Below are positions 1 to 64,000 of a DNA stretch of 64,000 nucleotides, in pieces (positions within the stretch are counted from its first letter, which is position 1; each line of letters starts with the position of its first letter). Under the pieces are notes generated by a model. The model was not told the origin of the DNA. It was given only the letters and a program-made list of their open reading frames with translations, and did no database searches. The stretch is taken from positions 82,619-146,618 of the forward strand of contig CAYYWO010000001.1 in the NCBI GenBank assembly GCA_964474885.1, given 5' to 3'. The DNA comes from Candidatus Hadarchaeota archaeon (GTDB taxonomy: Archaea > Hadarchaeota > Hadarchaeia > Hadarchaeales > JAWBSP01). Both the position numbers and the translations under genes were made by a program.

Positions 1-1438
1 GAAGGAGTTTCATGCTTTTCGCCCGATGAGTGCAGGCTTGCAAGTCTAATGTAGAAATTTTCTGGAATCTCCACCTTTATTCCTCTTCTCTTACAGATCT
101 CCTTAACGATTTCAGGAGGGATGCCATGTGAGTCGTACAGCAGAAATAGCTGATCTGAGATGTTCAAACCGTCCCTTATCATCCGCTCCACAAGTCTTTC
201 TCCCTTGGACAGGGTTTCCTGATATCTCTTGTGCTCTAGTTCAGATACCGTCAGTATGTAGCTTCTCCGCTCCCAAAGCTCTGGAAATTGGGATTTGAGA
301 AGTTCGAGTTCATACTCCATTAGCTCCAAAAAGTTGGCATCAATCCCGAGTTCTTTCAACAGTCGTATGGTTCTTCGCAAAACGAGCCTAGCCAAATAGC
401 CCTCGGCCATGTTGCTGGGTGTTATGCCATCTCCAAACATGAAGGCTAAGCAGCGCAAGTGATCTGCCACGGCGTAAACATTTTCTATGGGTCTGAGCAA
501 GTGATCTGTCTCCTCCGGTGTCAATCCAATCTCTCTTGCAACACGTTCACGAAGCCACTTCAATCCTCTACCTGATTCGACATCCATTGCCCCAGCTAGC
601 TTGGAGCTCGTCTGAAGCACGTGTTTCGCCGGTTTTTTAACCCCTGCCATCTTTTGGATTTTTTCAACCATGGGACCAAAAATGGCGTCGTACGATGTCG
701 GGTCCCCCCTGGACAACCAAGTCAGTCTCTCCATTCCATAGCCAGTATCGACTATCTGCAGGGGAAGGATCTGCCGGGATCCATTTTTTATCGCGTACCT
801 CATGAAAACAAGGGTGGCCACTTCCAAGCCTCTTACGTTAACCTCGAAATCCTCTCCCGCGTTTCCTCCTCCTTCCCAGAAGCCTTCCACGTAGGTTATT
901 TCTTCTGGGGCTATTCCGAGTTTTTCAGTTAAGAATTCATGACAGAATTCAACTGTCTCGTGGTTCCAGTAGACGGTTTCCTCCTCAGAGTTGAAGGCGT
1001 GATGCCCCCCCATGAAAAAAAGAGTGAAGTGCTTTCCGGAGCGTCCGACATTGTCAATGTCCTTCAGTCTTATGCTCGGCTGACTGATGACTAGGGGATT
1101 TGCAGGAGGTGGAACGGAGCCGCTGGTGACCCAGGGCTGAAAGTTTGCAATGGATGCTATAGTGAGGTAGATGTCATCTCTCCATCTGGCAACTACAGGA
1201 TACCTACGGAGAACTTTATGTCCTTTCTCTTCAAAGAATTTCAGGAACTCTGACTCCATCTGAGCTTGGGTGTACTTCCGACGAGTGGGAGGGTTGCCTA
1301 AAAAAGCGTATTCATCGCAGGGGCTGTCACCGCAGGTTGTTCGGTCAGGATCAAGAGTCCAGAAATACCTACCGCATTTCTTACATCTTTTTCTCTGAAA
1401 TCCCAGCTTCCTCCAGAGTCTGACTTCGTAGATGCCCA
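1..1438 (-). CDS. alaS: Alanyl-tRNA synthetase, N-terminal part (gene continues beyond window start)
   Basis: Minus-strand translation from the ATG at 1438 gives 'MGIYEVRLWRKLGFQRKRCKKCGRYFWTLDPDRTTCGDSPC...RYPVVARWRDDIYLTIASIANFQPWVTSG...GGHHAFN...DTGYGMERLTWL'. This is the archaeal class II AlaRS N-terminus including the zinc-ribbon. The frame stays open to position 1, so with no in-window stop it is missing from the ORF track. Confidence 0.85.
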
Positions 1439-1443
1439 TCTGA

Positions 1444-3843
1444 TTATAGTCCTCGTTCCCTAATTTCTAATGCGGTAACTGGTAGCACTGGCTCGACTTG
1501 GGTGGGCATGTCCTTTGCCTTGTCTCGGTAAAAGCGGTAGAGGCAAGCTTGAGCTGCAGATTCAAGCTCTTCTCTATGCGTTATGAGTATGACTTGCTTG
1601 ATTTGCTCCGGAAGTTTTTCCCTCAGGAGGGCACAAAATTCGGATATTATGCTCCTGTCTAGGTTATGGGTGGGCTCGTCGAGAATCATCCACCCTATTC
1701 GTGGTGCTAATGCAATAGAAATGGCCATCCTAATTATCAGGCAGGCGCTGGCTCTCTCAGCTCCGCTAGCGACCCCCTCGATGGGATGCCAGGTCCCGTT
1801 CCTGTCTCGGAGTTTGAACACGTAGTTCCCGTCCTCAACTCTCAAGGCAACCGTGGTAAAGTCACCATAAGGATATACTCCTGACCAGAAGGCATCCATG
1901 TACTCGTTGACTGCAGTAACGAAGTCTTCACGAAGAGCCGATTGTGTCTTGACAATGGCCGATTGAACTTTAGATAGGAATTCTTGAAGCTCCTGGCGAT
2001 GTGCTATTTCTCTTTCAAGCCTGTCAAGCTTGTTGACCTTTTGCTGGTATTCATCTGCCAGTTGCAGATCCTTGCTTAGCAACGCCTGCAGGGATCGTTG
2101 TTTGTCCTGTAATTCTCCCAATTTCCTGTTTAGCCGGATTTCCTCTTGACTAAGTAACTGTAGCCTGTTTTCGTCAAAGAACTTTTTCTTCTCAGCGAGT
2201 TCACGATTCACTCTAATGAGTTCAGCTTGTTTTGCTACGAGCAACAGCTTGATTTTTTCGAGTTCCATTCTGTCGTCAATCTTTCTTTTGAGCTCCTGAA
2301 GCTCTTGAAGTGACTTTTGTTCCTGATCCCTTAGTTTTTCGAGCTCCTGTTGCAATTCCTGAACTGCGTTTTTCAGCTCACCCTCTTCTGGCCCGATCTG
2401 TTTGAGTCTCTCTGATATAGCCTCGAAGTCTGCACGGCACTTCTCTAAACCCTCAGCCTGCATCCTGAGCTGTTCTATGTTCCGATAGGACTGTCTTAGA
2501 AGTTCAAGCTCTTTTTTCAAAAGATCAAGCTGAGCTCTGGTTTGTTCTTCCTCCTTTTCCAGTTCTGCTAACGTTTGTTTCTTTCGATCTACAAGAGAAG
2601 CTTTCTTCTTCTCGTCCAGTGGACTCTCGCAGACTGGGCACACAGCTTCTGCCCGACTGAGATCCTTCAAGCTCTTTGAGGTATCTGAGGCCAGGGTGCG
2701 AATCCTTGTAAGTTCTTGGGTCTTATCTTGAATATCCTTTTCCAGTCTGCTCAATCTTTCTTCCACACTGTCCACATTCATTCCTTCGAGGCGCTGGCTT
2801 GCCTCCATTTTTTCCTGAATCGATTGTTGAAGCAGGTTCAGCTTCGTTTCCAGTTGGGCCCGTTCTGTCTTGAGGTACTCTAACCTAGAGTTTTTCGTTT
2901 GGAACTCGCCTTGGACCATTTCTTTTTTAGCCTGAATAGCTCGGAGCGAGCTTTCTATAATGTCTTTTTGATTTTTCAAAACCTCCAGTGGTATGTTGGC
3001 CAAATTCCCAAGCCTCTTCTCCCACCCCTTCTGTTGCTCCATAAGGCCCCGTACCTCAGCTTGTAACTCGCCATGTTTTTGTTGCAGCTGATTGATTTCT
3101 TGCTGAATCGACCTAAGTTTCTCCAACTCATCCCGAATTGCGGAGAGTCTCTGATTGTATTCATTCAGCTCCCGGGTGGTGGAAGCAATCTGTCCTTGTA
3201 TTTTCTGAACTTCTTCATTAAGTTCCCGAAGCTTCTCTCTAGGTTTTTCGTTTTTTAGATTCTCGAGATCACGCTGTCTGCTGTCAATTACCCTCTTCAG
3301 ATAATTAACTAGGCGGACAGCATTTTTTCTAGCCTGCTCTAGCTGGTCTATACCGAGAATCTGATCTATCCTTCTTTTTCTATCCTTGTCCACAAGCAAG
3401 AGATCCAATTCATCTTGCTCGCTGTAGACAGCTCTAGAATAGAGTTCAAAGTCTATGTTGTCCAGTACCTTCTGGATTTCCTCTGTGACCTTCCTCGAGC
3501 CTTCTGGTACGACGAGCTTCCCTTCTTTCCGGAGCTCGGCTTTTGATCCTCCACCTCTTTCAATCTGTCTTGTGACGGTGTACTCACAACCGTCAGGTGC
3601 GATGAAAGATACCTCAACGGTCGCTCTTTCCGCTTTATCTGGCCTGTTTGTGATCAGATCCTCCAGCTTTATCTGTCGGCGTTGTACGGCGCTTACTGTT
3701 CCGAAAAGAGCAAAAGTTATTGCTTCAACTATTGAACTCTTGCCGCTTCCTGCATGACCCACGAGCACGTTGGTGCCTTTTCCAAATTCAATCTCAGTTT
3801 TACGATGGGACTTCCAGTTTTCTAGCTTAACTCTTGTGATCAT
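1444..3843 (-). CDS. rad50: DNA double-strand break repair ATPase Rad50
   Basis: 799 aa. Walker A 'GHAGSGKSS', long heptad coiled coil, zinc hook 'CPVC', ABC signature-like 'ASGAER', Walker B/D-loop 'MILDEPTHNLD'. Start overlaps mre11 stop (ATGA). Confidence 0.92.
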   Translation of the reverse strand: MITRVKLENWKSHRKTEIEFGKGTNVLVGHAGSGKSSIVEAITFALFGTVSAVQRRQIKLEDLITNRPDKAERATVEVSFIAPDGCEYTVTRQIERGGGSKAELRKEGKLVVPEGSRKVTEEIQKVLDNIDFELYSRAVYSEQDELDLLLVDKDRKRRIDQILGIDQLEQARKNAVRLVNYLKRVIDSRQRDLENLKNEKPREKLRELNEEVQKIQGQIASTTRELNEYNQRLSAIRDELEKLRSIQQEINQLQQKHGELQAEVRGLMEQQKGWEKRLGNLANIPLEVLKNQKDIIESSLRAIQAKKEMVQGEFQTKNSRLEYLKTERAQLETKLNLLQQSIQEKMEASQRLEGMNVDSVEERLSRLEKDIQDKTQELTRIRTLASDTSKSLKDLSRAEAVCPVCESPLDEKKKASLVDRKKQTLAELEKEEEQTRAQLDLLKKELELLRQSYRNIEQLRMQAEGLEKCRADFEAISERLKQIGPEEGELKNAVQELQQELEKLRDQEQKSLQELQELKRKIDDRMELEKIKLLLVAKQAELIRVNRELAEKKKFFDENRLQLLSQEEIRLNRKLGELQDKQRSLQALLSKDLQLADEYQQKVNKLDRLEREIAHRQELQEFLSKVQSAIVKTQSALREDFVTAVNEYMDAFWSGVYPYGDFTTVALRVEDGNYVFKLRDRNGTWHPIEGVASGAERASACLIIRMAISIALAPRIGWMILDEPTHNLDRSIISEFCALLREKLPEQIKQVILITHREELESAAQACLYRFYRDKAKDMPTQVEPVLPVTALEIRERGL

Positions 3844-5069
3844 GAGCCCAATCGTTCCTCTATTATCTTGTCGATCTTTACCTCGGGATCCTCCTCCTCG
3901 CTTAGCAGATGGTAGAGTTCGTTTAAAGACAGCGGCATGCTTGTTGTTAACTTCTGCAAGTAAGCCTCTAAGAGGCGCATTGTTTTTTCCCTCAGTGAGA
4001 GTCTACTGCTCTTTAGCTCCCTGATTACCTCAGCCTTTTCGCCGAGAGATCGGGGGACAAGAGAGCTTTTATCAATCTCTAAGAGCGCGCGGCCAGAGAA
4101 TTCGTCGATGATCGGTCTGAAGTCCAAGTCGCTCAGAGACAGACCGCGAGCAACAGTGCCCAGCAACTTGATCTTTATGAGGGGAGACTTGCGTGGGTTC
4201 TTTCTAGGTTTCGACAGGATATTTTCCACTACGTCTTTGATAGTTTTGTTTATCTCATCTCTCTGAGCTTCAGAAAAAGCGACTTTTTCGTAGTAGAAAT
4301 CTCTAACCGTCTCGAGTTCCACGAATTCGTACGAAATCTTTGAGGAGGAGATATCTATCAGATAGAACCCTTTTTCTTTTTCAGTCTCTAGCAACTGTGT
4401 TCTGACAGTTGATCCGGGAAAGAGGAGTGGCTTGCCCCTCACGCGAGTCTCGTTTCGCAAGTGAACATGACCGCAAACGTAAAGATCGAAACCGGGTGGT
4501 AAGTCGGAAAGCTGTATCCTAGCCTGCTCCCCCTTTTGGAAGACGAACGGTCCAATCGATTGGTGAAGAATCAAGATGTTTATGGCATTCTCGACGGGGC
4601 GTGGCTTCCAGTATTTAAGCACATCCAAAGCTCGGCTCTCGTTGACATAGCTCATTCCATGGATAGCGACTTTGCCATCAGGTCCCTCAAAAATAACCTT
4701 GCTACAATGGAGATAGACGAGGAAACCGGCTTCATGAAGGACGTGGAAAACGTTGGTGCTACCCCTAGACAAGAATTCATGGTTCCCGTGCACAGCGACG
4801 ACAGGTATACCGGCAAAGTTTTCTTTTGCTTCAGTGCAGGAAAGATTAGAGGATACCTCCTTTGGTATCCTCAAGATCCGGATGGCCTCTTTCCAGACCT
4901 CTAGCGGCGGTCTCTGAATGTTGAATAAGTCACCAGTCAGTAGGATGAGCTCAGCCCCTCTTTGGATGGCCTTTCTGAACGCCTCCTCCGCCTGTTCGAT
5001 TGTGTCCCTGTATCTGGGGCTACCATACTTAAAGCCCAAATGAGTATCGGATATCGCAGCAATTTTCAT
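3840..5069 (-). CDS. mre11: DNA repair nuclease Mre11 (calcineurin-like phosphoesterase)
   Basis: 409 aa. Phosphoesterase motifs 'ISDTHLG', 'GDLFN', 'GNHE', 'GHVH'. Translationally coupled to rad50. Confidence 0.9.
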   Translation of the reverse strand: MKIAAISDTHLGFKYGSPRYRDTIEQAEEAFRKAIQRGAELILLTGDLFNIQRPPLEVWKEAIRILRIPKEVSSNLSCTEAKENFAGIPVVAVHGNHEFLSRGSTNVFHVLHEAGFLVYLHCSKVIFEGPDGKVAIHGMSYVNESRALDVLKYWKPRPVENAINILILHQSIGPFVFQKGEQARIQLSDLPPGFDLYVCGHVHLRNETRVRGKPLLFPGSTVRTQLLETEKEKGFYLIDISSSKISYEFVELETVRDFYYEKVAFSEAQRDEINKTIKDVVENILSKPRKNPRKSPLIKIKLLGTVARGLSLSDLDFRPIIDEFSGRALLEIDKSSLVPRSLGEKAEVIRELKSSRLSLREKTMRLLEAYLQKLTTSMPLSLNELYHLLSEEEDPEVKIDKIIEERLGS

Positions 5070-5431
5070 GCCTGAAAACTAGTCTTCTCCTTATTAACTC
5101 TATCGTCGGGGCCTCCAAAAGGGAGGGGATGACGAGACACTTCCAGTCACCTCTCTCCCTGAATTTATGGCGAAATATCGTGATCGCTAGAGATGCCAAA
5201 AAGACCTGTGACTCGGCGGAGGCACACGTAACAAGCACAGTATTTCCAGTTCCCATGGGCTGATGTAGCTTGCAACCGTTCAAGAGCACCCAACAAGGCT
5301 CCTGAAGCACAACTAACATCTGTGGAGATGGAGCCTCCTCACTTCAGCCTTGCGCTGGACATGCCCCTTTGAAGCAGGAAGCCCCCGGAAGTGAGGTTCA
5401 CGTCAGATTTTTCCCCTGAAGGCATTCATTC

Positions 5432-6625
5432 ATGATGACTCTCGCATGGACAGAAAAGTACAGGCCGAAAACCCTACGGGAGATTGCTGGGCAACCAGCA
5501 GCAGTGGAGGCAATGACACGATGGGCAAAAGGATGGGAGCGTGGGAAACCAGATAAGCCAGCCCTCTTGTTGTACGGGCCCCCTGGTACCGGCAAAACTT
5601 CAGCTGCACTAGCACTGGCTAGAGACATGCACTGGGACTGTATTGAATTGAACGCGAGTGATGAGAGAACCTATCGGGCGATCAAAACGATTGCGGAACG
5701 GGCTAGGATGGGTTCCGTTCTGGGAGGTCGGAAGATGATACTCTTGGATGAAGCAGACAATGTCTATGGAGTTGAGCGGGGCGGCTACCGAGCTATTTTG
5801 GAACTGCTCCAGACGTTCTCCACACCTGTGGTTCTAACTGCAACCAATAACAGGGACATACCAGATTCTGTCAGAAGGATGTGCCGTGAGGTCTCCTTCA
5901 CAAAAGTGAGGGCCACAACTGTTCAGAAGGTCCTTTCCAAGATATGCGAAGCTGAGAAAATCCGTCTTCCGGCTGAAACCTTGAAACTGATAGCCGAACG
6001 TTGCAAAGGAGATTTGAGAGCCGCAATAAACGACTTACAGGCGACTTGTGCTTTGCCTGAGTCTAGGGCGCACGTATCGATGCGGGTCAGTGAGATAAAT
6101 ATTTTCCAAGTCCTAGGGGCACTGCTGAAAGCCAGATCCGCCTCGGAAGCGAGGTCTCTCTTATTTAACTTGGATATGCCTCCCGACGAGGCTTTAAGCT
6201 GGATATGCGAGAACATCCCTAGGATGTTGAGAGAAGTGGATGATCTTGCGAGAGTTTATGATCATTTGGCCCAGGCAGATCTTTATCGTGCGAGAATTCT
6301 CAGACGACAGGCCTATAGGCTCATGAAATATTTGGTCGACTTTATGACGGCAGGAGTTTCTTTGAGCAGAAGAGGGGACTTCTCATATGTAAAATTTCAG
6401 TTCCCCTCCATAGGAATTCTCATGAGTCGAACTAGAGAAGTTAGAAATCTCCGGGACAGTGTAGCTTTGAAAGTAGCTAAGTATTGTCATACTTCCAGCC
6501 GAATTGCTACGAAGCATTTTCTTCCATATCTTCGATACATCGTTCGCTCTTCTCCATCAGTAGTCGAAAAGTTGCAACTGACTCCTGACGAGCTGAGTTT
6601 TCTAGGGGTTAATGAGAATAGTTAA
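5432..6625 (+). CDS. rfcL: Replication factor C subunit, probably large subunit
   Basis: 397 aa. 'EKYRPKTLREIAGQ', Walker A 'LLLYGPPGTGKTS', 'ELNASDER' RFC box. No small-subunit 'SRC' motif. Confidence 0.75.
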   Translation: MMTLAWTEKYRPKTLREIAGQPAAVEAMTRWAKGWERGKPDKPALLLYGPPGTGKTSAALALARDMHWDCIELNASDERTYRAIKTIAERARMGSVLGGRKMILLDEADNVYGVERGGYRAILELLQTFSTPVVLTATNNRDIPDSVRRMCREVSFTKVRATTVQKVLSKICEAEKIRLPAETLKLIAERCKGDLRAAINDLQATCALPESRAHVSMRVSEINIFQVLGALLKARSASEARSLLFNLDMPPDEALSWICENIPRMLREVDDLARVYDHLAQADLYRARILRRQAYRLMKYLVDFMTAGVSLSRRGDFSYVKFQFPSIGILMSRTREVRNLRDSVALKVAKYCHTSSRIATKHFLPYLRYIVRSSPSVVEKLQLTPDELSFLGVNENS

Positions 6626-7715
6626 AAGGTTTCAGCTGGGCAGGCTTGTAACACCTGTCCTTAATCGCCGTCTACCGGTTCACAATTGGTATCTCATGAA
6701 AGAGAGCTTCTCGAGGGATCTTGTAGTTATGCTGGTGAATAGCTTTTGGTTATGTAAAGGCGATAAGGTTTTAGACCCTTTTGTTGGAGCAGGAACTACT
6801 TGCCTAACCTGCAAGGAACTTGGTATAGATAGTATCGGTCTTGATGTGCACCCACTCATGCTCTTCGTTTCTCGGACGAAGACGGCTGATTACTCGCTCC
6901 CAGACCTTCAAGAAAGAGCGAGGGAAATATTCTCGGAAAAACCTGGAGAAACCTCCTCTCCTCCCGATTTGCAGACCTATTTTCCTGCCCGGGTTCTCAA
7001 TGAGTTATGGTTTTACAGGGCTAGAATCCTTGAGCTGAAGAACCCGGAGCAGGGGTTCTTTCTCTTAGCTCTCCTCAGGGCCGCAATGGAGTGCTCTCTT
7101 ATCGAAAAGGACGGGGCGGTACTAAAAATCCTGCATGATAAGCCGGTTCCTAGGTTTCTAGATTCTTTTAGACGAATAGTTGGCTGGATGCTGGATGACC
7201 TGAAACGCTTTAAGAGCGGAGGGGGGCAAGTGGAAATAAAGGAAAGGGATGCAAGATTGGGTTTAGACGAAGAGGTAGATGCAGTAATAACTTCTCCACC
7301 TTATCTGAACAAAACTGAGTACATAACTGCTTACAAAATTGAGGAAAGAATATGTGCCCTGCCCTCGAGCAGGCCAGATGCCTTTATTGGCTCTAGGAAA
7401 CACAAACTCCCCAGCTTTCTGGAAGATGTTTGTCCCGATGAAGCCCCTGAGGTCATCGCCTACTTTTCAGATATTTGCGAAGTTCTTGAGAGACTTCATG
7501 ATGTTTGCAAGGAGGGGTCAAAAGTTGCAATGGTTGCATCGGATGGAGGTTTTAGTGACAGAGTAGTCCCAGTCTGCTTACCTCTCTGCCGTCTTGCTGA
7601 GAAGGTTGGTTTCAGAGCCAAGAAGATGCTGATAGTGAACGAAAGGTACTGCACCACACCTTCTAGAAGGAAGGTAGGTAAGATGCAAGAAGCGATTCTG
7701 ATTTTTGAAAAGTAG
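6612..7715 (+). CDS. Class I SAM-dependent methyltransferase with amino-methyltransferase-type motifs (possible orphan N4/N6 DNA MTase)
   Basis: 367 aa. Motif I 'VLDPFVGAGTT' near N-terminus. Motif IV 'ITSPPYLNK' about 170 aa downstream. Overlaps rfcL stop by 14 nt. Confidence 0.6.
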   Translation: MRIVKRFQLGRLVTPVLNRRLPVHNWYLMKESFSRDLVVMLVNSFWLCKGDKVLDPFVGAGTTCLTCKELGIDSIGLDVHPLMLFVSRTKTADYSLPDLQERAREIFSEKPGETSSPPDLQTYFPARVLNELWFYRARILELKNPEQGFFLLALLRAAMECSLIEKDGAVLKILHDKPVPRFLDSFRRIVGWMLDDLKRFKSGGGQVEIKERDARLGLDEEVDAVITSPPYLNKTEYITAYKIEERICALPSSRPDAFIGSRKHKLPSFLEDVCPDEAPEVIAYFSDICEVLERLHDVCKEGSKVAMVASDGGFSDRVVPVCLPLCRLAEKVGFRAKKMLIVNERYCTTPSRRKVGKMQEAILIFEK

Positions 7716-8604
7716 GTCTGAAGTAGGGTTCTCTGAGTTGCACTGCCTTTTTTAAGGCGGATGATATTTCCTTTCGATCTTGTTTTTTCAGCGCCTCTCT
7801 AGCATCCACGAGATTATTATTCCTCAGGAGGCAGGGCTTGAGGAAGCCGTCAGGTGTGACTCTAAGGCGGAAGCAATTCATACAAAACTGAGGATTGTGC
7901 ATGGGTTTGACAATTTCTACTACGCAGTTGTCTAGGTAATATTTCTTTCTGAAGTGCATTGGTCTTGTTTCAACCTTTCTAGCTAACTTGTGAATCTTGT
8001 TTTCAACCTCCTTCAGATCCACCCAAAAAGGTTGTAAACCCCTTTTTAGGGGTAAAAGCTCTATGAGTTGTAGAATAAGACCATATCGAGAGCAAAATTC
8101 GATGAAGTGCTCAATCTCTTGGTCATTCACCCCCCGTAGTAGTACCATGTTCACTTTTATTGGCCGTAGTCCAGCATCTTGAGCGCTTTTTATACCCTCA
8201 AGTACATCATCTATGCACCTCCTGCCGGTGATGAGTTTGTATTTATCTGCGGAAAGGGTGGGCAAGTCCACGTTCACCCTCTTGAGACCAGCATTAGCCA
8301 GCCTAGGGGCCAGAGGTGCAAGTAGTGTGCCATTAGTTGTCATGGAAACTTCTAAGTCGGACATGCCCTCGATGATCTCACAGATGTCCCTCCGCAGGAG
8401 GGGCTCACCTCCGGTGATCTTCACCTCTTTTATTCCTAGCTCCTCTTTAGCCACCGAAGTGAGTTCACGGATCTCATCGGGACCCAGTTCATCTTTTCTC
8501 CTGAGATATCCTTCTGAGTGGCAGAAAAAGCAATTCAGGTTACATCGGTTTGTAACAGAGATTCTGAGCCCCCTAACTGGACGGCCGAATCTATCCGTCA
8601 CCAA
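7663..8604 (-). CDS. moaA: GTP 3',8-cyclase MoaA (radical SAM, molybdenum cofactor biosynthesis)
   Basis: 313 aa. Radical-SAM cluster 'CNLNCFFC', 'ITGGEPLL', MoaA C-terminal domain. Confidence 0.88.
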   Translation of the reverse strand: MVTDRFGRPVRGLRISVTNRCNLNCFFCHSEGYLRRKDELGPDEIRELTSVAKEELGIKEVKITGGEPLLRRDICEIIEGMSDLEVSMTTNGTLLAPLAPRLANAGLKRVNVDLPTLSADKYKLITGRRCIDDVLEGIKSAQDAGLRPIKVNMVLLRGVNDQEIEHFIEFCSRYGLILQLIELLPLKRGLQPFWVDLKEVENKIHKLARKVETRPMHFRKKYYLDNCVVEIVKPMHNPQFCMNCFRLRVTPDGFLKPCLLRNNNLVDAREALKKQDRKEISSALKKAVQLREPYFRPTFQKSESLLASYLPSF

Positions 8605-9781
8605 GCAAGTTCACCTCTATTTTCTCTCCTGCTCTAAGGTATTCAACCTCTGCAGGTATTTTTACGTACCCATCGGCTTGGCTGAGCAAGTTTATTGAAT
8701 CAGATCCCTGCCGCATGGGGACGACCTTTCTTCCCTGAAACTTGACTAAAACGAACTCTTCTTTGCCCTTTTCAGACGGTAAGCTCAGGGCAAGTTCGGC
8801 TTTCTTTCTTTTCTCTTTCTCCTTTTTTCCGCAGAGTTCAAGGAGAAAAGGTCTGACAAGTTCCAGGAACATGAAGAAGGCCGAGAGAGGGTTTCCTGGT
8901 AGGGCAAAAACCGGTTTTTCACGAAAAAAGCCGAAAGCAGTAGGTTTCCCAGGTCTGACAGCTATGCCATGAAAAACAAGAGAAAGAATCCGAGGGACGA
9001 GATCGTCCTTGCCAGCGGAAGTCCCCCCCGTTAAGATTATTAGATCACATGAAGAAGCCTTCCGCAATTTGTCCCCGATTGCATCAGCTTGATCCGGTGC
9101 TATCCCACAGTAGGTGACTCCACAACCGATCTTCCTCAGTAGGGCAGAGAGCAAAGGTCCGTTAATATCAGTTATCTTTCCTGGGGCGAGCGGCTCATTC
9201 CAAGAGACAAGTTCGTTGCCCGTGGAAATCAAACCGACCCTCGGTGGTGAGTAAACATTCACATAGCGCACACCGCCAGCTGTCAGGAGGCCCAACTCCA
9301 GGATACCCAGAACCTGCCCTTCTTTGAGCAAGATGTCCCCCTGCCTTACCCTTGAACCTTTTTTTGAGACGTTTTCCCAGGGTGCAACGGGTCGGAAGAT
9401 ATAGATCTCCCCATCTTCTTGTACAAATTCGATCGGGACAACTGCATCGGCACCAGGTGGTAGGGGGGCGCCAGTTTCGATTTTTGCACACTGACCTCCT
9501 TGTAGGGAGATTTGGGGCCACTCTCCCGGCTTAATGCTACCAACATGTTCTAACTTGATGGGCTTTTCTTCATTGGCTCCTACAGTATCTTGCGATTGAA
9601 CGGCGTACCCGTCTGCACTGGCTCGGTGGAAAGGGGGATGGTCGATCTCTGCTTTCACCTCACCGGCGAGAACTTTTCCCACGGCCTCAGTCACGGGGAC
9701 ACATTCAATCCTTGGCTTTATCTTCCAGTGGGTTCTGATAAGTCTCTTCGCCTGTTCAAGGGAAACAACCCTAAACATCAA
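8591..9781 (-). CDS. moeA: Molybdopterin molybdenumtransferase MoeA
   Basis: 396 aa. MoeA N/linker domain 'ADGYAV' and MoCF-biosynthesis domain. 14-nt overlap with moaA. Confidence 0.82.
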   Translation of the reverse strand: MMFRVVSLEQAKRLIRTHWKIKPRIECVPVTEAVGKVLAGEVKAEIDHPPFHRASADGYAVQSQDTVGANEEKPIKLEHVGSIKPGEWPQISLQGGQCAKIETGAPLPPGADAVVPIEFVQEDGEIYIFRPVAPWENVSKKGSRVRQGDILLKEGQVLGILELGLLTAGGVRYVNVYSPPRVGLISTGNELVSWNEPLAPGKITDINGPLLSALLRKIGCGVTYCGIAPDQADAIGDKLRKASSCDLIILTGGTSAGKDDLVPRILSLVFHGIAVRPGKPTAFGFFREKPVFALPGNPLSAFFMFLELVRPFLLELCGKKEKEKRKKAELALSLPSEKGKEEFVLVKFQGRKVVPMRQGSDSINLLSQADGYVKIPAEVEYLRAGEKIEVNLLGDG

Positions 9782-9821
9782 ATATCCAGAAGTTCAATAT
9801 AGAGGCGATGATGATACTGGG

Positions 9822-10265
9822 CTACTGAGTAGATGAAGTAGTCCCAAGCTCCTGAGCCGGCTTTATAAGTTCCTCTACCGATACTCCGAGCTCCTTGGCT
9901 CTTTTGACCAGCTCGCTGAGCTGACTTTTTACCCGCTCCTTCTCGTCGGCCTGCAGAGTTTCTTTAGAGAAGGTGAGGTTAATCGTGTCCACGGGTCGGA
10001 GTTCGAAGAGCTCGGCTTTTACCGAAACGGGCACGAATTCGCCCCTCGGCCCCCTTTCGTAAACAAGGGTTATCCTAGCGGGCTTGTCGGCAGCCCCTCT
10101 TTTGTTCATCTCTTCAATCAACGTCGTTACCATTCTTGTCCAAGCACTTCGGCTCTCTTCTTTCACAGCGTCAGGTATGTTTTGATTTAGGAAGGCGTAG
10201 AACCATCTCTTCATCCTGAAAACAGCCCCTTTCCCTGTTGGGGAAATCCTAAATCTTTGTTCCAT
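9822..10265 (-). CDS. Hypothetical protein
   Basis: 147-aa ORF with no recognisable motif. Sits between moeA and gatC. Confidence 0.4.
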   Translation of the reverse strand: MEQRFRISPTGKGAVFRMKRWFYAFLNQNIPDAVKEESRSAWTRMVTTLIEEMNKRGAADKPARITLVYERGPRGEFVPVSVKAELFELRPVDTINLTFSKETLQADEKERVKSQLSELVKRAKELGVSVEELIKPAQELGTTSSTQ

Positions 10266-10315
10266 CTCCTAATATTTTATTGTCCTAAAAATTTTGCTCA
10301 TAAAATAATGTTGGT

Positions 10316-10570
10316 TTGATGGAAAGAAGAGAGGATATCCGTCGCTCGGCTGAGGAGATCCTGCAAGAATTTTTAAGAGTCACAAAAGACCTCCCCCAGC
10401 TGGAGGAGAGCTATTATATAACGGCCCCAAGGGGTTCCCGGTTGCGAGAAGATGCCGAACCCTCTCCAAAGAGCGAACTGGAGGATTTTCGCAAGAGATT
10501 TCTGAGTCTCGCTTCCTGTGACGAACTAGGGAACATCCGTGTTGAGGTGGCAAAGTGGAAGGAACTTTAG
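10316..10570 (+). CDS. gatC: Probable Asp/Glu-tRNA amidotransferase subunit C
   Basis: 84 aa, overlapping the gatA start. C-terminal 'PRGSRLREDAEPSP' resembles the GatC '...LREDxxxPS' tail. Confidence 0.5.
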   Translation: MMERREDIRRSAEEILQEFLRVTKDLPQLEESYYITAPRGSRLREDAEPSPKSELEDFRKRFLSLASCDELGNIRVEVAKWKEL

Positions 10571-11928
10571 AGAAGCTGAAAGCGATAAAACGGGGAGAAA
10601 TCCCGGTCGTCGAGCACGTTCAGCAGCAACTGGAAAGAGTAAAGAAAAGAGACAGATGGCTAAATGCTTTCATTCAGCTGAACCCGAGCGTGCTTCGAGA
10701 GGCTGAGGGGATTCAGAACAAACTCAAAAGAGGCGAGAAAGTAGGTCGCTTGTGCGGACTCACGGTTGGAATAAAATCCAACATAAATGTCAGAGGGCTC
10801 CGGGTTACCTGCGCGTCTAAGACCTTGGAGAATTATGTCTCACCCTTTGATGCCGAGGTGATCAAGCGTCTGAGAGCAGAGGATGCTATTATAATCGGGA
10901 TGCAGAACATGGACGAGTTTGCGTGCGGTTCCAGTGGTGAGACGAGCGCCTTCGGTCCCACCCAAAATCCAAAAGCACCTGGTAGGATCCCAGGGGGCTC
11001 GAGTTCGGGAGGGGCAGCCTCGGTGGCAGATGGTCTCTGTGATTTGAGTCTGGGAACAGATACCGGAGGTTCGATAAGGAATCCTTGTAGCCATTGTGGT
11101 GTAGTCGGTTTGAAGCCCACCTATGGTCTAGTACCGAGGCAGGGACTTATAGATTTGGGGATGAGCTTGGATCAGATAGGCCCAATAGCCCCGGATGTTG
11201 AGGGGGCCGCGCTGCTCATGGAGGTGATCGCGGGTCGTTCTCCAAATGAGTGCGTCATGTTGGGTGTCGAGAGACTCGAATTGCTGAAGCAATTGAATGA
11301 CGACGTCAAAGGAATGAGCATTGGAATAAGCCGGAAATTCGAGGAACTGACGCACCCCGAAATAATGCAAGTTATAGACAAAGGGATTGAAACCCTGCGC
11401 GATTTGGGATGCAAAATTGTAGAAGTCGAGCTTCCTAACTTGGAGAAGGCTCTTTCCGCTTACTACTTGATAGTCTCAGTTGAGTTCTTTTCCGCTACCC
11501 GCAAATTTGATGGCAGGAGATACGGTAAGCGAATTGAGGAGGTGTGCGGGGAGGAGGTGCTGAGGCGAATTCTCAGGGGGGCTTACATCAGCAAAAAAGA
11601 GTACAAGGGAAAGTACTACCAGCGCGCTCTCCAGGTTCGTACTCTGATAAGGAAAGAACTCATTGCAGCTCTCTCAAAAGTAGATGTTATAGTGGGACCT
11701 ACTGTACCGAAACTTCCTCACAATTTGGGAGAGAAACTGACGGTCAGTGAAATGTATTCCTACGACTATCTCACGGTGCCTGTCAACCTAGCAGGAATTT
11801 GTGCTGGTGTTGTACCAGCAGGTGAAACCCAAGGTATACCCGTTGGCCTGCAAGTAATAGGAAAACCCCTGAGTGAACAGCAAGTGTTGAAGATCATGAG
11901 AGCATTTGAAAGATGCAGATCAGGATAG
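10555..11928 (+). CDS. gatA: Glutamyl/aspartyl-tRNA amidotransferase subunit A
   Basis: 457 aa. Amidase signature 'GGSSSGGAASVA', 'GTDTGGSIR'. Confidence 0.92.
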   Translation: MEGTLEKLKAIKRGEIPVVEHVQQQLERVKKRDRWLNAFIQLNPSVLREAEGIQNKLKRGEKVGRLCGLTVGIKSNINVRGLRVTCASKTLENYVSPFDAEVIKRLRAEDAIIIGMQNMDEFACGSSGETSAFGPTQNPKAPGRIPGGSSSGGAASVADGLCDLSLGTDTGGSIRNPCSHCGVVGLKPTYGLVPRQGLIDLGMSLDQIGPIAPDVEGAALLMEVIAGRSPNECVMLGVERLELLKQLNDDVKGMSIGISRKFEELTHPEIMQVIDKGIETLRDLGCKIVEVELPNLEKALSAYYLIVSVEFFSATRKFDGRRYGKRIEEVCGEEVLRRILRGAYISKKEYKGKYYQRALQVRTLIRKELIAALSKVDVIVGPTVPKLPHNLGEKLTVSEMYSYDYLTVPVNLAGICAGVVPAGETQGIPVGLQVIGKPLSEQQVLKIMRAFERCRSG

Positions 11929-13289
11929 GTTTCGAGATCCACCAACAGTTGGCAACTAAAAGGAAGCTTTTCTGCAATTGTCCGACGGATTACCGGGATG
12001 CGCCTCCAAACTCAAATGTATGCCCGATCTGCACGGGCATGCCTGGTGCCAAACCTCTTCCTCCGAACAGAAAGGCAGTGGAGGCGGCAATAGAAATAGG
12101 GCTGATTCTGGGCTGTCAGGTGATAACCGATAAGGAAATCTACATCCTAAGGAAGCACTATGACTACCCCGATCTCCCCTCTGGTTATCAGAGGACAAGT
12201 CAGCCCATAGCCGTGAATGGCAGTCTGGAGGGTGTTAGAATAAGGGAAGTACACCTGGAAGAAGATCCAGGTCAGTACAATCCAGAGCGTGGTGTGGTTG
12301 ACTTCAACCGCTCAGGCATTCCGCTCGTTGAAATAGTGACGGAACCCGACATAACTTCCCCAGAACAGGCGAGGAACTTCTTGAAGGCCCTCTGCAGAAC
12401 TCTGGAGTACACGGGGAAAGTGAGGCCGGAAGCTGGAGGAGCTGTTAGGGCTGATGTCAACATCTCGTTGGAGGGCGGGGGGAGAGTGGAGATTAAAAAC
12501 ATAAACTCAATCCATGGAGCCTACCGCGCGCTGAAGTTTGAGATCATGAGGCAGAAAACCTTGCTGGAAAGGGGTGAACAAGTGAAAAGAGAGACGCGAG
12601 CGTATTTGGAGGGCCAGATGATAACAGTCCCCATGAGGAAAAAAGAGTGGGAGGAAGATTACAGGTACATACCGGATCCAGACCTTTATCCCCTGCTGAT
12701 CGATCAGCCGACAGTCGACCGGATAAAATCCAGCATGCCGGAGCCCCCACACCTCCGGTGTCAGCGCCTAGTCCGCGAATTTAACATTCCGCAGCATGTG
12801 GCTGAGGTTATCGTAAGCGAGAAAGCACTAGCGGACATGTACGAAGAAACGGCTAAGCAGGTGAACCCCCAGTTGGCGGCAAAATGGTTCAGGACAAAGC
12901 TCAAGAAAGTTTTAAACTACATGAGACTCTTGGCGGAGGAAGTCCCTTTCTCCACGCAACAGTTGATTCAATTGCTCAAAATGGTTGAGGGGGGAGAGGT
13001 AACTCCTGAGCAGGGGGAACTCATCCTGAGAAGGTTGGCTGAAAGCCCCAAAGATCCCCGTGAACTCGCTAAGGAAATGGGTTTCCAGCTCCTCGCTCCT
13101 TCCCAGCTGATTGAAATAGTTGACCAGGTGATAAATGAAAATCCAGCAGCCGTGAAGGACTACAAGAGTGGAAAGAAGGAAGCCCTACATTTCCTCGTGG
13201 GACAGATTATGAGGCGGGCGAGGATGAGGGCAGATCCTAGAGAGATCTCGAGATTACTTATAGAGAAGATAGCAACCTCTGAATTTTGA
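11913..13289 (+). CDS. gatB: Glutamyl/aspartyl-tRNA amidotransferase subunit B
   Basis: 458 aa. 'IGFEIHQQLATKRKLFCNCPT' GatB N-terminus, C-terminal GatB/YqeY domain. Confidence 0.92.
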   Translation: MQIRIGFEIHQQLATKRKLFCNCPTDYRDAPPNSNVCPICTGMPGAKPLPPNRKAVEAAIEIGLILGCQVITDKEIYILRKHYDYPDLPSGYQRTSQPIAVNGSLEGVRIREVHLEEDPGQYNPERGVVDFNRSGIPLVEIVTEPDITSPEQARNFLKALCRTLEYTGKVRPEAGGAVRADVNISLEGGGRVEIKNINSIHGAYRALKFEIMRQKTLLERGEQVKRETRAYLEGQMITVPMRKKEWEEDYRYIPDPDLYPLLIDQPTVDRIKSSMPEPPHLRCQRLVREFNIPQHVAEVIVSEKALADMYEETAKQVNPQLAAKWFRTKLKKVLNYMRLLAEEVPFSTQQLIQLLKMVEGGEVTPEQGELILRRLAESPKDPRELAKEMGFQLLAPSQLIEIVDQVINENPAAVKDYKSGKKEALHFLVGQIMRRARMRADPREISRLLIEKIATSEF

Positions 13290-13996
13290 CCGATCCCTCT
13301 CATCTGAAGCAGAAAATAAGAGAGGAAATTTGGGGGAGGTTGGAGAGAGAAGGTGTTGCGACTTTTCCTAAACCCGTTAGAGGTAAGATTCCCAACTTCA
13401 GGGGTAGCGAGGAAGCCGCCCGTATCCTCTGCAATCACCGTTTTTACAGGACTGCTGATGTCGTCTTCGTGAACCCAGACTCTCCCCAACTCGCCGTTAG
13501 GGAGGCAGTGTTGCGTGATGGAAAACAGCTCGTGATGGCCTCTCCCAGACTCAGGCGGGGCTTCTTGAGGGTACGCGCTCGGGGTGATATCCGTTTTGCG
13601 TCTACTATCCGTGGGGCGATGAGGATGGGGGAGAAGGTGGATCCGGCGGAAATCCGGGTCGACCTGATGGTAGAAGGTTCGGTTGCCGTTGATAGGCGAG
13701 GCGGAAGGATGGGAAAGGGCGGAGGTTTTGGTGATTTGGAGTATGCAATTCTGGCTCAAGTTAACGCGGTCTCAAATGAAACACCGATAGCTACCACAGT
13801 TCATGAGCTCCAGATAGTAGACAGGATACCGATGCTACCGCATGATGTTCCAGTGGATCTCATCGTAACCCCCAGAAATTTCCTCGAAACTCCCAAACTT
13901 TACGACAAACCACCAGGGATTTTTTGGGAAAGGGTCAGTGAGAAAATGCTTCAGGAAATCCCATTGCTCCGTGAGATGAGGAAAAAGAAAGAATAA
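13286..13996 (+). CDS. 5-formyltetrahydrofolate cyclo-ligase family protein (divergent paralogue)
   Basis: 236 aa. 'VDLMVEGSVAVDRRGGRMGKGGGFGDLEY' corresponds to the 5-FCL 'GxGYYDR' region. 4-nt overlap with gatB. Confidence 0.65.
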   Translation: MTDPSHLKQKIREEIWGRLEREGVATFPKPVRGKIPNFRGSEEAARILCNHRFYRTADVVFVNPDSPQLAVREAVLRDGKQLVMASPRLRRGFLRVRARGDIRFASTIRGAMRMGEKVDPAEIRVDLMVEGSVAVDRRGGRMGKGGGFGDLEYAILAQVNAVSNETPIATTVHELQIVDRIPMLPHDVPVDLIVTPRNFLETPKLYDKPPGIFWERVSEKMLQEIPLLREMRKKKE

Positions 13997-14012
13997 TGTA
14001 CTTCCCATTTGC

Positions 14013-15221
14013 TTGATGCTTGACGTAGACGAAGTCCGAAGAGACTTCCCGATCCTTAAATCTGGACTCGTTTATCTCGATAACGCCGCTAGCACCCTAA
14101 CACCAGAGCGGGTTCTGCAGAAAATGTTGGAGTACTACCGGTCTTATCGCGCAAATGTTTTCAGAGGGGTTCACAGCCTCTCGAGACGGGCAACAGAGGA
14201 ATATGAACAGACGAGAGAGGAGGTACGCAAATTCATCAATGCCCGACATGTGGAGGAAATAATTTTTGTGAAGAATACCACGGAGGGCATTAATTGTGTG
14301 GCTAGGGGCCTCTCGTGGGAAAGGGGGGATCGAATAGTTTCAACTATATTGGAACACCACTCAAACTTGGTTCCATGGCAAAGGGTTGTAAGGGATCATG
14401 GGGTCGAGTTAAAGCTCGTGAGGCCTGACCGGCAAGGATACTTCCAGATGGGGGACTTCGAAGAGGCGATAGACGAACGAACGAGATTGGTGGCGATCAG
14501 TCACGTGTCAAATGTTCTGGGTTGCCGCCTCCCAGTTGAGCAGGTGGCTAGGATAGCGAGGGAGAGGGGCGCCCTTTTGCTTGTAGACGGGGCACAATCG
14601 GTGCCGCACATGCCTGTAGATGTACAGGAACTAAAATGCGACTTCCTCGTTTTCTCGGGGCACAAAATGCTGGGCCCAACAGGGGTGGGAGTTCTATACG
14701 TCCGGAAGGAAGTGCAGGAAGGGCTCGAACCGCTCACAACGGGTGGCGGGATGGTCGAAGATGTGGGAGAAAATTGTTACAGTCCGCTACCAGGACCTCA
14801 TCGTTACGAAGCTGGAACGCCCCCCATAGCTGAGGTCATCGGGCTAGGCGAAGCTATTAGATATCTGCAGGAGATTGGACTCCAAAACGTGGCGGCACAC
14901 GAGAAGAAGCTCACACGGGAGATGTTGTCACTTCTACTCGAATTGGGTGTTGAGGTGTATGGACCGATGAAGCCGGAGGATAGGATAGGTTTGCTCTCTT
15001 TCAATTTGAAGGGCGTGGATCCACATCAGGTGGCTTTGGCTTTGGATCGAAGGAGCATCATTGTGAGATCTGGACACCACTGTGCAATACCTCTACACAC
15101 CCGTCTCCTCAAGGCTCCAAGAGGAAGTGTTCGAGCTTCGGTTTATCTTTACAACGGCCTCCAAGACGTTGAGAGTTTAATTGATGCCTTGGGGAAAGTA
15201 GGTGCTCCGGCCGGGATTTGA
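14013..15221 (+). CDS. sufS: Cysteine desulfurase (SufS/Csd, class V aminotransferase)
   Basis: 402 aa. 'LDNAASTLTPE', PLP-lysine region 'SGHKMLGPTGVGVLYV'. Confidence 0.88.
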   Translation: MMLDVDEVRRDFPILKSGLVYLDNAASTLTPERVLQKMLEYYRSYRANVFRGVHSLSRRATEEYEQTREEVRKFINARHVEEIIFVKNTTEGINCVARGLSWERGDRIVSTILEHHSNLVPWQRVVRDHGVELKLVRPDRQGYFQMGDFEEAIDERTRLVAISHVSNVLGCRLPVEQVARIARERGALLLVDGAQSVPHMPVDVQELKCDFLVFSGHKMLGPTGVGVLYVRKEVQEGLEPLTTGGGMVEDVGENCYSPLPGPHRYEAGTPPIAEVIGLGEAIRYLQEIGLQNVAAHEKKLTREMLSLLLELGVEVYGPMKPEDRIGLLSFNLKGVDPHQVALALDRRSIIVRSGHHCAIPLHTRLLKAPRGSVRASVYLYNGLQDVESLIDALGKVGAPAGI

Positions 15222-15277
15222 ACCCGGGGCGCGAGCTCGAGAGGCTCGCATGTTTGGCCGGGCTACACCACCGGAGC
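15203..15277 (-). tRNA. tRNA-Glu (anticodon CTC)
   Basis: Hand-folded cloverleaf: acceptor GCTCCGG/CCGGAGC, anticodon loop CTCTCGA, T-arm CCGGG-TTCAAAT-CCCGG, A73. 3' end overlaps the last 19 nt of sufS in antisense. Confidence 0.85.
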
Positions 15278-15309
15278 ATCTTTAATTTTGAATCTCTTAC
15301 TCATATCTA

Positions 15310-15384
15310 CGGGCCCGGAGGGATTCGAACCCTCGATCTGCGGCTTAGGACGCCGCCGCCCTGTCCTGGCTAGGCCACGGGCCC
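15310..15384 (-). tRNA. tRNA-Arg (anticodon CCT)
   Basis: Cloverleaf: acceptor GGGCCCG/CGGGCCC, anticodon stem GCGGC/GCCGC, loop GTCCTAA, T-arm GAGGG-TTCGAAT-CCCTC, G73. Position 32 = G is atypical. Confidence 0.75.
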
Positions 15385-15410
15385 CATCACAATCCTTTTA
15401 AGCACATAAA

Positions 15411-15761
15411 ATGAGATGCGTAAGCATGGGCATAGCAAGAGCATTGGGGGCAGCATTGTTCATTGTTTGCGCAGTGATAATAGTGTTGTACGCGATCTAT
15501 CTGACAACTTCTCTCTGGGACTTCATAGACGAGTACGTACCCAGCTGGTTACGGGGAGCTCGCAACTGGCCCCTGTGGATCGGTGTACCAGTGATAATAG
15601 GAGTTTGGGCGGTCTGCGGCATTGGCGCTTGGTTAGGATGGATAATGGCAACCACTAAAGAACCCGCACCGATTCCAGAAGTTACTGAGGAGAAGAAGGA
15701 GGAAGAAGAAAAGGTAGAAGTAAGAAAGGAGAAACCCGCTAGAGGAAGAAAGAGGAAGTAG
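15411..15761 (+). CDS. Small membrane protein with Lys/Glu-rich C-terminal tail
   Basis: 116 aa, two predicted TM segments, then 'TEEKKEEEEKVEVRKEKPARGRKRK'. Directly upstream of the STT3-like gene. Confidence 0.5.
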   Translation: MRCVSMGIARALGAALFIVCAVIIVLYAIYLTTSLWDFIDEYVPSWLRGARNWPLWIGVPVIIGVWAVCGIGAWLGWIMATTKEPAPIPEVTEEKKEEEEKVEVRKEKPARGRKRK

Positions 15762-15778
15762 TCCAGTCGCCCCCAATT

Positions 15779-18019
15779 TTGATGAAGGTAAACTACAGGC
15801 GCTGGGCTATTTTAACATACTTAGGTTTCCTTATTTTCTTCTCCTTTCACGTCCTCCTGATACCTGGCGAGAAGTACAAGGTCTTAACGACTTCTGACTC
15901 GGGCTTTTTTGCAGGCATAGCTGAGGAGATAGACTCAGCCAATCATCTGGTGGACAGGTATTGGAGGTCACATGCACCCACCGGCTGGCCCTTGAGAGTA
16001 CAGGATCAGGGTCAACCTCTTCTTACCGTGATGCTTTATAGAGGCCTCTCAGCAGTCTTTCCGGGAATAGAGCTTATGGATGTCATAAACTACTGGGCCC
16101 CCCTCATGTTCGCCGTCTTTTTAATTGGAGTCTTCTTAGCTGCAAGGGAGCTGGGGGGTGATGTAGCGGGATTGGCAGCTGTTTTCTTCGCGAGTGTAAT
16201 GATATCGAGTATCTATTGGTTCAAATTTTCGGCTTATGATAGAGAATGTCTGACCCAGGCATTGTCTGCTTGGATAATCTACCTCGCAATTCTAACCATT
16301 AAGCGATCCAGTGTCGGCATGGGGGTGCTAACAGGTTTGGTTCTCTCAATTCTTGCTCTCAGCTGGCCCGGGTGGCTCTACCTAACACCCATAATTCTGG
16401 GTGCTCTGCTGCTTCCTCTCTTGTACGACTTTTTTAAGGAGGTGGTGCTCACGAGGAGGTTTGTGAGTTCCTTGATCAGAGCATTCTTAAATAACTGGAG
16501 AGTGATCGTGTCAGTCATCGTCATATTTGGGGTGGTGACGGCGCTATGCACATCTTTGGGAGAGCCTCCGAACTGGATTGGTTTTGCTCAGGTATTAGCT
16601 TCCTATGTCGGGCTGAGTGGTGGCGGAGGCCCCGCACTTCGAGCGAGATATGCTTCCGAAATGGTAGCTCCCCATTCTTTTTCTGAGGTAATGTACTCCT
16701 TTTATCGTCCAGTATACAGGAACTCGACAGCCGTTACAATCCAGGAGGTTCTGACGAGGTTTCTTTACTTTTCGATCTTCTTGGGGGTATGCAGAGTCCT
16801 CTGGACTAGGAGGAGATGGGAGTGGATCATAATCCCCTGGCTGATAATCCTCATGGGCCTAGTTTGGCCCGGGAAAGGTCAGGCTAGATTCGAGCGCCAG
16901 TGGTGGCCTTTTGTTGCTGTAGTTATGGGCCTTGCCGTGAGTACACTTTGGTGGGGGGTGAAGAAGCTGAGCCAAGAGTGGGGCTTCTCGCCTCACTATT
17001 TCCGTCCCCTACCCGTTCTATTGCTTCTCCTGTTTGTTCCCTTAGGTCAGAATGCGATTGCTCAAGCAGAGCATACAGCTCCGCCAACTGAGTGGGCAGG
17101 CCCAGGCTTTGATCAAGCGTACATTGAAGCATGCGAATGGCTCGAGAACAACACACCTGTGGACTCTGTGGTGGCAGTCGAGTGGTCCTATGGGCATCTA
17201 TTCTCCGGGGCTTCGAAACGCAGAACCGTGTGCGATGGTGTAGAAGCACTGGGACGGGAGGGCGTGTGGGAGAACAAATCCGAGATAAAACCACCGGATT
17301 ACATTTACCGGGTAGAGGGAGACAGGGCGTATATTTATGGTGTTGACATAGGAGGCGCCCTCTGGACTCTAGCACCATATAAAGTATACGGCAGGAGGAC
17401 AGATGTCCTAAGAATCCGGTACATGGACAGCGATGAGTTGAGATGGTGGTTAGAAACTTATCGGGACAACTGGGGTGTAAAAATCGATTATATCGTTCTG
17501 GACATGTGGGACTGGTGGTTGGCTTCCCGGATTGAGCAGCACAGGGCCTATTACTTGACCGCTGGTTTCGGTTCGTCACCCCTAAGGATAATAAGCTCAG
17601 TTTCAATTGAGAACCAGGATAGTATCCTTCTCCTACATTTCGGCGAAAACAGGGAGAACATAGTGATAAATACGACCACCCACCAGGTTTACCTGGCTAG
17701 GCAAGGGGCACCAGATCTGTTAATGGATGGTTACATCGATGTAATAGCGGATTCAAGAGGGAACATCCTTTCCTCTCAATACCATAAGTCCCCTAGGTTA
17801 CCTGAGGTGCCGGAAACGGTGATCCTGCTTAGGGTGCAGGGGCAAGGCATAACATCTGCTGCCCTGTATCCGTCTAGGAGAGAGGAAATAGAGCACAGAG
17901 GACCCTGTGTAGGTACGTACATGTATGCCGAAAACCTACCTGATTATTTAGAGCGAGTTTTCCTGAGTTCGAACGGTCTAGTTGCCCTCTTCAAAGTAGA
18001 TTGGGCCAAGTTAACCTGA
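15779..18019 (+). CDS. Polytopic membrane protein, possible STT3/AglB-family oligosaccharyltransferase (divergent)
   Basis: 746 aa. About 13 TM helices in N-terminal 450 aa, then a soluble C-terminal domain. 'DSVVAVEWSYGHLFSG' aligns by eye with the AglB 'DxVxxSWWDYGY' region, but WWDYG is replaced by EWSYG. Confidence 0.4.
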   Translation: MMKVNYRRWAILTYLGFLIFFSFHVLLIPGEKYKVLTTSDSGFFAGIAEEIDSANHLVDRYWRSHAPTGWPLRVQDQGQPLLTVMLYRGLSAVFPGIELMDVINYWAPLMFAVFLIGVFLAARELGGDVAGLAAVFFASVMISSIYWFKFSAYDRECLTQALSAWIIYLAILTIKRSSVGMGVLTGLVLSILALSWPGWLYLTPIILGALLLPLLYDFFKEVVLTRRFVSSLIRAFLNNWRVIVSVIVIFGVVTALCTSLGEPPNWIGFAQVLASYVGLSGGGGPALRARYASEMVAPHSFSEVMYSFYRPVYRNSTAVTIQEVLTRFLYFSIFLGVCRVLWTRRRWEWIIIPWLIILMGLVWPGKGQARFERQWWPFVAVVMGLAVSTLWWGVKKLSQEWGFSPHYFRPLPVLLLLLFVPLGQNAIAQAEHTAPPTEWAGPGFDQAYIEACEWLENNTPVDSVVAVEWSYGHLFSGASKRRTVCDGVEALGREGVWENKSEIKPPDYIYRVEGDRAYIYGVDIGGALWTLAPYKVYGRRTDVLRIRYMDSDELRWWLETYRDNWGVKIDYIVLDMWDWWLASRIEQHRAYYLTAGFGSSPLRIISSVSIENQDSILLLHFGENRENIVINTTTHQVYLARQGAPDLLMDGYIDVIADSRGNILSSQYHKSPRLPEVPETVILLRVQGQGITSAALYPSRREEIEHRGPCVGTYMYAENLPDYLERVFLSSNGLVALFKVDWAKLT

Positions 18020-19245
18020 TGCAGAGGCCAAAAGGTACGCGGGATCTGTTTGGCCCCGAGCTCCTAGCTCGATATCGTGTTCTGGAGGTTTTGAGAGGTA
18101 CTTTCAGGAGATACTGTTTCAAGGAAGTTGAAACTCCAGTTTTTGAGTATCTGGAGCTTTTCACAGTAAAGAGTGGTCAGACGATCGTCAACCAGCTATA
18201 CAGCTTCAAGGACAAATCCGGTAGAGATTTGGCTTTGAGACCAGAGCTCACAGCACCGGTGATGAGACTGTATATTCAAAAGCTGAGATCCGAGCCCAAA
18301 CCCGTCAAGTTATGTTACACCGGAAACTGCTTCAGATATGAAGAGCCGCAAGCAGGCAGATGGAGGCAGTTCTTACAGGCAGGAGCAGAAATAATCGGAA
18401 GCTCTCTCCCTTCATCGGATGCAGAGATAATTAGTATGGCAGACCAAGTTTTTACTGAGCTCGGAATTCGTGCAGAACTTGTTGTGGGTCATCTCCTTCC
18501 CTTGAGGAGTTTCCTTTCATCACTGGGATTGGATGGCTCCCAACAGGATCGTTTGCTGAGGGCTATTGACTCTGGGGACGAGCAGAGGTTGCAGAAAGAG
18601 TTGGATTCTTTGCCGGCAGACGAGACGGACAGGAACAGGTTGAGGGAACTCATAGGACTCAGAGGAGGGAGACAGACGATAGGAAAAGCCAGAGAGCTCG
18701 TAAAACTCCCCCAGGCAACAAGAGGCTTGGATAATCTTGCGGAGGTACTAGATATAATCGAGGACCTTGGAATAAGGTACACAGTAAACTTGGGTCTGGC
18801 TAGGGGCTTGGACTACTATACCGGATGTGTCTTTGAGTTCTATGCGGGCGGATGGCAGGTAGCTGGGGGCGGTAGGTATGATAATCTAATCGAGCTACTG
18901 GGAGGAGAACCTACTCCTGCGGTCGGGATCGGTTTCGGGGTGGACAGGATGGCAAGATTCATCGAGCCCCCAGAAGAGGATGCGCCAGAGTTTATGATCT
19001 TGCCCGTTAGTCGGGAAGAGATGGGGCTTTGTATGAAGATAGCACGTGAGCTGCGTTTGAAGGGAAGGAGAGCGGAAGTGGAGTTGTTGGGAAGGAAACT
19101 TTCCAAAGGTTTGGAATTCGCTAATACTAGAGGGGTTAGAAAGGTGATAATCGTTGGAAAGAGAGATTTACAGCATGGTATGGTCACAGTAAGAGATATG
19201 CGATCTGGTGAGCAAAAAACCGTCCGCCTAGAGGAGCTTATTTAG
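18001..19245 (+). CDS. hisS: Histidyl-tRNA synthetase
   Basis: 414 aa. Class II motifs 'FRYEEPQAGRWRQF' and 'GGGRYDNL', C-terminal anticodon-binding domain. Confidence 0.9.
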   Translation: MGQVNLMQRPKGTRDLFGPELLARYRVLEVLRGTFRRYCFKEVETPVFEYLELFTVKSGQTIVNQLYSFKDKSGRDLALRPELTAPVMRLYIQKLRSEPKPVKLCYTGNCFRYEEPQAGRWRQFLQAGAEIIGSSLPSSDAEIISMADQVFTELGIRAELVVGHLLPLRSFLSSLGLDGSQQDRLLRAIDSGDEQRLQKELDSLPADETDRNRLRELIGLRGGRQTIGKARELVKLPQATRGLDNLAEVLDIIEDLGIRYTVNLGLARGLDYYTGCVFEFYAGGWQVAGGGRYDNLIELLGGEPTPAVGIGFGVDRMARFIEPPEEDAPEFMILPVSREEMGLCMKIARELRLKGRRAEVELLGRKLSKGLEFANTRGVRKVIIVGKRDLQHGMVTVRDMRSGEQKTVRLEELI

Positions 19246-20065
19246 AACTGGAAGCTCTTTCCTCGAAGAATTCTTTCATAAGCAGGGAGTCTTTCTCGAG
19301 CACAGGACTCTCGCTTATGATGGTTATACTTACCCTCCTCTTGAGAATCTCCTCTCCTAAGGGTTCAAACGGCGGCTTTTTCTCACTCATCTCCAGATGA
19401 CGTATTTCGTTGCCTTTCCCGGGTCCAACTCTCTTGAACTCGACGCATGTGAAATGGGTGTGTAGATGCCTGAACTTCTCAACTTTGTCGAAAACGTCAC
19501 CCCACCTCACTTCTCCACCGCTTCTAGCATAGAGATGGGCCCAGTCAATGACGGGAACGCATCCTTCAATTTCGCGACAGATTTGTAGTATTTCCTCCAA
19601 GGTACCGAAGGTGCTTTGTTTTCCCATGGTTTCGAGCCCCAGTTTTACATCCTCAAGCCCCATCCGGTTCATCCGGATCCTGAGATCCTCGCAAGCATCT
19701 TTCACACTTTGAACCGCCTGCTGAGGCGACATCTTCCCATAGTATCCAGGATGAAACACGACAATGTCGGCCCCCATTGCACCAGCACGGTCTGCGGATA
19801 ATAGTATACGCTTTTTTGAGGCCTCGAGCTTGGATTTCTCGGTGGAGCACAGGTTGATAAAGTACGGACAGTGAACTGACAGCCTGACACCAAGTCTCTT
19901 CGCTTCTTCTCCCACTCTCTTTGCCATTTCTTTGCTCATGGTAACCCCTCTGACGAACTCCACTTCCATTGCGTTCAAACCTAGCTCAGCCACCCTTCTT
20001 ATGCCCCCTATGGTGCTCTTGTCCTTGGCGGTTATTGGTATCCCCGCAGGGCCTAGGTAAATCAT
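19238..20065 (-). CDS. AP endonuclease family 2 / xylose-isomerase-like TIM-barrel protein (endonuclease IV-like)
   Basis: 275 aa. 'HCPYFINLCS', 'VVFHPGYY', 'LGLETMGKQSTFG', 'HLHTHFT' resemble endonuclease IV metal-binding motifs. Confidence 0.55.
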   Translation of the reverse strand: MIYLGPAGIPITAKDKSTIGGIRRVAELGLNAMEVEFVRGVTMSKEMAKRVGEEAKRLGVRLSVHCPYFINLCSTEKSKLEASKKRILLSADRAGAMGADIVVFHPGYYGKMSPQQAVQSVKDACEDLRIRMNRMGLEDVKLGLETMGKQSTFGTLEEILQICREIEGCVPVIDWAHLYARSGGEVRWGDVFDKVEKFRHLHTHFTCVEFKRVGPGKGNEIRHLEMSEKKPPFEPLGEEILKRRVSITIISESPVLEKDSLLMKEFFEERASSSK

Positions 20066-20392
20066 CTTTCTCTCCTAGGGAAAACCTTTATGATCTGGTT
20101 CGAAAAATTAGTCTACCCTTTTTAAGGGGGCCAAGTTACTTTATCGTTGTTCCGGGATCTCTGAGGGCTACTTCTAGGACGATGCAGTTAACAGATTCAT
20201 AACCAGATCTTTGAGTCTCGATTCAGCCAGCTGGAGAGAGAATTGAGGGCGGAGAATTGCCTCCCTCGATGAAAAATTGAGGCTTTGTTGGCTGGCTGGG
20301 AGTCATACTTAAAACTTGCTATCGCTGGAAATGTCCGATTGATAATCAAGGACAAATGTTATGTTCTTAGAGGTTCCTGAGTTTAATTTCCG

Positions 20393-20953
20393 ATGCTGAG
20401 CAGACTCAAGTCCAAGTTTGAGGTGCTAGTTAAGGGACCCGTTGCAGTTTTAGCCCGTTTGGGTTTCACACCCAATCACTTGACCCTCATTGGGCTGATA
20501 ATGTCTCTGTTGTGTTTCTATCTATTCTTCCAACGGCATGCAGTACTCGCAGGTTTCGTCCTTCTGGTATGTGGCCTTTTTGATGCAATGGATGGAGCCC
20601 TCGCTAGATACACAGGTTTGAGTACCACTTTTGGTGCTCTCTTTGATTCGGTATCGGATAGATACAGCGACTTTTTTGTCATAGCAGGTATGATCTTGGG
20701 CGGACTTGTGAACATGGGTTGGGGCCTACTGGCTATCCTTGGTTCCTTCATGGTCAGCTATGTTCGTGCGAGAGGAGAGGCTGCAGGGGCTGGTAAATTG
20801 GATATAGGGATAGCTGAAAGAGGCGAAAGAGTTTTAATCCTAGCCTTCTTCTCGATCCTTAACCTCCCTGAGCTGGGGGTGATCTTAGTGGCGATTTTAG
20901 CCAATTTGACCGCCATCCACAGATTCGTAGTGGCGGCGCTGAGACTCACCTAA
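20393..20953 (+). CDS. CDP-alcohol phosphatidyltransferase (candidate archaetidylinositol-phosphate synthase)
   Basis: 186 aa, multiple TM helices. Signature 'DAMDGALARYTGLSTTFGALFDSVSDRYSD' (D-G-x2-A-R...G-x3-D-x3-D). Next to inositol-1-phosphate synthase. Confidence 0.8.
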   Translation: MLSRLKSKFEVLVKGPVAVLARLGFTPNHLTLIGLIMSLLCFYLFFQRHAVLAGFVLLVCGLFDAMDGALARYTGLSTTFGALFDSVSDRYSDFFVIAGMILGGLVNMGWGLLAILGSFMVSYVRARGEAAGAGKLDIGIAERGERVLILAFFSILNLPELGVILVAILANLTAIHRFVVAALRLT

Positions 20954-21257
20954 ATTTTTCCTCTAGTGAGGATAGATAGATCTTGAACTGGTTTAACAGC
21001 TCCCTTCCTTTGGGTGTGATGTGATAATACTTCCTAGGTCGGCTCTCGTGCTTCCACTCGGCCACCACTAGCCCCTCCCTTTGGAGCTTACTTAGCACCT
21101 TATAGGCGGCAGACAGCTGGAAAGAAAAGCCGAATTTTTTGGCTATGGCTTTTCTCAGTTCGTAGACGTACATGGGTCTGTCGTTTAGCATCCTCAGTAC
21201 ATAAGGCCAAAGCATTTCTAGGGTGGTTTTCCTCTCGATTCGTTTCATCGGCTTCAT
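20946..21257 (-). CDS. PadR-family transcriptional regulator
   Basis: Winged-HTH 'YVYELRKAIAKKFGFSFQLSAAYKVLSKLQREGLVVAEWKHE...KYYHITPKGRELL'. The ORF track starts at 21368 and overlaps the IPS start. The internal Met at 21257 ('MKPMKRIE') is the more likely start. Confidence 0.75.
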   Translation of the reverse strand: MKPMKRIERKTTLEMLWPYVLRMLNDRPMYVYELRKAIAKKFGFSFQLSAAYKVLSKLQREGLVVAEWKHESRPRKYYHITPKGRELLNQFKIYLSSLEEKFR

Positions 21258-21330
21258 GACCAATAATAGTAGCTGAAAGTCGTTAAAAGCAGCGCTCCGA
21301 AGAATTTTATTTTTAAGCGATTTTAAAGAA

Positions 21331-22404
21331 ATGGGAAAGGTAAGGGTCGCTATTGCAGGCGTCGGCAATTGTGCGTCATCCCTTGTCCAGGGTGTGTTCT
21401 ATTATCAGAATGCCAAGGAAGAGGAACAGGTTCCTGGTCTTATGCATGTAAAATTTGGGGATTACCACATTCGGGATATAGAGTTTGTTGCAGCTTTTGA
21501 TGTAGATGCCAACAAGGTAGGAAAGGATTTAGCGGAAGCCATTTTCACACCTCCCAACTGTACCTTCAAGTTCTGTGATGTGCCCAAACTGGGGGTTGAG
21601 GTTCAAAGGGCACCCATTCTAGATGGACTGGGAAAATACCTAAAGGCGGTGATTCCAGTAGATTCCTCTCAGCGGGAGATAGATGTGGTTCAAGTGCTAA
21701 AAGAGAGTGGAGCTGATGTTCTCGTAAATTATGTTCCGGTAGGGAGTTTTAAAGCCGCCCGTTTTTACGCTAATGCCTGCCTAGAGGCAGGCGTAGGGTT
21801 CGTTAACTGCATGCCCGAGTTCATAGTTTCAGATCCAGCCTGGGGGGAAAAGTTTGAGGAAAGGGGCATACCCTGTGCTGGTGATGATATAAAATCGCAG
21901 GTTGGTGCTACAATCCTGCATCGCACTCTCGTCAAACTCCTCGTCGACAGAGGGGTCAAGGTCGAAGAAAGTTATCAACTGAACATCGGAGGGAATACAG
22001 ACTTTCTGAACATGCTCGAGGAAGAGAGACTCAGCTCTAAGAGGGTCAGCAAGACGGAAGCTGTGGCAAGTCAGGTTCCATACGAGGTACCTCTGAGGAT
22101 TGGTCCCAGTGATTATGTCCCCTTCTTGAAGGACAGGAAGATATGCTACATCTACATCAAGGGAAGAAAATTCGGGGACGTCCCCATATGGATCGATGCG
22201 AAGCTGAACGTGGAGGATTCACCAAACAGTGCGGGGGTTGTGATAGACGCTATTCGAGCGGTGAAAATCGCGAAGGACAGAGGGGTGGCTGGGCCGCTCT
22301 ATTCGGTGTCCGCGTATTTCTTCAAGCACCCACCGGTCCAGATGGATGATGCCAAGGCGAGAAGGGCGGTGGAGGAGTTTATTCAAGGGAAGAGGGAGAG
22401 ATGA
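21331..22404 (+). CDS. myo-Inositol-1-phosphate synthase
   Basis: 357 aa. '[21 protein letters not shown]', '[14 protein letters not shown]', '[11 protein letters not shown]', '[19 protein letters not shown]' match prokaryotic MIPS. Confidence 0.88.
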
Positions 22405-23285
22405 GAGAACTTGACTTCTTGGTAGTCGGGCACATAGCTATCGACGTTAACGTTTTTCCTTGGGGGGTCATCGAAAACGTCCTAGGCGGTGCGCCCACGT
22501 ATGGCGGCTTCCTCCTAGCTGGGCTAGGGGCCAAGGTGGGCATACTTTCGAAGGTGGGTTTTGACTTCTCTAGAATGTTCCCCCCTATCTTCAGCAAGTT
22601 CGGCTTGGATACCGAGGGACTAATTGTAACAGGTGAAAGGTCAACGACTTTCAGGAATGTTTACGATGAGCAGGGGAACAGAACACAGAGCTGTACTTAT
22701 CTTGCCCCCCAGCTGACACTCAGGGATATCCCAAGTTATTACACGAATATGCTCGGGGTGTACGTTTCCCCTTTAGGGAACGAGGTTTCGGTAGAGCTTT
22801 TGCAGGAACTCAGGCGCAGGACAAAATTTGTGATGATGGATCCGCAGGGACTTTTCAGAAAGATCCGGGAGGATGGGCGGATAGAACTCCGAGCTTTCCG
22901 AGATTTGTCGGAATATCTACAGTATCTGGACATAGTTAAGGTAGGCAGAGACGAGATAGTCGTTTTTGGTGAGAAGTCACCGAGTGAAATCGCCCAGAGT
23001 CTGAGGGAGATGGGCTGCTCAGTGGCAGTGGTAACACTAGGTGAAAAAGGTTGTGTGGTTGCCGAAGGAAGCGGCGTTGAAAGTTTTCCCGCCCTAAAGG
23101 TGGAGGCCAAGGATCTCACAGGGGCGGGGGATGTGTTCGGTGCCGCTTTCTTGTACAAGTATGCTGAAACTCAAGATGCTAAACTAGCCGCTAGATTTGC
23201 TAATGCAGCAGCTGGTTTAAAGATAAGGTATAGGGGTATTGTAGGCTTCCCTTCCCTTTCTGAGATAGAGGAGGTCCTAGAATAG
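22401..23285 (+). CDS. PfkB-family carbohydrate kinase
   Basis: 294 aa. Ribokinase-like fold with C-terminal '[14 protein letters not shown]' motif. 4-nt overlap with the IPS gene. Confidence 0.8.
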
Positions 23286-23302
23286 CCCTGAGGGAAAAAT
23301 TC

Positions 23303-24418
23303 ATGAAAAAGTCGTTAGCTCTTAAAACGATTCTCTTATTTGGTATTGTAAGCCTCCTAGGAGATGTTATTTACGAGGGTTGCAAGGGCGTGACAGGTCC
23401 ATTCTTGTCCCTTCTTGGCGCCTCCGCATTTATCATCGGTGCGGTTTCGGGTGCGGGGGAATTCCTTTCGTATGCTTTGCGTTTTCCCGCAGGAAGAATT
23501 GCAGACAAGAAAAGATGGTACTGGGAACAAACATTTCTAGGGTATTCTCTCATTCTGTGCATCCCTCTACTTGCACTAGTCTGGGATTGGAGAATCGCAG
23601 CTCTGCTACTCTTGCTTGAGAGAGTGGGAAAGGGTATCCGATCTCCGGCTAGGGACGCCATACTTTCCCACGTGGTCAAAACTGTGGGAGCCGGGAGAGG
23701 TTTTGCTGTTCACGAGATTCTTGATCAAATTGGGGCGATCTTGGGTCCGCTTATTTTTTCCCTAATTCTCTTCAAAGCGAACTACACGGTGGTTTTCAGC
23801 GTGATGTGGTTGCCATTCTTTCTCCTCTTGATTTCACTATCCCTTGCCAGGAAATTCTCCAGTCCCTTCCCTCGGGCGACACCCACCATTGCAAGGCACT
23901 ATCATATCAGGCCGCTGGTTTTCTTCACTTTCGTCGCAGGCCTTGGGTTGCTTCCTTTCCCTGTTCTGGCCTATCATTTTACTCGTGAAGGGATGGAAGC
24001 TTACTTTATCTCGATCCTTTACGCGCTCGTCATGGGTGCAGATGCTGGGTCAGCCTACTTAGGTGGGATTCTGTATGACAAGTCTGGGATCAAAAGTTTG
24101 ATGCTCCTTCCGCTTTTTTGCCTGTTTGCCCCGCTTGCCTTTATGAGTTCTACGATGTTTCTCGGGATTATCTCATTAGGCTTTGCAATCGGGATACAGG
24201 AGACTGTACTGAGGGCAGTAGTGGCAGATCTTGTACCAGCTGAGAAAAGAGGTTCAGCATATGGAGGAATTCAATCAGCTTTCGGCTTGGCTTTTCTCAT
24301 GGGCAACTCGATTTGCGGTCTTCTCTACGAACTCGGATTAACTTATTTGTTTCTATATGTGACTACATGCGAACTGCTGGCACTCGTCTTATTCATACAG
24401 TGGATATCTAGACAATAG
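23303..24418 (+). CDS. MFS-type transporter
   Basis: 371 aa, about 10 to 12 TM helices, MFS-like 'GRIADKKRW' loop. Confidence 0.65.
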   Translation: MKKSLALKTILLFGIVSLLGDVIYEGCKGVTGPFLSLLGASAFIIGAVSGAGEFLSYALRFPAGRIADKKRWYWEQTFLGYSLILCIPLLALVWDWRIAALLLLLERVGKGIRSPARDAILSHVVKTVGAGRGFAVHEILDQIGAILGPLIFSLILFKANYTVVFSVMWLPFFLLLISLSLARKFSSPFPRATPTIARHYHIRPLVFFTFVAGLGLLPFPVLAYHFTREGMEAYFISILYALVMGADAGSAYLGGILYDKSGIKSLMLLPLFCLFAPLAFMSSTMFLGIISLGFAIGIQETVLRAVVADLVPAEKRGSAYGGIQSAFGLAFLMGNSICGLLYELGLTYLFLYVTTCELLALVLFIQWISRQ

Positions 24419-26311
24419 GCTTCTTGCCTTTCTGACGTTTGGGAACTGTAGCGGCAGACCCTCGATTTGTCTAAGAACCTCAACAGCCTGCAACAACATC
24501 CGCTGCAGATCCCCAGGCTCCAGTCCTGACCAGTTGACAACATTTTTCCATTCCTCCCCTCTTGCCAAACATATCCCAACTGCGGCACGTCTCTCCGCTG
24601 GACTATACCTCCTGCGCTCCCGGACGAGTTCAGTTAAGAAGGGGGAGAACTGGACCCCCCATTTTCTTTCAAGCTTAGCTATCTTCTTTCCTATGGTCAG
24701 CAAATAATCAAGGTTGATCTTGGAAATGAGCCTAGAGGGAGCCTTTTCACCGCTCAGGGCAGTAGCCCAAGCACAGAGTTCGGCGACACCCATCTTTGCA
24801 ACCCACCCTCTCCTGATGCTCTCAGTTATGAATATCGAGTTAGCATGTCTGACCTCTTTGGCCCACTCACCTTCCTGCGTTAGCTTACAATCCCGATTGA
24901 GGTAACCCAATTCCATGAGGATTCTGCTCCTCCGGTCAAAGTCGTTCATAAGTCTCCTCTCTACTTTCTTTCCTTTCTTGTGTCCGTAACTAGATTGCTG
25001 ATAAACCAGCAGACTTTTGCTAAGAAGATCCAAGGCCCCCCAATAGCCGTACTTATCGAGTAGATTGAGAACTTGGTAGTACTGGACACGGAAGGCTGAT
25101 CTCAGATGCTGTGGTTTTGATGTAGCCAGTGCTCTCGCCATCCTTATCCCTCTGATGGATCTAGCTTGCATGAGAGCGAATCCTACTTTATCCTTCCCCC
25201 TCCTTCCCGCTCTACCGATCATCTGGTGGAAATCTAGGGGGGAAAGGGGTTCCAATACGCCCTTTAGGGTGAGTTCAGGTAACACAACCGTCCTAGCCGG
25301 CACATCCAAACCAGCTGCCAAGGTACTTGTGGAGAAGACGGCTCTGATTAACCCTGAGCTCAGCAGGCGCTCTACGAGGATTTTCCAAGAGGTAAGGTGT
25401 CCAGCATGGTGCGACGCTATCCCCGCTTGCACTAAAGCGTCCAACAGCGGGTGGGAGTAGAGCTCAGGGTATTCACATGCCAGCTGATCGACGATTCTCT
25501 CCCTTTCTGCTTCACCTTCCGCTTTGATTCTCCTGAAAGCTCTCGCTGCCCGGTCGCAGTCTCTCCTTCTAGGTAAAAAGATGATGGCGGGGAGCAGGCG
25601 CCTGTGATTTAGGGTATCCACAAGCTGGACTGGATCGAATTTTCCGACTATGAGATCCGGGGAAATCCCCCCATCTAGAGGTAGGACGTGGCCAGAGGGG
25701 GTGACAAAACCAAATCTGAGGGGTACAGGCCTCTCCTCACAGATCACGAGTTCTGGTGGCCGCTCTCTGATCTGGGCCATCCAGTCGCAGATGTCCTGAG
25801 GATTGGAAATGGTCGCCGAGAGGAGCAAGAACTGGATGCTTTTTGGGGCCAAGATAATCACTTCTTCCCATGTGACTCCCCTGTCCGGATCCGATATATA
25901 GTGGGCCTCATCGAGGACGACGAAAGCGGGGGCACTCTCTCCACTGTAAAGACTATTGCGAAGTACCTCAGTAGTGGCGACAATGAGGGGTGCACTCGGG
26001 TTTTCCTTTCTCTCACCCGTTAAAAGGCCCACCTTCTCTTCTCCAAACAGGTGCCTGAACTGATCGAATTTCTGGTTGGACAATGCTTTGAGGGGCGTGG
26101 TATACCAGCACCTCTTGCCATCTTCCAAATACTCTCGGATGACTTCTTGTGCTATCCAAGTCTTGCCACTGCCAGTAGGTGCCACCACGATTACATCCCT
26201 CCCCTTCCTCAGAGCTTCAATAGCCTGCAATTGAAAGGGGGAGGGCTTAAAGTAACCCTCAGCCTCGCCCAGTCCTTGTAGGAACTCTTTTGTTACTCTC
26301 TCCAGGTTCAT
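24389..26311 (-). CDS. Ski2-like superfamily-2 DEAH helicase
   Basis: 640 aa. Walker A 'APTGSGKTWIA', 'VLDEAHYISD', helicase C motifs 'HHAGHLTSWKILVE' and 'GLDVPARTV'. Confidence 0.8.
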   Translation of the reverse strand: MNLERVTKEFLQGLGEAEGYFKPSPFQLQAIEALRKGRDVIVVAPTGSGKTWIAQEVIREYLEDGKRCWYTTPLKALSNQKFDQFRHLFGEEKVGLLTGERKENPSAPLIVATTEVLRNSLYSGESAPAFVVLDEAHYISDPDRGVTWEEVIILAPKSIQFLLLSATISNPQDICDWMAQIRERPPELVICEERPVPLRFGFVTPSGHVLPLDGGISPDLIVGKFDPVQLVDTLNHRRLLPAIIFLPRRRDCDRAARAFRRIKAEGEAERERIVDQLACEYPELYSHPLLDALVQAGIASHHAGHLTSWKILVERLLSSGLIRAVFSTSTLAAGLDVPARTVVLPELTLKGVLEPLSPLDFHQMIGRAGRRGKDKVGFALMQARSIRGIRMARALATSKPQHLRSAFRVQYYQVLNLLDKYGYWGALDLLSKSLLVYQQSSYGHKKGKKVERRLMNDFDRRSRILMELGYLNRDCKLTQEGEWAKEVRHANSIFITESIRRGWVAKMGVAELCAWATALSGEKAPSRLISKINLDYLLTIGKKIAKLERKWGVQFSPFLTELVRERRRYSPAERRAAVGICLARGEEWKNVVNWSGLEPGDLQRMLLQAVEVLRQIEGLPLQFPNVRKARSLLSRYPLYE

Positions 26312-26356
26312 CTCTAACCACCGAAGCCTGAAAAATAATGAGTACGAATAATTTGA

Positions 26357-26431
26357 GGGCCCGTAGCTCAGCCAGGTTAGAGCGCTCGGCTGATAACCGG
26401 GAGGTCGAGGGTTCGAATCCCTCCGGGCCCA
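26357..26431 (+). tRNA. tRNA-Ile (anticodon GAT)
   Basis: GGGCCCGTAGCTCAGCCAGGTTAGAGCGCTCGGCTGATAACCGGGAGGTCGAGGGTTCGAATCCCTCCGGGCCCA. Canonical cloverleaf, anticodon loop CTGATAA. Confidence 0.9.
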
Positions 26432-26454
26432 TTAATCCGGGATCGGGAGTAGAG

Positions 26455-27246
26455 ATGATCATCATCTTGGGATCCAAGAAGGACGCCGCTGCACAAAACA
26501 TAATCTCGCATCTAAAGGAGTCCTTTGGGCTGGTGCCCGGAGAGCAGAACTTGCATAATTGCCCAGTGAAGCTGATGGAGGTTGAGAGTGATATAGAGCA
26601 GATCCAGCAGCTCCCACCTGCTGAGGAAGTCATAGTTTGCTCAAGGCATGAGAGTGCTTCCAAGATACCCTGCTTGACTGTTCATGTGCCCGGCAGACTG
26701 ACGGAGGGAAAACTCGCGGTAGCCTCCCCCCTTATGGTTCGGAGCCTTCTGGTTTCTTTGAAGGAACAGGCCGAGAAAGAGGGACTTGATTATAGAGTCT
26801 CCCTTGAAGCCACCCACCACGGTCCATGCCTGGATTTGCCGCTGACCTTCATAGAGATAGGCAGCTCTGAAAATCGGTGGAAGGATGATGCCGCGGGGTA
26901 TGTGGTGGCGGCGGCGGTTGTTGGGGCATTGCGAAGGATCAGGGAAGGTCTGAAGGCAGTGGGTGTGGGTGGCCCCCACTATGCTCCCCGGCACACGGAG
27001 GTCTGTCTCAAGACCAAAGTTGGTATAGGTCATATTCTACCTAGTTACATCGACTGGAGGGAGGAGACTCTCTTGGAGGCCATTGAAAAGACGAAAGATG
27101 GTGCAGACTTGATAGCAGCAGATTGGAAGGGCTTGAATGCAAGTCAAAGAGAAATAGTGAAAGAGGTCTCCGAGCGGACAGGGATTAGGCTGATAAGGGA
27201 AAAGTCTTTGCTCAGAGAGTTTTATAGCTGGGGGGAGAATCCGTGA
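26455..27246 (+). CDS. dtdA: D-aminoacyl-tRNA deacylase, archaeal type (DtdA)
   Basis: Starts 'MIIILGSKKDAAAQNI', with 'SRHESASKIPCLTVHVPG', 'EATHHGP', 'FIEIGSSE', 'GGPHYAPRHT', 'GHILPSY', 'DWKG'. The 26338 start in the ORF track is an artefactual extension across tRNA-Ile. Confidence 0.88.
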   Translation: MIIILGSKKDAAAQNIISHLKESFGLVPGEQNLHNCPVKLMEVESDIEQIQQLPPAEEVIVCSRHESASKIPCLTVHVPGRLTEGKLAVASPLMVRSLLVSLKEQAEKEGLDYRVSLEATHHGPCLDLPLTFIEIGSSENRWKDDAAGYVVAAAVVGALRRIREGLKAVGVGGPHYAPRHTEVCLKTKVGIGHILPSYIDWREETLLEAIEKTKDGADLIAADWKGLNASQREIVKEVSERTGIRLIREKSLLREFYSWGENP

Positions 27247-28325
27247 TGTTATCCGAGGGAAGGCAGGGAGTTTTACCGTTTACTCAGGGAACCGGCAGGC
27301 GCAGATTTACGGATGAGCAGCTTCGCTCGATTGTTGAGAAAACTCGGGCCAAAATCAAGATAATAGGAGTGGGGGGAGCAGGTTGTAACACGGTTACCCG
27401 CATGAGCGAAGTTGGAATTATAGGTGCACGGACCATTGCGGTCAACACCGATGCCCAGGATTTGGTATTCTCGGAAGCTGACGAGAAGCTTCTAATCGGT
27501 GAAAGGACAACAGGTGGTCTGGGAGCTGGAAACGATCCTGAGAAAGGGAAAAAGGCCGCCGAGGAAAGCAAGGAGGATTTGAAAGCATGTTTGGACGAAA
27601 CCGACATGGCGTTTATTACTTGTGGACTGGGAGGGGGCACAGGTACCGGCGCTTCCCCAGTTATTGCTGAGATATGCCGCAGGATGGGTATTCTCTCAGT
27701 AGCAGTTGTGACTCTTCCCTTCAGAGCCGAGGGTGTCAGGAGGAGGAAGAACGCTGAACTAGGTTTAGAGAATCTGAAGAAGGTGGCGGATGCTTTGGTG
27801 GTTATCCCGAACGACAAGCTGAGAATGAATCCCAGTGTATCCATAGCTGAAGCCTTCAAGCTCTGTGATAGTATCCTAGTCAAGGCTGTCAAGGGCATAG
27901 TCGAGCTGATAACATACGGTGGGGAGGTGAATGTAGACTTTGCTGATGTAAAGGCTGTACTCTCAAATGCGGGACTCTGCGCCCTTGCCGTGGCTGAATC
28001 GGACGCTGAGAATAGAGCCGAGGATGTGGTGAATCAAGTTCTCAACGATCCCTTACTGGACGTCGAGGTGAGCAACGCCAAAGGTGCGTTGTTGAACCTC
28101 ATAGCGTCAAACGTTGCGGTTGAAGAGTTGGACATGGTCCTTGGAAAGTTCCAAGACCTCCTCAGCCCAGATGCTAATTTGATCTGGGGTCTCCAGAGTA
28201 ATCCGAATATGAGAAACACCCTTAGATTGGTAACGTTGATAGCAGGCGTCTACTCACCCTGGGCGGTACCGGGGAAGAGGATCCCGCCGCCCAGTGAACT
28301 GGACTTTGGCATTAAGTCCCTCTGA
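27243..28325 (+). CDS. ftsZ: Cell division GTPase FtsZ
   Basis: 360 aa. 'GVGGAGCN', tubulin signature 'GLGGGTGTGASPVIAEI'. Confidence 0.95.
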   Translation: MMLSEGRQGVLPFTQGTGRRRFTDEQLRSIVEKTRAKIKIIGVGGAGCNTVTRMSEVGIIGARTIAVNTDAQDLVFSEADEKLLIGERTTGGLGAGNDPEKGKKAAEESKEDLKACLDETDMAFITCGLGGGTGTGASPVIAEICRRMGILSVAVVTLPFRAEGVRRRKNAELGLENLKKVADALVVIPNDKLRMNPSVSIAEAFKLCDSILVKAVKGIVELITYGGEVNVDFADVKAVLSNAGLCALAVAESDAENRAEDVVNQVLNDPLLDVEVSNAKGALLNLIASNVAVEELDMVLGKFQDLLSPDANLIWGLQSNPNMRNTLRLVTLIAGVYSPWAVPGKRIPPPSELDFGIKSL

Positions 28326-28489
28326 TGGGTAGGATAACTTCAAGCATAAAGAGGGTTTTACTAGTAGCGAGGAGACCTCGCTCAGACGAGTACAAGGAGG
28401 CGATCAAAGTAACGGGAGCCATCATCCTTTTCGTGGGGGTGATAGGATTCATTTATATGGCATTTGGTTACTTGATAACAGGTGGTTAA
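28325..28489 (+). CDS. secE: Preprotein translocase subunit SecE/Sec61gamma
   Basis: 54-aa ORF 'MGRITSSIKRVLLVARRPRSDEYKEAIKVTGAIILFVGVIGFIYMAFGYLITGG' with a single C-terminal TM. ATG overlaps the ftsZ stop (TGATG), and nusG starts 1 nt after its stop. Below the ORF-track size cut-off. Confidence 0.8.
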   Translation: MGRITSSIKRVLLVARRPRSDEYKEAIKVTGAIILFVGVIGFIYMAFGYLITGG

Positions 28490-28981
28490 ATGGGAGAAGA
28501 AAAAGAAATGCAACCTAAACCCATGCTCTTTGTGCTAGAGACTACCCTTGGTCAGGAGGTACCTACAGCTAGTATGGTAATGGTTCGCGCCAGGAAGCTG
28601 GGTCTTCCAGTATCCGCCGTCTTGGTTCCTCCCGGGCTTCGAGGATGTGTCTTCATCGAGGTCATTGCGGAGACAGAGGCTGAGGGAAGGACGGTGGCTG
28701 AGAAGGCTAGAGCGGGGATCAAGCATGCCAAGAAAATCTTGCGTACACCCCTGCCCTTTTCGGAGGTCGAGAACTTCCTTGTCCCACGCTCCCCAGTCGC
28801 GGACTTGGAAATAGGTGACATAGTGGATATAACCGCGGGGCCCTTCAAGGGCGAACAAGGGAGAATAGTAAGAATAGATGCTGAGAAGGAAGAGGTAACT
28901 GTAGAATTGTTGGAGGCCACGGTTCCAATTCCTCTGAGGCTATCGGCTTCTTGGGTTAAATTGTGTAGAAAAAGCGAGTAA
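28490..28981 (+). CDS. nusG: Transcription elongation factor Spt5/NusG
   Basis: 163 aa. NGN domain and KOW motif '[22 protein letters not shown]'. Confidence 0.88.
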
Positions 28982-29460
28982 TGGCTAAGCGGTCGATTAA
29001 GGTTCTGGTTGAGGGTGGAAAGGCTACACCTGCTCCCCCGCTAGGTCCAGCCTTGGGCATGCTCGGCTTGAATGTGGGACAAGTGGTCGGAGAGATAAAC
29101 AAGAAGACTAGTGAGTTCGAGGGTATGAAAGTCCCCGTTATAGTGACTGTGGATACAAAAACGAAGCAGTTCAAAATAGAAATAGGGCTACCCCCGGTTT
29201 CTGCCCTGATAAAAAGAGAGCTGGGGATCGAAAAAGGTGCCAAGACTGCAGGTCAAGAAACAGTGGGTGATTTGCCGTTTTCCAAGCTGATTGAGATAGC
29301 CAAGAAAAAGTGGGAGTCTCGAGCTACCTTGGCTAAGGATTTCCGAGGAGTGGTGAAGGAGGTCTTAGGTACATGCGTCAGTATGGGCGTCACGGTGGAG
29401 GGGAAAGACCCGAGAGAGGTGCAAAAGGAGATTGATGAAGGTAAATTACAGGTGGGCTGA
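28981..29460 (+). CDS. rpl11: 50S ribosomal protein L11
   Basis: 159 aa. '[25 protein letters not shown]', '[15 protein letters not shown]'. Confidence 0.93.
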
Positions 29461-30101
29461 TGAGGGAGAGATTGTTAGAGGCCATCAGGAAGGCAAAAGA
29501 AAACGGAGGAAAGAGGAGGTTCGAACAGACGGTTGAGCTACAGATATCTTTCCGTGGAATAAATCCTAGGAGGCCCCAAGAGAGGATCACGGGTGAGGTA
29601 GTTTTACCGCATGGATGCGGGAAGCACAGGAGGATCTGTGTATTCGCTGAAAGGGAAGTAGCCAAAAAGGCTAAGGAGGCTGGGGCAGACTTGGTTTTGG
29701 GTAGGGAAGAGATCCAGAAGATAGGCTCCAACAGGAAGGAAGGGAAAAAACTGGCGGAGATGTATGACTATTTCTTAGCAGAGCCGCAACTTATGGCGCA
29801 TGTCGGAAGGCTTTTAGGCAGATTTCTAGGACCCAGAGGGAAAGTTCCACGACCTATAACCTCACCGGATCTGCATGCACTTTTTGACAAGATCAGAAGG
29901 ACGGTTTATTTCCGGATGAAAGACCAGCCAATTCTGTCCATGAGGGTGGGATCGGAGAGCATGAGCGATGAGGAGTTGGCGGATAATATTGAGGCGGTGC
30001 TTCGATTCTTGGAAACGAAGTTGCCTCGGGGGCTCTCGCAAATCAAGTCGATGCATATCAAACTGACCATGGGGAAGCCCCAGGCGGTGAAGCTGAGATG
30101 A
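29460..30101 (+). CDS. rpl1: 50S ribosomal protein L1
   Basis: 213 aa. L1 fold 'RRFEQTVELQISFRGINPRRPQERITGEVVLPHG'. Confidence 0.92.
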   Translation: MRERLLEAIRKAKENGGKRRFEQTVELQISFRGINPRRPQERITGEVVLPHGCGKHRRICVFAEREVAKKAKEAGADLVLGREEIQKIGSNRKEGKKLAEMYDYFLAEPQLMAHVGRLLGRFLGPRGKVPRPITSPDLHALFDKIRRTVYFRMKDQPILSMRVGSESMSDEELADNIEAVLRFLETKLPRGLSQIKSMHIKLTMGKPQAVKLR

Positions 30102-30979
30102 AGAAGGCCGAGAAGGCGAAGGTGGTGCAGGAGCTGAGGCAGAAGATCCGTGAGTATCCCACCGTAGCCGTTGTAGATTTCACCGGCGTACCCGCGGATC
30201 TCATGCAAGAGCTGAGAGCAAAGCTTCGGGGAAGGGGGGAGATCAAGGTTTCTAAGAAAACCCTGATTCAACGGGCATTGAAAGAGGAGGATAAGCCCAA
30301 CATAGCCAAGCTGTTGGAATACCTGAAAGGCCAACCCGCGCTAGTCTTTTCGAAGGAGAATCCGTTCAAACTCTACCGTTTCTTCGATGAAAACAAGAGG
30401 AGGGCACCAGCCAAACCGGGGATGGTGAGTTCCTCAGATGTGGTTCTTCAGGCTGGAGAACTGGATCTCCCCCCAGGACCTGTCGTTTCTACCCTGCAGA
30501 AGCTGGGGGCCAAGGCGAGGGTGCAGGCAGGGAGGGTAACACTCTTGGAAGATTTCACACTTGTGAAGGCGGGTGAGGTGATAGATGGCGAGAAGGCCGA
30601 CCTGCTGGCCAAGCTGAACATCTTACCGATTGAGCAAATGCTCAAAGTACATGCGGCCTACGAGAAAGGAATCATTTTCACCCCTGAGGTGCTGGGGATC
30701 CGACCCGAGCAGGTCATGGAGGATATAAAACAGGCCCAGCAGGTTGCTCTCAACCTCTCGCTCAACTCCGGATACCCAACTTCGGAGACCCTCCCTGTGA
30801 TGCTCCAAGAAGCCAAGCTGAGGGGTCTACTTCTGGCTGTCAACATAGATTACCCGGCTAGGGAAGTGGTTGGGCAGATCCTAGCTAAGGGGTACGTGCA
30901 GATGTTGGCTCTTGCTAGAGTAGTCGGACAGAAGGACGCGAGCCTGCTGGATGAAAGAATAAAAGGTATCGTGAGTTAG
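30098..30979 (+). CDS. rpl10: 50S ribosomal protein L10 (acidic P0)
   Basis: 293 aa. P0 N-terminal domain '[26 protein letters not shown]', conserved position after L1. Confidence 0.9.
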
Positions 30980-30984
30980 ACCAG

Positions 30985-31299
30985 ATGGAGTACATATACG
31001 CTGCCCTGATGCTGCATACGTTGGGCAAGAAGATCGATGAGGGCGCAATATCAAACATATTGAAGGCGGCGGGAGCTCAGGTGGACGAGGCCAGGGTGAA
31101 AGCCCTCACTTCTGCTTTGGAAGGGATCAACATTGACGAGGCTATAAAGTCGGTTTCTCTGCCAACTATTGCCGCACCATCGCCCCAGCCCAGTCCAGCA
31201 CCGGCCCCCGCCGAGGAGAAGAAAGAGGAGAAGAAGCCCGAGGAAGAAGAGAAGAAAGAAGAAGAGGCTCTAGCCGGGTTGGGGGCCCTATTCGGGTAA
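30985..31299 (+). CDS. rpl12: 50S ribosomal protein L12 (acidic P1)
   Basis: 104 aa. '[19 protein letters not shown]', Ala/Pro/Glu-rich hinge, C-terminal '[13 protein letters not shown]'. Confidence 0.9.
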
Positions 31300-31588
31300 T
31301 CCTCTACACCATTATTCACTCGTTCGTGTGACTTGACACATTCTTGTTTAAATGGGAGAACTGAGCTTCCCCCGCCTTAATGAGGGTTTTTGTTGGTTAA
31401 GGAGAGTCAACCTCTCTCCTTCAAGAACTTCCTGGCGGTTCTGAATTGGGGAGGCAGATATGGTACCCTAGTCACGCATAGTGCACCACCGCGTTTGCGA
31501 GCCTGTCGCACTCCTCAGGCAGCCCATAAGCAATCCGGTTTCAGATCCTGCTATCCAAGCGTCACCCACTCCCGTCGTTCCTTGACTC

Positions 31589-31630
31589 GCATCCTAAACC
31601 CAGGATGCGTGCCTACTCAATTCTTTTTCC
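31589..31630 (+). terminator. Hairpin plus T-run, candidate transcript 3' end
   Basis: Perfect 7-bp stem GCATCCT/AGGATGC with 6-nt loop, then 'TTCTTTTT' within 13 nt. Lies in a 490-nt non-coding gap after rpl12. Confidence 0.3.
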
Positions 31631-31789
31631 AAAGTTAGAGCAGGAACTTGCCTCCAACGGTGTGCACCGCACCTCCTGACCCTAGCTCGCGGTCTATGGC
31701 CGTGTTGAAGGGCACCCTCTCAAAGCGCTTCCTAAAAACCTGTGTAATCGCCCCCGATCCGGTATCATATCGACGAGAATCTCCCCGCG

Positions 31790-32209
31790 ATGAGAACTGG
31801 TCTCATTTTAAATTCTGGACTCAACCCCATACTACCTGTGAGGGCGTTTTCGATAATTCTGCTCGCAGGCATGCTGTTGCTCGGTCTCTACCTGAGCAAC
31901 TTTGAGCGTGATAAACTTTTGAGCGCACGCGTTACTGATATAATTGACGGAGACACCATTCGAGTCATTATTCGAGGAGAGGAGAAGAGGGTCAGGCTGG
32001 CAGGCATAGATGCCCCAGAACTGGGGGAGGGTGGGGAGAAATCGAGGGATTTTTTGACAATAATATGCCCTCCGGGAACTCCTGTGGAGTTGGAGCTGCT
32101 GGGTCGGGACAGGTACGGCAGGCTCCTCGCTGTAGTGTACCTAAAAGGGATTAACTTGAACGAACTCCTCGTGAGAGAAAACTTGGCCGAGAGAATCTGT
32201 AGTTTTTAA
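31790..32209 (+). CDS. Thermonuclease (staphylococcal nuclease homologue), membrane-anchored or secreted
   Basis: 139 aa. N-terminal hydrophobic segment, then 'TDIIDGDTIRVIIRGEEKRVRLAGIDAPEL' and 'RDRYGRLLAVVYL' SNase motifs. Confidence 0.85.
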   Translation: MRTGLILNSGLNPILPVRAFSIILLAGMLLLGLYLSNFERDKLLSARVTDIIDGDTIRVIIRGEEKRVRLAGIDAPELGEGGEKSRDFLTIICPPGTPVELELLGRDRYGRLLAVVYLKGINLNELLVRENLAERICSF

Positions 32210-32412
32210 ACCCTTCTGCTCGCGAGTCTTATGTCTTCCTCCCTGATGGTTCTTCTCTTCGCGTGATCCGCCAGCCTCACAGCTTCTGACGCGATCCGAA
32301 GTGCTTCCTCTTCTAAGATTTCCACCAGGACTTTCGCAGCCTTGTCGCTTACTCTCTTGGCACCTGCCTTTCTGATGAGTCTTTCAGCCGTTCTTAGGGG
32401 AATAATTCCCAT
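32206..32412 (-). CDS. Archaeal histone (HMf-type histone fold)
   Basis: 68 aa. 'IPLRTAERLIRKAGAKRVSDKAAKVLVEILEEEALRIASEAVRLADHAKRRTIREEDIRLA' is a near-canonical archaeal histone-fold sequence. Confidence 0.88.
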   Translation of the reverse strand: MGIIPLRTAERLIRKAGAKRVSDKAAKVLVEILEEEALRIASEAVRLADHAKRRTIREEDIRLASRRV

Positions 32413-32472
32413 TTTTTCTTTTTTTCTTGTTTTCTGCTCTTAAATAGCCTTTTTTTAAAGAAAAGAGCAATC

Positions 32473-33297
32473 TCAGCGTATTTCAATATCTAATACCACA
32501 TGATAGCATCTGGGGGCATAGGATCTCAGCTTCCTGGCACCTAGCACCTTGATTTTCCTTGGGATCTTCTCCTTCAAAGTACGGAGAGCTTTGGAGTAAG
32601 GGTCGGGATCTTCACCAAAGTCATAGTAATGTATTATGCCTCCCTCCTCCTTGAGAGCGGAAACGGCGGTATCCAAGAAATCTTTGGCGTGCTCCGGCAA
32701 AGGCATAAGCACCCTGTCCGCTTTTTCTATCTCCTTGACCTTCTCTCTTGCATCCCCGAGCAGAGGGATCACTCGGTCCCCAACCCTGTTCAGCCGGATG
32801 TTTTCGCACATGTACTCGAAGGCAGCTGGGTTTATGTCTATAGAGTAGATTTTGGAGGCCCTCGAATGTCTGGCTATGATAATAGAATAACACCCGACTC
32901 CTGCGAACAGGTTTGTGACGATCTCATTCGGTTTTACTTGCTTCGCTATCCTTATCCTGTCATAGGAAAGCCTAGGGGAAAAATAAACCTTTGCAAGATC
33001 TACCTTGAAGAGACACCCAGATTCCTTGTGGACAGTCTGGGTTTTCGGCTCACCGGCCAGGAACTCCAGCTTTCTCAGTCTGAACTCCCCTGACACGGGG
33101 CTTGCCTGCATGAGCACTGTCTTTATATTTTTTTGCACCCGCATAACCCCTTCCGCTATGGTTTTCCTGTAGGGGAGGAGCTCGTCCGGGAGCCTGAGTA
33201 CCGCTATATCCCCGATGATGTCAAATGCCCTCACCTTCTTCAGGAGCTCGGCAGGCACCGATTCAGTCAAGGCTTCTCTCAGGTTTCTGGGCTTCAC
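32473..33297 (-). CDS. tRNA methyltransferase of the Trm5/Taw2 (Met-10+) family
   Basis: 274 aa. 'FDIIGDIAVL', 'VYFSPRLSYDR', 'FAGVGCYSI', 'DINP'. Short length favours Taw2-like. Confidence 0.8.
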   Translation of the reverse strand: MKPRNLREALTESVPAELLKKVRAFDIIGDIAVLRLPDELLPYRKTIAEGVMRVQKNIKTVLMQASPVSGEFRLRKLEFLAGEPKTQTVHKESGCLFKVDLAKVYFSPRLSYDRIRIAKQVKPNEIVTNLFAGVGCYSIIIARHSRASKIYSIDINPAAFEYMCENIRLNRVGDRVIPLLGDAREKVKEIEKADRVLMPLPEHAKDFLDTAVSALKEEGGIIHYYDFGEDPDPYSKALRTLKEKIPRKIKVLGARKLRSYAPRCYHVVLDIEIR

Positions 33298-34205
33298 CTC
33301 TTCCAGTAGGGAGATTTGAGATCCTCAAAGGCCGAAATGGCTGCGACCGCCCCCTGTGCACAGGCTACCACTATCTGCCTGATGAGGCCTGTCACATCCC
33401 CAGCAGCATAAACCCTTGGTAGGCTTGTTCTCTGATTTCCATCCACTTTTATCCATCCTTCCTTTGAAAGCTCCAGACCCAGCTGGCGTGCCAAATGATT
33501 GTTTGGCACTTCACCGATCGCGATGAAGACTCCATCGACCTCCAGAGTCTCCCTATTGCCGGTATCCGTCTCCACGAGTTCGAGGCCCCTCACTTTGCCA
33601 TCTCCCAGAATCCTCTCCACCTTCCGGTTCAGCTTCAACTCGATACCTGTCAGCTTATCTTGGAGGTACTTCTCTGCTCTGAGCTGATGCCTGCGGTGTA
33701 TCAGGCAAACCCTGCAACCCAAATTCTTTAAGTACAGGGCCTCGAGAGCCGCCGAGTTCCCTCCCCCCACCACAGCGACCCTCTTCCCCCGGAAGAGGAA
33801 GCCATCACAAGTGGCACAGTATGATACTCCTTTCCCTAAAAACTCTTTCTCGCCTTGAACTCCGAGCTTTCTTTTCTCGCAACCTGTCGCGAGCAAAACC
33901 GCTCTGGTCTCGTATTCGCCCTTCGTCGATTTAATCCTGAACCTTTCATTCTTCTGGATCTCCAAGACTTCTTCTCCTTCATGTATGGACACGTACTGGG
34001 AGGCGTGTTTTTTCATTCTCTCTGCCAACTCATTCCCGCTCAGTTCTCCAAACCCTGGGAAGTTTTCTATCCATGGGGCTTCTCTCAGCATGCCCCCAGC
34101 AGTACCCTTCTCCAAGACGATACAATCGAGCCCAAGTCTGGATGCATAAATACCAGCAGTCAACCCCGCAGGCCCTCCCCCGATAATTATAAGCTCGGAG
34201 CCCAT
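33294..34205 (-). CDS. trxB: Thioredoxin reductase
   Basis: 303 aa. FAD 'IIIGGGPAG', redox-active 'CATCDG', NAD(P) 'VAVVGGGNSA'. Confidence 0.9.
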   Translation of the reverse strand: MGSELIIIGGGPAGLTAGIYASRLGLDCIVLEKGTAGGMLREAPWIENFPGFGELSGNELAERMKKHASQYVSIHEGEEVLEIQKNERFRIKSTKGEYETRAVLLATGCEKRKLGVQGEKEFLGKGVSYCATCDGFLFRGKRVAVVGGGNSAALEALYLKNLGCRVCLIHRRHQLRAEKYLQDKLTGIELKLNRKVERILGDGKVRGLELVETDTGNRETLEVDGVFIAIGEVPNNHLARQLGLELSKEGWIKVDGNQRTSLPRVYAAGDVTGLIRQIVVACAQGAVAAISAFEDLKSPYWKR

Positions 34206-34233
34206 TTTAAAAATAGCTTGTGGATTTTGAACC

Positions 34234-35451
34234 CTACGCCAGGCGGGATAGAATGACCGGGAGCATAAGGCAGCCCATACAATGAACTCTTCGTACTCCG
34301 ACCTTGGGCGGGAGCATCCCGATCGCAGTAGCAGTAGAGAGTATCACCAATCCTACAGGGCCGCAACAGTAAAAGGACAGCCAAGTTACCCAAAGCGAAA
34401 CCGTAAGGACGAGGAACCGGTAAGGGAAACGCGGGATGAAGATGGAGGCGAATTTTCCGAGCCTCAGGACGATGAGCGTGGCAAGACCGCCGGCAAAGAT
34501 GCAGGCACTTATCAGAACTAGGAGGGTGCTGAGGTCGACTTGGAGGAGTTTTCCAACTCCTGCAGCGATCCCCGTCCTCGTGCGGTGGATAAGGTAAAGG
34601 AGTACGATCGAGTAAAAAACCTTGAGGAGGTTTACTTCCCCTAGGCAAAGCAGGAACTCCTCACTTGTCTCGGAGCGTGTGATAGCCTGGGCCAAAGTTG
34701 TTGTTTGGGCAGGCCCCACGGCTGGGAGCATGCCCATGAAAGATCCGACGATACCTGCCGCACCCATGGTTCTCTTGTTCAGCTGGATCGGTTCGTCAGC
34801 GGATGATTGGGGAGGGAGTTCGTTTGTGGACTGCAGGCTCAGGAGGAGTGTGCTGAGACCGAACAGTCCGGAGAAAAGAGGGACAAGCGACGCATCCGCT
34901 GGGCAAAGCCCCCCGCTGAGGCATATTCTTCCGAGCAGGCCGGCGAGCGTGAAGATGAGTAATCCCCACAGGACTTTCCTCAGGGACCTTTCTACGTACA
35001 ACATGAGACAGGCTATCCCGATCAGGATAAAGCCCACATAATCGCTGAGTAATCCGTAAATCTGAGGTGCTAAAAGGAAGAAGAGAGGGAAGAGGAGTAG
35101 GCCTACAAGCAGGCCGAAAAGACAGCCTGAAGCCGATAGGCGCAGGGCCTGATAGCCTTTTCCCTCTCTGACCAACCTGTGGGCTGGGAGCACAGAAAGG
35201 GCTGTCCCCTCCTCGGGCACGCCTAGGAAAGTTGATGGAATGTAAGCGACGAAAGTATTTGTGATACCAGCACAGACGAGAAAGACCGAGGCCCATAGGG
35301 GATCCAAGCCTAAGGAAAAAGCGAGGGTTAGGGTAATGGGAATCATGTTGTTCGGATGTACGCCGGGGATTAAACCGCAGAAAGTCCCACATCCTACCCC
35401 GAGTAGGGCGTAGAGGAGGGGCTCATACATAGAGGCGTAAGCCAGCCTCAC
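34234..35451 (-). CDS. TctA-family (DUF112) integral membrane transporter subunit
   Basis: 405 aa polytopic. DUF112-type 'GxxxGxxPGxxPxxxI' repeats ('GTFCGLIPGVHPNNMIPITL', 'GMLPAVGPAQ'). Confidence 0.65.
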   Translation of the reverse strand: MRLAYASMYEPLLYALLGVGCGTFCGLIPGVHPNNMIPITLTLAFSLGLDPLWASVFLVCAGITNTFVAYIPSTFLGVPEEGTALSVLPAHRLVREGKGYQALRLSASGCLFGLLVGLLLFPLFFLLAPQIYGLLSDYVGFILIGIACLMLYVERSLRKVLWGLLIFTLAGLLGRICLSGGLCPADASLVPLFSGLFGLSTLLLSLQSTNELPPQSSADEPIQLNKRTMGAAGIVGSFMGMLPAVGPAQTTTLAQAITRSETSEEFLLCLGEVNLLKVFYSIVLLYLIHRTRTGIAAGVGKLLQVDLSTLLVLISACIFAGGLATLIVLRLGKFASIFIPRFPYRFLVLTVSLWVTWLSFYCCGPVGLVILSTATAIGMLPPKVGVRRVHCMGCLMLPVILSRLA

Positions 35452-36052
35452 AGGTCAACTTCAACTCTGGTTCTCCCTTGTAGAGCTGGACGAGCCCGCA
35501 AGCCCTCACTACCTGCCCCCGCCTCGGAAGGCTTTCCAATTGGAAGGGGACAAAGACCCTCACCTGACCACGATTCTCAAGTGTAAGCATGGTGTACGTC
35601 CCGATTCTCTTAATCTCTTTTACTTTTCCCTGTACTTTCACCACCTGACCGATTTTTTTCCAGATCCAGCTGAAGGGAATGGGGTGAACATGATAGATCT
35701 TAACGTCGGCAGGCGAGCCTGGTACCACTTGGAGTTCATCCCTGTAGGTGCCGGCCTTTCCCCTGACTTTCATTTGATCCCCAACTTCGAATTCTTCTAT
35801 CCCCCGTAGGACGCTCTTGAAGAGAGGAATCTCTAGGAAGCTATCACCATCCGTCAGCTCGAGAAAGGCGTTTCCCTTGGCGAAGTGCATACTGTAGATA
35901 GTTCCGAACACCTCCACTCTCCTCCCCAGCTGGCTTTCTACTTCATCAAGTTGAACTTGTTGTGGCTTCGCCCCAGCCGAGGAGATATACAGGAAAAACA
36001 GTCCGGCTAGTGCAAGACCTAGGGAGATCCTGATCAAGTTCTTCTCCTGCAT
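35423..36052 (-). CDS. Secreted protein with two OB-fold-like repeats
   Basis: 209 aa. Signal/TM 'ISLGLALAGLFFLYISSAGA'. Two similar segments: 'VEVFGTIYSMHFAKGNAFLELTDG' and 'VKVQGKVKEIKRIGTYTMLTLENRG'. Overlaps the TctA start, so likely co-operonic. Confidence 0.5.
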   Translation of the reverse strand: MQEKNLIRISLGLALAGLFFLYISSAGAKPQQVQLDEVESQLGRRVEVFGTIYSMHFAKGNAFLELTDGDSFLEIPLFKSVLRGIEEFEVGDQMKVRGKAGTYRDELQVVPGSPADVKIYHVHPIPFSWIWKKIGQVVKVQGKVKEIKRIGTYTMLTLENRGQVRVFVPFQLESLPRRGQVVRACGLVQLYKGEPELKLTCEAGLRLYV

Positions 36053-36126
36053 CGCTGTTGATTGAGAGGAGCTCCTTTTTAAATCGAAAACAATTGTCTG
36101 TTACTATGGTAACAGACACTTTACGG

Positions 36127-36201
36127 TAGCGGGGGGAGGATTTGAACCTCCGACCTCCGGGTTATGAGCCCGGCGGGCACTCCAAGCTGCCCCACCCCGC
36201 T
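36127..36201 (-). tRNA. Initiator tRNA-Met (anticodon CAT)
   Basis: AGCGGGGTGGGGCAGCTTGGAGTGCCCGCCGGGCTCATAACCCGGAGGTCGGAGGTTCAAATCCTCCCCCCGCTA. Archaeal initiator hallmarks: A1:U72 pair and three G:C pairs at 29-31/39-41. Confidence 0.88.
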
Positions 36202-36250
36202 CTAAAAATTTTCAGCTCAAGTGTTAAATCCTTCCTGCGTCGCCCAATTG

Positions 36251-37240
36251 ATGCTTGTTCTGGTGAGACCAGGCGAGTACTTTTTAAAGAGCGAGAGAAC
36301 AAGGCGCTTTTTTGAGCAGATACTGATCAAAAACATAAAGAGGGCTCTGCCGGATTGCGAGGTCGAGCTGGAGAGGGGGAGGCTTTTCGTCAGAACGGGC
36401 TCTAGAAAGGCCCTCCGGTGCCTAGCAAAGCTCCCAGGCATAAGCTCTGTGAGTCCAGTGCTCGAGGCGAAGCCCGAGGTGGATGATATAGCTAGGAAAT
36501 CGATTCGAATGCTCAGGAGGAAACTGAAAGAAGGGATGTCCTTTGCTGTCAGGACGAGGGTGGTGGGCCAACATCCCTTTTCCTCAAGGTACATCAACGA
36601 AAGAGTTGGAGATGCCATCAAGCGGGCAAAAAATGTGACAGTAGATTTAGAATCCCCCGATTTGTTGCTGGAGATCGAGGTGAGGGGACAAAAGGCTTAT
36701 CTTTCCTGTCGCAGGTTGCAAGGTGTTGGTGGGCTTCCGGTTGGTGCGGAAGGGAGGGTGATTTCTCTCTGCAGGGGAAGGCCAGAGGACCTTCTTTCAA
36801 CTTGGTTCGCACTGAAACGCGGATGTGATACAGTCTTGTTAATCCTCCACGAGTGCCCGGATCGCTTTCTGAAGAGATTCAGGAGACTTGGAGTTCCCAT
36901 GAAGGCATATTTTGTGAGGACTCGCAAGTGCCCCCGATCCGTGGCTCTCCGTCTGGCAGGAGATTTGGGAAAAGCGGAGGGAGCATGTGCTGTGATACTC
37001 TCGGATCGCTTAGATCAGCTGGACGAGGATGTGATCTCCCTTGATGGGTTCTGTGGGCTACCAGTCCTCCGGCCGCTGGTGGGTTTTACGGAGGAGGACA
37101 TAAGGAAACTTCTACAAAGATTTGGTCTCAGGAGGGTCAGCTCTCGTCAGACCAAACCCAATCAGGTTCCCCGGGCGGAAGTCGAGGTTCTGGCTTCGAA
37201 GCTCCGTGCGGAACTCCAACAGACACTATTATACCCCTAG
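36251..37240 (+). CDS. ThiI-like THUMP-domain protein (tRNA sulfurtransferase family) with degenerate PP-loop
   Basis: N-terminal ferredoxin-like 'LVRPGEYFLKSERTRRFFEQILIKNI', THUMP region, C-terminal 'LRPLVGFTEEDIRKLLQRFGL'. The PP-loop position reads 'SLCRGRPED' instead of 'SGGxDS'. The ORF track starts at 36221. Confidence 0.6.
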   Translation: MLVLVRPGEYFLKSERTRRFFEQILIKNIKRALPDCEVELERGRLFVRTGSRKALRCLAKLPGISSVSPVLEAKPEVDDIARKSIRMLRRKLKEGMSFAVRTRVVGQHPFSSRYINERVGDAIKRAKNVTVDLESPDLLLEIEVRGQKAYLSCRRLQGVGGLPVGAEGRVISLCRGRPEDLLSTWFALKRGCDTVLLILHECPDRFLKRFRRLGVPMKAYFVRTRKCPRSVALRLAGDLGKAEGACAVILSDRLDQLDEDVISLDGFCGLPVLRPLVGFTEEDIRKLLQRFGLRRVSSRQTKPNQVPRAEVEVLASKLRAELQQTLLYP

Positions 37241-37798
37241 CTTACGCTCAAGCTCGGAAATGGGATCCTCGGAGTCATCCACTTGCACCTTCGTAAATCT
37301 CTCACCCGCGATCAGGATTGCGGCAGATCTCTCTCCTCTTCTGTCGCCGCCAGCCTCTGCCCCAGCCTTCAAAGCAGCTAGGAGTCTGTTGGGCAGACTA
37401 CCACCCCTTCTGAAGGCCTGTGCCATCCTCACTATGACTTGAGAACTCCGCAGGAGATTCCCACCACAGATGAAGTTCTCACCTATCACGTGCCCGCTTA
37501 CCGCCGAGCACCTCCTTCCAGAGTGTGCAGCACATCCCCCCATTCCTAGCACGAAAACCTGTCTCATCTCCCTCCCCGGATCGGCGGCCAGCAACTTGTT
37601 CAGACACTCCTCAGGCTTCAGCCCCTTGCGCAGTAGCTCGAGTCCTCTGATGCCGTACGAGATGTCCGTCAAACCCTGAGTTGCGATGGCCCCTACACCT
37701 CTCTCCGCCCAAGGAACACGGTCCCCCACCGCTACGGAGCCCGATGCCACCGCGACGGCAAAAGTCCTGTTTTCCCTCGCTACTATGGAGAAGGTCAT
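37229..37798 (-). CDS. DUF1028-family (Ntn-hydrolase-like) protein
   Basis: 189 aa. Starts 'MTFSIVARENRTFAVAVASGSVAVGDRVPWAERGVGAIATQG', the typical DUF1028 N-terminus. Confidence 0.7.
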   Translation of the reverse strand: MTFSIVARENRTFAVAVASGSVAVGDRVPWAERGVGAIATQGLTDISYGIRGLELLRKGLKPEECLNKLLAADPGREMRQVFVLGMGGCAAHSGRRCSAVSGHVIGENFICGGNLLRSSQVIVRMAQAFRRGGSLPNRLLAALKAGAEAGGDRRGERSAAILIAGERFTKVQVDDSEDPISELERKLGV

Positions 37799-38424
37799 AA
37801 CAGATTCAGCAACTCCCTCAGATCCCTTATCACGAAGGGCCCCTCTTTTTTCGACGCCCTGTCTATGAGGTAGGCATTGATCCCGATCGATCTTGGGATC
37901 TCCAAGTCGAACTTTGGATGATCCCCTACATGTAGCATTTCTTGGGGCAGGATGTTAAGCTCCTCTAAGATGAGCCTGTAGGTGCGATTCTTCTTGACCT
38001 CCCCGAAATCCGAGAGGGCCGAGTACACCCGTTCAAAGAAGTTTATAATCCCAAGGATCCTTAGTTGAAATTCGGCGAAGTCTTTTGGTGCATTTGTGCA
38101 GACGATCAGCCTGTAACCCGTCAGTTTTGATAGCACATCCCGCACTTCTGGGTAGAGCTTGGCGGCATGGGCACAGGCCTCAAAGATGCTCTCCCTCCTC
38201 ACTTCCAGCCCGAACTTCTTGACCCAGTACTCCAGATCATACCACTCAGGCCTTTCATCCCCAACCTTCTCATATTGCCTGCGGCAGTACTCTTTAGCCT
38301 CCTCCCTCGTCATGTCCAACTTTTCCATCACTAGGCTGGGGAGGTACTCATGCCAGACTTCGTTGGCGAAGGTAGACATGGTTAGAGTTCCGTCTAGATC
38401 AAAGGAGATGATCTTCACGCTCAT
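37795..38424 (-). CDS. HAD-superfamily hydrolase
   Basis: 209 aa. Motif I 'ISFDLDGTL', motif III/IV 'HVGDHPKFD'. 4-nt overlap with the DUF1028 gene. Confidence 0.85.
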   Translation of the reverse strand: MSVKIISFDLDGTLTMSTFANEVWHEYLPSLVMEKLDMTREEAKEYCRRQYEKVGDERPEWYDLEYWVKKFGLEVRRESIFEACAHAAKLYPEVRDVLSKLTGYRLIVCTNAPKDFAEFQLRILGIINFFERVYSALSDFGEVKKNRTYRLILEELNILPQEMLHVGDHPKFDLEIPRSIGINAYLIDRASKKEGPFVIRDLRELLNLL

Positions 38425-38449
38425 TTTTTAAAAAGACTTCGAGGAGTTA

Positions 38450-39571
38450 ATGAGGTTATCATATGTCATGATATCGCTTTTTCTGTTCCCGCTGGTTTTT
38501 GCTCAGACGGCGGAACCCCCGACTTGGGAAGTGGGTGACGAATGGGCTTGGGGTTCAACTTGGGACATTGATAATTTTCTCAGGAATTTGGCGAATCAAG
38601 TGCCCCAACTCGCCCTAACAGAGGCAAGCGGGGAGTTCAGTTGCTATAGTGTGCAACGTGTGGCTGCTCTGCGGGGTGGAGAGTACGTGACTTCGGTTAG
38701 GGTGGGCATGGAGCTGAGAGACTTCAAGGTAACGGGAAGTTACAAGTCGCCGGAACACGGTTTGGAGCCCCTTGCAAATGTCTCTCTCAGTGCTTCAGGA
38801 TGGCTCAAGGCAAATGGGGAGTTCACATACACCCAACAACTGGCTCTGCATACCCTGAGTCTCTCTGGGAATGGTGAGCTAGAGGCGGCACTTACTGCTC
38901 CAGGTTTTTCAAGTTCCTTTGAGTTCTGGAACTTCGATTTGGGCCTTTCGGCCACCTATGACCCGCCTGCGGACATCTTTAACTTCCCAATTCAAGTTGA
39001 GGAGGAATGGGAGTACTCTGGTGCCTACTCAGGCAGAGGAAGAGTTTCGTGCGAAGTGAAAATGAGGATTGAAATGGGCGACTACGAAAATACTTGGGAG
39101 AATTCATTTTCCTACGAGGACACCTTCTCAGAGGAACTGACGGTCAAATATCGTTGCAGGGGCATTACGCAGGTTCAGACTGGAGGGAAGGAGCTTCAGT
39201 GCTTCGAGATCGAGGTGACATCTGAGGGCCAGAAAGCTCCTATTTTCATCCTGCTGTACTCTCCCGAAAAGAAAAATTTCGTAGGACTGGAGGTAAACTG
39301 GCTAGGACTCTTCTTCCAGTTTGAACCCTTCTCGGAGCACGTGAAGGAAGCAGCTGAGCAAACACCCGTCGGTCCACTAGTCGAGGAGATGGACATGGAG
39401 GGGGTTCTGCGCTCGACAGAGGAGACGGTTCAATTTTATTCCGTCTCCCCCTCCGAGGCAGAAGAGCGGATTGAGGGGATGGGTGGGAGAGAAGGTCTGC
39501 CAATTGAACTAGAGATTATACCCCCTCTTGCAATAGCAATCGTAATAATTGCTACCAGGTTGCGCAAGTAA
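38450..39571 (+). CDS. Secreted/membrane-anchored hypothetical protein
   Basis: 373 aa. Signal peptide 'MISLFLFPLVFAQTAEP', C-terminal TM anchor 'IIPPLAIAIVIIATRLRK', acidic Trp/Glu-rich body. Confidence 0.5.
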   Translation: MRLSYVMISLFLFPLVFAQTAEPPTWEVGDEWAWGSTWDIDNFLRNLANQVPQLALTEASGEFSCYSVQRVAALRGGEYVTSVRVGMELRDFKVTGSYKSPEHGLEPLANVSLSASGWLKANGEFTYTQQLALHTLSLSGNGELEAALTAPGFSSSFEFWNFDLGLSATYDPPADIFNFPIQVEEEWEYSGAYSGRGRVSCEVKMRIEMGDYENTWENSFSYEDTFSEELTVKYRCRGITQVQTGGKELQCFEIEVTSEGQKAPIFILLYSPEKKNFVGLEVNWLGLFFQFEPFSEHVKEAAEQTPVGPLVEEMDMEGVLRSTEETVQFYSVSPSEAEERIEGMGGREGLPIELEIIPPLAIAIVIIATRLRK

Positions 39572-39572
39572 G

Positions 39573-40478
39573 ATGAAGGTGAAGGAAAAGATTTTGCAGC
39601 TCAAGAAGAAGAAGAAAGCAGTCATCCTCGCACACAATTACCAGAGGTCGGAGGTGCAGGAGCTGGCAGATTTCGTTGGAGATTCGTTGGAGCTGGCTAA
39701 GCAGGCCACTCAGGTGGATGCGGATTTGGTTGTTATGTGTGGCGTGGACTTCATGGCAGAGACTGTTTGCATCCTCAACCCAGACAAGAAGGTTCTGATC
39801 CCAGATGTCGGATCCATTTGCTCCATGGCTCAAATGCTCACCCCAGAGCAGCTGAGACGGGCCAAAGAGGAAAATCGGGGTGCGGAGGTGGTGCTTTACG
39901 TTAACACGACGGCAGATTGCAAGGCGCTAGCAGATTGTATCTGCACTTCCGCAAACGCCCCCCAGGTGGTGGGTGCCATGGAATCAGAAGTTGTCTTGTT
40001 CGGTCCCGATAGAAATCTAGCCGAGTACGTGAGGCGCAGGACAGAAAAGCGTGTGTTGTCTGTTCCGGAGTACGGCCTCTGTCCCGTGCACCATCAGCTC
40101 TCAGTCGAGGATGTGCGGAAAGCGAAGGCCAAGCACCCCCAGGCCGAACTCGTAGTGCATCCGGAGTGCATCCCAGAGGTTCAGGATCTTGCGGATCACA
40201 TAGCCTCGACGAGCGGCATGGTCAAGTACTGTTCGCAGTCTTCTAGAGGAGAGTTTTTGATAGGGACCGAGGAGGGCTTGCTGCACAGGCTCAGGAGGGA
40301 GTGTCCAGAGAAACGATTCCACCTCGTCTCACCTTACTTGGTATGCCCTCAGATGAAGATGCACACGCTGGGGAAGATCCAGCGTGCATTGGAGTTGGAG
40401 AAGCCCGAGGTGAAGATAGAGAAGGGAGTAGCCGAGGCAGCTAGGCGAGCGGTGGAGCGTATGCTTAGCCTCGTATGA
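39573..40478 (+). CDS. nadA: Quinolinate synthase NadA
   Basis: 'AVILAHNYQRSEVQELADFVGDSLELAKQA', 'DADLVVMCGVDFMAETVCILNPDKKVLIP', 'LYVNTTADCKALAD', 'HPECIPEV'. ORF track starts at 39549. The second Met 'MKVKEKIL' is the more likely start. Confidence 0.9.
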   Translation: MKVKEKILQLKKKKKAVILAHNYQRSEVQELADFVGDSLELAKQATQVDADLVVMCGVDFMAETVCILNPDKKVLIPDVGSICSMAQMLTPEQLRRAKEENRGAEVVLYVNTTADCKALADCICTSANAPQVVGAMESEVVLFGPDRNLAEYVRRRTEKRVLSVPEYGLCPVHHQLSVEDVRKAKAKHPQAELVVHPECIPEVQDLADHIASTSGMVKYCSQSSRGEFLIGTEEGLLHRLRRECPEKRFHLVSPYLVCPQMKMHTLGKIQRALELEKPEVKIEKGVAEAARRAVERMLSLV

Positions 40479-40909
40479 AGGGGAGGGTTGTAGCCGTATG
40501 TTTGAGCGAAAGAAAAGGAACCAGTAAGAGACCCGTCCCTGAGGGCCATCTCAAGGAAGATTACGGTCTGGTGGGGGATGCCCATGCCCGCCCCTCCTTC
40601 CCGAGACAAATCAGCCTTCTCTCGATCGAGAGCATCAGACGCATGAGGGAGCAGGGCTACCAGGTAGGACCTGGGGACTTCGCGGAAAATTTAACAGTCG
40701 AGGGCTTGGATTTGCAGGCGCTCAGACCCGGTTCTAGAATCCAGGTGGGGGAGGCCATCATCGAGGTTACGCAGAGGGGGAAGGAGTGCAGGGACGCATG
40801 CGAGATAGGCAGGCAGCTCGGGAAATGCATCATGCCGGTCGAAGGCTTGTTTGCCAGGGTACTGAAAGGAGGGAGAGTCAAGCCGGGTGACGAGATCAAA
40901 GTACTTTGA
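40475..40909 (+). CDS. MOSC-domain protein
   Basis: 144 aa. 'RVVAVCLSERKGTSKRPV...LVGDAHA...RQISLLSIESI' beta-barrel MOSC pattern. 4-nt overlap with nadA. Confidence 0.75.
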   Translation: MKGRVVAVCLSERKGTSKRPVPEGHLKEDYGLVGDAHARPSFPRQISLLSIESIRRMREQGYQVGPGDFAENLTVEGLDLQALRPGSRIQVGEAIIEVTQRGKECRDACEIGRQLGKCIMPVEGLFARVLKGGRVKPGDEIKVL

Positions 40910-40914
40910 TTTAA

Positions 40915-41538
40915 CTACTCTACTAGTAGGTAAAGTGCAGCCAGTAGCACCACAATAGGGACGGCTTTTTGGAGGGACGGAAGCAGCAACTGGAATTTCT
41001 GGATGAGGACTTGTCTGCCAAGCGAGACTGCGACAGTGAGTGGCACCACCGCCGAGCACATTCCCAAGGAGTAAGCTAGGAAAACTAAGAAGCCTGGCAG
41101 GAAGCCCCCGGAGGAGACAGCGGTTGAGAGGATCATGAGGAAAATGGGAAAAGCACAGGCAATGGACGTCAGACCGTACAGAACGCCAAAGATGAGGAGC
41201 GGGAGCTCTCGCTTTATTCTAAAAGGAAAGGAGAAGGAAAGTCTGAAACCAGCCAACCAGGAGAGGGCTAGGAGCACTAAGAAAAGGCCGGAGATCACTC
41301 TGAACAATTGCGCATAGGGGCCCAAGCTAGCCCCCAGCAATGAGACGGGTACTCCCAAGCCAAGGAAAAGGGTGATGAAGCCAGCTGAAAAGGAGATCCC
41401 GGCTTTGACCCCATCTAGGAGGCTCCCCTTTTGACCCAGCCAATAAGCTATGTACGCTGGAAGGAGCACGAAGGCACAGGGGTTGAAGAAACTCAGGATG
41501 CCGCTCATAAAGGCCAAGAAGAGAAGAGCCGCATCCAA
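40915..41538 (-). CDS. ccdA: Cytochrome c-type biogenesis / thiol-disulfide transporter CcdA (DsbD-family TM domain)
   Basis: 207 aa, 6 TM. 'FMSGILSFFNPCAFVLLPAYIAY' with the conserved Cys pair typical of CcdA. Confidence 0.82.
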   Translation of the reverse strand: MDAALLFLAFMSGILSFFNPCAFVLLPAYIAYWLGQKGSLLDGVKAGISFSAGFITLFLGLGVPVSLLGASLGPYAQLFRVISGLFLVLLALSWLAGFRLSFSFPFRIKRELPLLIFGVLYGLTSIACAFPIFLMILSTAVSSGGFLPGFLVFLAYSLGMCSAVVPLTVAVSLGRQVLIQKFQLLLPSLQKAVPIVVLLAALYLLVE

Positions 41539-41542
41539 GCTT

Positions 41543-42100
41543 TCAATCCTCCAAGAGGCCCTCTATTTTAGAGGAGAGCTCCGCGTATGAAGTTAGCCCT
41601 ACCTTTTTGTAAACTATCACACCATCTCCGCCGATCAAATACAGGGTTGGTATATACATCACCCCGTATTGTACGCCCACCGAGGGCCCGCTCGCAAAGA
41701 TCCACGTTGCCTCAACCTTCTTTTTGAAGTCCTCCAGCATATGGAGATCCTCGCTGGGATCCACGTCAATGGAGATTATTATGACCCCTTCTGCTGAATA
41801 ATCGGAGTACACTCTCTTCAGGTGATCCATTTCGGAGATGCATGGGCCGCACCAAGTGGCCATGAAGTCCAGCAATACAACTTTTCCCCTGAAGTCGCTC
41901 AGGCTGAACTCTTCTCCCTCGGTGCTGGTCAGAGTGAAGTCAGGGGCAAGCTGCCCGATTCCTGTTCCGGTGGAAGGCACGTTTTCGTTTTCCTTTCTGG
42001 GGAGGAGTTGCCAGCCAGCCACAAGCATGCAAGAAAGGAGTACGGCGGCCAGGAGGTAGCGGTTCATCACTACTTCCAGTTTCGATGGTGATATCGACAA
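41543..42100 (-). CDS. Secreted thioredoxin-fold thiol-disulfide oxidoreductase (TlpA/ResA-like)
   Basis: 185 aa. Signal/TM 'MNRYLLAAVLLSCMLVAGW' (alternative start at 42067), active site 'ATWCGPC'. Confidence 0.85.
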   Translation of the reverse strand: MSISPSKLEVVMNRYLLAAVLLSCMLVAGWQLLPRKENENVPSTGTGIGQLAPDFTLTSTEGEEFSLSDFRGKVVLLDFMATWCGPCISEMDHLKRVYSDYSAEGVIIISIDVDPSEDLHMLEDFKKKVEATWIFASGPSVGVQYGVMYIPTLYLIGGDGVIVYKKVGLTSYAELSSKIEGLLED

Positions 42101-42129
42101 CTCGTTAAAGCCGGGAGGGAAAATTACCG

Positions 42130-42861
42130 ATGCCTCTCGATAGGAAAGGGAAAGACTTGTTGAAGCAGGCGAAATATGACAAGATCAAGCGGGAGATCAT
42201 CAGGGCGATCGTGAAACGCATCCGGGATGAAGCAAACGTGGGGGAAGAGTTCCATTCGATAGTGGAGAAGGTTCTGAAGGAGGAACGCTTCCAGCAGTTC
42301 TTTGAGGAGCTCGTGAGACAGATCCAGAAGTCCACTAGACTTCCGGAGAAGGAATCAAAGGGGTGCGCTTCTTTACTGGTTAGTGAAGCGGCGGGAGAAG
42401 AGGTGTGTCGGGTGGTACCCAGCCTGATAGTGGAGTCCGAGCGAAAACCTAACCAGCGAAGGATGGAATACTTCGATAGACTTTCTAAGCAAGGCATGCT
42501 CCGCGGACAATGTACCTCTCAAGCCATTGTCTGCGGAAAGGGTGGATTCGGGAAGTCTGTTAGAGATGTATTCATGCACCATCCCATCGTGCTTTTAGTG
42601 GTTGGAGCCGGGGCGGCCTTCATCTTGATTGCATCCCTCCTGATTGGCTCCCCATACGAAACTTTGTTGGCAGCCCTAACCCTTCAACCATCCGATGCCT
42701 CCTCCGTTTCGCAACAGGTTGGTAATGTTCTGGCGGCTTTTGGAGGAGTTCTGCTTTTTTTCACCTCTGTCACATTGATAGTTTCCCACCTGCTGGAGCA
42801 GGATCGCAAGAGACGCACAGTTTACCGTCTAGCGGAGCAGTACTTGGAGAAGTCTAGATAA
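42130..42861 (+). CDS. Hypothetical membrane protein (cytoplasmic N-domain plus 2 TM)
   Basis: 243 aa. Charged N-terminal 130 aa, then two hydrophobic helices 'IVLLVVGAGAAFILIASLLIG' and 'VLAAFGGVLLFFTSVTLIV'. Confidence 0.4.
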   Translation: MPLDRKGKDLLKQAKYDKIKREIIRAIVKRIRDEANVGEEFHSIVEKVLKEERFQQFFEELVRQIQKSTRLPEKESKGCASLLVSEAAGEEVCRVVPSLIVESERKPNQRRMEYFDRLSKQGMLRGQCTSQAIVCGKGGFGKSVRDVFMHHPIVLLVVGAGAAFILIASLLIGSPYETLLAALTLQPSDASSVSQQVGNVLAAFGGVLLFFTSVTLIVSHLLEQDRKRRTVYRLAEQYLEKSR

Positions 42862-43003
42862 CTCCGCAATCCAGAGCTACCAGGATACGGGGGAGTTCAG
42901 TTTGTTTTATTTAGCCCCGATGTTCCCGGCTGTACTTAATCTTTCCTTACTCCTTCGGCAACTTGAACCCTTAAGTATAGGGGTGGCTCCAACCGATGTA
43001 AGG

Positions 43004-43078
<75 letters not shown>

Positions 43079-43153
43079 CTCCAAGAATTTTGCTCATATT
43101 TGGTTTATCTCTCTCGAAACATAGGCTTCGATTTAAACAACTAATCCTATGAG

Positions 43154-43239
43154 CGCCGGGGGTGGGATTTGAACCCACGAGGCCCAACGGGGCCACACGC
43201 TCTCAAGGCGTGCGCCTTACCTGGCTAGGCTACCCCGGC
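43154..43239 (-). tRNA. tRNA-Ser (anticodon TGA)
   Basis: 86 nt. Long variable arm GGCCC-CGTT-GGGCC, anticodon loop CTTGAGA, T-arm GTGGG-TTCAAAT-CCCAC, G73. Confidence 0.85.
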
Positions 43240-43251
43240 ATCAAAAATTGT

Positions 43252-43554
43252 TCACTCAAGTGTTAATTCGGGTCTGACGACGTCGGGTATGGGGAGGCGC
43301 GTTATTTTCCTGAGCACACGATCATCTGGGTGAATGTAAAAGAGCCTCTTGTGTATTCTCATCTCCCACTTATCCCAGGTGCTCGTCCCCCTCCCATCGG
43401 GCCCCTTCCTGACCGGAATTACGATCCGGCGTGTAGGGAGGGGGATGGGGCCTGAATACTCTACTCCCGCACTGTCCAGTATCCCCTTTATTTGTTTGCA
43501 GACTTCCTCCAGCTGCTTATAATCGGTACTCAGGAGTTTGAGCTTAGCCTTCAA
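43252..43554 (-). CDS. rps10: 30S ribosomal protein S10
   Basis: 100 aa. 'GPIPLPTRRIVIPVRKGPDGRGTSTWDKWEMRIHKRLFYI' S10 signature. Immediately downstream of tuf, a conserved archaeal pairing. Confidence 0.9.
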   Translation of the reverse strand: MKAKLKLLSTDYKQLEEVCKQIKGILDSAGVEYSGPIPLPTRRIVIPVRKGPDGRGTSTWDKWEMRIHKRLFYIHPDDRVLRKITRLPIPDVVRPELTLE

Positions 43555-43556
43555 AA

Positions 43557-44816
43557 TTATTTCGGAACTAAGTCTATGCAGACACCAGCAGCTATAGTCA
43601 TACCCATGTCCCTGATGGCGAATCTGGCAAGCTGCGGGATCTCTGACATCTTTTCAATCACGAGGGGCTTGGTGGGGACGACCCTGATCGTAGCGGCATC
43701 ACCTTTTTTTATGAACTGCGGGTTCTTCTCTACTTCCGCCCCAGTTTTGGGATCGATCTTGTTTATTATTTCCTCAATCCTGCAGGCACAGGTCGCCGTG
43801 TGCACGTGAAAGACAGGGGTATAGCCGGGGGCAATTGCAGTCGGGTGCTGGATGACAAAGATCTTAGCGGTGAATTCCGAAACAACAGTCGGGGGCTTGT
43901 CGGTGTGCCCTACCACATCCCCTCTCCTTATATCAGTCTTCGACAACCCTCTGACGTTGAAGCCAATGTTATCCCCAGGCTCCGCTTTGGGTATGCGCTC
44001 GTGGTGCATCTCGATGGATCTGACATCCGTGGTCTTTCCGGGCGGGTTGATGATGACAGTGTCGCCTTCCTTCAGCACGCCCGTCTCCACCCTCCCCACA
44101 GGGACCGTACCTACACCTGTGATGGAGAAGACATCTTGGATAGGTATGCGCAGGGGCTTGTCAATAGGCTTGGGAGGAACGGTGAAGGTATCCAAGGCTT
44201 CGTAAAAGGTTGGCCCACTATACCACGTCATCTTGGAGCTTGGTTTTGTGACATTTTCACCATAGAAAGCGGACGTGGGTATGTACAGGAACTTATCGGC
44301 ATTCCTGTAGCCAATAGATCTCAGCAGCTCAGTTACTTCATTTTTCAGCTTCTCGAAAACCTCTTTCTTGTAGTCAACTAGGTCCATTTTGTTTATCACA
44401 ACTATGAGCTGCCCGATGCCCATGGTGTAGGCGAGTGCCGCGTGCTCCCTGGTCTGGGGCATGATCCCGTCATCGGCTGCTACCACTAGGACTGCGGCAT
44501 CCGCTTGGCTCGCCCCCGTGATCATATTCTTGACAAAGTCCCGATGACCAGGAGCATCGATTAGGGTGAAATAGTACTTCTCGGTGTCAAACCTCCTGTG
44601 GGCAAGGTCGATGGTTAGGCCCCTCTCCCTCTCATCCCTTAGATCGTCAAAAACCCAAGCGAACTTGAAGGTCTTTCCTTTATCACCCATCGCCTCGAAC
44701 TTCTTAAGATCTTCCTCGGGGAAAAGACCTTTCTCGTATAGCATTCTACCCAGTAGGGTAGATTTGCCGTGGTCTACATGTCCGATGGTTATCAGGTTCA
44801 GGTGAGGTCTGGACAT
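43557..44816 (-). CDS. tuf: Translation elongation factor 1-alpha
   Basis: 419 aa. '[10 protein letters not shown]', 'DAPGHRDF', 'NKMD', domains II and III. Confidence 0.95.
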
Positions 44817-44834
44817 TTGACAATTAGAGCGGGT

Positions 44835-44844
44835 TATTTAAATA
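44835..44844. promoter_or_regulatory. Perfectly palindromic TATA box (TATTTAAATA) in the tuf / purN-like divergent region
   Basis: Its own reverse complement. Centre lies about 24 nt upstream of the tuf ATG (leaderless configuration) and about 75 to 110 nt upstream of the purN-like starts. Confidence 0.5.
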
Positions 44845-44950
44845 GGTTCTCGTTTTTGTATCCAAGTCAGGCATGGCGAAGCAGTTTATTTCCCCTCAGC
44901 ATTCTCTCATGTTTGATGCTCCAGCCGATTTATCAGAAGCTCTGGAGGCC

Positions 44951-45632
44951 CATGAAAGTGGCGGTGCTCTTTTCCGGCGGAGCTAGTGCGGTGCCCTTTA
45001 TGCTGAACTCGGAAAGATTCAGGGTGGTGGGAGGTGTGAGCTCCAACTCTCGGGCGAAGGGGATAGAGAGGCTGAGACAATTCGGGATCCCGGTGAAGGT
45101 CTTGGACATCCGGGAGTTTTACGGGAGCAGGCCGATAACGGACATGGCGATCAGGAGGGAGTACGATGCAAGACTAGTGGAACTTGTTTCAGAGTGGGAG
45201 CCAGATGTGGTTGCGTGCTCCGGTTATATGTACGTGCTCACTGAAGTTTTCCTGAGTGCTTTCCCGCTCCGTGTCCTGAACGTCCACCCGGCCGACTTGA
45301 GAATCATGGAGGGCGGGAGGAGGAAGTACGCGGGCTTGCACGCGGTCGAGAAGCAGATCCAATGCGGGGAGAGGGAGACCAGGTCGACGATCCATCTCAT
45401 GACGGAGGATGTTGATCATGGCCCCATCATCTGCATTTCCCCCCCGCTGCCCGTTGAGAACAGAACACCGGCTGAGCAGCAGGAGCTGATGAAGCAGCGG
45501 TGCGACGGTCCCGCATACAGGAAGGCACTGGAGCTCATCTCGGAGGGCAAGTTGGCTCTGGACGAACAGCAGAGAGTTTATCACCGAGAGAACGGGGAGT
45601 GGGTAGAGGGCCCGTACGTGATGGAGGGTTAA
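44951..45632 (+). CDS. purN: Formyltransferase-family protein, probable phosphoribosylglycinamide formyltransferase
   Basis: 'MKVAVLFSGGAS', 'LNVHPADL...GLHAVEKQI', 'TIHLMTEDVDHGPII' match the Formyl_trans_N/PurN pattern. Alternative in-frame start at 44916. ORF-track start at 44769 overlaps tuf. Confidence 0.65.
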
Positions 45633-45641
45633 ATCGGCTGG

Positions 45642-46097
45642 TTAGTTATCCCCACTCAAGTTGACGGCAGGATCTGAACGGGAACTAGGATTCATGAGCT
45701 TGCGCAGTTTTTCGTATACGAGTCTGTTGTCCGAACTCCTTATTCCTTTTCTGTGGTGAAAGCGGGCAAAGAGGTATATCTTTCTTCTCCTCCTTCCATT
45801 CCTGTAGGTGGTTCTCAGAGGCTTGTTCCAAGGCCAAGCTCTCTCCTCCCTTCCCTTGAAGACTTGGTCGAAGCCGTAATGAACATCTGCTATCTGTCTG
45901 AGGGAGATCTTGAGTTGGAAGTCAGAATCTCTTTTTACATCCCTTCCCTTGAAAGAGATCTCCTCCCTGTTCACTTTGAGTTCCCCCTCATATCGATGGA
46001 GGGGCTTGAAACCAGACGTGTGGGCCTTCAGCCAGTCCAGGAAGCTCCTGTTTTTGATGTCCTCTTCAAACGCGAGCAGGGAATTTTTATATTTCAT
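45642..46097 (-). CDS. Hypothetical basic protein
   Basis: 151-aa ORF convergent with the purN-like gene. No recognisable motif. Confidence 0.35.
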   Translation of the reverse strand: MKYKNSLLAFEEDIKNRSFLDWLKAHTSGFKPLHRYEGELKVNREEISFKGRDVKRDSDFQLKISLRQIADVHYGFDQVFKGREERAWPWNKPLRTTYRNGRRRRKIYLFARFHHRKGIRSSDNRLVYEKLRKLMNPSSRSDPAVNLSGDN

Positions 46098-46181
46098 TGT
46101 TTTCTTTTAACATCATCCATTTTTAAACCCAAGACGATCGACGACAGTAATAACAAAATCAAAGGGTCAAAATAGATTGAA

Positions 46182-47582
46182 ATGTCGGTTGGTGTCTTGG
46201 GGATAAGCTACGGTGGCAGGTTCGCGTGCATAGCCGATTGCTTGGTGAGGAGCGAGCAGCCCGTCAAGCTCTTTGTGGTAGACAAGCAGAAGAATCCCTT
46301 TAACCTGAAGCTGTGCGAGCAGACGGGTGGCGAGCACGTGGTAGTCCCCGACCTATCGGTGGAGCAGATCGTGAAGTTCGCCGAGAAGCACAAATCGGAG
46401 ATAGATTTCGGGTTGCTAGGCCCTGAGGGTCCTGGCATCCAAGGAGTCAGGGACGCGGTAGAGAGGATGGGCATACCCATGATATGTCCCGTCAGGCAAA
46501 AGTTCATAGAGGCCAGCAAGGTGCGGCAGCGTCTGCTCATGTCCCGTGCCATGCCCCGGGCGAATCCGCGCTTTAGAGTTTTCGACCCGGTCAAGCTGGG
46601 TTCGAAGGAAGAGGCCCGGAAAGAATTCTACGCCTGTTTGGAAGAGATGGGGGAGGAAGTAGCGATAAAGCCCGATGCGCCAGCCACGGGAAAGGGAGTT
46701 GGCGTTTGGGGGGACCACTTCACCTCAAAGGAGCAGGCTTTCGAGGAGTTCTTTTGGCCCAACCTGCAGAAGGGGAAAGTCTTGGTGGAGGAGAAAGTTG
46801 AGGGGGAGGAGTTCTCCCTGCAGTTCGTCACGGACGGGAGGCATCTGATCCCCACTCCAGCAGTCAGGGACTACAAGAGGGCATGGGACTGGGATCAGGG
46901 ACCGAACACAGGGGGGATGGGCTCTTACAAGTCGGAGGGGGACTTATTGCCCTTCATGGAACGCTCAGACTGGGAGGAAGCCCTAGAGGTCGGGGAAAAG
47001 GTCCATCAAGCCCTGAAGGAAGGGGAGCATGACCCGAGTCTGAGGGGAGTGCTGTATTTTGCCTTCGTGATCTCAGAGGGAGGGGTGAAGGTCTTCGAGA
47101 TAAACAGCAGGTGGGGGGATCCGGAGGTCATGAACATTCTCCCTCTCCTCAAGCAGGACTTCGTCGAGGTGTGTTACAAGTGGCTGGAGGGTACTTTGAC
47201 AAGACTAGAATTCGAGAACAGGTCGAGTGTTGTTGTCTATGCAACACCCCTTTCCTATGGGGGATACGCCACCTACACGGGCCCGGCTAAGGTCGATCTG
47301 AGTAGGGCGGAGAGCCTGAGGAAAGAGTTCGGGGACGACCTCAGGATATATCCAGCTTCGCTAGAGCTGAGAGAGGACGGGTGCTATGCCCTGCGCTCGC
47401 GGACGGTGGCCTGTGTGGGACTGGCTACAGACCTGCAAAAGGCAAGACGCATAGCTTATCAAGCCGTTAGACTCGTGGATGGTCCCCTAAGGCACAGGGA
47501 GGACATAGCTCACCCTGAGTACATTCGGCGGAGCATCGAGCATGTCAGGAGGCTGAGGGCTCAGGCCTCAAAAGTTTCGTAG
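46182..47582 (+). CDS. purD: Phosphoribosylamine-glycine ligase (GAR synthetase, ATP-grasp)
   Basis: 466 aa. 'LLGPEGPGIQGVRDAVERMGIPMICP', 'IKPDAPATGKGVGVW', 'VVEEKVEGEEFSLQFVTDG', PurD-specific 'RDYKRAWDWDQGPNTGGMGSY', 'VLYFAFVISEGGVKVFEINSRWGDPE'. Confidence 0.85.
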   Translation: MSVGVLGISYGGRFACIADCLVRSEQPVKLFVVDKQKNPFNLKLCEQTGGEHVVVPDLSVEQIVKFAEKHKSEIDFGLLGPEGPGIQGVRDAVERMGIPMICPVRQKFIEASKVRQRLLMSRAMPRANPRFRVFDPVKLGSKEEARKEFYACLEEMGEEVAIKPDAPATGKGVGVWGDHFTSKEQAFEEFFWPNLQKGKVLVEEKVEGEEFSLQFVTDGRHLIPTPAVRDYKRAWDWDQGPNTGGMGSYKSEGDLLPFMERSDWEEALEVGEKVHQALKEGEHDPSLRGVLYFAFVISEGGVKVFEINSRWGDPEVMNILPLLKQDFVEVCYKWLEGTLTRLEFENRSSVVVYATPLSYGGYATYTGPAKVDLSRAESLRKEFGDDLRIYPASLELREDGCYALRSRTVACVGLATDLQKARRIAYQAVRLVDGPLRHREDIAHPEYIRRSIEHVRRLRAQASKVS

Positions 47583-49009
47583 ATCCTCCCCATCTCCTTC
47601 TCCTTAGCGAGGACTTTCTGTTTCACTTTGTCGGCCATTTGCTGGGCGAGGGGAGTCGGATACTCGCATGTCAGGCAGCCTAAGCAGAGTTCGTTCTTTC
47701 GCAGACCTGTTGCTTTCACGAGTCCGTCTATGGTCTGATAGCACACGGCATCTGCACCAATCATTCTCGCGATCTCATCCTCGTCCCTGTTGAATCCTAT
47801 GAGCTCGCTGAAAGTAGCCATGTCTATACCGTAGAAGCAGGGTGCTACGATTTTTGGGAAGGTGATAAAGAGGTAAACTTCCTTGGCTCCAGCTTCCCTT
47901 ATCTGTTTCACGACCTTCCTCGAGGTATCTCCCCTAACTATGCTATCGTCTATGACGGCGACTCTCTTGCCCCTTATCTGAGAGGAAACGTTTACCTTCC
48001 TCGAGATGATGAGCTCCCTCTGCCTGACGCTGGATATGAATGCCCTGTCAATGATGAACCTATGCCTGCGCACCGCTCTCTCCCAGGGGATGCCAGTCTC
48101 CTCGTGAAAGCCGTAGGCGGCATCGTCCCCTGTCTCCGGGATGGAGATGACGACATCAACCTTTCTGGCGATCTCCGAGTACTCTTTGGCGAGGTTTCTT
48201 CCGAGTTCTTCCCTTACTTTGTAGACCGGCTTTCCCCCGTCGAGGACGGAGTCCGGCCTAGCGAAGTAGGCGAACTCAAACGAGCACAGGGCCCTCCTGC
48301 CACTCTTCTTTATCTTGATCCTGTTGAGTTTGCCGTCTTCCCACGTCACGAGTTCCCCAGGCTGTATCTCTCCCTTGACAGGTATCCTGTTTATGTCAAG
48401 CCCAACGGTCTCCGAAGAGATAGCGTGAAGCTCCCCATCCCTCTCTCCCCAGCACAGGGGACGTATGCCCAAGGGGTCCCTAAAGGCGAAGAGTTCTCCC
48501 TCGGCCGAGAGCCCGACCACAGAGTATGCCCCCTCAAAGTTCTCCATGATGTCCTCAACGGAACCTTGGAGATCCTTTCCCCTTCGGAGCCCGGCCAGCA
48601 ACAACTTCACATCGCTACCCTGCACCTTGAACTCCTCCGAAAGCGCTCTAGTGTTCACGAGGTTCCCGTTGAAGGCGAGCGCCAGCCTGTCTAAGACGAA
48701 AGGCTGGGCTTCGCTCATGAGGATTTCCGGGTCGCTCTTCCCAGAGGTGGCATATCTGACGTGCCCAATGCCCAGGTTTCCCTTGAGCTTATCCGGCAGA
48801 CCTTGGGATAGGAAGCGGGAGACGGGAGGCACCAGCCCCAAGTCGCAGTAACGGTGCATGGTGTTCTGGGAAAGGGTGAGGATCCCGTGGGAGTGGTGCC
48901 CCCTGTGATTCTGGGCGATCAGACCCCAGTAGATGAACATAGAAACATCTTTTCCCTCTGGACTTGCTGCGAGGAAGACCCCACACTTGTCCCTTGCCAC
49001 GCAAACCAT
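47561..49009 (-). CDS. purF: Amidophosphoribosyltransferase
   Basis: 482 aa. N-terminal Ntn 'CGVFL', PRTase motif 'VAVIDDSIVRGDTS'. Confidence 0.9.
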   Translation of the reverse strand: MVCVARDKCGVFLAASPEGKDVSMFIYWGLIAQNHRGHHSHGILTLSQNTMHRYCDLGLVPPVSRFLSQGLPDKLKGNLGIGHVRYATSGKSDPEILMSEAQPFVLDRLALAFNGNLVNTRALSEEFKVQGSDVKLLLAGLRRGKDLQGSVEDIMENFEGAYSVVGLSAEGELFAFRDPLGIRPLCWGERDGELHAISSETVGLDINRIPVKGEIQPGELVTWEDGKLNRIKIKKSGRRALCSFEFAYFARPDSVLDGGKPVYKVREELGRNLAKEYSEIARKVDVVISIPETGDDAAYGFHEETGIPWERAVRRHRFIIDRAFISSVRQRELIISRKVNVSSQIRGKRVAVIDDSIVRGDTSRKVVKQIREAGAKEVYLFITFPKIVAPCFYGIDMATFSELIGFNRDEDEIARMIGADAVCYQTIDGLVKATGLRKNELCLGCLTCEYPTPLAQQMADKVKQKVLAKEKEMGRIYETFEA

Positions 49010-49040
49010 CCACTACCGATTTCTTAAAATTACCTGAAGG

Positions 49041-50564
49041 TCAGTGCCTGAAGTGCCGGATGCCCGTGAACACCATGGAGAGTCCCAGCCTGTCGGCGGC
49101 GGCTATGATCTCAGAATCCCTGATGGATCCCCCTGGCTGTATCACGGAGGTGACCCCCGCCTCGGCGGCCTTCTCAATGGCATCGGGGAACGGGAAGAAT
49201 GCATCGGAAGCGAGAACCGAGCCTTTAGCCCGGTCCCCTGCCTTTCTTATGGCGATCTCCGTGGCGTCCACTCTGCTCATCTGCCCGGCTCCAATTCCGA
49301 CTGCCTGGGAGTTTTTGGCCAGCACGATGGCGTTGGACTTGACGTGCTTCACTACCTTCCATCCGAAGATGAGATCCCCCCACTCCTCAGGGGTCGGGGA
49401 GCGCCGGGTGACGACCTTGGTTTCCCCAAGTAATTTTCTGTCGCGCTCCTGCACCAACAGGCCACCCGAGATCTGCCTGATCTCCCAGCCAAGATCTTGG
49501 ACACCGGATACCTGGACCACCCTCATGTTCGGCTTTTTTGATAGAATCTGCAGGGCATCGGCCTCATAGTCTGGAGCGACGACGGCTTCGATGAAAGTGG
49601 AGGTGATCTCGGTGGCCGTCTCCGCATCGACGGGTCGGTTGAGACCAACGATCCCCCCATAAGCGGACATGGGATCGCACTCTCTAGCCAGCCTGTAGGC
49701 TTGTGAGATTTTGGGGGCACTTGCAACCCCGCAGGGGTTGGTGTGCTTGATCACAGCGGCGGTGGGCTCCTCGAACTCGCAAACCAGTGACCAAGCTGCA
49801 TCCAGGTCCACCAGATTGTTGAATGATAGTTCCTTTCCCTGGAGCTTCTTGGCCGTGGCTAGACCCTCCCCCCAGCGGTAAAGGGCAGCGGCTTGGTGCG
49901 GGTTTTCACCATACCTCAGAGTTTGCTGTCTTTCCGCGATGAGGTGGAGGTGCTCGGGGAAGTCTCCTTCACCCATCTCTCTTGAAAGGTATTGCTCAAT
50001 GGCTGCGTCGTAGCTGGAAGTGAGGGAAAAAACCTCCCTCGCGAGTCTCATTCTGGTTTCTTCGCTGAGTTCTCCCCTCTCCTTGAGTTCTTTCAGCACC
50101 ACCGGGTACTGTTCTGGCCTGCTCACCACCGCTACCCACTTGAAGTTTTTTGCCGCTGCACGGAGGAGGGTGGGCCCTCCGATGTCTATTTGCTCAATCG
50201 CTTCCTCCAGTCCAGCCCCGCTTTGAACGGTTTCAACGAAGGGGTAAAGATTCACCACGAGCAGATCAATGGGTTCAACTCCAAGTTTCTTTAGGGTCTC
50301 TAGGTGCGTGGGATCGTCCCTCCGTGCCAAGATCGCGGCGTGGATGAGGGGATGCAGCGTTTTTACCCTTCCCCCAAGGATTTCAGGGAAGCCCGTTATT
50401 TCGCTGATATCCTTGACTTGAACGCCCTTCTCCCTGAGGAATTTTGCGGTCCCCCCCGTCGAGATTATCTCGACTCCTAATGACGACAGCTTCTTGGCGA
50501 ACTCCTCCAAGCCGGATTTGTCCGATACGCTGATCAGGGCCCTCTTGATTGGCATCTCTTCCAT
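49041..50564 (-). CDS. purH: Bifunctional AICAR transformylase / IMP cyclohydrolase
   Basis: 507 aa. MGS-like N-terminus 'KRALISVSDKSGLEEFAKKLSSLGVEIISTGGTAKFL...RVKTLHPLIHAAILARR', AICARFT C-domain. Confidence 0.9.
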   Translation of the reverse strand: MEEMPIKRALISVSDKSGLEEFAKKLSSLGVEIISTGGTAKFLREKGVQVKDISEITGFPEILGGRVKTLHPLIHAAILARRDDPTHLETLKKLGVEPIDLLVVNLYPFVETVQSGAGLEEAIEQIDIGGPTLLRAAAKNFKWVAVVSRPEQYPVVLKELKERGELSEETRMRLAREVFSLTSSYDAAIEQYLSREMGEGDFPEHLHLIAERQQTLRYGENPHQAAALYRWGEGLATAKKLQGKELSFNNLVDLDAAWSLVCEFEEPTAAVIKHTNPCGVASAPKISQAYRLARECDPMSAYGGIVGLNRPVDAETATEITSTFIEAVVAPDYEADALQILSKKPNMRVVQVSGVQDLGWEIRQISGGLLVQERDRKLLGETKVVTRRSPTPEEWGDLIFGWKVVKHVKSNAIVLAKNSQAVGIGAGQMSRVDATEIAIRKAGDRAKGSVLASDAFFPFPDAIEKAAEAGVTSVIQPGGSIRDSEIIAAADRLGLSMVFTGIRHFRH

Positions 50565-50929
50565 ACTCAGCGGAATTTAACCCTACGACGAGGAAGGCAG
50601 ACGGAAAAATGTGGCGAAAGGGAAAATGACCTTGAACTCTTTTAGGATGGCTGAGCGGGCGTACGGACTGTTTAAGGCAAGGCGACCAGTTGGTGATGTG
50701 GACGAGATGCTCAAGATGGTAGGGCTGGAACTCTAGGTGTTTGACTTTTGCCTGCTTACGTGGATGTGAATGCCATTGTGTACTTGGCTGATTTCTGATT
50801 TGTTCATGGGAAAAGAGCGATGTGGGGCGTTATGGACCGGAAACGGCTCGGCGTCACGGGCACGGAGACCCTCTCGGCGAATAAGGACTTTTGACCGCGA
50901 GCCATTGTCAGGAGTTTTGAGGGCTTTTA

Positions 50930-51214
50930 ATGTCAGTCACCCACCTTCAGACCAGAAAACTTGGGTTCAAAATGAAAAGAGCTCTTTTTGAGTCTCACCG
51001 TTTAAAAATGATGGAAAGGACAATGAGGAAGGTTCCGTTTATTGACTGCATATTTCGACTCTATCAGGTGGATCCTCAAAAGCGATCTCTCGGACTGGCA
51101 TTCTGTCAGAAGGAACTCAGGAGGTTGGGCGAGGTTTATAGACACCAGCTATTCATTCGCCTAACAAGCCGGAGGCTCTCAAGCCCGCCATCAAGAAGAA
51201 ACGAGGTAATCTGA
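50930..51214 (+). CDS. Small basic hypothetical ORF in the purH/purB divergent region
   Basis: 94-aa Arg/Lys-rich ORF. Coding status uncertain. Confidence 0.2.
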   Translation: MSVTHLQTRKLGFKMKRALFESHRLKMMERTMRKVPFIDCIFRLYQVDPQKRSLGLAFCQKELRRLGEVYRHQLFIRLTSRRLSSPPSRRNEVI

Positions 51215-51384
51215 CCGCCGACGTGAGTGAGGGATCGCAGGTTGGCTTAGTTCAGTCTCTGGTAGCCGATGGGCTCAAGCAGAGGCGAAAACTCTGCTGA
51301 ACCAACGTTTGGTCGTGGAGGCAAGCCTCCGCTGAAAAACCTGGAAGCTTAGACAGTGATAATAAACCCGGCGGGAGGGTTTTT

Positions 51385-52779
51385 ATGGAGGTCGATGTTT
51401 TTGATCACGGGACCTTTCTTTCGCCCTTTACTTGGAGGTACGGAAGCCGCGAGATGCGGGAGATTTTCTCCGAGATCACCAAGCGCAGGCTCTGGAGGAA
51501 AGTTTGGTTGGCCCTTGCCGAGGCGCAGGCTGAATGCGGACTCGTAACGCAGGAGGAGCTTGAGGAGATCAGGTCAGCTGTCGAAAGGGTTGACCTGACG
51601 AGGTCCCATGAAATTGAGAGGGAAGTGGGACACGATTTGGTTGCCGAGCTGCGGGCCTTCGCTGAGCAGTGCCCCAAGGCAGGAGGAAAGTTGCATGTGG
51701 GAGCTACCTCGATGGACATAGAGGATAATGCGGATGTGCTCAGGTTCAGGCAGGCTCTGGGTCTAATTCTCAAGAGGTTGAAGGGGTGCCTACAGATTTT
51801 GGCCCGACTTGTGCAGGAACACAAGGGCCTCGTTTGTATGGCATATACGCACCTGCAGCCTGCGGAGCCCACCACACTTGGTTACCGGTTCGCTCTGTAT
51901 GCCCAAGACTTAATGCTCGATGCCCAGTTGCTTCTGTACATCCGAGATCACTACCTGAAGGGTAAGGGGATGAAGGGGGCGGTCGGTACTTCGGCCAGCT
52001 TCAAGTGGATTGCTGACCCCGAGAAGCTGGAGAAGGAGGTGATGCGGAAGTTGGGTATCCAGGCTTACCCGATAGCTTCTCAGACCTACCCGAGGAAACT
52101 CGACTACCTCCTGTTAGCCTCCCTCGCGAGCCTGGCGCAGAGCCTGTACAAGTTTGCCTGCGACCTCCGGCACCTCCAACAGCTGGGGGAGGTCTCGGAG
52201 CCCTTCGGGGGGAGACAGATAGGGTCCTCCGCCATGCCCTTCAAGCGGAACCCCGTGCTTTCCGAGCGCATGTGTTCCCTCTGCAGATACGTGTCCGTTC
52301 TCCCCCAGGTGGGCTGGGAGAATGCGGCCCAGAGCGTCTTAGAGCGAACTCTAGATGATTCCGCAAACAGGAGGGTGATCATTCCAGAGGCCTTTTTGGC
52401 GGTGGACGAGTGCCTCCTTCTCCTGCACAAAGTCCTCTCAGGCTTGGGGATCAACAGGCAGAAAATAGCCGAGAACCTGCAAAAGTTCGGCCCTTTTGCC
52501 TCACTTGAGCCCCTGCTCTTGGAGCTGGTGAAGCGTGGTTACAACAGGCAGGAGATGCACGACAAACTCAGGGACATCTCCATAAGGGCTTGGGAGAGGG
52601 TAGACAAGGGGGAGCCCAACCCCCTTTTTGGGATGTTGCGGGAAGATGAGGTGATCGGAAAGCTGGAAAATCTCGGAGAAATCGTGAAAATCGAGAACTA
52701 TGTCGGGGATGCCGAGAAGAGATGTGAGAAGTGGCTGGAGCAAGAGCTCGAGCCTTTCCTGAAGCAAATCGAGGACTAG
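51385..52779 (+). CDS. purB: Adenylosuccinate lyase
   Basis: 464 aa. Fumarate-lyase signature 'GSSAMPFKRNP', PurB N-terminus 'VFDHGTFLSPFTWRYGS'. Confidence 0.9.
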   Translation: MEVDVFDHGTFLSPFTWRYGSREMREIFSEITKRRLWRKVWLALAEAQAECGLVTQEELEEIRSAVERVDLTRSHEIEREVGHDLVAELRAFAEQCPKAGGKLHVGATSMDIEDNADVLRFRQALGLILKRLKGCLQILARLVQEHKGLVCMAYTHLQPAEPTTLGYRFALYAQDLMLDAQLLLYIRDHYLKGKGMKGAVGTSASFKWIADPEKLEKEVMRKLGIQAYPIASQTYPRKLDYLLLASLASLAQSLYKFACDLRHLQQLGEVSEPFGGRQIGSSAMPFKRNPVLSERMCSLCRYVSVLPQVGWENAAQSVLERTLDDSANRRVIIPEAFLAVDECLLLLHKVLSGLGINRQKIAENLQKFGPFASLEPLLLELVKRGYNRQEMHDKLRDISIRAWERVDKGEPNPLFGMLREDEVIGKLENLGEIVKIENYVGDAEKRCEKWLEQELEPFLKQIED

Positions 52780-52780
52780 C

Positions 52781-53368
52781 ATGCAAAATCAGAGAGAGCG
52801 GATCAGGGCGAGGTACAAGGAGCTCAGGGCGAGGCTGAGCCCCCAGGAGATCAGCTCGAGGAGCGAGAGGGTTAGGAGGAACCTACTGCACCTACCCGAG
52901 TTCGAGAGGGCAAACTGTATCGGGATCTACCTCCCAAAACCCGGTAGCGGGGAGGTGGATACCTTTCCGCTTCTCGAGCTCGCGGAGGAGAAGAAGATTC
53001 TGGTACCCTGGGTGGATCCGGTTAGGGACAGGATCTTTTTCTCCGAGGTCTCAGGCCCCTCCGACTTGGAGCCAGGATTCTTTGGGATTCCCGAACCCAA
53101 GCCCCAGCGGAGGAAACCCGTCAAAGCGGAGGAGATGGACGTGGTGCTCGTGCCAGGGATATGTTTTGATCTAGAAGGGAGGAGGCTGGGTTTTGGAAGA
53201 GGATACTACGACAGGTTCTTGGCTGAGTACTACCAGTGGCCGGGCTCACTTGCAATCGGGGTGGCATACGAGTTTCAGGTGCTGGAAAAGCTCCCGGAAG
53301 GATCCAGTGACCAGAGGGTTAGCATTTTGGTTACAGATGAGTGCATTAGGTATGTCGCAAATCGATAG
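52781..53368 (+). CDS. 5-formyltetrahydrofolate cyclo-ligase
   Basis: 195 aa. 'VDVVLVPGICFDLEGRRLGFGRGYYDRFL' canonical 5-FCL motif. Starts 2 nt after the purB stop. Confidence 0.85.
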   Translation: MQNQRERIRARYKELRARLSPQEISSRSERVRRNLLHLPEFERANCIGIYLPKPGSGEVDTFPLLELAEEKKILVPWVDPVRDRIFFSEVSGPSDLEPGFFGIPEPKPQRRKPVKAEEMDVVLVPGICFDLEGRRLGFGRGYYDRFLAEYYQWPGSLAIGVAYEFQVLEKLPEGSSDQRVSILVTDECIRYVANR

Positions 53369-54347
53369 GCATCAAATGAAAGAGAAGATCTTGGCGTTCC
53401 CAGACATGCTCGAGAAGGCATTGAAGGATCCCGCCCCCTCCTTACCGTCTGCATCCAGTGTTGTAGTGGCGGGTATGGGAGGATCAGCGATCGTGGGAGA
53501 TGTGCTCAGGGATTGGCTTGAGCCTCCCTTCAAGATGGAGGTCTGCAGGGGATATCACCTGCCTTCCTGGGTTTCTCCGAGTACCCTGGTTGTGCTGATC
53601 AGCTACTCTGGCATGACGGAGGAGACGCTGAGTTGCGCTCGAGAGGCACTCAGGCAGGGGGCAAAGATAGTAGGGATATCCTCTGGTGGGGAGCTGCCCA
53701 AGCTCTTGCTGGATCACCCCTGTCTGACAGTTCCATCGGGCTTTCCTCCTAGAGCCGCTTTCCCCTACCTCTTCGGCTCGGCCGTTAGGGTGCTTCAGGG
53801 TGCTGGACTCCTCCCAAAAGAGAAGATGACCGAGATACAGGAGGCTCTCACGGTGTTGCGCGGTTTGAGGCAGAGCTGGGATGAGATGGCAAACATTGCG
53901 GGGGGCATGCTGGATAAGATGGTCTTCATTTATGCACCTCCCGGTTTTGAGTCCGCAGCCCTGAGATGTAAGACCCAGCTCAACGAGAATAGCAAGGTGT
54001 CTGCTAAGGTCGAGAGTTTTCCCGAGCTTTGTCACAACGAGATAGTCGGGCTGAGGTCAGTCCCAAACAACGTCTGCTTTGTTTTTCTCCGAGACGGGCT
54101 GGAGGAGAAAAGGATCAAGGTGAGAATCGAATTCACAAAGAGGTTGGTGAGTGGCAGGAAGGTGATGGAACTCTGGTCCAAAGGGGAAGGAAAGCTGGCG
54201 AGGTTACTTTCTCTCATCTTTCAGGGGGACATGATTTCTTATCACTTGGCAATCCTGCGTGGTGTGGATCCGACGCCTGTGGATGAGATTACAGAGCTGA
54301 AACGCATCCTAGCCGAAACTCCTGATGGAGATCCAGCAGATAACTGA
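53337..54347 (+). CDS. SIS-domain bifunctional phosphoglucose/phosphomannose isomerase
   Basis: SIS motif 'VVVAGMGGSAIVGDVL', second SIS-like region 'VLISYSGMTEETL'. In-frame ATGs at 53337 and 53352. The ORF-track start at 53193 runs through the 5-FCL gene and is rejected. Confidence 0.7.
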   Translation: MSALGMSQIDRHQMKEKILAFPDMLEKALKDPAPSLPSASSVVVAGMGGSAIVGDVLRDWLEPPFKMEVCRGYHLPSWVSPSTLVVLISYSGMTEETLSCAREALRQGAKIVGISSGGELPKLLLDHPCLTVPSGFPPRAAFPYLFGSAVRVLQGAGLLPKEKMTEIQEALTVLRGLRQSWDEMANIAGGMLDKMVFIYAPPGFESAALRCKTQLNENSKVSAKVESFPELCHNEIVGLRSVPNNVCFVFLRDGLEEKRIKVRIEFTKRLVSGRKVMELWSKGEGKLARLLSLIFQGDMISYHLAILRGVDPTPVDEITELKRILAETPDGDPADN

Positions 54348-55476
54348 AGGAGAAGTAAAGCTGTATGTACCTTCCCTGACCTCCTATCAGACTCCAACCG
54401 GTGACTACGCACCCTCTCTGGCACCAGTTTTCTATAATCCTCACATGGAGCTCAGCAGAGATCTTTCGATCCTGGCCATTCAGGTTTACGCGGGGAAATA
54501 CCCCCAGCTGAAGATATGTGATCCGTTGGCGGGAGTCGGGGTTAGGGGGATCAGGTATGCTAAGGAGGTCAAAGGGGTCTCGCAGGTTGTGCTCAATGAC
54601 AGGTCTTCAATAGCTCTGGACTTCATAAAGAAAAATGTCGAGCTGAACGCCTTGACTAATGTGAGAGTAGAAAACCTAGATGCCAACGTTTTGCTTTCAG
54701 CCGAGCGCTTTGATGTCATAGATTTGGATCCATTCGGCTCCCCCGCACCCTTTATTGACTCCATTTGCAGGGGGTTGAGACCCAAAGGGCTTTTGCTCGT
54801 CACAGCGACGGACACCGCGCCCTTGGCTGGAAGGGGAGAGAGAGCCTGTTTCAGAAAATATGCAGCCAGGCCTCTCAGAACCGAATACAGCAAGGAAAAC
54901 GGCATAAGAATCCTGATAGGTTTCATCGTGAGGGAGGCCGCTAGATTCTCGCTGGCTCTTGAACCAGTGTTCGCGCACGCCACCCGCCACTATTTTAGAG
55001 TTTTTCTTTCCGGGATCCGCAGACGCGGGGAGACGGATAGAGTTTTGAGGGAGATAGGTTGGATATTGCACTGCTTCAGTTGCGGGAGAAGGAAAGTGCT
55101 CCGCGGCATTGTACCTGGGGCTGAGAGGTGTGAGTGCGGGGCCAAGCCTTCTCTGTCCGGCCCTCTTTGGGTGGGCCCCCTCTGGAAGAAGCAACTGGTG
55201 GATGAGATGATGCTGGAGCTGGGGAGAAAGAACTACAGACTCAAGACTGAGGAAATGAAACTGTTGAGGCTCATATCCTCCGAGTGTGAGGGTCCAGCGA
55301 CTTTTTATAGTTTGCATAAACTGTGCAGCCTTATCAGGGCTTCCCCACCCAGAATGGAGCGCATCCTGAAGGTGCTCAGATCTATGGGATTTTTTGCCTC
55401 CAAAACTCACTTTGCTCCCGATGGCATACGGACGGACGCACCAGTGGAAGAGATCTTAAAGATAATAAAAACTTAG
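54325..55476 (+). CDS. trm1: tRNA (guanine26-N2)-dimethyltransferase
   Basis: 383 aa. 'PVFYNPHMELSRDLSI', 'DPLAGVGVRGIRYA', 'DLDPFGSPAPFIDS', C-terminal zinc-binding Cys cluster 'CFSCGRRK...CECG'. Confidence 0.9.
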   Translation: MEIQQITEGEVKLYVPSLTSYQTPTGDYAPSLAPVFYNPHMELSRDLSILAIQVYAGKYPQLKICDPLAGVGVRGIRYAKEVKGVSQVVLNDRSSIALDFIKKNVELNALTNVRVENLDANVLLSAERFDVIDLDPFGSPAPFIDSICRGLRPKGLLLVTATDTAPLAGRGERACFRKYAARPLRTEYSKENGIRILIGFIVREAARFSLALEPVFAHATRHYFRVFLSGIRRRGETDRVLREIGWILHCFSCGRRKVLRGIVPGAERCECGAKPSLSGPLWVGPLWKKQLVDEMMLELGRKNYRLKTEEMKLLRLISSECEGPATFYSLHKLCSLIRASPPRMERILKVLRSMGFFASKTHFAPDGIRTDAPVEEILKIIKT

Positions 55477-56060
55477 GGCATAAACCCCCTCCCTATCAAG
55501 TATATCTCAGCGCTCCCCTTTCTCGACGCTTTTGGTTTGGTCGCTTTTGAAAATTCGAAATGCTGGTCAAATTCTCGCTTGAATTCTAGGAACTTCTCCC
55601 CCTGAAAGATCTTGAGAAGCGCGCATCCCCCTTCTCTCAACACGCGCTTACAGATCTTCAGGGCCGCTTGGCAGAGCTCGACTGATTTGAGGTGATCAAC
55701 ATCCCAGACCCCGGATATGCGGGGGGAGGCGTCAGATAACACAACGTCTGCTTTCCGTGGGAGGTGGGACAGGATGAGATCAGGAGTGTTCGGGTCAAGC
55801 AAATCCGCCTTAATCGAGAGCAGATTGTATTTGGGAAACCTCCTTATTGGCAACACATCCACACCCAGGACAAGTCCAGTCTCCCCGACTACTTGTCCCG
55901 CGACCTGCATCCATCCTCCGGGTGCTGCACCCAGGTCCACCACTACGTCTCCCTTCTTCATTAGCCGGTACCTCTTATTGATCTCCAAGAGCTTGAAGGC
56001 AGCCCTACTCCTGTAGCCCAGCTCTCTTGCCATACGTCTGAACCCATCAGCCTTCTGCAA
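55473..56060 (-). CDS. rlmE: 23S rRNA (uridine-2'-O)-methyltransferase RlmE/FtsJ
   Basis: 195 aa. 'YRSRAAFKLLEIN', 'VVDLGAAPGGWMQVA', 'VVLSDASP', K-D-K-E catalytic pattern. Confidence 0.9.
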   Translation of the reverse strand: MQKADGFRRMARELGYRSRAAFKLLEINKRYRLMKKGDVVVDLGAAPGGWMQVAGQVVGETGLVLGVDVLPIRRFPKYNLLSIKADLLDPNTPDLILSHLPRKADVVLSDASPRISGVWDVDHLKSVELCQAALKICKRVLREGGCALLKIFQGEKFLEFKREFDQHFEFSKATKPKASRKGSAEIYLIGRGFMP

Positions 56061-56475
56061 TTTTCCACTCCTTTCCCCTTAGCCCGATCGTTTTCATTCC
56101 CCGATGGACCTCCCGCATTAGGAGGCTGGGGTCGGATGAAAAGAATAGGTGACTTTTGCACTTACAGTCGCTGCAGCCAAAGCGCTCTATGTAGGGGAGC
56201 TTTTTGGAGAGTTCCTCCGCTAGCTGGCATTCTTTCCGTTCTTGAGTCTCAACAACTATGATGTCATACGGAACGGCACGTAGCAAAAGGTAGTCTATAT
56301 GCCAGTAGAGCTTCTTTTCCCTCTTCAGGTGCCTTCTTACCCTTTGCTCGATTCCCCCCATTGCGGATCCGACATAGGCATAGAATCCGCGCTTGAAGTG
56401 CACCTCCCCTAATCCACCTATAGGGATCGAGAGGTCGAAAGGTACCCTCAGGAATAGCACATAAATTCCCTTCAT
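56047..56475 (-). CDS. DUF123 / GIY-YIG-like domain protein
   Basis: 142 aa. 'KGIYVLFLRVP...GFYAYVGSAMGGIEQRVRRHL...LYWHIDYLL' typical of the archaeal DUF123 (GIY-YIG-related) family. Confidence 0.65.
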   Translation of the reverse strand: MKGIYVLFLRVPFDLSIPIGGLGEVHFKRGFYAYVGSAMGGIEQRVRRHLKREKKLYWHIDYLLLRAVPYDIIVVETQERKECQLAEELSKKLPYIERFGCSDCKCKSHLFFSSDPSLLMREVHRGMKTIGLRGKEWKIAEG

Positions 56476-56762
56476 GGGCTAAGCGAATCCCTGTACCTGC
56501 TCTCATCTCTCTCCACCCAGAACTCGTGTCCGGAATAAAGTATCTCCACCTCTAAGGTTGCCAGCTTCTCTAGGCTTTCGAAGAGCGCTTTATCACCACC
56601 TCCCGGGAGATCCGTCTTTCCAACACCGCCACAGAAAAGGTCTCTTGAGAAGAGCGTTTTAAGTTTGGACTCGTAGAGACAGAAGCTCCCCTTAGTATAG
56701 CCCGGCGTATGGACAACATGGGAAGTTAAATCTCCCATTTTTACCTCCTCGCCGTCCCTCAA
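56472..56762 (-). pseudogene. Remnant of a metallo-beta-lactamase-fold hydrolase (C-terminal about 90 aa only)
   Basis: 'HTPGYTKGSFCLY...LFCGGVGKTDLPGGGDKALFESLEKL...LYSGHE' is the C-terminal half of an MBL-fold protein. An in-frame TGA lies immediately upstream. Only 150 nt separate it from the tfb stop, so the HxHxDH half is absent. Begins with TTG. Confidence 0.55.
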
Positions 56763-56913
56763 CTCTCATTTCAACCCTGTCATCCTCTTTCGCCTGAACA
56801 TCTTCGCGCAGGAGATCCCATCATTACCCTTCTCCAGGACATCTCTTCCAGTTTGGAGAAGCCCTCTCAGCTATCTCTATACTTTTGGCATCTTCAATTT
56901 AACGGCTAAGAGA

Positions 56914-57834
56914 TTACTCCAGCTCTATGTCTAGGTTGAGTTTCTCCGCTATTTCCTTGTATCGATTTCTTACCGTGACCTCAGTAACCCTAGCCACGTT
57001 CGCGATCTCCCGCTGGGTGCGCTTTTCACCACATAACACACAGGCGATGTAGAGGGCAGCGGCAGCCACACCTGTGGGCCCCCTGCCTGAGGTCAATCCA
57101 AACGGAGCGCACTTTTTGAGGATTTCTTGTGCCTTGGCGACAACCTCTCCAGACAGACCTAACTCAGCTGCGAACCTAGGTACGTAGTCCGAAGGGGAGC
57201 TGGCGGGGGTCTTCATCAGCTGCCTGATGATGAACCTATAGCTCCTGCCTATCTCCTTTTTGCTCACGCTCGAGACCTCGGCAATCTCGTCCAGCGTCCT
57301 GGGTATCTTGCATTGTCTGCATGCCGCGTACAGTGCAGCAGCAGCGACCCCCTCGATGGATCTACCCCTGATCAACCTCTCTTCGACCGCCTTCCGGTAA
57401 ATGTAGGAGGCAACTTCTTTCACGTCCTTGTGGAGGTTCAGGAGGCCGCACATGCGCTCTATTTCTCCTAGGGCGAAGGTCAGGTTCCTGTCCACCGCAT
57501 CCCCTATGCGGATTCTCCTCTGCCATTTCCTCAGCCGGTATATCTGCGCCCTGCGTCCGGCGGTCAGCTCCTTCCCGTAACTGTCCTTGTCTCTCCAATC
57601 GATCATAGTTGATAGTCCCTTGTCGTGAATGCTTAGAGTCATAGGGGCACCAGTCCTCCCCTTAGTTTTATCCCTTCCCATCATCCTCCAGTCCGGACCG
57701 GCATCTAGAAGCCGGTCGGTGATAACGTATCCACAGTTTGCGCAGACTACTTCTGCGTGCTCATAATCCCGTATTAGTCGTTTTCCCCCGCAGCGAGGAC
57801 AAACACTCTCTTCAGCTTCTGGAGCTCCTCTCAT
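56914..57834 (-). CDS. tfb: Transcription initiation factor IIB (TFB)
   Basis: 306 aa. Zinc ribbon '[26 protein letters not shown]', two cyclin-fold repeats. TATA-like 'TTTTAAGGA' about 30 nt upstream. Confidence 0.95.
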
Positions 57835-57899
57835 TTGAATCCCCGACTAACAAAGTGACAGTAATCCTTAAAAGCTTTTCTGTTCGTCAATAGTTAAAC

Positions 57900-58121
57900 C
57901 TACCTAATGTATATAGTCTTGCCCACAAAATTCTTTAAATCTACTCCCTTGGCTCCCTTGATTCTCACATAGGGGTGTGAGACCGGGCCGAAGACGTCGA
58001 TGATGTTTCCTATCCTCTTCCCGTTCCGGTCAAAGATCGCTTGGCCCATTTTAGGTTCCACTTCAAACCTACCTACACCCCCGTTCGGTGTTATGTGTAG
58101 CAGTCTACCAGCTTTTTTCAT
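57900..58121 (-). CDS. gar1: H/ACA ribonucleoprotein complex subunit Gar1
   Basis: 73 aa. 'GRFEVEPKMGQAIFDRNGKRIGNIIDVFGPVSHPYVRIK' Gar1 beta-barrel. Conserved tfb-gar1 adjacency. Confidence 0.85.
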   Translation of the reverse strand: MKKAGRLLHITPNGGVGRFEVEPKMGQAIFDRNGKRIGNIIDVFGPVSHPYVRIKGAKGVDLKNFVGKTIYIR

Positions 58122-58495
58122 TCTATTAATACCGCGTTAACAACTGGCTCCTGCCCTGGTCTCCCTGTTACCCTGGCCTTGCCTATCTCAGTTTGAATTA
58201 TTGCTCCACGAGTAATAGTCTGGGTTCGTGTGAAGTCCCTACCCGCGGGGTTTTCAATCACCCGGAGGATCTTTGCTTTTCTTGTATTGCCTGAGGAATC
58301 AGAGACATTAGCATACTCAACCGAAAGAAGTCGCAACTTCATCCGGCCGCCCCTCACCCGCTTCTTCATCACCTTTTTGGGTCCAAGTCGCACAGGGACG
58401 AAATCCCCACCTATTTCTCTCTTTCTTTTCTTCCTCCACGGTCTGATGCGACCGCCACTGGGCTTCGTTAATGACCTCCCCTGCCAAGTTGCCAT
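58118..58495 (-). CDS. rps8e: 30S ribosomal protein S8e
   Basis: 125 aa. 'MATWQGRSLTKPSGGRIRPWRKKRKREIG' S8e N-terminus. 4-nt overlap with gar1. Confidence 0.85.
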   Translation of the reverse strand: MATWQGRSLTKPSGGRIRPWRKKRKREIGGDFVPVRLGPKKVMKKRVRGGRMKLRLLSVEYANVSDSSGNTRKAKILRVIENPAGRDFTRTQTITRGAIIQTEIGKARVTGRPGQEPVVNAVLIE

Positions 58496-58672
58496 TTTTG
58501 GATTGTTCCTTGGTCTAAATAATCAGATGCGGGTTTAGAGGCTAAACTGAAAGTAAATATGCCTAGGTGAAGCTGACTTGGGGTCCTTGGATAATCGATC
58601 GAATCTTTCGCGCCCGATTTGGGATCTTCGTTTGTGATGGCGGGTTAGTTTGAGAGCAAGAGCGAATGAGGA

Positions 58673-59380
58673 TTAAGCTAGCCCTATCGCTATCCAGTAA
58701 ACGCCCGTGTTCCAGACTGAGCCAGCCCCTCTTCCATCTTCCTGAACGTAAATACGGAAGGAGGTCGTAGTCACATCATACGCCTGGACCCAAATGTTCT
58801 CTGAGGTTTCGGCAGGATTTTCTAGCGTGAGCAGAACTGTTGGTTTTTGGGAGAAGGGCACCGGGAAGTTTATAGGAGCCGTGACCCCCTCGCCCGAGAG
58901 CCCAGTGGTGACACGTCCCCACTGAATCAACAGTGTACCGAACTTGGCATAATTTTCCTCGATTCCTGGCATCTCGAGTAGCTCGAGCGTCCCCTCTACT
59001 ATGAGGTCACCATTCACCCAGACTTTGTCCCACTGAAATCTAAACTTCTCGATTTGCCAGCTAACAGGTGGAGGTGTGTAAATATATCCACAAGGTGAGG
59101 TCATCCTCAGATTACCACTAATCTCAAGTTTCTCGGCTGGGTTTTGGACACCTATTCCCAGTTTTCCCTGGATGCCCAAGTTAGCCCCCACTTTGACCGT
59201 GTTTTCGATCAAGATTCTGCCTGAGCCTGATGAAAGTCTTAAGGTCAGATTCTTGCCGCAGTTCGGATTTGTTCCAACCGTAGTGTTTTCAAAGCAAATG
59301 TTCTCGTAGACAGTGCTGGGTCCCGAAAGTGAGACAGAAAGGATCAATAGCAGTCCAATCAGAAAAGCGGCACGCCTCAT
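58673..59380 (-). CDS. Secreted protein with C-terminal H-type-lectin-like domain (paralogue 3 of operon)
   Basis: Likely start 'MRRAAFLIGLLLILSVSLSG' (signal peptide). ORF track extends to 59422. Central 'LGIQGKLGIGVQNPAEKLEISGNLRM' tail-fibre-like motif. C-terminal 'LIQWGRVTTGLSGEGVTAPINFPVPFSQKPTVLLT...SFRIYVQ...VYWIAIG' matches the H_lectin pattern V.F...F...P.V...GF...W.A.G. Confidence 0.7.
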   Translation of the reverse strand: MRRAAFLIGLLLILSVSLSGPSTVYENICFENTTVGTNPNCGKNLTLRLSSGSGRILIENTVKVGANLGIQGKLGIGVQNPAEKLEISGNLRMTSPCGYIYTPPPVSWQIEKFRFQWDKVWVNGDLIVEGTLELLEMPGIEENYAKFGTLLIQWGRVTTGLSGEGVTAPINFPVPFSQKPTVLLTLENPAETSENIWVQAYDVTTTSFRIYVQEDGRGAGSVWNTGVYWIAIGLA

Positions 59381-60129
59381 GTTCCCTCCCCCACGGCTAT
59401 CCAGTTGATGAATACATCCCAAGAGTCGGATGGCGGGGAGATGTCACCGTCCCTTTGTTCCCACACTTTAAAGCCCCTTTTCGTAACAGAGGCAACCTGG
59501 ATCCAGTAATCAAAGGAGTTCGGGTCTAGGTAGTTCGTCACATCCGCCGTGACGGCCACGCTGGGAGTGCTCTTGAATTCCCGTGGGAAAGTTATGGAGT
59601 AGTAGCCTTCATCGCTCAATCCTGTTCTTTGTCTGCCCCACTGGAGGAGCAAGGGCCCTATTTTCACCCAGTAAGCCTCGCCGGAGGTGTTGACATTGTA
59701 CTTGCTCACCATGCCCTCCTCTTTGAAGCTAGTCATCAGGAGTCTCCCCAAAACGTTTAACCTGTGTATCTTCGTCCCTTCCCTCGAGACCGACAGCAGA
59801 ACCTCGTCCCAGTTACCGAGCATGGTGATCTCTCCGTAAATGAAAGAGTTTGGATTGGCAAATTTCACCTTCCCGCAAACTTCCAGCCCTTGAATGGTAC
59901 CCGTTGAGCCTATGCCCACCCTGCTCCCCGCGATTAGGTCGCCAGATATCGAGACAGAACTCTGTTCGATCTGCAGGACACCTGAGGGGGATGTCAGCCA
60001 GAGCCTAGGGGCTCGCAAGGTGGTGTTCTCGATGGAGATGTTCTCCCCGTCCACTTGGAACAGAGCATCTGAGAGCTTGACCATCAACAGCAGGCTGATT
60101 AAGCAGATGAGACAATATAACTTTCGCAT
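59377..60129 (-). CDS. Secreted protein with C-terminal H-type-lectin-like domain (paralogue 2 of operon)
   Basis: Likely start 'MRKLYCLICLISLLLMVKLSDA' at 60129, 2 nt after the stop of the giant gene. ORF track extends to 60171. 'VGIGSTGTIQGLEVCGKVKF' motif. C-terminal 'LLQWGRQRTGLSDEGYYSITFPREFKSTPSVAVT...GFKVWEQ...INWIAVG'. Stop overlaps the start of paralogue 3 (ATGA). Confidence 0.7.
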   Translation of the reverse strand: MRKLYCLICLISLLLMVKLSDALFQVDGENISIENTTLRAPRLWLTSPSGVLQIEQSSVSISGDLIAGSRVGIGSTGTIQGLEVCGKVKFANPNSFIYGEITMLGNWDEVLLSVSREGTKIHRLNVLGRLLMTSFKEEGMVSKYNVNTSGEAYWVKIGPLLLQWGRQRTGLSDEGYYSITFPREFKSTPSVAVTADVTNYLDPNSFDYWIQVASVTKRGFKVWEQRDGDISPPSDSWDVFINWIAVGEGT

Positions 60130-60131
60130 TT

Positions 60132-63100
60132 TCACCACCCTATTGCCATCCAGTGGATTGGAATGTCCCAATCCACCCCCGTGTTTACCTTATCCTGTTG
60201 CAACCATGCCTTGAAGCCCAGCGGGCTCACGTCATACACTTGGCAGACCCAGATGTTCTCTGCGGAGCTGGCAGTTTCTATCTCTGGCGTGACGATCACA
60301 ACGGGGAGGCAGTTGAAGGGTCTGGGGAAGCTGACTGAGAACCCACCCTCACTTGTTAGACCGCTTTTGATCTGCCCCCACTGAATGAGGAGACCTCCGA
60401 TCCGGATCCACCACCAGTTTTCATCCCCTCCGATATTCTCGGAATTCTCGAGAGATGCCTCTAGCCTCCTCACCTTGAGCGGGCCCAGCACAGGGTAAGA
60501 GGTATCGATGTATGGTATTCTGGCGAAAGTTTGTTCTTGTCCCACTTGGATCTCTTCAGGCTCCCATAAGGCAGGTTTCCTGCACCACAAATGCTGCTTG
60601 GGTATAGGGAAAGTAATACTCCCGCCTGGCTTGACCCATCCGAGCCCCAACCTCCATTCTCCCTCCCCTTGATTCCACTCGAGTCTCACTGGGACAGGGA
60701 CCGAGGCTACGAGGTCAACTTTACACTTGTGAAGTGTCGGGGGCTGGGGTCTCCATTGAGAAATGACCACCCTGTTGTTCTCATAAAGCTGACAGGCATC
60801 ATCGGTAGCTACGAGCAACTGGTAAGTACCGCTCTCTGGTGGGAGGAGCCAGCCCTCCCACCTCAGACTGAGATTTTGGGTGGCGTCCTCCCAAGAGTTT
60901 GTGCCCGGTTTTCTGGCCTCTATGATGACATCATCGACGGCGATCCAAGATTCCTCTGATCCACCGATCCCGGCTTGATCTTTCACATAAATGTACAGGC
61001 GTACGGCTGTCACGCTGGATCGGACGGTCATCTGCCCCTGCATCTGGTACCAGACTCCAGTAGAGACGGAGTGTGATCCAGACAAGTAACGTGAGCATAT
61101 GGTTTTCCACTCTGATCCCTCAAGCACCTCCAATCTGATTTCCTCTACATCTAGTTCTCCATCCCCTCCGTAGCAGTACCAAAGGGAACCCCTGACTTCG
61201 TATCCGGCTGGGATTTCAGTAGGCAGATCTTGGGACCAATAAGCGTATCCTATATACGTGGTGGTGCCATCCCATGGTCTGTCATATCCCCAAACTTTCA
61301 CGGAGCCGCTACCGTCACCTGTATGATCCTCGGTGGTCCAGCCTGGTTGCTTATCGGTTTCTCCCGGGTCTGAATGATCTCCCAGCACCCAATTATCTGG
61401 CTGTCCATCACCGTCCGTATCTGCCATTTTGCCATTTGTTGTTTTATTTTCCCAATCTCCAGCTTGATCAATTACCTCCAGACTCAAGTCGTCTACAAGT
61501 ATTGCGGAGACCTGACCATCACCATCATCCCTGACACCGATGTGGATCAAGAAGTTGTCTACTGTTCCGGTAGTAGTGTACTCCTTCTTGAAGAGATACC
61601 ACTTCTTGGTCGTTACAGAATGGCTTTCGTCGGTGCACCAACCCCAGCTCTCCCAGCTCCCGTCCTGTCTGATCTTGACTTGGACATTTTCGTAGTCTAG
61701 CTCCCCATCTCCTCGGTAACAGTACCAGAATTGTATCTTGATAGTCGTGTTCGGTGGAATTGGGCCGATGGACTGCCACCACTCCGCATCTTTTTGGGAA
61801 CCGTTTCCCGAGATGACACATAGACAAGCACTATTGTCAGCAGAGTGTTCCTGCCCGACCAAGGTAGCTAGACTGTCGTCTCCTGTTGTGTAGGTGACTT
61901 TCCAATCCCAGTCGGGGAGAACTGCGATGTCTTGAGCAAAGTTGCCGTTGACGATCCTTTCTTGTCCATCTGACAGCAGCGAAACACTGTCAATCCACAA
62001 CCAGTTATAGCGATCTCCCACTGAACCTCCATAGTCTTCCACATAGATGTATAATCGGACCCATTCTACCTCAGAGGAAGTAGTATAGCTACCTGTTGCG
62101 GATGTCCAGTCTGTCGCTCCACCGACCTCTCCACTGAATGAAGTCACGGTTGACCAGCTATCCCCATCCAGAACCTCCAACTTGATCGTGACTTGGTCGA
62201 ACTCCCCGTTCGTTGTCCAGTAGAATGAGCCGGACAGGGAGCTTCCTGCAGGGATGGGAGGAGAAATGAACTGTCTCAACTCCACTTCCTCATACTCTGT
62301 TTCAAGTGCTCCCGCCTGTACATCGATGGCAAAGGAGTGACTCCCATCACCATCGTGGTCCCGGTGATACTCAGTGTCGAAGTTCGATCCCTTGCTACAG
62401 CATACGCCAGGGGCCATCATGTCCTCAGGATCCACTCGGTACACGAACATGATCCAGTTGTTTGGGCGGATCTCTCCGTTTCTCAGGACTTCATGCGTCC
62501 CCTTGAAGGTGGCTGCAACTTTTTCGGTAGTCCCATAAGCGGGATTGTCTACTACGCCGCCGCATTTATTCGGGGCACCATAGACATCCGTTCCTCTGTA
62601 GGAGTCAAAGTTTGTTCCAGCGTAGTAAAAGTACCTCAGTCCTTCATCCATGGTCGCTTGGATGTTGTCCGATAATCGGGATTTCGTGGCCGAGGGATTG
62701 CCATAGTACATGTAGATTTTGGAGGGGGTTGAGGGAACGCGGATCCAGATCTTGGTAGAGGTCGTGTTTTTCCCAGATTCTACCCACCAGGGTATCTCGG
62801 TTCCGTCTCCTGTCACGAACCTGAGGTCGGAGAGATCTGGCTTCAGCTTTCCCTGGGAGATGAGGCTTTTTGTGTCGAGTGTGAGGAGCAGCTGAACATC
62901 GGGAGCGTTTCGCACTACGCTAGCTCCAGGCTCGGCGTATCTGACTTGGAGAACCGGGCGCTCACTTGTTGCCTCTCTAGAGTTGAACTCCGCCCAGACA
63001 CCATAGGCCCGCTCTGCCTCTATATCAGTCCGCATCATGAGGGATATCAGGTTGTCGGAGTCCAGCTCTCTCTGGACCAAGTCATAGGGGATGGCCCACT

Positions 63101-64000
63101 TTATCCATTCATCGACAGGGTTTTGTCCATCGTTCGGCCCATACCAGGTGACTGAACCTATAATGTTCTCTGAGGGATTGGGGTCTGTTCCATAGGGCTG
63201 ATTGTTCCAAGTTATCGTGGTCTCCTCCCAGCTGTCATCGCCACAGAAATGTAGAACGGCGGTGAATGAATCATCAGCCTTGTAGTCAGCCTCCGTGCAG
63301 TAGATCATGAACTTGGCTGAAAGGATGGTCGAGCCAGGAGGTATGGAGGATAGATCAAACCGGAGATATGAGCGGTGATCATTTCTCACGAAGAACCGAT
63401 AATATGATTCGACTCGGAGATCTGCGGTGGTTCCGTAATTTCCGTCCGGATCTCCCTCTCGGACCTTTGCATCGGCAACCGGTTCGAGTGTAACGGTTTT
63501 GCTGATACCACCACTCAGGAACATGAAGGTCTCGGGGATCTGGATGGCCCTCCTGAACGACCAGCCGTCCAAGTGCCATTCAGTGTTATCCATTTCTGCC
63601 CCTAGCCTCAAGTTTTCACCTATAATCCCCACATCTGGACCGCTGAGTTTCAGGTGTCCGTAAATCTCCAAGTTCTCTCTTATCGGAGTTCCCCAGTAGT
63701 AAGGTATGCCTATTCCAACCTTTCCTGAAACATATGAAACCTGTTCCGAACTGCCCAGCACATGAACGGAAGCCAGCAGATCCCTTAACTCGAAGTAGGT
63801 GACAACGAATCTGTTATAGTGGGTTGAGGAGGTTCTAGCCCCCACTCCAGCCAACTTTCCCAACTCCCGCGGGGCATCTGTAAAGGAAAGAATAAGATCT
63901 CCTTCGTAGTATACCTCAAACTCGCCCGAATAATATACCACCCTGAAGCTGTGCCACCCGTTGTTTATAGCGAGGTCGTTTTCTGCAAGGACATCGCCGT
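60132..64000 (-). CDS. Giant secreted multidomain lectin/adhesin-like protein (over 1290 aa; N-terminus outside window)
   Basis: Reading frame stays open past the ORF-track start, which is only a GTG at 63941, up to the window edge. Domain-like modules by eye: 'VGIGIPYYWGTPIRENLEIYGHLKL' tail-fibre-like motif; DNRLRE-like module 'YLRFDLSSIPPGSTILSAKFMIY...DSWEETTITWNNQP'; three about 150-aa repeats carrying 'GDGELDYENVQVKI' / 'GDGELDVEEIRLEV' / 'NGEFDQVTIKLEV'; PA14-like 'GTYQLLVATDDACQLYENNRVVISQW'; C-terminal H-type-lectin-like 'LLIQWGQIKSGLTSEGGFSVSFPRPFNCLPVVIVT...GFKAWLQ...IHWMAIGW'. Confidence 0.75.
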   Translation of the reverse strand, partial: GDVLAENDLAINNGWHSFRVVYYSGEFEVYYEGDLILSFTDAPRELGKLAGVGARTSSTHYNRFVVTYFELRDLLASVHVLGSSEQVSYVSGKVGIGIPYYWGTPIRENLEIYGHLKLSGPDVGIIGENLRLGAEMDNTEWHLDGWSFRRAIQIPETFMFLSGGISKTVTLEPVADAKVREGDPDGNYGTTADLRVESYYRFFVRNDHRSYLRFDLSSIPPGSTILSAKFMIYCTEADYKADDSFTAVLHFCGDDSWEETTITWNNQPYGTDPNPSENIIGSVTWYGPNDGQNPVDEWIKWAIPYDLVQRELDSDNLISLMMRTDIEAERAYGVWAEFNSREATSERPVLQVRYAEPGASVVRNAPDVQLLLTLDTKSLISQGKLKPDLSDLRFVTGDGTEIPWWVESGKNTTSTKIWIRVPSTPSKIYMYYGNPSATKSRLSDNIQATMDEGLRYFYYAGTNFDSYRGTDVYGAPNKCGGVVDNPAYGTTEKVAATFKGTHEVLRNGEIRPNNWIMFVYRVDPEDMMAPGVCCSKGSNFDTEYHRDHDGDGSHSFAIDVQAGALETEYEEVELRQFISPPIPAGSSLSGSFYWTTNGEFDQVTIKLEVLDGDSWSTVTSFSGEVGGATDWTSATGSYTTSSEVEWVRLYIYVEDYGGSVGDRYNWLWIDSVSLLSDGQERIVNGNFAQDIAVLPDWDWKVTYTTGDDSLATLVGQEHSADNSACLCVISGNGSQKDAEWWQSIGPIPPNTTIKIQFWYCYRGDGELDYENVQVKIRQDGSWESWGWCTDESHSVTTKKWYLFKKEYTTTGTVDNFLIHIGVRDDGDGQVSAILVDDLSLEVIDQAGDWENKTTNGKMADTDGDGQPDNWVLGDHSDPGETDKQPGWTTEDHTGDGSGSVKVWGYDRPWDGTTTYIGYAYWSQDLPTEIPAGYEVRGSLWYCYGGDGELDVEEIRLEVLEGSEWKTICSRYLSGSHSVSTGVWYQMQGQMTVRSSVTAVRLYIYVKDQAGIGGSEESWIAVDDVIIEARKPGTNSWEDATQNLSLRWEGWLLPPESGTYQLLVATDDACQLYENNRVVISQWRPQPPTLHKCKVDLVASVPVPVRLEWNQGEGEWRLGLGWVKPGGSITFPIPKQHLWCRKPALWEPEEIQVGQEQTFARIPYIDTSYPVLGPLKVRRLEASLENSENIGGDENWWWIRIGGLLIQWGQIKSGLTSEGGFSVSFPRPFNCLPVVIVTPEIETASSAENIWVCQVYDVSPLGFKAWLQQDKVNTGVDWDIPIHWMAIGW

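Follow-up and report, generated by a model that had tools for sequence, protein, structure and literature searches.

In the Hadarchaeota contig analyzed here, the gene for the large subunit of replication factor C (RFC) runs directly into a gene for a methyltransferase (MTase), which raises the question of what such an enzyme acts on and why it should be encoded in one unit with the clamp loader. A sequence-only reading of this locus had proposed an orphan DNA MTase, for example for replication-linked marking, or else an RNA or protein MTase of the same fold. We addressed the question from the locus itself, from the family and predicted fold of the MTase, and from the genomic contexts of its homologs. 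All coordinates refer to the window, meaning the whole stretch of DNA that was analyzed (64 kb).

The rfcL-methyltransferase unit and its surroundings

The upstream gene encodes the RFC large subunit, which the sequence-only reading had considered probable: its product scores 339.6 bits against NCBIfam NF003229 (cutoff, 280), carries the Walker A motif GPPGTGKT at residues 49 to 56 (nt 5576 to 5599), and matches Pfam AAA together with the RCF1-5-like lid (PF21960), the RFC lid domain being present. Its C-terminal tail (...LQLTPDELSFLG) is kept in relatives, and the motif L[QE]L[TS]x[ED]Exx[FY][LI] was found at the C terminus of RFC large subunits at five loci. The idea that rfcL is paired with rfcS in most archaea stood only in part: in Pyrococcus, Methanothermobacter, and Sulfolobus the two genes lie side by side, whereas they are apart in Archaeoglobus and haloarchaea. 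They are not paired at this locus, as had been noted, and tblastn with both RFC large-subunit and small-subunit queries found no rfcS paralog in the 64-kb window.

Table 1. Features of the rfcL-methyltransferase locus in window coordinates
Feature	Position	Strand	Remark
rad50	1444-3843	-	Pfam SMC_N/Rad50_zn_hook; divergent from rfcL
mre11	3840-5069	-	Pfam Metallophos; divergent from rfcL
mre11 (-)/rfcL (+) divergent intergenic region	5070-5431	.	Presumed promoter region of the rfcL-MTase unit
rfcL, replication factor C large subunit, short form, 397 aa	5432-6625	+	
rfcL/MTase 14-nt overlap	6612-6625	+	MTase ATG at 6612; rfcL TAA at 6623-6625
Orphan class I amino-methyltransferase, N6_N4 DNA MTase superfamily, 367 aa	6612-7715	+	
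Motif I (AdoMet binding), DPFVGAGTT, residues 55-63	6774-6800	+	
Insert between beta2 and beta3, residues 81-205	6852-7226	+	From AF2 secondary structure
Motif IV (catalytic), ITSPPY, residues 226-231 (SPPY, 228-231)	7287-7304	+	Predicted

The overlap between the two genes and the length of the MTase proved exactly as first described. An AGGGG Shine-Dalgarno-like run lies at 6604 to 6608, just 5' of the MTase ATG, and the start codon is credible because homologs align from residue 1 (MRIVKR, MRIIKR, or MKIVKR). Hadarchaeota-like loci conserve the synteny of rfcL and MTase, the two genes overlapping or lying a short distance apart: together with the divergent mre11-rad50 genes, the pair recurs in most of them, at spacings from -14 to +20 nt that include -4 nt at loci L161 to L163 and at L164/165, +8 nt at L168, and +20 nt, with GGGAGG, at L001. 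Across the paired loci the RFC large subunits are merely 40 to 57% identical, and the genes downstream of the MTase vary. The coupling is not obligatory, since two unrelated genes separate rfcL from the MTase at locus L166 and the 7.7-kb contig of locus L174 carries no rfcL. Of the two ORFs inserted at L166, one matched nothing in Pfam, NCBIfam, or PADLOC and one encodes a BamB-like beta-propeller; by these three collections neither qualifies as a restriction endonuclease (REase), and we rejected both as nuclease or defense partners.

On the other side of rfcL, divergent rad50-mre11 genes also occur at loci L001, L161 to L165, and L168, the mre11/rfcL intergenic region being 68 nt in L161. Judged by these relatives, rad50 and mre11 are part of a conserved Hadarchaeota-type cluster. 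The content of the window is that of a housekeeping region, with rad50, mre11, moaA, moeA, and gatA/B flanking the rfcL-MTase pair, and the immediate neighbors of the MTase are rfcL and moaA, with no adjoining REase that would complete a restriction-modification (RM) system. The 60 ORFs of the window matched 105 PADLOC families, and the 25 of these that were listed include no REase model. An Rfam scan of positions 4900 to 8000 returned no RNA family, and observed/expected ratios of 4-mer and 6-mer palindromes in the window gave no outlier (4-mers, 0.78 to 1.13) from which a target motif could be guessed.

Family assignment and predicted fold of the methyltransferase

Against Pfam N6_N4_Mtase (PF01555) the MTase scored 56.7 bits (cutoff, 26.7), aligned as two stretches in permuted order, and against the REBASE-derived PADLOC model MTase_II (PDLC03224) it reached 148.3 bits (E = 8.3e-44), whereas TIGR01177 (Trm11) gave 33.6 bits (cutoff, 316.55). 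These scores favor the proposed orphan DNA MTase over a Trm11-type enzyme. UPF0020 matched below threshold, and no THUMP or other RNA-binding domain was matched. In a profile search of PDB sequences, the best hits were DNA MTases with swapped segment order, led by TTHA0409 (2zie; E = 2.6e-13) and including DpnA, M.MboIIA, and N4C MTases; Dam was absent even at E <= 10, and both this search and a PDB search with the single sequence returned motif-level matches only. Searches of Pfam, NCBIfam, and PDB gave no similarity to HemK, PrmC, or Mtq2 models. Foldseek, a search that would overlook circular permutations, matched the AF2 model to generic Rossmann proteins alone (NNMT and aTrm11; TM <= 0.37), the best PDB matches of moderate rmsd being aTrm11 structures 6zxw and 5e71 (TM, 0.35 to 0.37), and it therefore yielded no informative structural relative.

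Both motifs that had been read from the sequence, DPFVGAGTT and SPPY, are present as described (Table 1). Among 41 archaeal sequences, D55, G59, and T62 of motif I are invariant and L54, P56, F57, G61, and T63 are conserved in at least 90%, while all six residues of motif IV (I226, T227, S228, P229, P230, and Y231) are invariant. Of 157 motif-IV-type matches in the 150 best family representatives (repeats included), 155 read SPPY, and motif I precedes motif IV in all 133 scorable family representatives. The beta-class order of the Pfam model, with motif IV before motif I, was not found, and the clade is a permuted, all-SPPY subfamily without a solved structure. Serine at the first position of motif IV is reportedly typical of N4-cytosine MTases (Malone, 1995; Bujnicki and Radlinska, 1999), although this is a rule of thumb and not absolute. 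On the strength of SPPY, N4-cytosine is the most likely chemistry of the enzyme.

The AF2 model has a pLDDT of 94.3 and folds the insert between beta2 and beta3 into a helical bundle plus a beta-hairpin with conserved K166-D167-G168, of which G168 is invariant in the 41 sequences. Mean pairwise identity is similar in the insert (39.5%) and in the C-terminal core (43%), and the insert is a candidate target-recognition domain. A conserved RxxVxxWY-like N-terminal segment at residues 20 to 27 (pLDDT, 87 to 92) probably belongs to the folded core. Direct recruitment by PCNA is unsupported, because the MTase contains no canonical PIP box (Qxx[LIVM]xx[FYW][FYWL]); of 120 homologs, 4 contain the pattern, in scattered places, which we put down to chance.

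Homologs and clamp-gene neighbors in other archaea

Homology searches returned at least 292 matches to the MTase, and a search from a Nitrososphaerota member retrieved 2,304 archaeal homologs (E <= 1e-20). The archaeal clade is 35 to 60% identical across Hadarchaeota, Nitrososphaerota/Aigarchaeota, and DPANN; the gene was present in every Hadarchaeota-like locus retrieved, and Nitrososphaerota/Aigarchaeota contributed many matches. Among the best 120 of the 2,304 homologs, we found no link to a cultured organism that would assign the clade to one of the named persistent groups (AGCT, GTAC, etc.). One JGI annotation names a homolog Trm11. Viral contigs gave distant homologs only (<= 28% identity), and a viral or mobile origin of the archaeal clade was rejected on that account.

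Bacterial homologs align over their full length at 22 to 30% identity. Type II REases follow such homologs (PDLC03404, 383 to 390 bits, in a 21-locus cluster; further PDLC03525, PDLC03511, RE_XcyI, and RE_TdeIII), and other bacterial homologs are paired or fused with second MTases. Because these distant relatives adjoin type II restriction enzymes, we consider that the superfamily acts on DNA, and from the family and this pairing we infer that DNA would also be the substrate of the MTase studied here. In our gene-context survey of about 22 archaeal loci, no homolog had an REase partner and the neighbors were housekeeping genes, which agrees with the earlier remark that no restriction endonuclease was visible nearby. 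With no REase and a housekeeping chromosomal context in related genomes, the gene has the features of a persistent orphan.

The same survey brought to light a recurrent set of replication genes beside the MTase. In L003, an Aenigmatarchaeota MAG, the RFC small subunit (NF001679, 456.7 bits; cutoff, 303) lies 5 nt upstream of the MTase, and in L173 and L176 the FEN1 gene overlaps the MTase start by 4 nt, the L173 product scoring 432 against TIGR03674 (cutoff, 352). FEN1 is also found just upstream in L086 and in L083, there with a GNAT gene in between, and two genes away in L169, while in L175 PCNA is convergent with the MTase at a distance of 1 nt. On the tree, 5 of about 12 MTase lineages have a replication-gene neighbor, for which a rough estimate with a chance of about 0.005 per lineage puts P at about 1e-7 to 1e-9. 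Roughly half of the archaeal lineages lack a replication neighbor, and in several the MTase lies near tRNA-related genes (AlaX-like, Kae1, ArgRS, CysRS, Pus, and Tpt1). This adjacency to clamp genes suggests replication-linked DNA methylation in the archaeal clade. In the literature, we found no direct report tying an archaeal MTase to RFC, FEN1, or PCNA; the copurification of a putative adenine MTase of P. abyssi with NucS, PCNA, and RFC is tangential (PMC4929162).

A proposed role and its place among known systems

We propose that the gene encodes an orphan amino-MTase descended from type II RM methylases, likely an m4C enzyme, which is made with the clamp loader and marks replicated DNA, and we place the probability of this reading at roughly 0.62. 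The enzyme would bind AdoMet through DPFVGAGTT and flip its target base into the invariant TSPPY pocket, with the helical bundle and hairpin of the insert probably reading a fixed short DNA motif. As the second cistron of the two-gene unit that starts with rfcL, the MTase would presumably be cotranscribed and translationally coupled; because of the 14-nt overlap and the preceding Shine-Dalgarno-like sequence, it would be produced alongside the clamp loader, and the capacity to methylate would follow replication. Its likely role would lie not in defense but in remethylating DNA that has just been replicated, as an epigenetic mark or a mark of strand or age. Only tentatively do we extend this to a replisome-coupled maintenance m4C MTase that is functionally, and perhaps physically, tied to PCNA, RFC, and FEN1.

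An ordinary orphan left over from a lost RM system would account for several of the same observations: in bacteria the superfamily typically accompanies RM systems and is patchily distributed, some half of the archaeal lineages are without a replication neighbor, two unrelated genes split the pair in L166, and the MTase has no PIP box. On this explanation, the position after rfcL would be a lineage-specific accident, and adjacency to FEN1, the RFC small subunit, or PCNA would be coincidence or hitchhiking in gene-dense genomes. We think it unlikely, given that the rfcL-MTase pair persists while RFC large-subunit identity falls to 40% and the downstream genes change, that four different PCNA-centered partners appear in separate lineages at mostly tight same-strand junctions, and that the clade, insert included, remains 35 to 60% identical across phyla, unlike RM MTases with their fast turnover.

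The substrate itself is the issue for the two other explanations. A housekeeping tRNA or rRNA methyltransferase (m2G, m6A, or m4C) with the same Rossmann fold, whose replication neighbors would follow from the way in which archaeal operons are known to mix replication with translation genes, strikes us as distinctly improbable: the TIGR01177 score of the MTase lies far below the cutoff, no THUMP or RNA-binding domain accompanies the fold, SPPY replaces the D/NPPY of m2G/m6A RNA enzymes, full-length bacterial homologs are partnered with restriction endonucleases, and the strongest sequence-profile relatives are DNA MTases. These points stand against a conservation that looks vertical across archaeal phyla, in housekeeping surroundings (some beside tRNA-related genes), the weak Foldseek resemblance to aTrm11 (6zxw and 5e71), weak TIGR01177 and UPF0020 matches, and the one homolog annotated Trm11. 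Enzymes with (D/N/S)PPY motifs include the HemK/PrmC protein glutamine MTases, and recurrent adjacency to genes of the PCNA toolbelt would fit an enzyme-substrate pair in which a protein methyltransferase (for example glutamine-N5, or another amide or amine) modifies RFC, PCNA, or FEN1 in the replisome; with no similarity to HemK, PrmC, or Mtq2 in the searches above and full-length homology to RM-linked DNA MTases, there is very little to recommend it.

If an orphan DNA MTase does maintain methylation behind the fork, it would bring to archaea a logic like that of Dam/SeqA or DNMT1-PCNA, and the period of hemimethylation could serve to tell strands or their age apart, to control origins, or to keep track of Okazaki fragments. 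Many archaea lack MutS/MutL, and archaeal DNA methylation outside defense is poorly understood; it is such archaea that the mark would serve. The clade is compact, conserved, nuclease-less, and repeatedly linked in several phyla to genes for the clamp loader, the flap endonuclease, or the sliding clamp, and is therefore a cloneable candidate for replication-coupled epigenetic marking. Should the link be merely syntenic, the locus would still cleanly exemplify a persistent orphan MTase from a phylum that has received little study; thermophilic enrichment cultures of Hadarchaeota now exist (PMC10811742, PMC11297162).

The survey by Anton et al. documents persistent orphan type II MTases of the m4C and m6A kinds in archaea, among them the haloarchaeal CTAG m4C enzymes (HG1) and the AGCT/GTAC m4C enzymes of Nitrososphaerota and Methanomicrobiales (PMC10609329). 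Like these, our MTase is type II-like, conserved, without an REase, set in a chromosomal housekeeping context, and probably m4C-forming (SPPY), but the clade differs in its recurrent operonic linkage to RFC, FEN1, and PCNA, which is not described in that survey (PMC10609329). Persistent archaeal orphans as such are thus already known, and the recurrent clamp-gene linkage, for which we found no report, is the new element. With the type II RM MTases of the superfamily it shares full-length homology, motif I, TSPPY, and the motif order of the subfamily; the bacterial relatives, however, are longer (about 400 to 480 aa), patchy, and paired with nucleases or MTases, whereas the archaeal clade is about 360 to 385 aa and nuclease-less. 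TTHA0409 (2zie) and PF01555 have the permuted beta-class order as opposed to motif I before IV. aTrm11 (TIGR01177; 5e71 and 6zxw) has in common with the MTase a Rossmann fold in which motif I, of the form DPFxGxG, comes before an xPPY motif IV; unlike aTrm11, the MTase lacks a THUMP domain, falls about 10-fold short of the family cutoff, and carries SPPY instead of DPPY, and its 125-residue insert has no counterpart there.

The likeness to eukaryotic maintenance methylation by DNMT1-PCNA is conceptual only, in that a DNA MTase would be tied to the sliding clamp and methylate after replication; DNMT1 is of the C5 class and reaches PCNA through a PIP box, whereas ours is an amino-MTase without a canonical PIP box and its link is genomic. 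The bacterial replication-linked orphans Dam (alpha class) and CcrM (beta class) are likewise solitary amino-MTases, with which it would share a conserved, presumably fixed target and, as proposed here, action on hemimethylated DNA behind the fork. The order of motif I, helical-bundle/hairpin insert, and motif IV in the AF2 model recalls alpha-class Dam, although the MTase has SPPY where Dam has DPPY, places the insert between beta2 and beta3, and showed no detectable sequence similarity to it in the PDB profile search. Unlike dam and ccrM, moreover, the MTase gene is physically coupled to those of the clamp loader and clamp.

The rfcL-MTase gene pair

The first ORF of the pair, which the sequence-only reading had called a probable RFC large subunit, is indeed one: NCBIfam NF003229 matches it with 339.6 bits (cutoff 280), and a Walker A motif (GPPGTGKT) and the RFC lid domain are present. 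It is of a short type, and relatives share its C-terminal tail, L[QE]L[TS]x[ED]Exx[FY][LI]. Short RFC-L proteins (393-412 aa) with this ending (window 6540-6625; homolog loci L001, L161, L164, and L168) are the Hadarchaeota type; the tail is possibly a variant PCNA-binding motif, and the MTase start codon falls inside or right after the DNA encoding it. As the same reading had remarked, rfcS is absent beside rfcL, and no rfcS-like paralog occurs across the whole 64-kb window.

Both ORFs lie where they had been placed, with exact coordinates and the 14-nt overlap now verified. The MTase start, and hence the overlap, is credible because homologs align from residue 1 (MRIVKR, MRIIKR, or MKIVKR). 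The divergent mre11/rfcL intergenic region contained neither an Rfam match nor an obvious A/T-rich TATA-like element, and a small minus-strand ORF overlapping it is probably spurious. At the opposite end, the MTase and moaA 3' ends overlap; the overlapping part of moaA, past REPYF, is not conserved, and in relatives the two genes do not overlap.

Features of the rfcL-MTase region and rfcL/MTase junctions in related loci
Feature	Position in window	Strand	Length or spacing	Remark
rfcL ORF	5432-6625	+	397 aa	TAA 6623-6625
MTase ORF	6612-7715	+	367 aa	ATG at 6612
AGGGG run	6604-6608			5' of MTase ATG
mre11/rfcL intergenic region	5070-5431		362 nt	68 nt in closest relative L161
Small ORF	5029-5319	-	96 aa	
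MTase/moaA overlap	7663-7715	MTase +, moaA -	53 nt	convergent
Large multidomain ORF	60132-63941	-	1,269 aa	
Junction, window			-14 nt	
Junction, L161-163			-4 nt	
Junction, L164/165			-4 nt	
Junction, L168			+8 nt	
Junction, L001			+20 nt	GGGAGG SD

The pair is conserved: the block rad50(-) mre11(-) / rfcL(+) MTase(+) recurs in Hadarchaeota-like loci, among which RFC-L identity drops to 40%, and the gene 3' of the MTase differs by locus (moaA, an LMW phosphatase, an ATP_bind_1 protein, or a 1,108-aa protein). Exceptions are L166, where two unrelated ORFs separate rfcL from the MTase (1346-4942), and L174 (a 7.7-kb contig), with an XPD/DinG-like helicase three genes 5' of the MTase. The ORFs inserted in L166 encode a 791-aa protein without Pfam, NCBIfam, or PADLOC match and a 388-aa BamB-like beta-propeller.

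In the window, rad50 and mre11 lie upstream of rfcL in divergent transcription, moaA and moeA lie downstream of the MTase in convergent orientation, and the remaining genes are housekeeping (gatA/B, a class-V aminotransferase of IscS/NifS type, hisS, purH, purB, and a Ski2-like helicase). The claim that no restriction endonuclease is nearby held, with no REase model among the 25 listed of 105 PADLOC families matched by the 60 window ORFs. The large multidomain ORF has CBM96, DUF2341, CBM_4_9, and PA14 domains, with a C-terminal domain similar to phage tail-fibre gp53; it resembles large surface proteins or adhesins.

Family and predicted fold of the methyltransferase

The motifs first noticed by eye, DPFVGAGTT (residues 55-63) and SPPY (within ITSPPY, 226-231), are both present, and the N6_N4-type assignment was borne out by Pfam N6_N4_Mtase (56.7 bits; threshold 26.7), matched as two segments in the reverse of the model's order, motif I first and motif IV second. 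PADLOC's type II MTase model, derived from REBASE, scored 148 bits (E 8e-44). The RNA MTase alternative that the sequence-only reading had left standing fared poorly: TIGR01177 (tRNA m2G10) reached 33.6 bits where the cutoff is 316.55, UPF0020 stayed below threshold, and no THUMP domain was detected.

An AlphaFold2 model based on 41 homologs (pLDDT 94.3, pTM 0.92) predicts a class I Rossmann fold running through beta1 (motif I), beta2, an insert of ~125 residues, beta3, beta4 (SPPY), a variable insert of ~45 residues, and beta5-beta7. The large insert is predicted to comprise four helices, a beta-hairpin with a conserved K166-D167-G168, and one more helix. Foldseek searches of the PDB gave no close solved structure, all matches being Rossmann folds of a generic kind (NNMT; aTrm11 at TM 0.35-0.37).

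An exhaustive profile search gave 1,440 clusters (50% identity) at E <= 1e-30; in the best 150 of these, SPPY accounted for 155 of 157 motif-IV-type matches, and motif I preceded motif IV in all 133 scorable representatives. Serine at the first position of motif IV is typical of N4-cytosine MTases, a rule of thumb rather than proof. Several members (P0175, P0189, P0192, P0195, P0240, P0246, P0252, and P0271; 837-914 aa) are tandem double-MTase fusions in which each of the two modules has a motif I and an SPPY; they presumably methylate both strands of asymmetric sites. Another (P0177, 639 aa) carries an N-terminal LexA module (LexA_DNA_bind and Peptidase_S24) and represents an SOS repressor joined to an MTase or else two genes merged in gene calling.

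Just 5' of motif I, the segment P-V-(Y/H)-N-W-(F/Y)-x-x-K-E-(G/S)-F-S is strongly conserved in the homolog alignment A1 (window 6669-6692, residues 20-27). Residues 20-27 match a degenerate PIP-like pattern, RxxVxxWY; in the model they appear part of the folded core, and the segment more probably corresponds, in permuted position, to the HPxxKP region of beta-class MTases.

Neighbors of bacterial and archaeal homologs

The distant bacterial homologs are 22-30% identical, many aligned across residues ~1-367, and their immediate same-strand downstream ORFs group into few families. A 21-locus cluster has the type II REase PDLC03404 (PADLOC REase_II; 383-390 bits in the two members scanned), other loci have the type II REase families PDLC03525, PDLC03511, RE_XcyI, or RE_TdeIII (the last two from Pfam), and another 23 neighbors are second N6_N4 MTases. 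Because these neighbors are type II REases or second MTases, the superfamily would appear to act on DNA within R-M systems, and we regard them as the decisive comparative evidence. In the closest bacterial homologs (27-28% identity; L004 and L088) the next gene is a homologous ORF of ~360 aa rather than an REase (L004 4429-5520, L088 3606-4676); the L004 copy, the one scanned, matches SIR2-like models in PADLOC, and the two genes could be a defence pair made up of an MTase and a SIR2 protein.

The archaeal clade (35-60% identity; Hadarchaeota, Aenigmatarchaeota, Iainarchaeota, Nanoarchaeota, Nitrososphaerota/Aigarchaeota, and other Thermoproteota) showed no nuclease neighbor in ~22 loci inspected, which have housekeeping surroundings, and no close relative was found in viral contigs. 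Mean pairwise identity is 39.5% in the large insert versus 43% in the C-terminal catalytic core, a conservation that fits a fixed target better than fast-evolving R-M specificity. The traits of the clade match those of a "persistent" orphan MTase, a class already described for archaea in which m4C enzymes predominate (PMC10609329).

Clamp-related genes adjoin the MTase beyond Hadarchaeota. An RFC small subunit lies 5 nt 5' of it in an Aenigmatarchaeota MAG (L003; NF001679, 456.7 > 303). In both L173 and L176 the MTase start shares 4 nt with FEN1 (L173: TIGR03674, 432 > 352), and in L175 PCNA adjoins the MTase tail-to-tail (TIGR00590, 100 > 99.1). L086 and L083 have FEN1 upstream as well, in L083 separated from the MTase by a GNAT gene, and L169 has it two genes away. 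Several non-Hadarchaeota lineages (L170, L173, L176, and also L082) have a gene for a Zn_ribbon_HMPTM + radical SAM protein (511-624 aa) no more than a few genes from the MTase; in L173 and L176 it lies right upstream of FEN1.

Candidate function and rival explanations

We infer an orphan DNA amino-MTase that acts as a monomer and probably makes m4C; it would bind AdoMet via motif I, take up the flipped target base in the TSPPY pocket, and read a fixed short motif, probably through the conserved insert. As distal cistron of the rfcL-MTase unit in this genome it would be made along with the clamp loader, and its repeated placement beside clamp-toolbelt genes suggests action on freshly replicated DNA. 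Anatomy, family, missing nuclease partner, and synteny are direct observations; substrate, chemistry, co-transcription, and function are deduced from them. We put the probability of such a replisome-coupled maintenance methylase in archaea at roughly one in four. An ordinary orphan MTase in accidental synteny is a somewhat unlikely reading. An immediate RFC-L, RFC-S, FEN1, or PCNA neighbor was found in 5 of ~12 archaeal lineages on an NJ tree, the others having the MTase beside metabolic or tRNA-related genes; with a chance of ~8/1,500 per lineage the expectation is ~0.06, and conservatively counting four independent partner types gives P ~3e-7, a rough estimate and not a formal test. The MTase has no canonical PIP box that we could find, which counts against a physical replisome link. 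A tangential report from Pyrococcus abyssi describes co-purification of a putative adenine MTase with NucS, PCNA, and RFC (PMC4929162).

An RNA methyltransferase is distinctly unlikely: the fold resemblance to aTrm11 and the housekeeping-like conservation speak for it, but the failed RNA-family thresholds, the SPPY motif, and the nuclease partners of homologs speak against it. That the enzyme modifies replisome proteins, as a protein MTase, we consider very improbable.

Orphan and persistent archaeal DNA MTases are already known, as is the superfamily of this enzyme. No report of clamp-gene linkage of the clade or of a permuted all-SPPY subfamily turned up in the literature searched. What appears new is one conserved archaeal MTase clade repeatedly operonic with or adjacent to RFC-L, RFC-S, FEN1, and PCNA, together with the delineation of an all-SPPY subfamily of permuted motif order that has no solved structure.

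Follow-up and report, generated by a model that had tools for sequence, protein, structure and literature searches.

Three adjacent genes at the end of the window (the whole stretch of 64,000 nucleotides analysed here) belong to an archaeal operon of five genes, of which they form the distal part and which probably builds a pilin-anchored, glycan-binding adhesin. The largest of the three, hereafter the giant, starts as a type IV pilin, and for this reason a pilus- or pilin-anchored sugar-binding adhesin fibre seems the most likely product of the locus, rather than a free secreted lectin. Little is understood of adhesion in archaea and, to our knowledge, none of their pilus-tip adhesins has been structurally characterised. 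In this regard the locus, whose uncultivated host belongs to a little-known archaeal lineage related to Hadarchaeota, is a compact and concrete candidate: an archaeal modular pilin ending in the knob of phage/pyocin fibres and of CofB/TcpB.

All the positions given below lie on the minus strand. The giant gene is present in the window as its 3' 3.87 kb (60132..64000; aa 326-1613 of 1613, from the ORF list and the comparison with P0005), its ORF entering from beyond position 64000 and stopping at a TGA (60134-60132). The missing 5' 975 nt (325 aa), which code for the pilin N-terminus and fall outside the window end, had been pointed out as a part to be sought upstream, and they were recovered in another assembly of the same genome (L002), where P0005 is the complete protein of 1613 aa, 100% identical to the visible 1288 aa. 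In exact look-ups of encoding contigs P0005 alone led to one (L002), those with the middle protein, the last protein and TFB giving no match. Downstream follow a middle gene (59377..60129, 250 aa) and a last gene (58673..59380, 235 aa; P0001), each encoding a signal peptide, ENxxxENT and GIG fibre segments and a knob. The translational coupling of these three consecutive genes, already noticed in the window, is well borne out. At the giant/middle junction (60130..60140), an SD-like GGGTGG precedes the TGA, two A residues and the ATG at 60129, leaving a 2-nt gap, and at the middle/last junction (59377..59389) a GGAGG (59389-59385) is followed by an ATGA start/stop overlap (59380-59377). The TGA-NN-ATG junction occurs as well in the orthologous loci L001 and L003 and the ATGA overlap in L001, which has both junction types, and a six-frame translation of L003 agrees with the same overlap there. 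The unit, however, comprises five genes and not three, with two more same-strand genes 5' of the giant. The order in L002 is an 832-aa pilin-like protein, a 308-aa pilin-like protein, the 1613-aa giant and the 250-aa and 235-aa small paralogues, with successive junctions of a 7-nt overlap, a 21-nt gap, a 2-nt gap and a 4-nt overlap. In L001 the corresponding 818/310-aa pair is transcribed divergently, which counts against the pilin-adhesin reading and indicates that the five genes need not always form one unit. A possible TATA-like TTTCATAA stands ~20 nt upstream of the 832-aa gene, although this is a guess only.

The pilin nature of the giant is indicated by a match of its aa 2-81 to Pilin_N (PF07790; 32.1 bits versus a Pfam cut-off of 25.2) and by its N-terminus, MKG↓ISPVVATVLLIAVV, where [KR]G followed by a hydrophobic helix corresponds to an archaeal class III signal. 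The NCBIfam model arch_flag_Nterm stayed just under its threshold (17.7 versus 20), and an orthologue of the giant carries the annotation 'flagellin-like protein'. Similar N-termini (KG↓ISPVVATVLL, RG↓VSVII and SG↓ISVVV) are found on the three proteins upstream of the small pair, although the 832-aa and 308-aa proteins fall below the Pfam and NCBIfam pilin thresholds, a point against the pilin-adhesin reading. The pilin signal is absent from both small proteins. They show a Sec-type pattern, which is kept in their orthologues: an n-region (MRK / MRR), a hydrophobic core of 13-14 residues and a small-x-small cleavage site. The putative sites are SDA↓L and SLS↓G, and SQA↓G and SYA↓G in the orthologues, where the pattern lies 5-8 residues ahead of a conserved ENxxxEN motif. 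The signal peptides ascribed to the small paralogues by the first-pass annotation are thus upheld, with predicted positions 60064-60129 in the middle gene and 59324-59380 in the last one, and secretion of the products can be kept for these two proteins, while simple secretion does not fit the giant with its class III signal. The public call of the middle gene, P0029, begins at Met16 and hence lacks the signal peptide; we favour the longer ORF, as its hydrophobic N-terminus is conserved and an SD-like GGGTGG stands before it. Taking the small-protein N-termini as class III signals was considered and rejected, since the orthologues (MMRC..., MKRF...) do not keep 'MRRA↓AF' but do keep the AxA-type sites.

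After the class III signal/type IV pilin domain (aa 1 to about 180), the giant continues as a scaffold that resembles a tail fibre and has three segments: 'ENxxxENT', 'GxxGIG...LExxG', and a neck with a knob of H-type-lectin fold. The second segment, SGKVGIGIPYYWGTPIRENLEIYGHLKLSGP, carries the GIG...LExxG motif (63636..63731; BLASTP against the last gene, E 0.016), and the neck and knob (60135..60653) comprise 173 aa common to both small proteins. A single insert holds a CBM96 / DNRLRE carbohydrate-binding module (62940..63497; PF24517 82.5 bits, NF033679 83 bits), a DUF2341 domain (62655..62837; PF10102 50.3-52.3 bits), a CBM_4_9 carbohydrate-binding module (61539..61880; PF02018 30-33.7 bits) and a PA14 (GLEYA-like) domain (60618..60890; PF07691 46 bits), and a second insert looks LamG-like by eye only. 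Two more CBM_4_9-like stretches can be seen, also by eye, near 61539..61880. The 832-aa protein has LamG, DUF2341 (59.1 bits, Pfam) and an L-type-lectin-like region. N-glycosylation sequons are 4.5 times denser than in housekeeping proteins, an excess that largely reflects amino-acid composition.

The existence of a homologous C-terminal module in all three proteins is confirmed by BLASTP (middle versus last, E 2e-21 over 229 aa; giant versus last, E 2e-20 over 179 aa; giant versus middle, E 1e-19 over 167 aa), the middle protein sharing 32-34% identity with its own paralogues, and the motifs LLIQWG, FP.PF and W.A.G, noted before, are invariant alignment columns. The likeness extends upstream, where the N-terminal motif of the small proteins matches giant aa ~183-218 (hhalign probability 94%, E 1e-7) and the GIG motif of the last gene matches the giant at aa 415-445 (BLASTP). 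Three collinear fibre segments are common to all three paralogues, and the giant amounts to the scaffold of the small proteins extended by a pilin domain and by inserts of about 1200 aa. The GIG-motif part of the profile matched many very long proteins in 10-41 separate stretches when a representative library was searched, and four copies of the GIG...LExxG motif can be read in P0002.

The knobs themselves (giant, 60135-60398; middle, 59389-59652; last, 58682-58933; all from Pfam) match Gp53-like_C (PF21882) with 33.8, 32.5 and 37.9 bits, respectively, versus a gathering threshold of 24.9. H_lectin (PF09458; gathering 24) is reached by the middle and last proteins (25.8 and 34.5 bits) and stays sub-threshold in the giant (15.1). 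Profile comparison with the H-type lectins HPA, SLL-2 and discoidin I/II gave E values of 3e-5 to 2e-3, and the knob shows the beta-sandwich fold of HPA and discoidin as well as a structural match to AP22 gp53. The top structural matches are homotrimeric fibres or lectins without exception. An AF2 model of the full-length last protein, built from a 5-sequence alignment, was poor (pLDDT 40), which counts against the pilin-adhesin reading, although its Foldseek matches still fell in the same fold families. Lectin-fold relatives of the module, as the first-pass annotation had anticipated, do therefore exist, but its assignment as an H-type lectin holds for the fold and for the Pfam matches of the two small proteins, and not for the rest: Gp53-like_C scores higher in all three, and the sugar-binding residues differ from those of canonical members. 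Arg63, Trp83/His84 and Tyr89 of HPA, which we take to be its GalNAc-binding residues, with roles reportedly assigned by Sanchez et al. in 2006, correspond in the HMMER alignment to N/D/N, D-G and W in the knobs. Since Arg63 and Trp83/His84 are not conserved, lectin activity of the knob is doubtful, and glycan binding would more plausibly come from the CBM96, CBM4_9, PA14 and LamG modules, a set that suggests attachment to polysaccharide or partner-cell glycans. It is quite improbable, not least on account of these residues, that the three chains are secreted and assemble, as originally proposed, into a hetero-oligomeric lectin fibre with canonical H-type lectin sites for carbohydrate; such a model can claim the fold and the H_lectin matches, but it also has to face the pilin N-terminus of the giant in place of a plain signal peptide, and the better scores of Gp53-like_C.

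In sequence family and in structure alike, the knob is best matched by AP22 gp53 and the R1/R2 pyocin fibres, which are trimeric and have a GIG-type repeat before the knob. Unlike them, the operon has no phage or tailocin context, one of its chains is fused to a pilin, and three unequal paralogues occur where phage and R-pyocin fibres have a single homotrimeric chain. A remnant or domesticated tail-fibre module from an archaeal virus or tailocin could claim these matches, that of the last-gene knob to PHROG tail-fibre families and the location of the relative P0002 in a phage-tail cluster. This origin is nevertheless very improbable, because the operon has housekeeping neighbours on either side, IleRS on one and rpS8e/Gar1/TFB on the other, without an integrase, further viral genes or a flanking tRNA, its GC content (0.50) is close to that of the flanks (0.53), and a scan of viral contigs with the knob family gave zero matches. 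On the same grounds a prophage was rejected, in agreement with the chromosomal cell-surface cluster proposed at first.

A closer parallel in architecture is offered by CofB/TcpB of type IVb pili (ETEC CFA/III, V. cholerae TCP), which like the giant combine an N-terminal type IV pilin, beta-rich domains and a terminal domain of H-type-lectin fold. In CofB, a pilin whose H-type-lectin domain forms a trimer at the tip, the canonical GalNAc site is unused, and its operon also encodes a secreted partner (PMC6048534). The similarity, a pilin and a C-terminal knob in one chain, is architectural only, without sequence or close structural homology. In the same line, Streptococcus sanguinis PilB/PilC are pilins with grafted adhesive modules, including a lectin, in a minor-pilin tip complex (PMC9934059), but they are much smaller, bacterial and devoid of a trimeric knob. 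For the archaeal adhesin, we propose that a prepilin peptidase would cleave the giant, with the assembly machinery encoded elsewhere, and that its N-terminal helix would enter a type IV pilus-like filament, at its tip or base, or else the membrane. The CBM, PA14 and LamG modules would then bind polysaccharide or cell-surface glycans, and the knob would trimerise like every solved member of its fold. Once freed of their signal peptides, the small proteins would be bare scaffold and might give the other two chains of a 1:1:1 heterotrimeric fibre, a favoured possibility though short of an even chance, in which case the trimer would carry one pilin anchor only and one set of bulky binding modules. 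A hetero-oligomer of the three chains stays plausible, with some indirect support. A more specific form, which we put forward tentatively, is an asymmetric heterotrimeric pilus-tip fibre where the giant is the anchored chain and two anchorless 'filler' paralogues are zipped to it via the three segments and a mixed knob, so that the fibre would have just one pilin helix and one array of glycan-binding modules. If the three paralogues co-assemble, the H-type-lectin / gp53-knob fold would have its first heterotrimeric member, and the operon would illustrate how one pilin position can bear a trimeric receptor-binding fibre of the phage type.

In principle the small chains are dispensable, because a CofB homotrimer of pilin-anchored knobs is viable. 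It is fairly possible, though less likely than not, that a giant homotrimer caps or initiates the pilus with three pilin helices while the small paralogues form separate homo- or heterotrimeric anchorless fibres, either released or docking on the tip or on targets, much as CofJ/TcpF serve T4b pili as secreted partners. CofB is indeed homotrimeric at the tip, and the secreted CofJ, a product of the same operon, binds its H-type-lectin interface (PMC6048534); the exclusively homotrimeric top structural matches and the divergence of the paralogue knobs to 40-49% identity point the same way. Three 1613-aa chains with bulky inserts between their trimerising segments would be, however, sterically demanding, and the small proteins have neither an anchor nor a distinct effector domain. 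Moreover, the HPA trimer interface is made by the N- and C-terminal strands (PMC5793061), precisely the segments invariant in all three paralogues, and the tightly coupled three-paralogue set has been kept in both lineages.

Connection of the operon with pili is also suggested by DUF2341 proteins, for which a role as tip adhesins of archaeal T4P has been predicted from the analogy with PilY1 (PMC4858521), and a DUF2341 gene of the M. maripaludis epd locus is needed for transformation (PMC10133366). Archaeal clade-1 T4P loci (Epd-type, Methanococcus/Thermococcus; Makarova, Koonin & Albers 2016) contain two large DUF2341 proteins and small class III signal proteins, and two large DUF2341 proteins (the 832-aa one and the giant) likewise accompany class III signal proteins here. 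The tail-fibre scaffold and knob of the giant and its two knob-only paralogues are absent from the descriptions of those loci, and the operon locus in turn lacks ATPase, TadC and peptidase. A scan of 30 of the 84 window ORFs of at least 120 aa revealed no T4P (VirB11-type) ATPase, TadC/FlaJ or prepilin peptidase, which counts against the pilin-adhesin reading, and neither did the 10 kb past the window or the called genes of L002; archaea commonly have stand-alone pilin loci (PMC4858521). The lack of pilus machinery nearby, together with the many CBM and lectin modules, would fit a bindosome-like array, in which the class III signal anchors or assembles glycan-binding proteins at the envelope, with no pilus, and captured polysaccharide is taken up. 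In Sulfolobus, for instance, the Bas system is known to assemble sugar-binding proteins that have class III signals (PMC3047682, PMC4858521). Such an array is improbable here, given that the operon has no ABC transporter, glycoside hydrolase or Bas-like genes as neighbours, that a tail-fibre scaffold with a knob is typical of adhesive fibres and not of solute-binding proteins, and that the DUF2341 pair resembles predicted pilus-tip adhesins.

The giant/middle/last trio of the proposed adhesin is conserved as orthologues in a second lineage (L001/L003/L004), to judge by sequence comparison. Over the C-terminal 100 aa, identity reaches 62% between giants, 70% between middle and 51% between last proteins, versus 40-49% between paralogues, and the middle and last proteins are 57% and 53% identical to their L001 orthologues. 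The giant alignment found no relative over the contigs of 185,579 species representatives, word-indexed searches, whether started from the last protein or from the family alignment, gave hardly more than self-matches, and a metagenome scan yielded two further loci only, both L001-type. A genome scan with the host IleRS identified Hadarchaeota MAGs as closest (58-59% identity), with no such operon after their IleRS. The nearest outside relatives are P0063 (265 aa) and P0057 (657 aa, DUF2341 + knob), adjacent genes beside pilM in a bacterial-type T4P locus, which have in common their N- and C-terminal segments only and form an independent parallel to the short and long paralogues of the operon. 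As this pair repeats the short plus long design, both domains may have a general, undescribed way to fit type IV filaments with phage-like receptor-binding fibres, and the pilM-locus pair makes the idea testable in more than one system.

The three consecutive minus-strand genes at the 3' end of the window are tightly coupled, as described in the first-pass annotation and as borne out by the sequence and its ORFs in six frames. From the window end at 64000, the giant ORF runs to a TGA (60134-60132), 2 nt ahead of the ATG (60129) of the middle gene (250 aa, stop at 59377), which in turn overlaps by 4 nt, as ATGA (59380-59377), with the last gene (59380 to 58673, 235 aa); each of the two internal starts is preceded by a Shine-Dalgarno-like sequence (GGGTGG and GGAGG). 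The earlier proposal of a three-gene operon is correct for the coupling of this trio but falls short of the whole unit. In L002, another assembly of the same genome that reaches past the window end, two more same-strand genes, encoding proteins of 832 and 308 aa, lie upstream of the giant gene with tight junctions as well (a 7-nt overlap between them and 21 nt between the second one and the giant gene), and the unit therefore comprises five genes in about 9.7 kb. Housekeeping genes occur on both sides, with the IleRS gene ending 27 nt before the 832-aa gene, and rpS8e, Gar1 and TFB located downstream of the last gene. These flanks, together with a GC content of 0.50 in the operon versus 0.53 around it and a viral-contig scan that gave no match, exclude a prophage and uphold the chromosomal location initially suggested. 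The window ORFs scanned with Pfam (30 of the 84 of at least 120 aa) were either matchless or housekeeping, including Rad50/Mre11, RFC, GatAB, HisRS, EF-1a, FtsZ and purine genes, and no pilus-assembly genes were seen among these 30.

The giant protein had been regarded as a plain secreted lectin, a view that its N-terminus contradicts. A word-indexed search with the visible part recovered the full protein (P0005, 1613 aa, 100% identical to that part), which is encoded in L002, and an orthologue with 45% identity (P0006). The full protein starts with MKG/ISPVVATVLLIAVVLAGAAIY and is matched by the Pfam family Pilin_N at aa 2-81 (32.1 bits, gathering score 25.2), which indicates an archaeal pilin N-terminus; one member of the P0006 cluster carries the JGI label 'flagellin-like protein'. 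Its visible part comprises CBM96/DNRLRE, DUF2341, CBM_4_9 and PA14 modules followed by the C-terminal knob common to the trio. The two upstream genes, on the same strand as the trio, are also pilin-like: the 832-aa protein (L002 6561-9059; MRDRG/VSVIIYAVMM) contains Laminin_G_3, DUF2341 and a sub-threshold L-type-lectin region, whilst the 308-aa protein (L002 9053-9979) begins with MVDESG/ISVVVGAVLIVAVLI. The latter and its 310-aa counterpart in the second lineage (L001 1529-2461) match no Pfam or NCBIfam family and share a zinc-finger-like motif, 'ECPFDG(E/R)xFxNxxxYExHMxxVH', which is unexpected in proteins that are presumably extracellular. In the 832-aa protein, the LamG region matches the NCBIfam model of TafC (E 2.6e-14, far short of the equivalog cut-off), which is the tip adhesin in Tat-fimbriae of haloarchaea, and LamG tip modules thus recur in unrelated archaeal filaments.

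The homology of the C-terminal knobs is clear, since the motifs originally quoted are invariant alignment columns, and BLASTP comparisons gave E-values of 2e-21 for middle against last (229 aa), 2e-20 for giant against last (179 aa) and 1e-19 for giant against middle (167 aa). Giant, middle and last match Gp53-like_C of Pfam with 33.8, 32.5 and 37.9 bits (gathering score 24.9), and the middle and last proteins also match H_lectin (25.8 and 34.5 bits, gathering score 24), with the giant sub-threshold at 15.1. A profile of the module searched against PDB sequences found discoidin II (E 2.7e-5), SLL-2 (3.5e-5), discoidin I (3e-4), the Helix pomatia agglutinin (HPA) together with HAA (2e-3) and gp53 of phage AP22 (0.028). 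A confident AF2 model of the last 102 residues of the giant (pLDDT 84.9, pTM 0.76) shows seven strands, and Foldseek on this model agrees with the fold from the profile search; the best-matching solved structures are described as trimeric, and this region is also matched by tail-fibre and lectin families of PHROG. Given such agreement, the H-type lectin fold assigned at first sight is right. Residues of HPA, reportedly ascribed roles in the canonical GalNAc site by Sanchez and colleagues in 2006, are replaced in the HMMER alignment of the knobs (Arg63 by N/D/N, Trp83-His84 by D-G and Tyr89 by W), and this site is therefore not conserved. Within this fold, the knob stands closer to the branch of fibre knobs than to that of lectins, and, judging from these residues, its lectin activity is doubtful.

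The Sec-type signal peptides proposed for the two small proteins were recognised by a positive n-region, a hydrophobic core of 13-14 residues and a small-x-small site. This pattern is kept in the orthologues and is not of class III. The public call of the middle gene (P0029, 235 aa; 59377-60129, minus strand) begins at the internal Met16 and lacks the signal peptide; conservation of the hydrophobic N-terminus in orthologues supports the upstream ATG, 2 nt past the giant stop, as the probable start. The first mature residues of the small proteins, with the motif '(Y/G)ENIxFENTTxxT...LxLxSxSG', match aa ~183-218 of the giant (hhalign probability 94%, E 1e-7), and their fibre-segment motif (GIG), 'G(K/R)(V/L)GIG...LE(I/V)xG', matches its aa 415-445. 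The giant thus combines a pilin domain with the scaffold seen in the small proteins, here interrupted by two inserts, one of ~190 aa, LamG-like by eye, and another of ~1000 aa that holds the CBM, DUF2341 and PA14 modules. An exhaustive search of the representative library gave 3893 matches at E <= 1e-3, roughly 300 of them at E <= 1e-10; the GIG part of the profile occurs there as 10-41 separate stretches in many very long proteins, and the family alignment against PDB gave weak matches of the GIG region to a Bdellovibrio fibre and to MYRF. Judged by such sequence comparisons, the GIG-bearing scaffold is fibrous and tail-fibre-like.

The trio family is rare. Among the best 150 of the 3893 matches, P0032 and P0033 are small proteins sharing the full-length scaffold, P0063 matches over the knob, and the likewise short P0034 and P0039 represent fragmentary proteins of the L001 lineage. 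No relative of the giant occurs among the species representatives of GTDB, and the Hadarchaeota MAGs with the closest IleRS (58-59%) lack such an operon after this gene. The trio with its TGA-NN-ATG and ATGA junctions is also present in the second lineage, at L001 and the metagenome loci L003 and L004 (for L003, the ATGA overlap is consistent with six-frame translation), with a transglutaminase-like gene and further pilin-like genes after it and a divergent LamG/DUF2341 and ~310-aa pair upstream. Over the last 100 aa, orthologues show 62% (giant), 70% (middle) and 51% (last) identity, compared to 40-49% between paralogues; the triplication therefore took place before the two lineages diverged, and every copy has been retained. 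The transglutaminase-like gene, directly after the two small knob genes (L001 10809-11636, L003 6780-7607 and L004 4681-5508), encodes a membrane protein with a transglutaminase-like/BTLCP cysteine-protease fold (PF01841, PF06035), and is followed by genes for a 236-aa protein and a 276-aa protein with a class III signal; all three genes are absent from the window genome.

The nearest outside relatives, P0063 (265 aa; GIG and knob) and P0057 (657 aa; DUF2341 and Gp53-like_C), are encoded 4 nt apart in a type IV pilus (T4P) locus of a bacterial-type contig (L085, positions 1-4815 of JBFOMZ010034571.1, GCA_040961635.1), directly 3' of a prepilin-like gene (154 aa) and a pilM-type gene (PilM_2, PF11104; 524 aa). 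Similarity between the two proteins is confined to an N-terminal segment (E 7e-14) and to the C-terminus with GIG and knob (E 9e-41), and P0057 has a ~420-aa insert that includes DUF2341; thus, a T4P-linked design of short and long paralogues with common ends recurs outside archaea. Another relative, P0002, carries four GIG-type repeats ahead of a bona fide H_lectin domain (77 bits) that keeps the canonical Arg, and its gene lies among Tail_P2_I and Peptidase_S74 genes in a cluster resembling those of phage tails (L087, Ga0335084_10000504, 1-9333), which shows that phage fibres share the scaffold.

Altogether, the product of the locus is most likely a pilin-anchored adhesin fibre instead of a secreted lectin. 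A prepilin peptidase would cut the giant, whose N-terminal helix would anchor it either in a type IV pilus, there most probably at the tip, or in the membrane. The knob would trimerise, and the CBM, PA14 and LamG modules of the giant may bind glycans. The locus is real and not ordinary, yet it has precedents, combining a tip adhesin of the CofB/TcpB type with adhesins of the DUF2341 type. CofB and TcpB are bacterial T4b minor pilins with a C-terminal H-type-lectin-fold domain forming a trimeric tip, which does not bind GalNAc but docks a secreted protein of the same operon (PMC6048534). The giant likewise joins a pilin and such a knob in one chain, in an archaeal and much enlarged variant. Large DUF2341 proteins encoded in pairs in archaeal T4P loci are predicted to be tip adhesins (PMC4858521), one of which is needed for transformation in M. 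maripaludis (PMC10133366), and here DUF2341 is found in the 832-aa protein and the giant; modular lectin pilins are known in S. sanguinis (PMC9934059). How the knobs assemble is a more tentative matter. A homotrimer of the giant as in CofB, with the small proteins forming separate fibres or acting as docking partners, is the main rival and would follow the bacterial precedent, but three chains of 1613 aa would be crowded, and we consider it slightly less probable than our preferred model, which is itself a possibility short of even chances. In this model, the giant would form a 1:1:1 heterotrimer with the two small chains, which lack an anchor, because the mature small proteins are bare scaffold, the N- and C-terminal strands forming the trimer interface of HPA (PMC5793061) correspond to segments invariant in all paralogues, the trio is conserved and coupled, and the short/long design recurs in L085. 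New in this locus are the combination of pilin and H-type-lectin knob in an archaeon, the joining of a phage-fibre scaffold to a pilin in one protein, and a conserved trio in which one paralogue is anchored and the other two are anchorless.

Elsewhere in the window, a 373-aa ORF upstream of nadA (38450-39571, plus strand) has no Pfam match at E 0.01, and a stretch of ~820 nt from purH to the adenylosuccinate lyase gene (50565-51384) contains no ORF longer than 94 aa and no Rfam match at gathering thresholds. Next to two tRNA genes (15203-15384), an ORF (15779-18019, plus strand) encodes a polytopic membrane protein of 746 aa whose C-terminal soluble domain is large; this protein has no Pfam match even at E 0.01 and contains 'WSYGH', which recalls the WWDYG motif in oligosaccharyltransferases of the AglB/STT3 type.

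Follow-up and report, generated by a model that had tools for sequence, protein, structure and literature searches.

A phage-fibre capping-loop motif in three coupled genes of a Hadarchaeota pilin/adhesin island: probable glycan-binding fibre proteins on a pilin-like anchor

Three adjacent genes of a Candidatus Hadarchaeota archaeon share a motif whose sequence identifies it as the capping loop known from intertwined trimeric beta-helices. The loop is already published, so that this is recognition rather than discovery; what is new is its setting and the three-gene layout. The genes probably encode a cell-surface, glycan-binding trimeric beta-helix fibre on a pilin-like anchor, placed in a minor-pilin/adhesin cluster. 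Each of the chains (the small p1 and p2, and the giant p3) would consist of a beta-helix chassis, a short neck and a C-terminal head of the gp53-like/H-type-lectin kind. In p3 this body follows an N-terminus like that of archaeal type IV pilins, and two large blocks of predicted carbohydrate-binding modules are inserted in its chassis, the first ConA-like and the second made up of CBM96, DUF2341, CBM4_9-like and PA14 modules; p1 and p2 are short versions, predicted to be secreted, without an anchor of their own. The layout is that of a phage tail-fibre tip, or of a Bdellovibrio MAT fibre tip, without the S74 chaperone.

The three genes and their setting

Coordinates are those of the window, which is the whole stretch of DNA analysed (64,000 nt). 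The genes are:

58673..59380, minus strand: p1 gene, 235 aa (P0001); Sec-type signal peptide, chassis and head; AF2 model
59377..60129, minus strand: p2 gene, 250 aa from MRK; Sec-type signal peptide, chassis and head
60132..64000, minus strand: giant gene p3, in-window part (residues 326-1613 of P0002); frame open to the window end

The p3 gene extends past the end of the window, and its full product (P0002, 1613 aa) was recovered from contig L084. Taking the GTG at 63941 as its start is an artefact, the reading frame continuing open to base 64000. The genes are closely packed: 2 nt lie between the p3 stop and the p2 start, and the p1 ATG overlaps the p2 stop (ATGA). The p3-p2-p1 triplet is kept in three metagenome contigs, with identical gene order in L081 and L082, and with both order and junctions identical in L001. 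Orthologues are 45-58% identical (57-58% for p2 in these three contigs), as against 30-35% between the p1, p2 and p3 types, and each chain type retains its own version of the loop across orthologues.

The family is tiny, with two lineages only, too few for covariation. A word-indexed homologue search with p1 as query returned p1 itself only; a search with a four-protein alignment returned only three family members, plus weak matches to the motif or head; the small-protein alignment, used as a profile against the contigs of GTDB species representatives, gave no relative. The locus lies in a pilin/adhesin island with IleRS on one side and S8e/Gar1/TFB on the other. Two more pilin-like genes with class III pilin signal peptides stand upstream of p3, and the stretch that could be read contained neither a T4P ATPase gene nor a platform gene.

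The motif and its identity

The original prediction was of a Gly/Ile-rich motif common to the three proteins and placed upstream of their lectin module. The strings are present on the minus strand:

59102..59167, minus strand: p1 copy, GKLGIGVQNPAEKLEISGNLRM, aa 72-93 of the 235-aa protein; canonical capping-loop motif
59860..59925, minus strand: p2 copy, SRVGIGSTGTIQGLEVCGKVKF; Thr instead of Pro
63645..63725, minus strand: p3 copy, GKVGIGIPYYWGTPIRENLEIYGHLKL; loop variant with a 5-residue insertion (IPYYW)

MAFFT places the three copies in identical columns, with similarity in the flanks over ~40 residues, and in a six-frame translation of the whole 64 kb the pattern [VIL]G[IV]G.{3,16}L.[IVL].G occurs at these three sites only. 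An HMM made from external motif units only, and scored on the 1198 six-frame ORFs of the window with at least 30 aa, has p1 (E 4.3e-9), p2 (E 0.04) and p3 (E 0.5), in this order, as its three best matches; taken singly, neither the p2 nor the p3 loop is significant. As scored in this way, p1 alone is a statistically canonical copy, and the motif is assigned to p2 and p3 because they are paralogous to p1. The p1 segment LGIGVQNPAEKL is an exact fit to the consensus loop V-G-(I)-G/N-small-x-x-P-x-x-x-L, and the p2 and p3 loops are degenerate; the p3 variant is also present in the orthologues P0003 and L081. Alignment recovers the motif in all three proteins. That it lies upstream of the lectin module also holds for all three, but in p3 it is ~1050 residues before the head and not directly in front of it. 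The segment ENTTVGTNPNCGKNLTL in the N-terminal region of p1 was considered as a degenerate second capping loop; its Gly/Pro spacing does not fit.

Caulton et al. (2024; PMC10769870) identified V-G-G/N-pi-x-x-P-x-x-x-L as the capping loop at the edges of a beta-helix formed by three intertwined chains; the fold of the solved Bdellovibrio fibres is that of phage T5 pb1 and the K1F endosialidase (PMC10769870). With the 30-aa motif segment of p1 alone as query, the best match in the whole PDB is the Bd2133 fibre (8OND, E 0.0076). A motif profile finds MAT fibres of Bdellovibrio in five structures (E 2e-13 to 5e-3) and has a weak match to MyRF, but that profile contained bacterial motif copies, on which its strong PDB matches partly depend; the p1-only query is the fair test of the two. 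The long archaeal-only profile gave no significant match in the PDB (8OND at E 0.39 among unrelated matches), and the classical T5 and K1F chains were not found in sequence searches.

A chassis profile made from the archaeal family only matched 8405 protein clusters, with multi-repeat fibre proteins on top. Peptidase_S74 is the commonest Pfam family among the 48 shortest of its top matches (11 of 48), and SDxRxK stands close to the C-terminus in 34 of 148 proteins that the archaeal profile matched. In Thermus phage MN1 the distal tail fibre contains four canonical copies of the motif, the last of them 10 residues before its SDIRLK S74 site, and phage tblastn matches are almost only to tail-fibre or structural genes. 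These matches bear out the expectation that the motif is typical of tail fibres and endosialidase-chaperone regions; the further link to lectin fibre proteins is found in P0028 and P0043, which combine the motif with a gp53-like/H-lectin C-terminus. Peptidase_S74 itself (PF13884, the SDxxxK domain) is absent from p1, p2, P0002 and P0003 even at E up to 1: the C-termini of p1, p2 and p3 are lectin-like heads and not S74 domains. Pfam, PHROGs and NCBIfam have nothing over the motif region in these three proteins, and a literature search with the motif string returned unrelated peptides only (microcin J25, for example).

Chassis and heads

The signal peptides of p1 and p2 are of the Sec type only, with small residues at -1 and -3, and the chassis begins at the mature N-terminus; in p3 it begins directly after a PPPP linker. 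The chassis comprises ~125 residues, in the order IEN..ENTT / L.L.LSS / GK.GIG...P..LE..G / ..IYGE. In the AF2 monomer of p1, chassis residues 21-80 are modelled as an extended chain without intrachain secondary structure (pLDDT 66-87); a chassis-only AF2 model has no DSSP elements, and Foldseek finds no neighbour for it in the PDB, which is not to be read as evidence against a beta-helix. To judge from these models the chassis appears unable to fold alone, and the monomer model is compatible with a trimeric beta-helix while not being proof of one.

The heads are better defined, that of p1 being the clearest:

58682..58933, minus strand: p1 head, Gp53-like_C and H_lectin (Pfam, 37.8 and 34.4 bits)

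Against Pfam cutoffs of 24.9 bits for Gp53-like_C (PF21882) and 24 bits for H_lectin (PF09458), the p2 head scores above both (32.3 and 26.3 bits), and the p3 head is above the first (33.4 bits) and below the second (15.1 bits). The AF2 model of the p1 head has pLDDT 82-98. Foldseek matches it to 4MTM (E 2.7e-5), 6CXB (4.7e-5), 3WMP (4.9e-4) and 2CCV (6e-3), with probability 1.00 over 91-110 aligned columns, and also to discoidin; 66 viral models match as well, mostly tail fibres and including one Halorubrum virus protein. As predicted by the model, the C-terminal head is the beta-sandwich fold of gp53, R-pyocin fibre tips and H-type lectins. Heads of the gp53, pyocin and H-lectin type are trimers in their crystal structures. 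The suggestion of a link to viral receptor-binding proteins, made from the sequence beforehand, is strengthened by the predicted head, which matches not only AP22 gp53 and the R-pyocin fibres but also numerous models of phage tail fibres.

The giant chain

The first 325 aa of P0002, beyond the window, hold a class III signal peptide with Pilin_N, the PPPP linker and the first chassis piece. The N-terminus, MKG followed by ISPVVATVLLIAVVLAG, fits [KR]G and then a hydrophobic helix. Pilin_N (PF07790) scores 32.1 bits in P0002, against a cutoff of 25.2, and 23.4 bits, slightly under it, in the orthologue P0003. Moreover, a related Hadarchaeon (L032) has at the syntenic position a stand-alone pilin of 153 aa, with which the N-terminal domain of P0002 shares 32% identity (E 3e-20). 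Chassis piece 1 (residues 185-216) is outside the window and co-linear with piece 2 in both P0002 and P0003. Within the window, p3 continues as follows:

63774..63998, minus strand: insertion 1 (residues 225-400), C-terminal part; probable ConA-like jelly roll between chassis pieces 1 and 2
63564..63761, minus strand: chassis piece 2 (residues 405-470), corresponding to positions 43-83 of the small-protein chassis profile
62940..63497, minus strand: CBM96 / DNRLRE domain (Pfam E 3.8e-23, NCBIfam E 2.2e-23)
62655..62837, minus strand: DUF2341 domain (Pfam E 4e-13)
61539..61880, minus strand: CBM_4_9-like module (Pfam E 7.5e-7)
60618..60890, minus strand: PA14 domain (Pfam E 6e-12)
60135..60581, minus strand: neck and Gp53-like_C/H-lectin-like head (residues 1465-1613; Gp53-like_C E 7e-8)

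The Pfam matches of insertion 1 are sub-threshold only (3keto-disac_hyd, E 0.0015; Laminin_G_3, E 0.044). Two related modules flank the CBM_4_9-like module, the second copy being weak. The neck/head region is 30% identical to p1 over 179 aa. That these modules bind sugars is predicted from the domain names only.

Comparison with known fibres and adhesins

The MAT fibres of Bdellovibrio bacteriovorus without S74 (Bd2133, 8OND, and Bd1334; PMC10769870) have the capping loop in common with the archaeal proteins (QGKLGIGVQNPAEKLEISGNLRMTS in p1, AGNVGIGATAPTAKLEVAGTIHSTS in Bd2133). They are alike also in lacking the S74 chaperone, in a tip layout with a (here predicted) beta-helix domain of ~95-145 aa followed by a swappable beta-sandwich adhesive head and, probably, in being secreted surface adhesins. 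In contrast, a MAT is bacterial and the product of one gene, with a long fibre shaft and the MAT tip folds, whereas the archaeal proteins come from three paralogous genes, lack the shaft and have a gp53-like/H-lectin head; they also differ in the ~1250 aa of carbohydrate-binding modules that are inserted in the beta-helix chassis of the giant chain. The anchors are different as well. All 21 Bdellovibrio MATs have, following the signal peptide, a conserved and beta-rich N-terminal domain of ~130 aa (PMC10769870), and it is this domain that anchors them; in p3 the anchor would be the type IV pilin-like N-terminus. Since p3 starts with a pilin domain, and p1 and p2 with the chassis itself, strict membership in the MAT class is doubtful.

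A motif-bearing triple beta-helix, such as is predicted here, is found in the S74 phage fibres and tailspikes (K1F endosialidase, 3GW6; T5 pb1, 4UW8; MN1). These have a C-terminal Peptidase_S74 intramolecular chaperone, whereas p1, p2 and p3 have none and lie outside a viral genome. The heads resemble those of AP22 gp53 (4MTM), the R1/R2 pyocin fibres (6CXB, 6CL6), SLL-2 (3WMP), Helix pomatia agglutinin (2CCV) and discoidins at ~20-25% identity, but here three different head sequences stand side by side.

Large DUF2341 proteins have been predicted, from their analogy to PilY1, to be the tip adhesins of archaeal T4P (Makarova et al. 2016; PMC4858521). The DUF2341 proteins of archaeal T4P resemble p3 in having a class III signal peptide with Pilin_N, in DUF2341 itself and in adjoining minor-pilin-like genes, but neither a trimeric beta-helix/lectin-head body nor small companion chains are described for them (PMC4858521).

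Composition of the fibre

The assembly that we favour, tentatively and at slightly less than an even chance, has one p3, one p2 and one p1 chain intertwined in a single beta-helix and bearing a mixed, three-lobed lectin head. With one chain of each kind, one pilin helix per fibre could enter the pilus or the membrane. The hints of a heterotrimer are the coupled junctions, the conserved order, the type-specific loops, the Sec-only signals of p1 and p2 and the positions at which the chassis starts. There is an analogy in C1q, in which adjacent genes give three different chains of one head. Display of such a p3:p2:p1 fibre at the tip of an archaeal type IV pilus, or beside it, is conceivable but somewhat doubtful.

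What counts against a heterotrimer is that the solved fibres of the capping-loop class that were found are all homotrimers (PMC10769870). The genes may instead specify three separate homotrimers, parallel products with different sugar specificities, namely a pilin-anchored p3 fibre and small p1 and p2 lectin fibres, the latter two secreted or retained by an uncleaved N-terminal helix. We regard this as a serious possibility, though not a probable one. Every solved relative being homotrimeric (PMC10769870; 4MTM, the pyocin fibres and HPA) speaks for it, as do the complete chassis and head in each chain and the divergence of the heads to 30-35% identity, which fits different ligands. However, p1 and p2 would then be without an obvious anchor, and a p3 trimer would bear three pilin helices and three sets of ~1050-aa insertions. 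Strict order, translational coupling and co-retention across 45-58% divergence are also more than independent lectins need, and the conservation of chain-specific loop versions likewise counts against them.

It is very improbable that p1-p3 are tail-fibre genes left behind by an archaeal virus, provirus or tailocin and not those of cellular adhesins. Head and motif are typical of phage tail fibres, the Halorubrum virus protein is among the fold matches, and ParA-like, HEPN and MCM-WHD genes surround the triplet in L001. Nevertheless, the locus between IleRS and S8e/Gar1/TFB has no capsid, portal, terminase, baseplate or integrase genes; p3 and the two genes upstream of it have class III pilin signal peptides; p1 and p2 are equipped with signals for secretion, such as virion proteins lack; and plain pilin genes occupy the equivalent slot of a related Hadarchaeon genome. 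A prophage origin was rejected on this gene context. Least credible of all, and hardly worth entertaining, is a chance or low-complexity Gly/Ile-rich resemblance without structural meaning: the p2 and p3 scores are weak alone and the chassis-only model lacks fold neighbours, but the p1 score is strong, adjacent paralogues take the first three ranks among all ORFs, the pattern occurs nowhere else in the window, orthologues retain the motif and the archaeal profile retrieves fibre proteins by the thousand.

What is new in the setting of p1-p3 is the little-known archaeal phylum (Hadarchaeota) and the fusion of the module to a type IV pilin-like anchor, its load of predicted carbohydrate-binding modules, of which at least five can be recognised (CBM96, DUF2341, CBM_4_9, PA14 and the lectin head) beside several weaker lectin-like ones, and the two short paralogous chains encoded with the giant in a conserved triplet of tightly coupled genes. 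Should the three chains co-assemble, this would be a new way of building trimeric beta-helix fibres and a candidate for glycan or cell attachment by uncultured subsurface or hot-spring archaea. Such a heterotrimer would have no heteromeric forerunner in the phage-tail-fibre/MAT beta-helix class; it would also be the first fibre of this kind described in Archaea, and would show a viral receptor-binding module grafted onto a pilin. The motif also marks a gap in annotation: Pfam leaves the GNVGIGTTxPxEKLxVxGN unit uncovered in every protein scanned, yet the archaeal chassis profile has matches in more than 8000 protein clusters.

The three genes and their shared motif

Three neighbouring genes are arranged head to tail, with the p2 stop overlapped by the p1 ATG (ACATGAGG) and 2 nt separating the p3 stop from the p2 ATG:

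58673-59380, minus strand: p1, 235 aa from MRR, identical to database protein P0001
59377-60129, minus strand: p2, 250 aa from MRK
60132 to past the window end, minus strand: p3, full-length product P0002 (1613 aa)

The GTG start at 63941 that an ORF listing assigns to p3 is rejected, the frame being open to base 64000. The first 325 residues of p3 lie outside the window; they hold the pilin signal and domain, a PPPP linker, the first piece of the chassis (the ~125-residue predicted beta-helix body) and most of a ConA-like insertion.

The original prediction was of a GIG..P..LE..G motif common to all three proteins. The quoted strings are indeed present (p1 59102-59167, p2 59860-59925 and p3 63645-63725, all minus strand), and they fall into the same columns of a MAFFT alignment, with similar flanks over ~40 residues. 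A loose regular expression for the motif, run on the whole window in six-frame translation, matches these three sites only. An HMM made exclusively from motif units of unrelated external proteins, and scored on all 1198 six-frame ORFs of at least 30 aa, ranks p1 first (E 4.3e-9), p2 second (E 0.04) and p3 third (E 0.5). The uniqueness of the sites and these ranks together confirm that the motif is beyond chance. Only p1 has a canonical copy; that of p2 has Thr in place of Pro, that of p3 a 5-residue insertion within the loop, and each version is kept in the respective orthologues.

The motif is an already known one. The structures of the mosaic adhesive trimer (MAT) fibres of Bdellovibrio were solved by Caulton et al. 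2024 (PMC10769870), who describe the consensus V-G-G/N-pi-x-x-P-x-x-x-L as a 'capping loop' at the edges of an intertwined trimeric beta-helix, a fold also found in phage T5 pb1 and the K1F endosialidase; the loop occurs as well in MyRF, a protein containing S74, the Peptidase_S74 intramolecular chaperone (PMC10769870). The p1 motif (LGIGVQNPAEKL) fits that consensus residue for residue. When its 30-aa motif segment is compared with every PDB sequence, the best match is the Bdellovibrio fibre protein Bd2133 (8OND; E 0.0076). An eight-segment motif profile, which includes bacterial copies, recovers five structures of MAT fibres (E 2.4e-13 to 5.5e-3), together with a weak match to myelin regulatory factor; a long archaeal-only profile has no significant match in the PDB.

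How far the motif spreads can be judged from an archaeal-only chassis profile (p1, p2 and the orthologue P0026) searched against 1.84 billion cluster representatives, which matches 8405 proteins at E up to 1e-3. The core common to the matches is profile positions 41-70, the motif itself, and the best of them, giant proteins, are matched over as many as 50 stretches each. The links to tail fibres, endosialidase chaperones and H-lectin fibres, all part of the original prediction, are borne out. Peptidase_S74 is the commonest Pfam family among the shortest of the top matches (11 of 48), and 34 of 148 top matches carry SDxRxK in their C-terminal 250 residues. With tblastn, matches of the p1 motif in 50,697 phage records fall almost entirely in tail-fibre or structural-protein genes, at weak E-values; they include the distal tail fibre of Thermus phage MN1, with four canonical copies (each about E 1e-14), the last of them 10 residues upstream of an SDIRLK S74 site. 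Outside the present family, P0028 and P0043 also combine the motif with an end of gp53-like/H-lectin type. What is new relative to the known motif is the archaeal setting, the pilin fusion, the insertion of modules into the chassis and the three-chain gene set.

Some of the giant motif proteins (among P0032-P0179) carry 20-50 copies of a ~30-aa unit, GNVGIGTTxPxEKLxVxGN, over which Pfam has no match in any protein scanned. In one subclass the period is 29 residues and the N-terminus, MSNxPGxFxExA, is common to the members.

Bodies and heads

The C-termini of p1, p2 and p3 all match Gp53-like_C, and H_lectin scores above cutoff in p1 and p2; the system belongs to the Gp53-like_C/H_lectin group. 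The chassis reaches well past the motif, the small proteins having in common IEN..ENTT, L.L.LSS, the loop and ..IYGE, and both p1 and p2 begin with Sec-type signal peptides whose -3 and -1 positions are small residues. For mature p1, an AF2 model (mean pLDDT 75.9) has a confident head (pLDDT 82-98), a neck that is a low-confidence hairpin and no secondary structure in its first 84 residues, of which 21-80 are at pLDDT 66-85. This is as expected for a chain that folds only when intertwined with partners. A chassis-only model behaves in the same way as the N-terminus of the full one, and a search with it found no fold neighbours.

The p1 head matches the folds of the AP22 gp53 tail fibre (4MTM), R1/R2 pyocin fibres, SLL-2, Helix pomatia agglutinin and discoidins. 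The suggested viral connection is supported by its matches to 66 viral models, most of them tail fibres. The p1 model also has a fold match to BFVD A0ZYT2, an uncharacterised protein of the archaeal tailed Halorubrum virus BJ1 (E 1.3e-4), and an archaeal virus may have been the source of the head domain.

At the chassis start there is an N-x-S/T sequon (ENTT, ENTS or ENVT), a possible N-glycosylation site, in p1, p2, p3 and two small proteins of metagenome contig L001; P0003, the giant orthologue from L001, has ENTL instead and no sequon.

about 59290-59300, minus strand: sequon of p1
about 60025-60035, minus strand: sequon of p2
P0002 residues 193-196: sequon of p3

The giant protein is of the same general plan. 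The chassis profile finds two co-linear pieces, residues 183-219 and 413-459, at equivalent positions in both giant orthologues (with weak scores, 2.5-9 bits each), and neck and head are at the C-terminus; p3 is thus a p1-like body with two insertions. The first is a ConA-like domain (residues 225-400, a sub-threshold match), and the second comprises ~1000 residues with CBM96/DNRLRE, DUF2341, CBM_4_9-like modules and PA14. The N-terminus of P0002 (MKG/ISPVVATVLLIAVVLAG) matches Pilin_N above cutoff; p3 belongs with the archaeal pilin-like proteins.

Residues ~780-1360 of p3 (window 60900-62650) hold three repeated modules with the signature W(Y/F)CYxGDGELD ... VxxxRLYIYVxD, only one of which reaches the CBM_4_9 cutoff; they probably constitute a divergent carbohydrate-binding module family.

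Conservation and proposed assembly

The p1/p2/p3 family is rare. Scanning the GTDB species representatives with an alignment of the small proteins turned up no relative, and word-indexed searches found no further members. The order p3-p2-p1 is found again in one other lineage, on three metagenome contigs (L001, L081 and L082), and in L001 the gene junctions are also unchanged. Orthologues are 45-58% identical as against 30-35% for paralogues.

How the three chains might assemble can be sketched as follows. The chassis would wind into a triple beta-helix, its edge carrying the loop, and the heads would make a trimeric lectin-like tip. The pilin-like helix of p3 would display the fibre on the cell surface, and the carbohydrate-binding modules, together with the head, would bind glycans. 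We tentatively favour a predicted p3:p2:p1 heterotrimer. p1 and p2 are without an anchor; the chassis of all three begin in register, p1 and p2 at their mature N-termini and p3 directly past the PPPP linker; p3, p2 and p1 are translationally coupled; and the three types are retained together, each keeping its version of the loop. These features weigh against three separate homotrimers, a possibility to which we give somewhat less credence even though every solved relative found is a homotrimer. Should the heterotrimer be real, the system would be of greater interest.

In its working, the system would be like the tip of a MAT or phage fibre. Whether it is a MAT in the strict sense is doubtful, since the N-termini differ. 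An S74 domain was looked for in the three proteins and is absent, so that this is not an S74 protein; in some MAT fibres other beta-sandwich tips replace the S74 chaperone (PMC10769870).

Genomic setting

On the source contig, L084, the gene order is IleRS, an 832-aa gene, a 308-aa pilin-like gene, p3, p2, p1, S8e, Gar1 and TFB. The window TFB is 89-90% identical to those of Hadarchaeota MAGs, which assigns the window to a Hadarchaeota archaeon. There are no viral genes near p3-p2-p1. The 832-aa product carries a class III signal peptide; it matches Laminin_G_3 and DUF2341 and, below threshold, an L-type lectin. For the large DUF2341 proteins encoded in T4P loci of archaea, Makarova et al. 2016 (PMC4858521) predicted a role as tip adhesins. 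A related Hadarchaeon (L032) has three minimal pilin-like genes in the same slot, with no lectin genes there, and the third of them is 32% identical to the p3 N-terminal domain (E 3e-20). The IleRS-S8e slot is a variable pilin/adhesin island.

L084 6561-9979, just beyond window base 64000: upstream pilin-like genes (832 aa and 308 aa)
L032 1038-2990: syntenic slot, with minimal pilin-like genes of 246, 256 and 153 aa

In the other lineage (L001 10809-17599; L081 6780-9189) the triplet is followed by a gene for a transglutaminase-core/Peptidase_C93 protein and, further downstream in L001, by HEPN, MCM-WHD-like and two ParA/CbiA-like genes. There are hints here that in that lineage the operon may be located within or close to a mobile region; the window, by contrast, offers a housekeeping context. 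Within the window a DUF123 (GIY-YIG-like) gene (56047-56475, minus strand) stands between the TFB-side genes and an FtsJ methyltransferase, and six tRNA genes are spread over 15201-15384, 26357-26431, 36125-36201 and 43006-43239; the remainder looks like ordinary archaeal housekeeping sequence.
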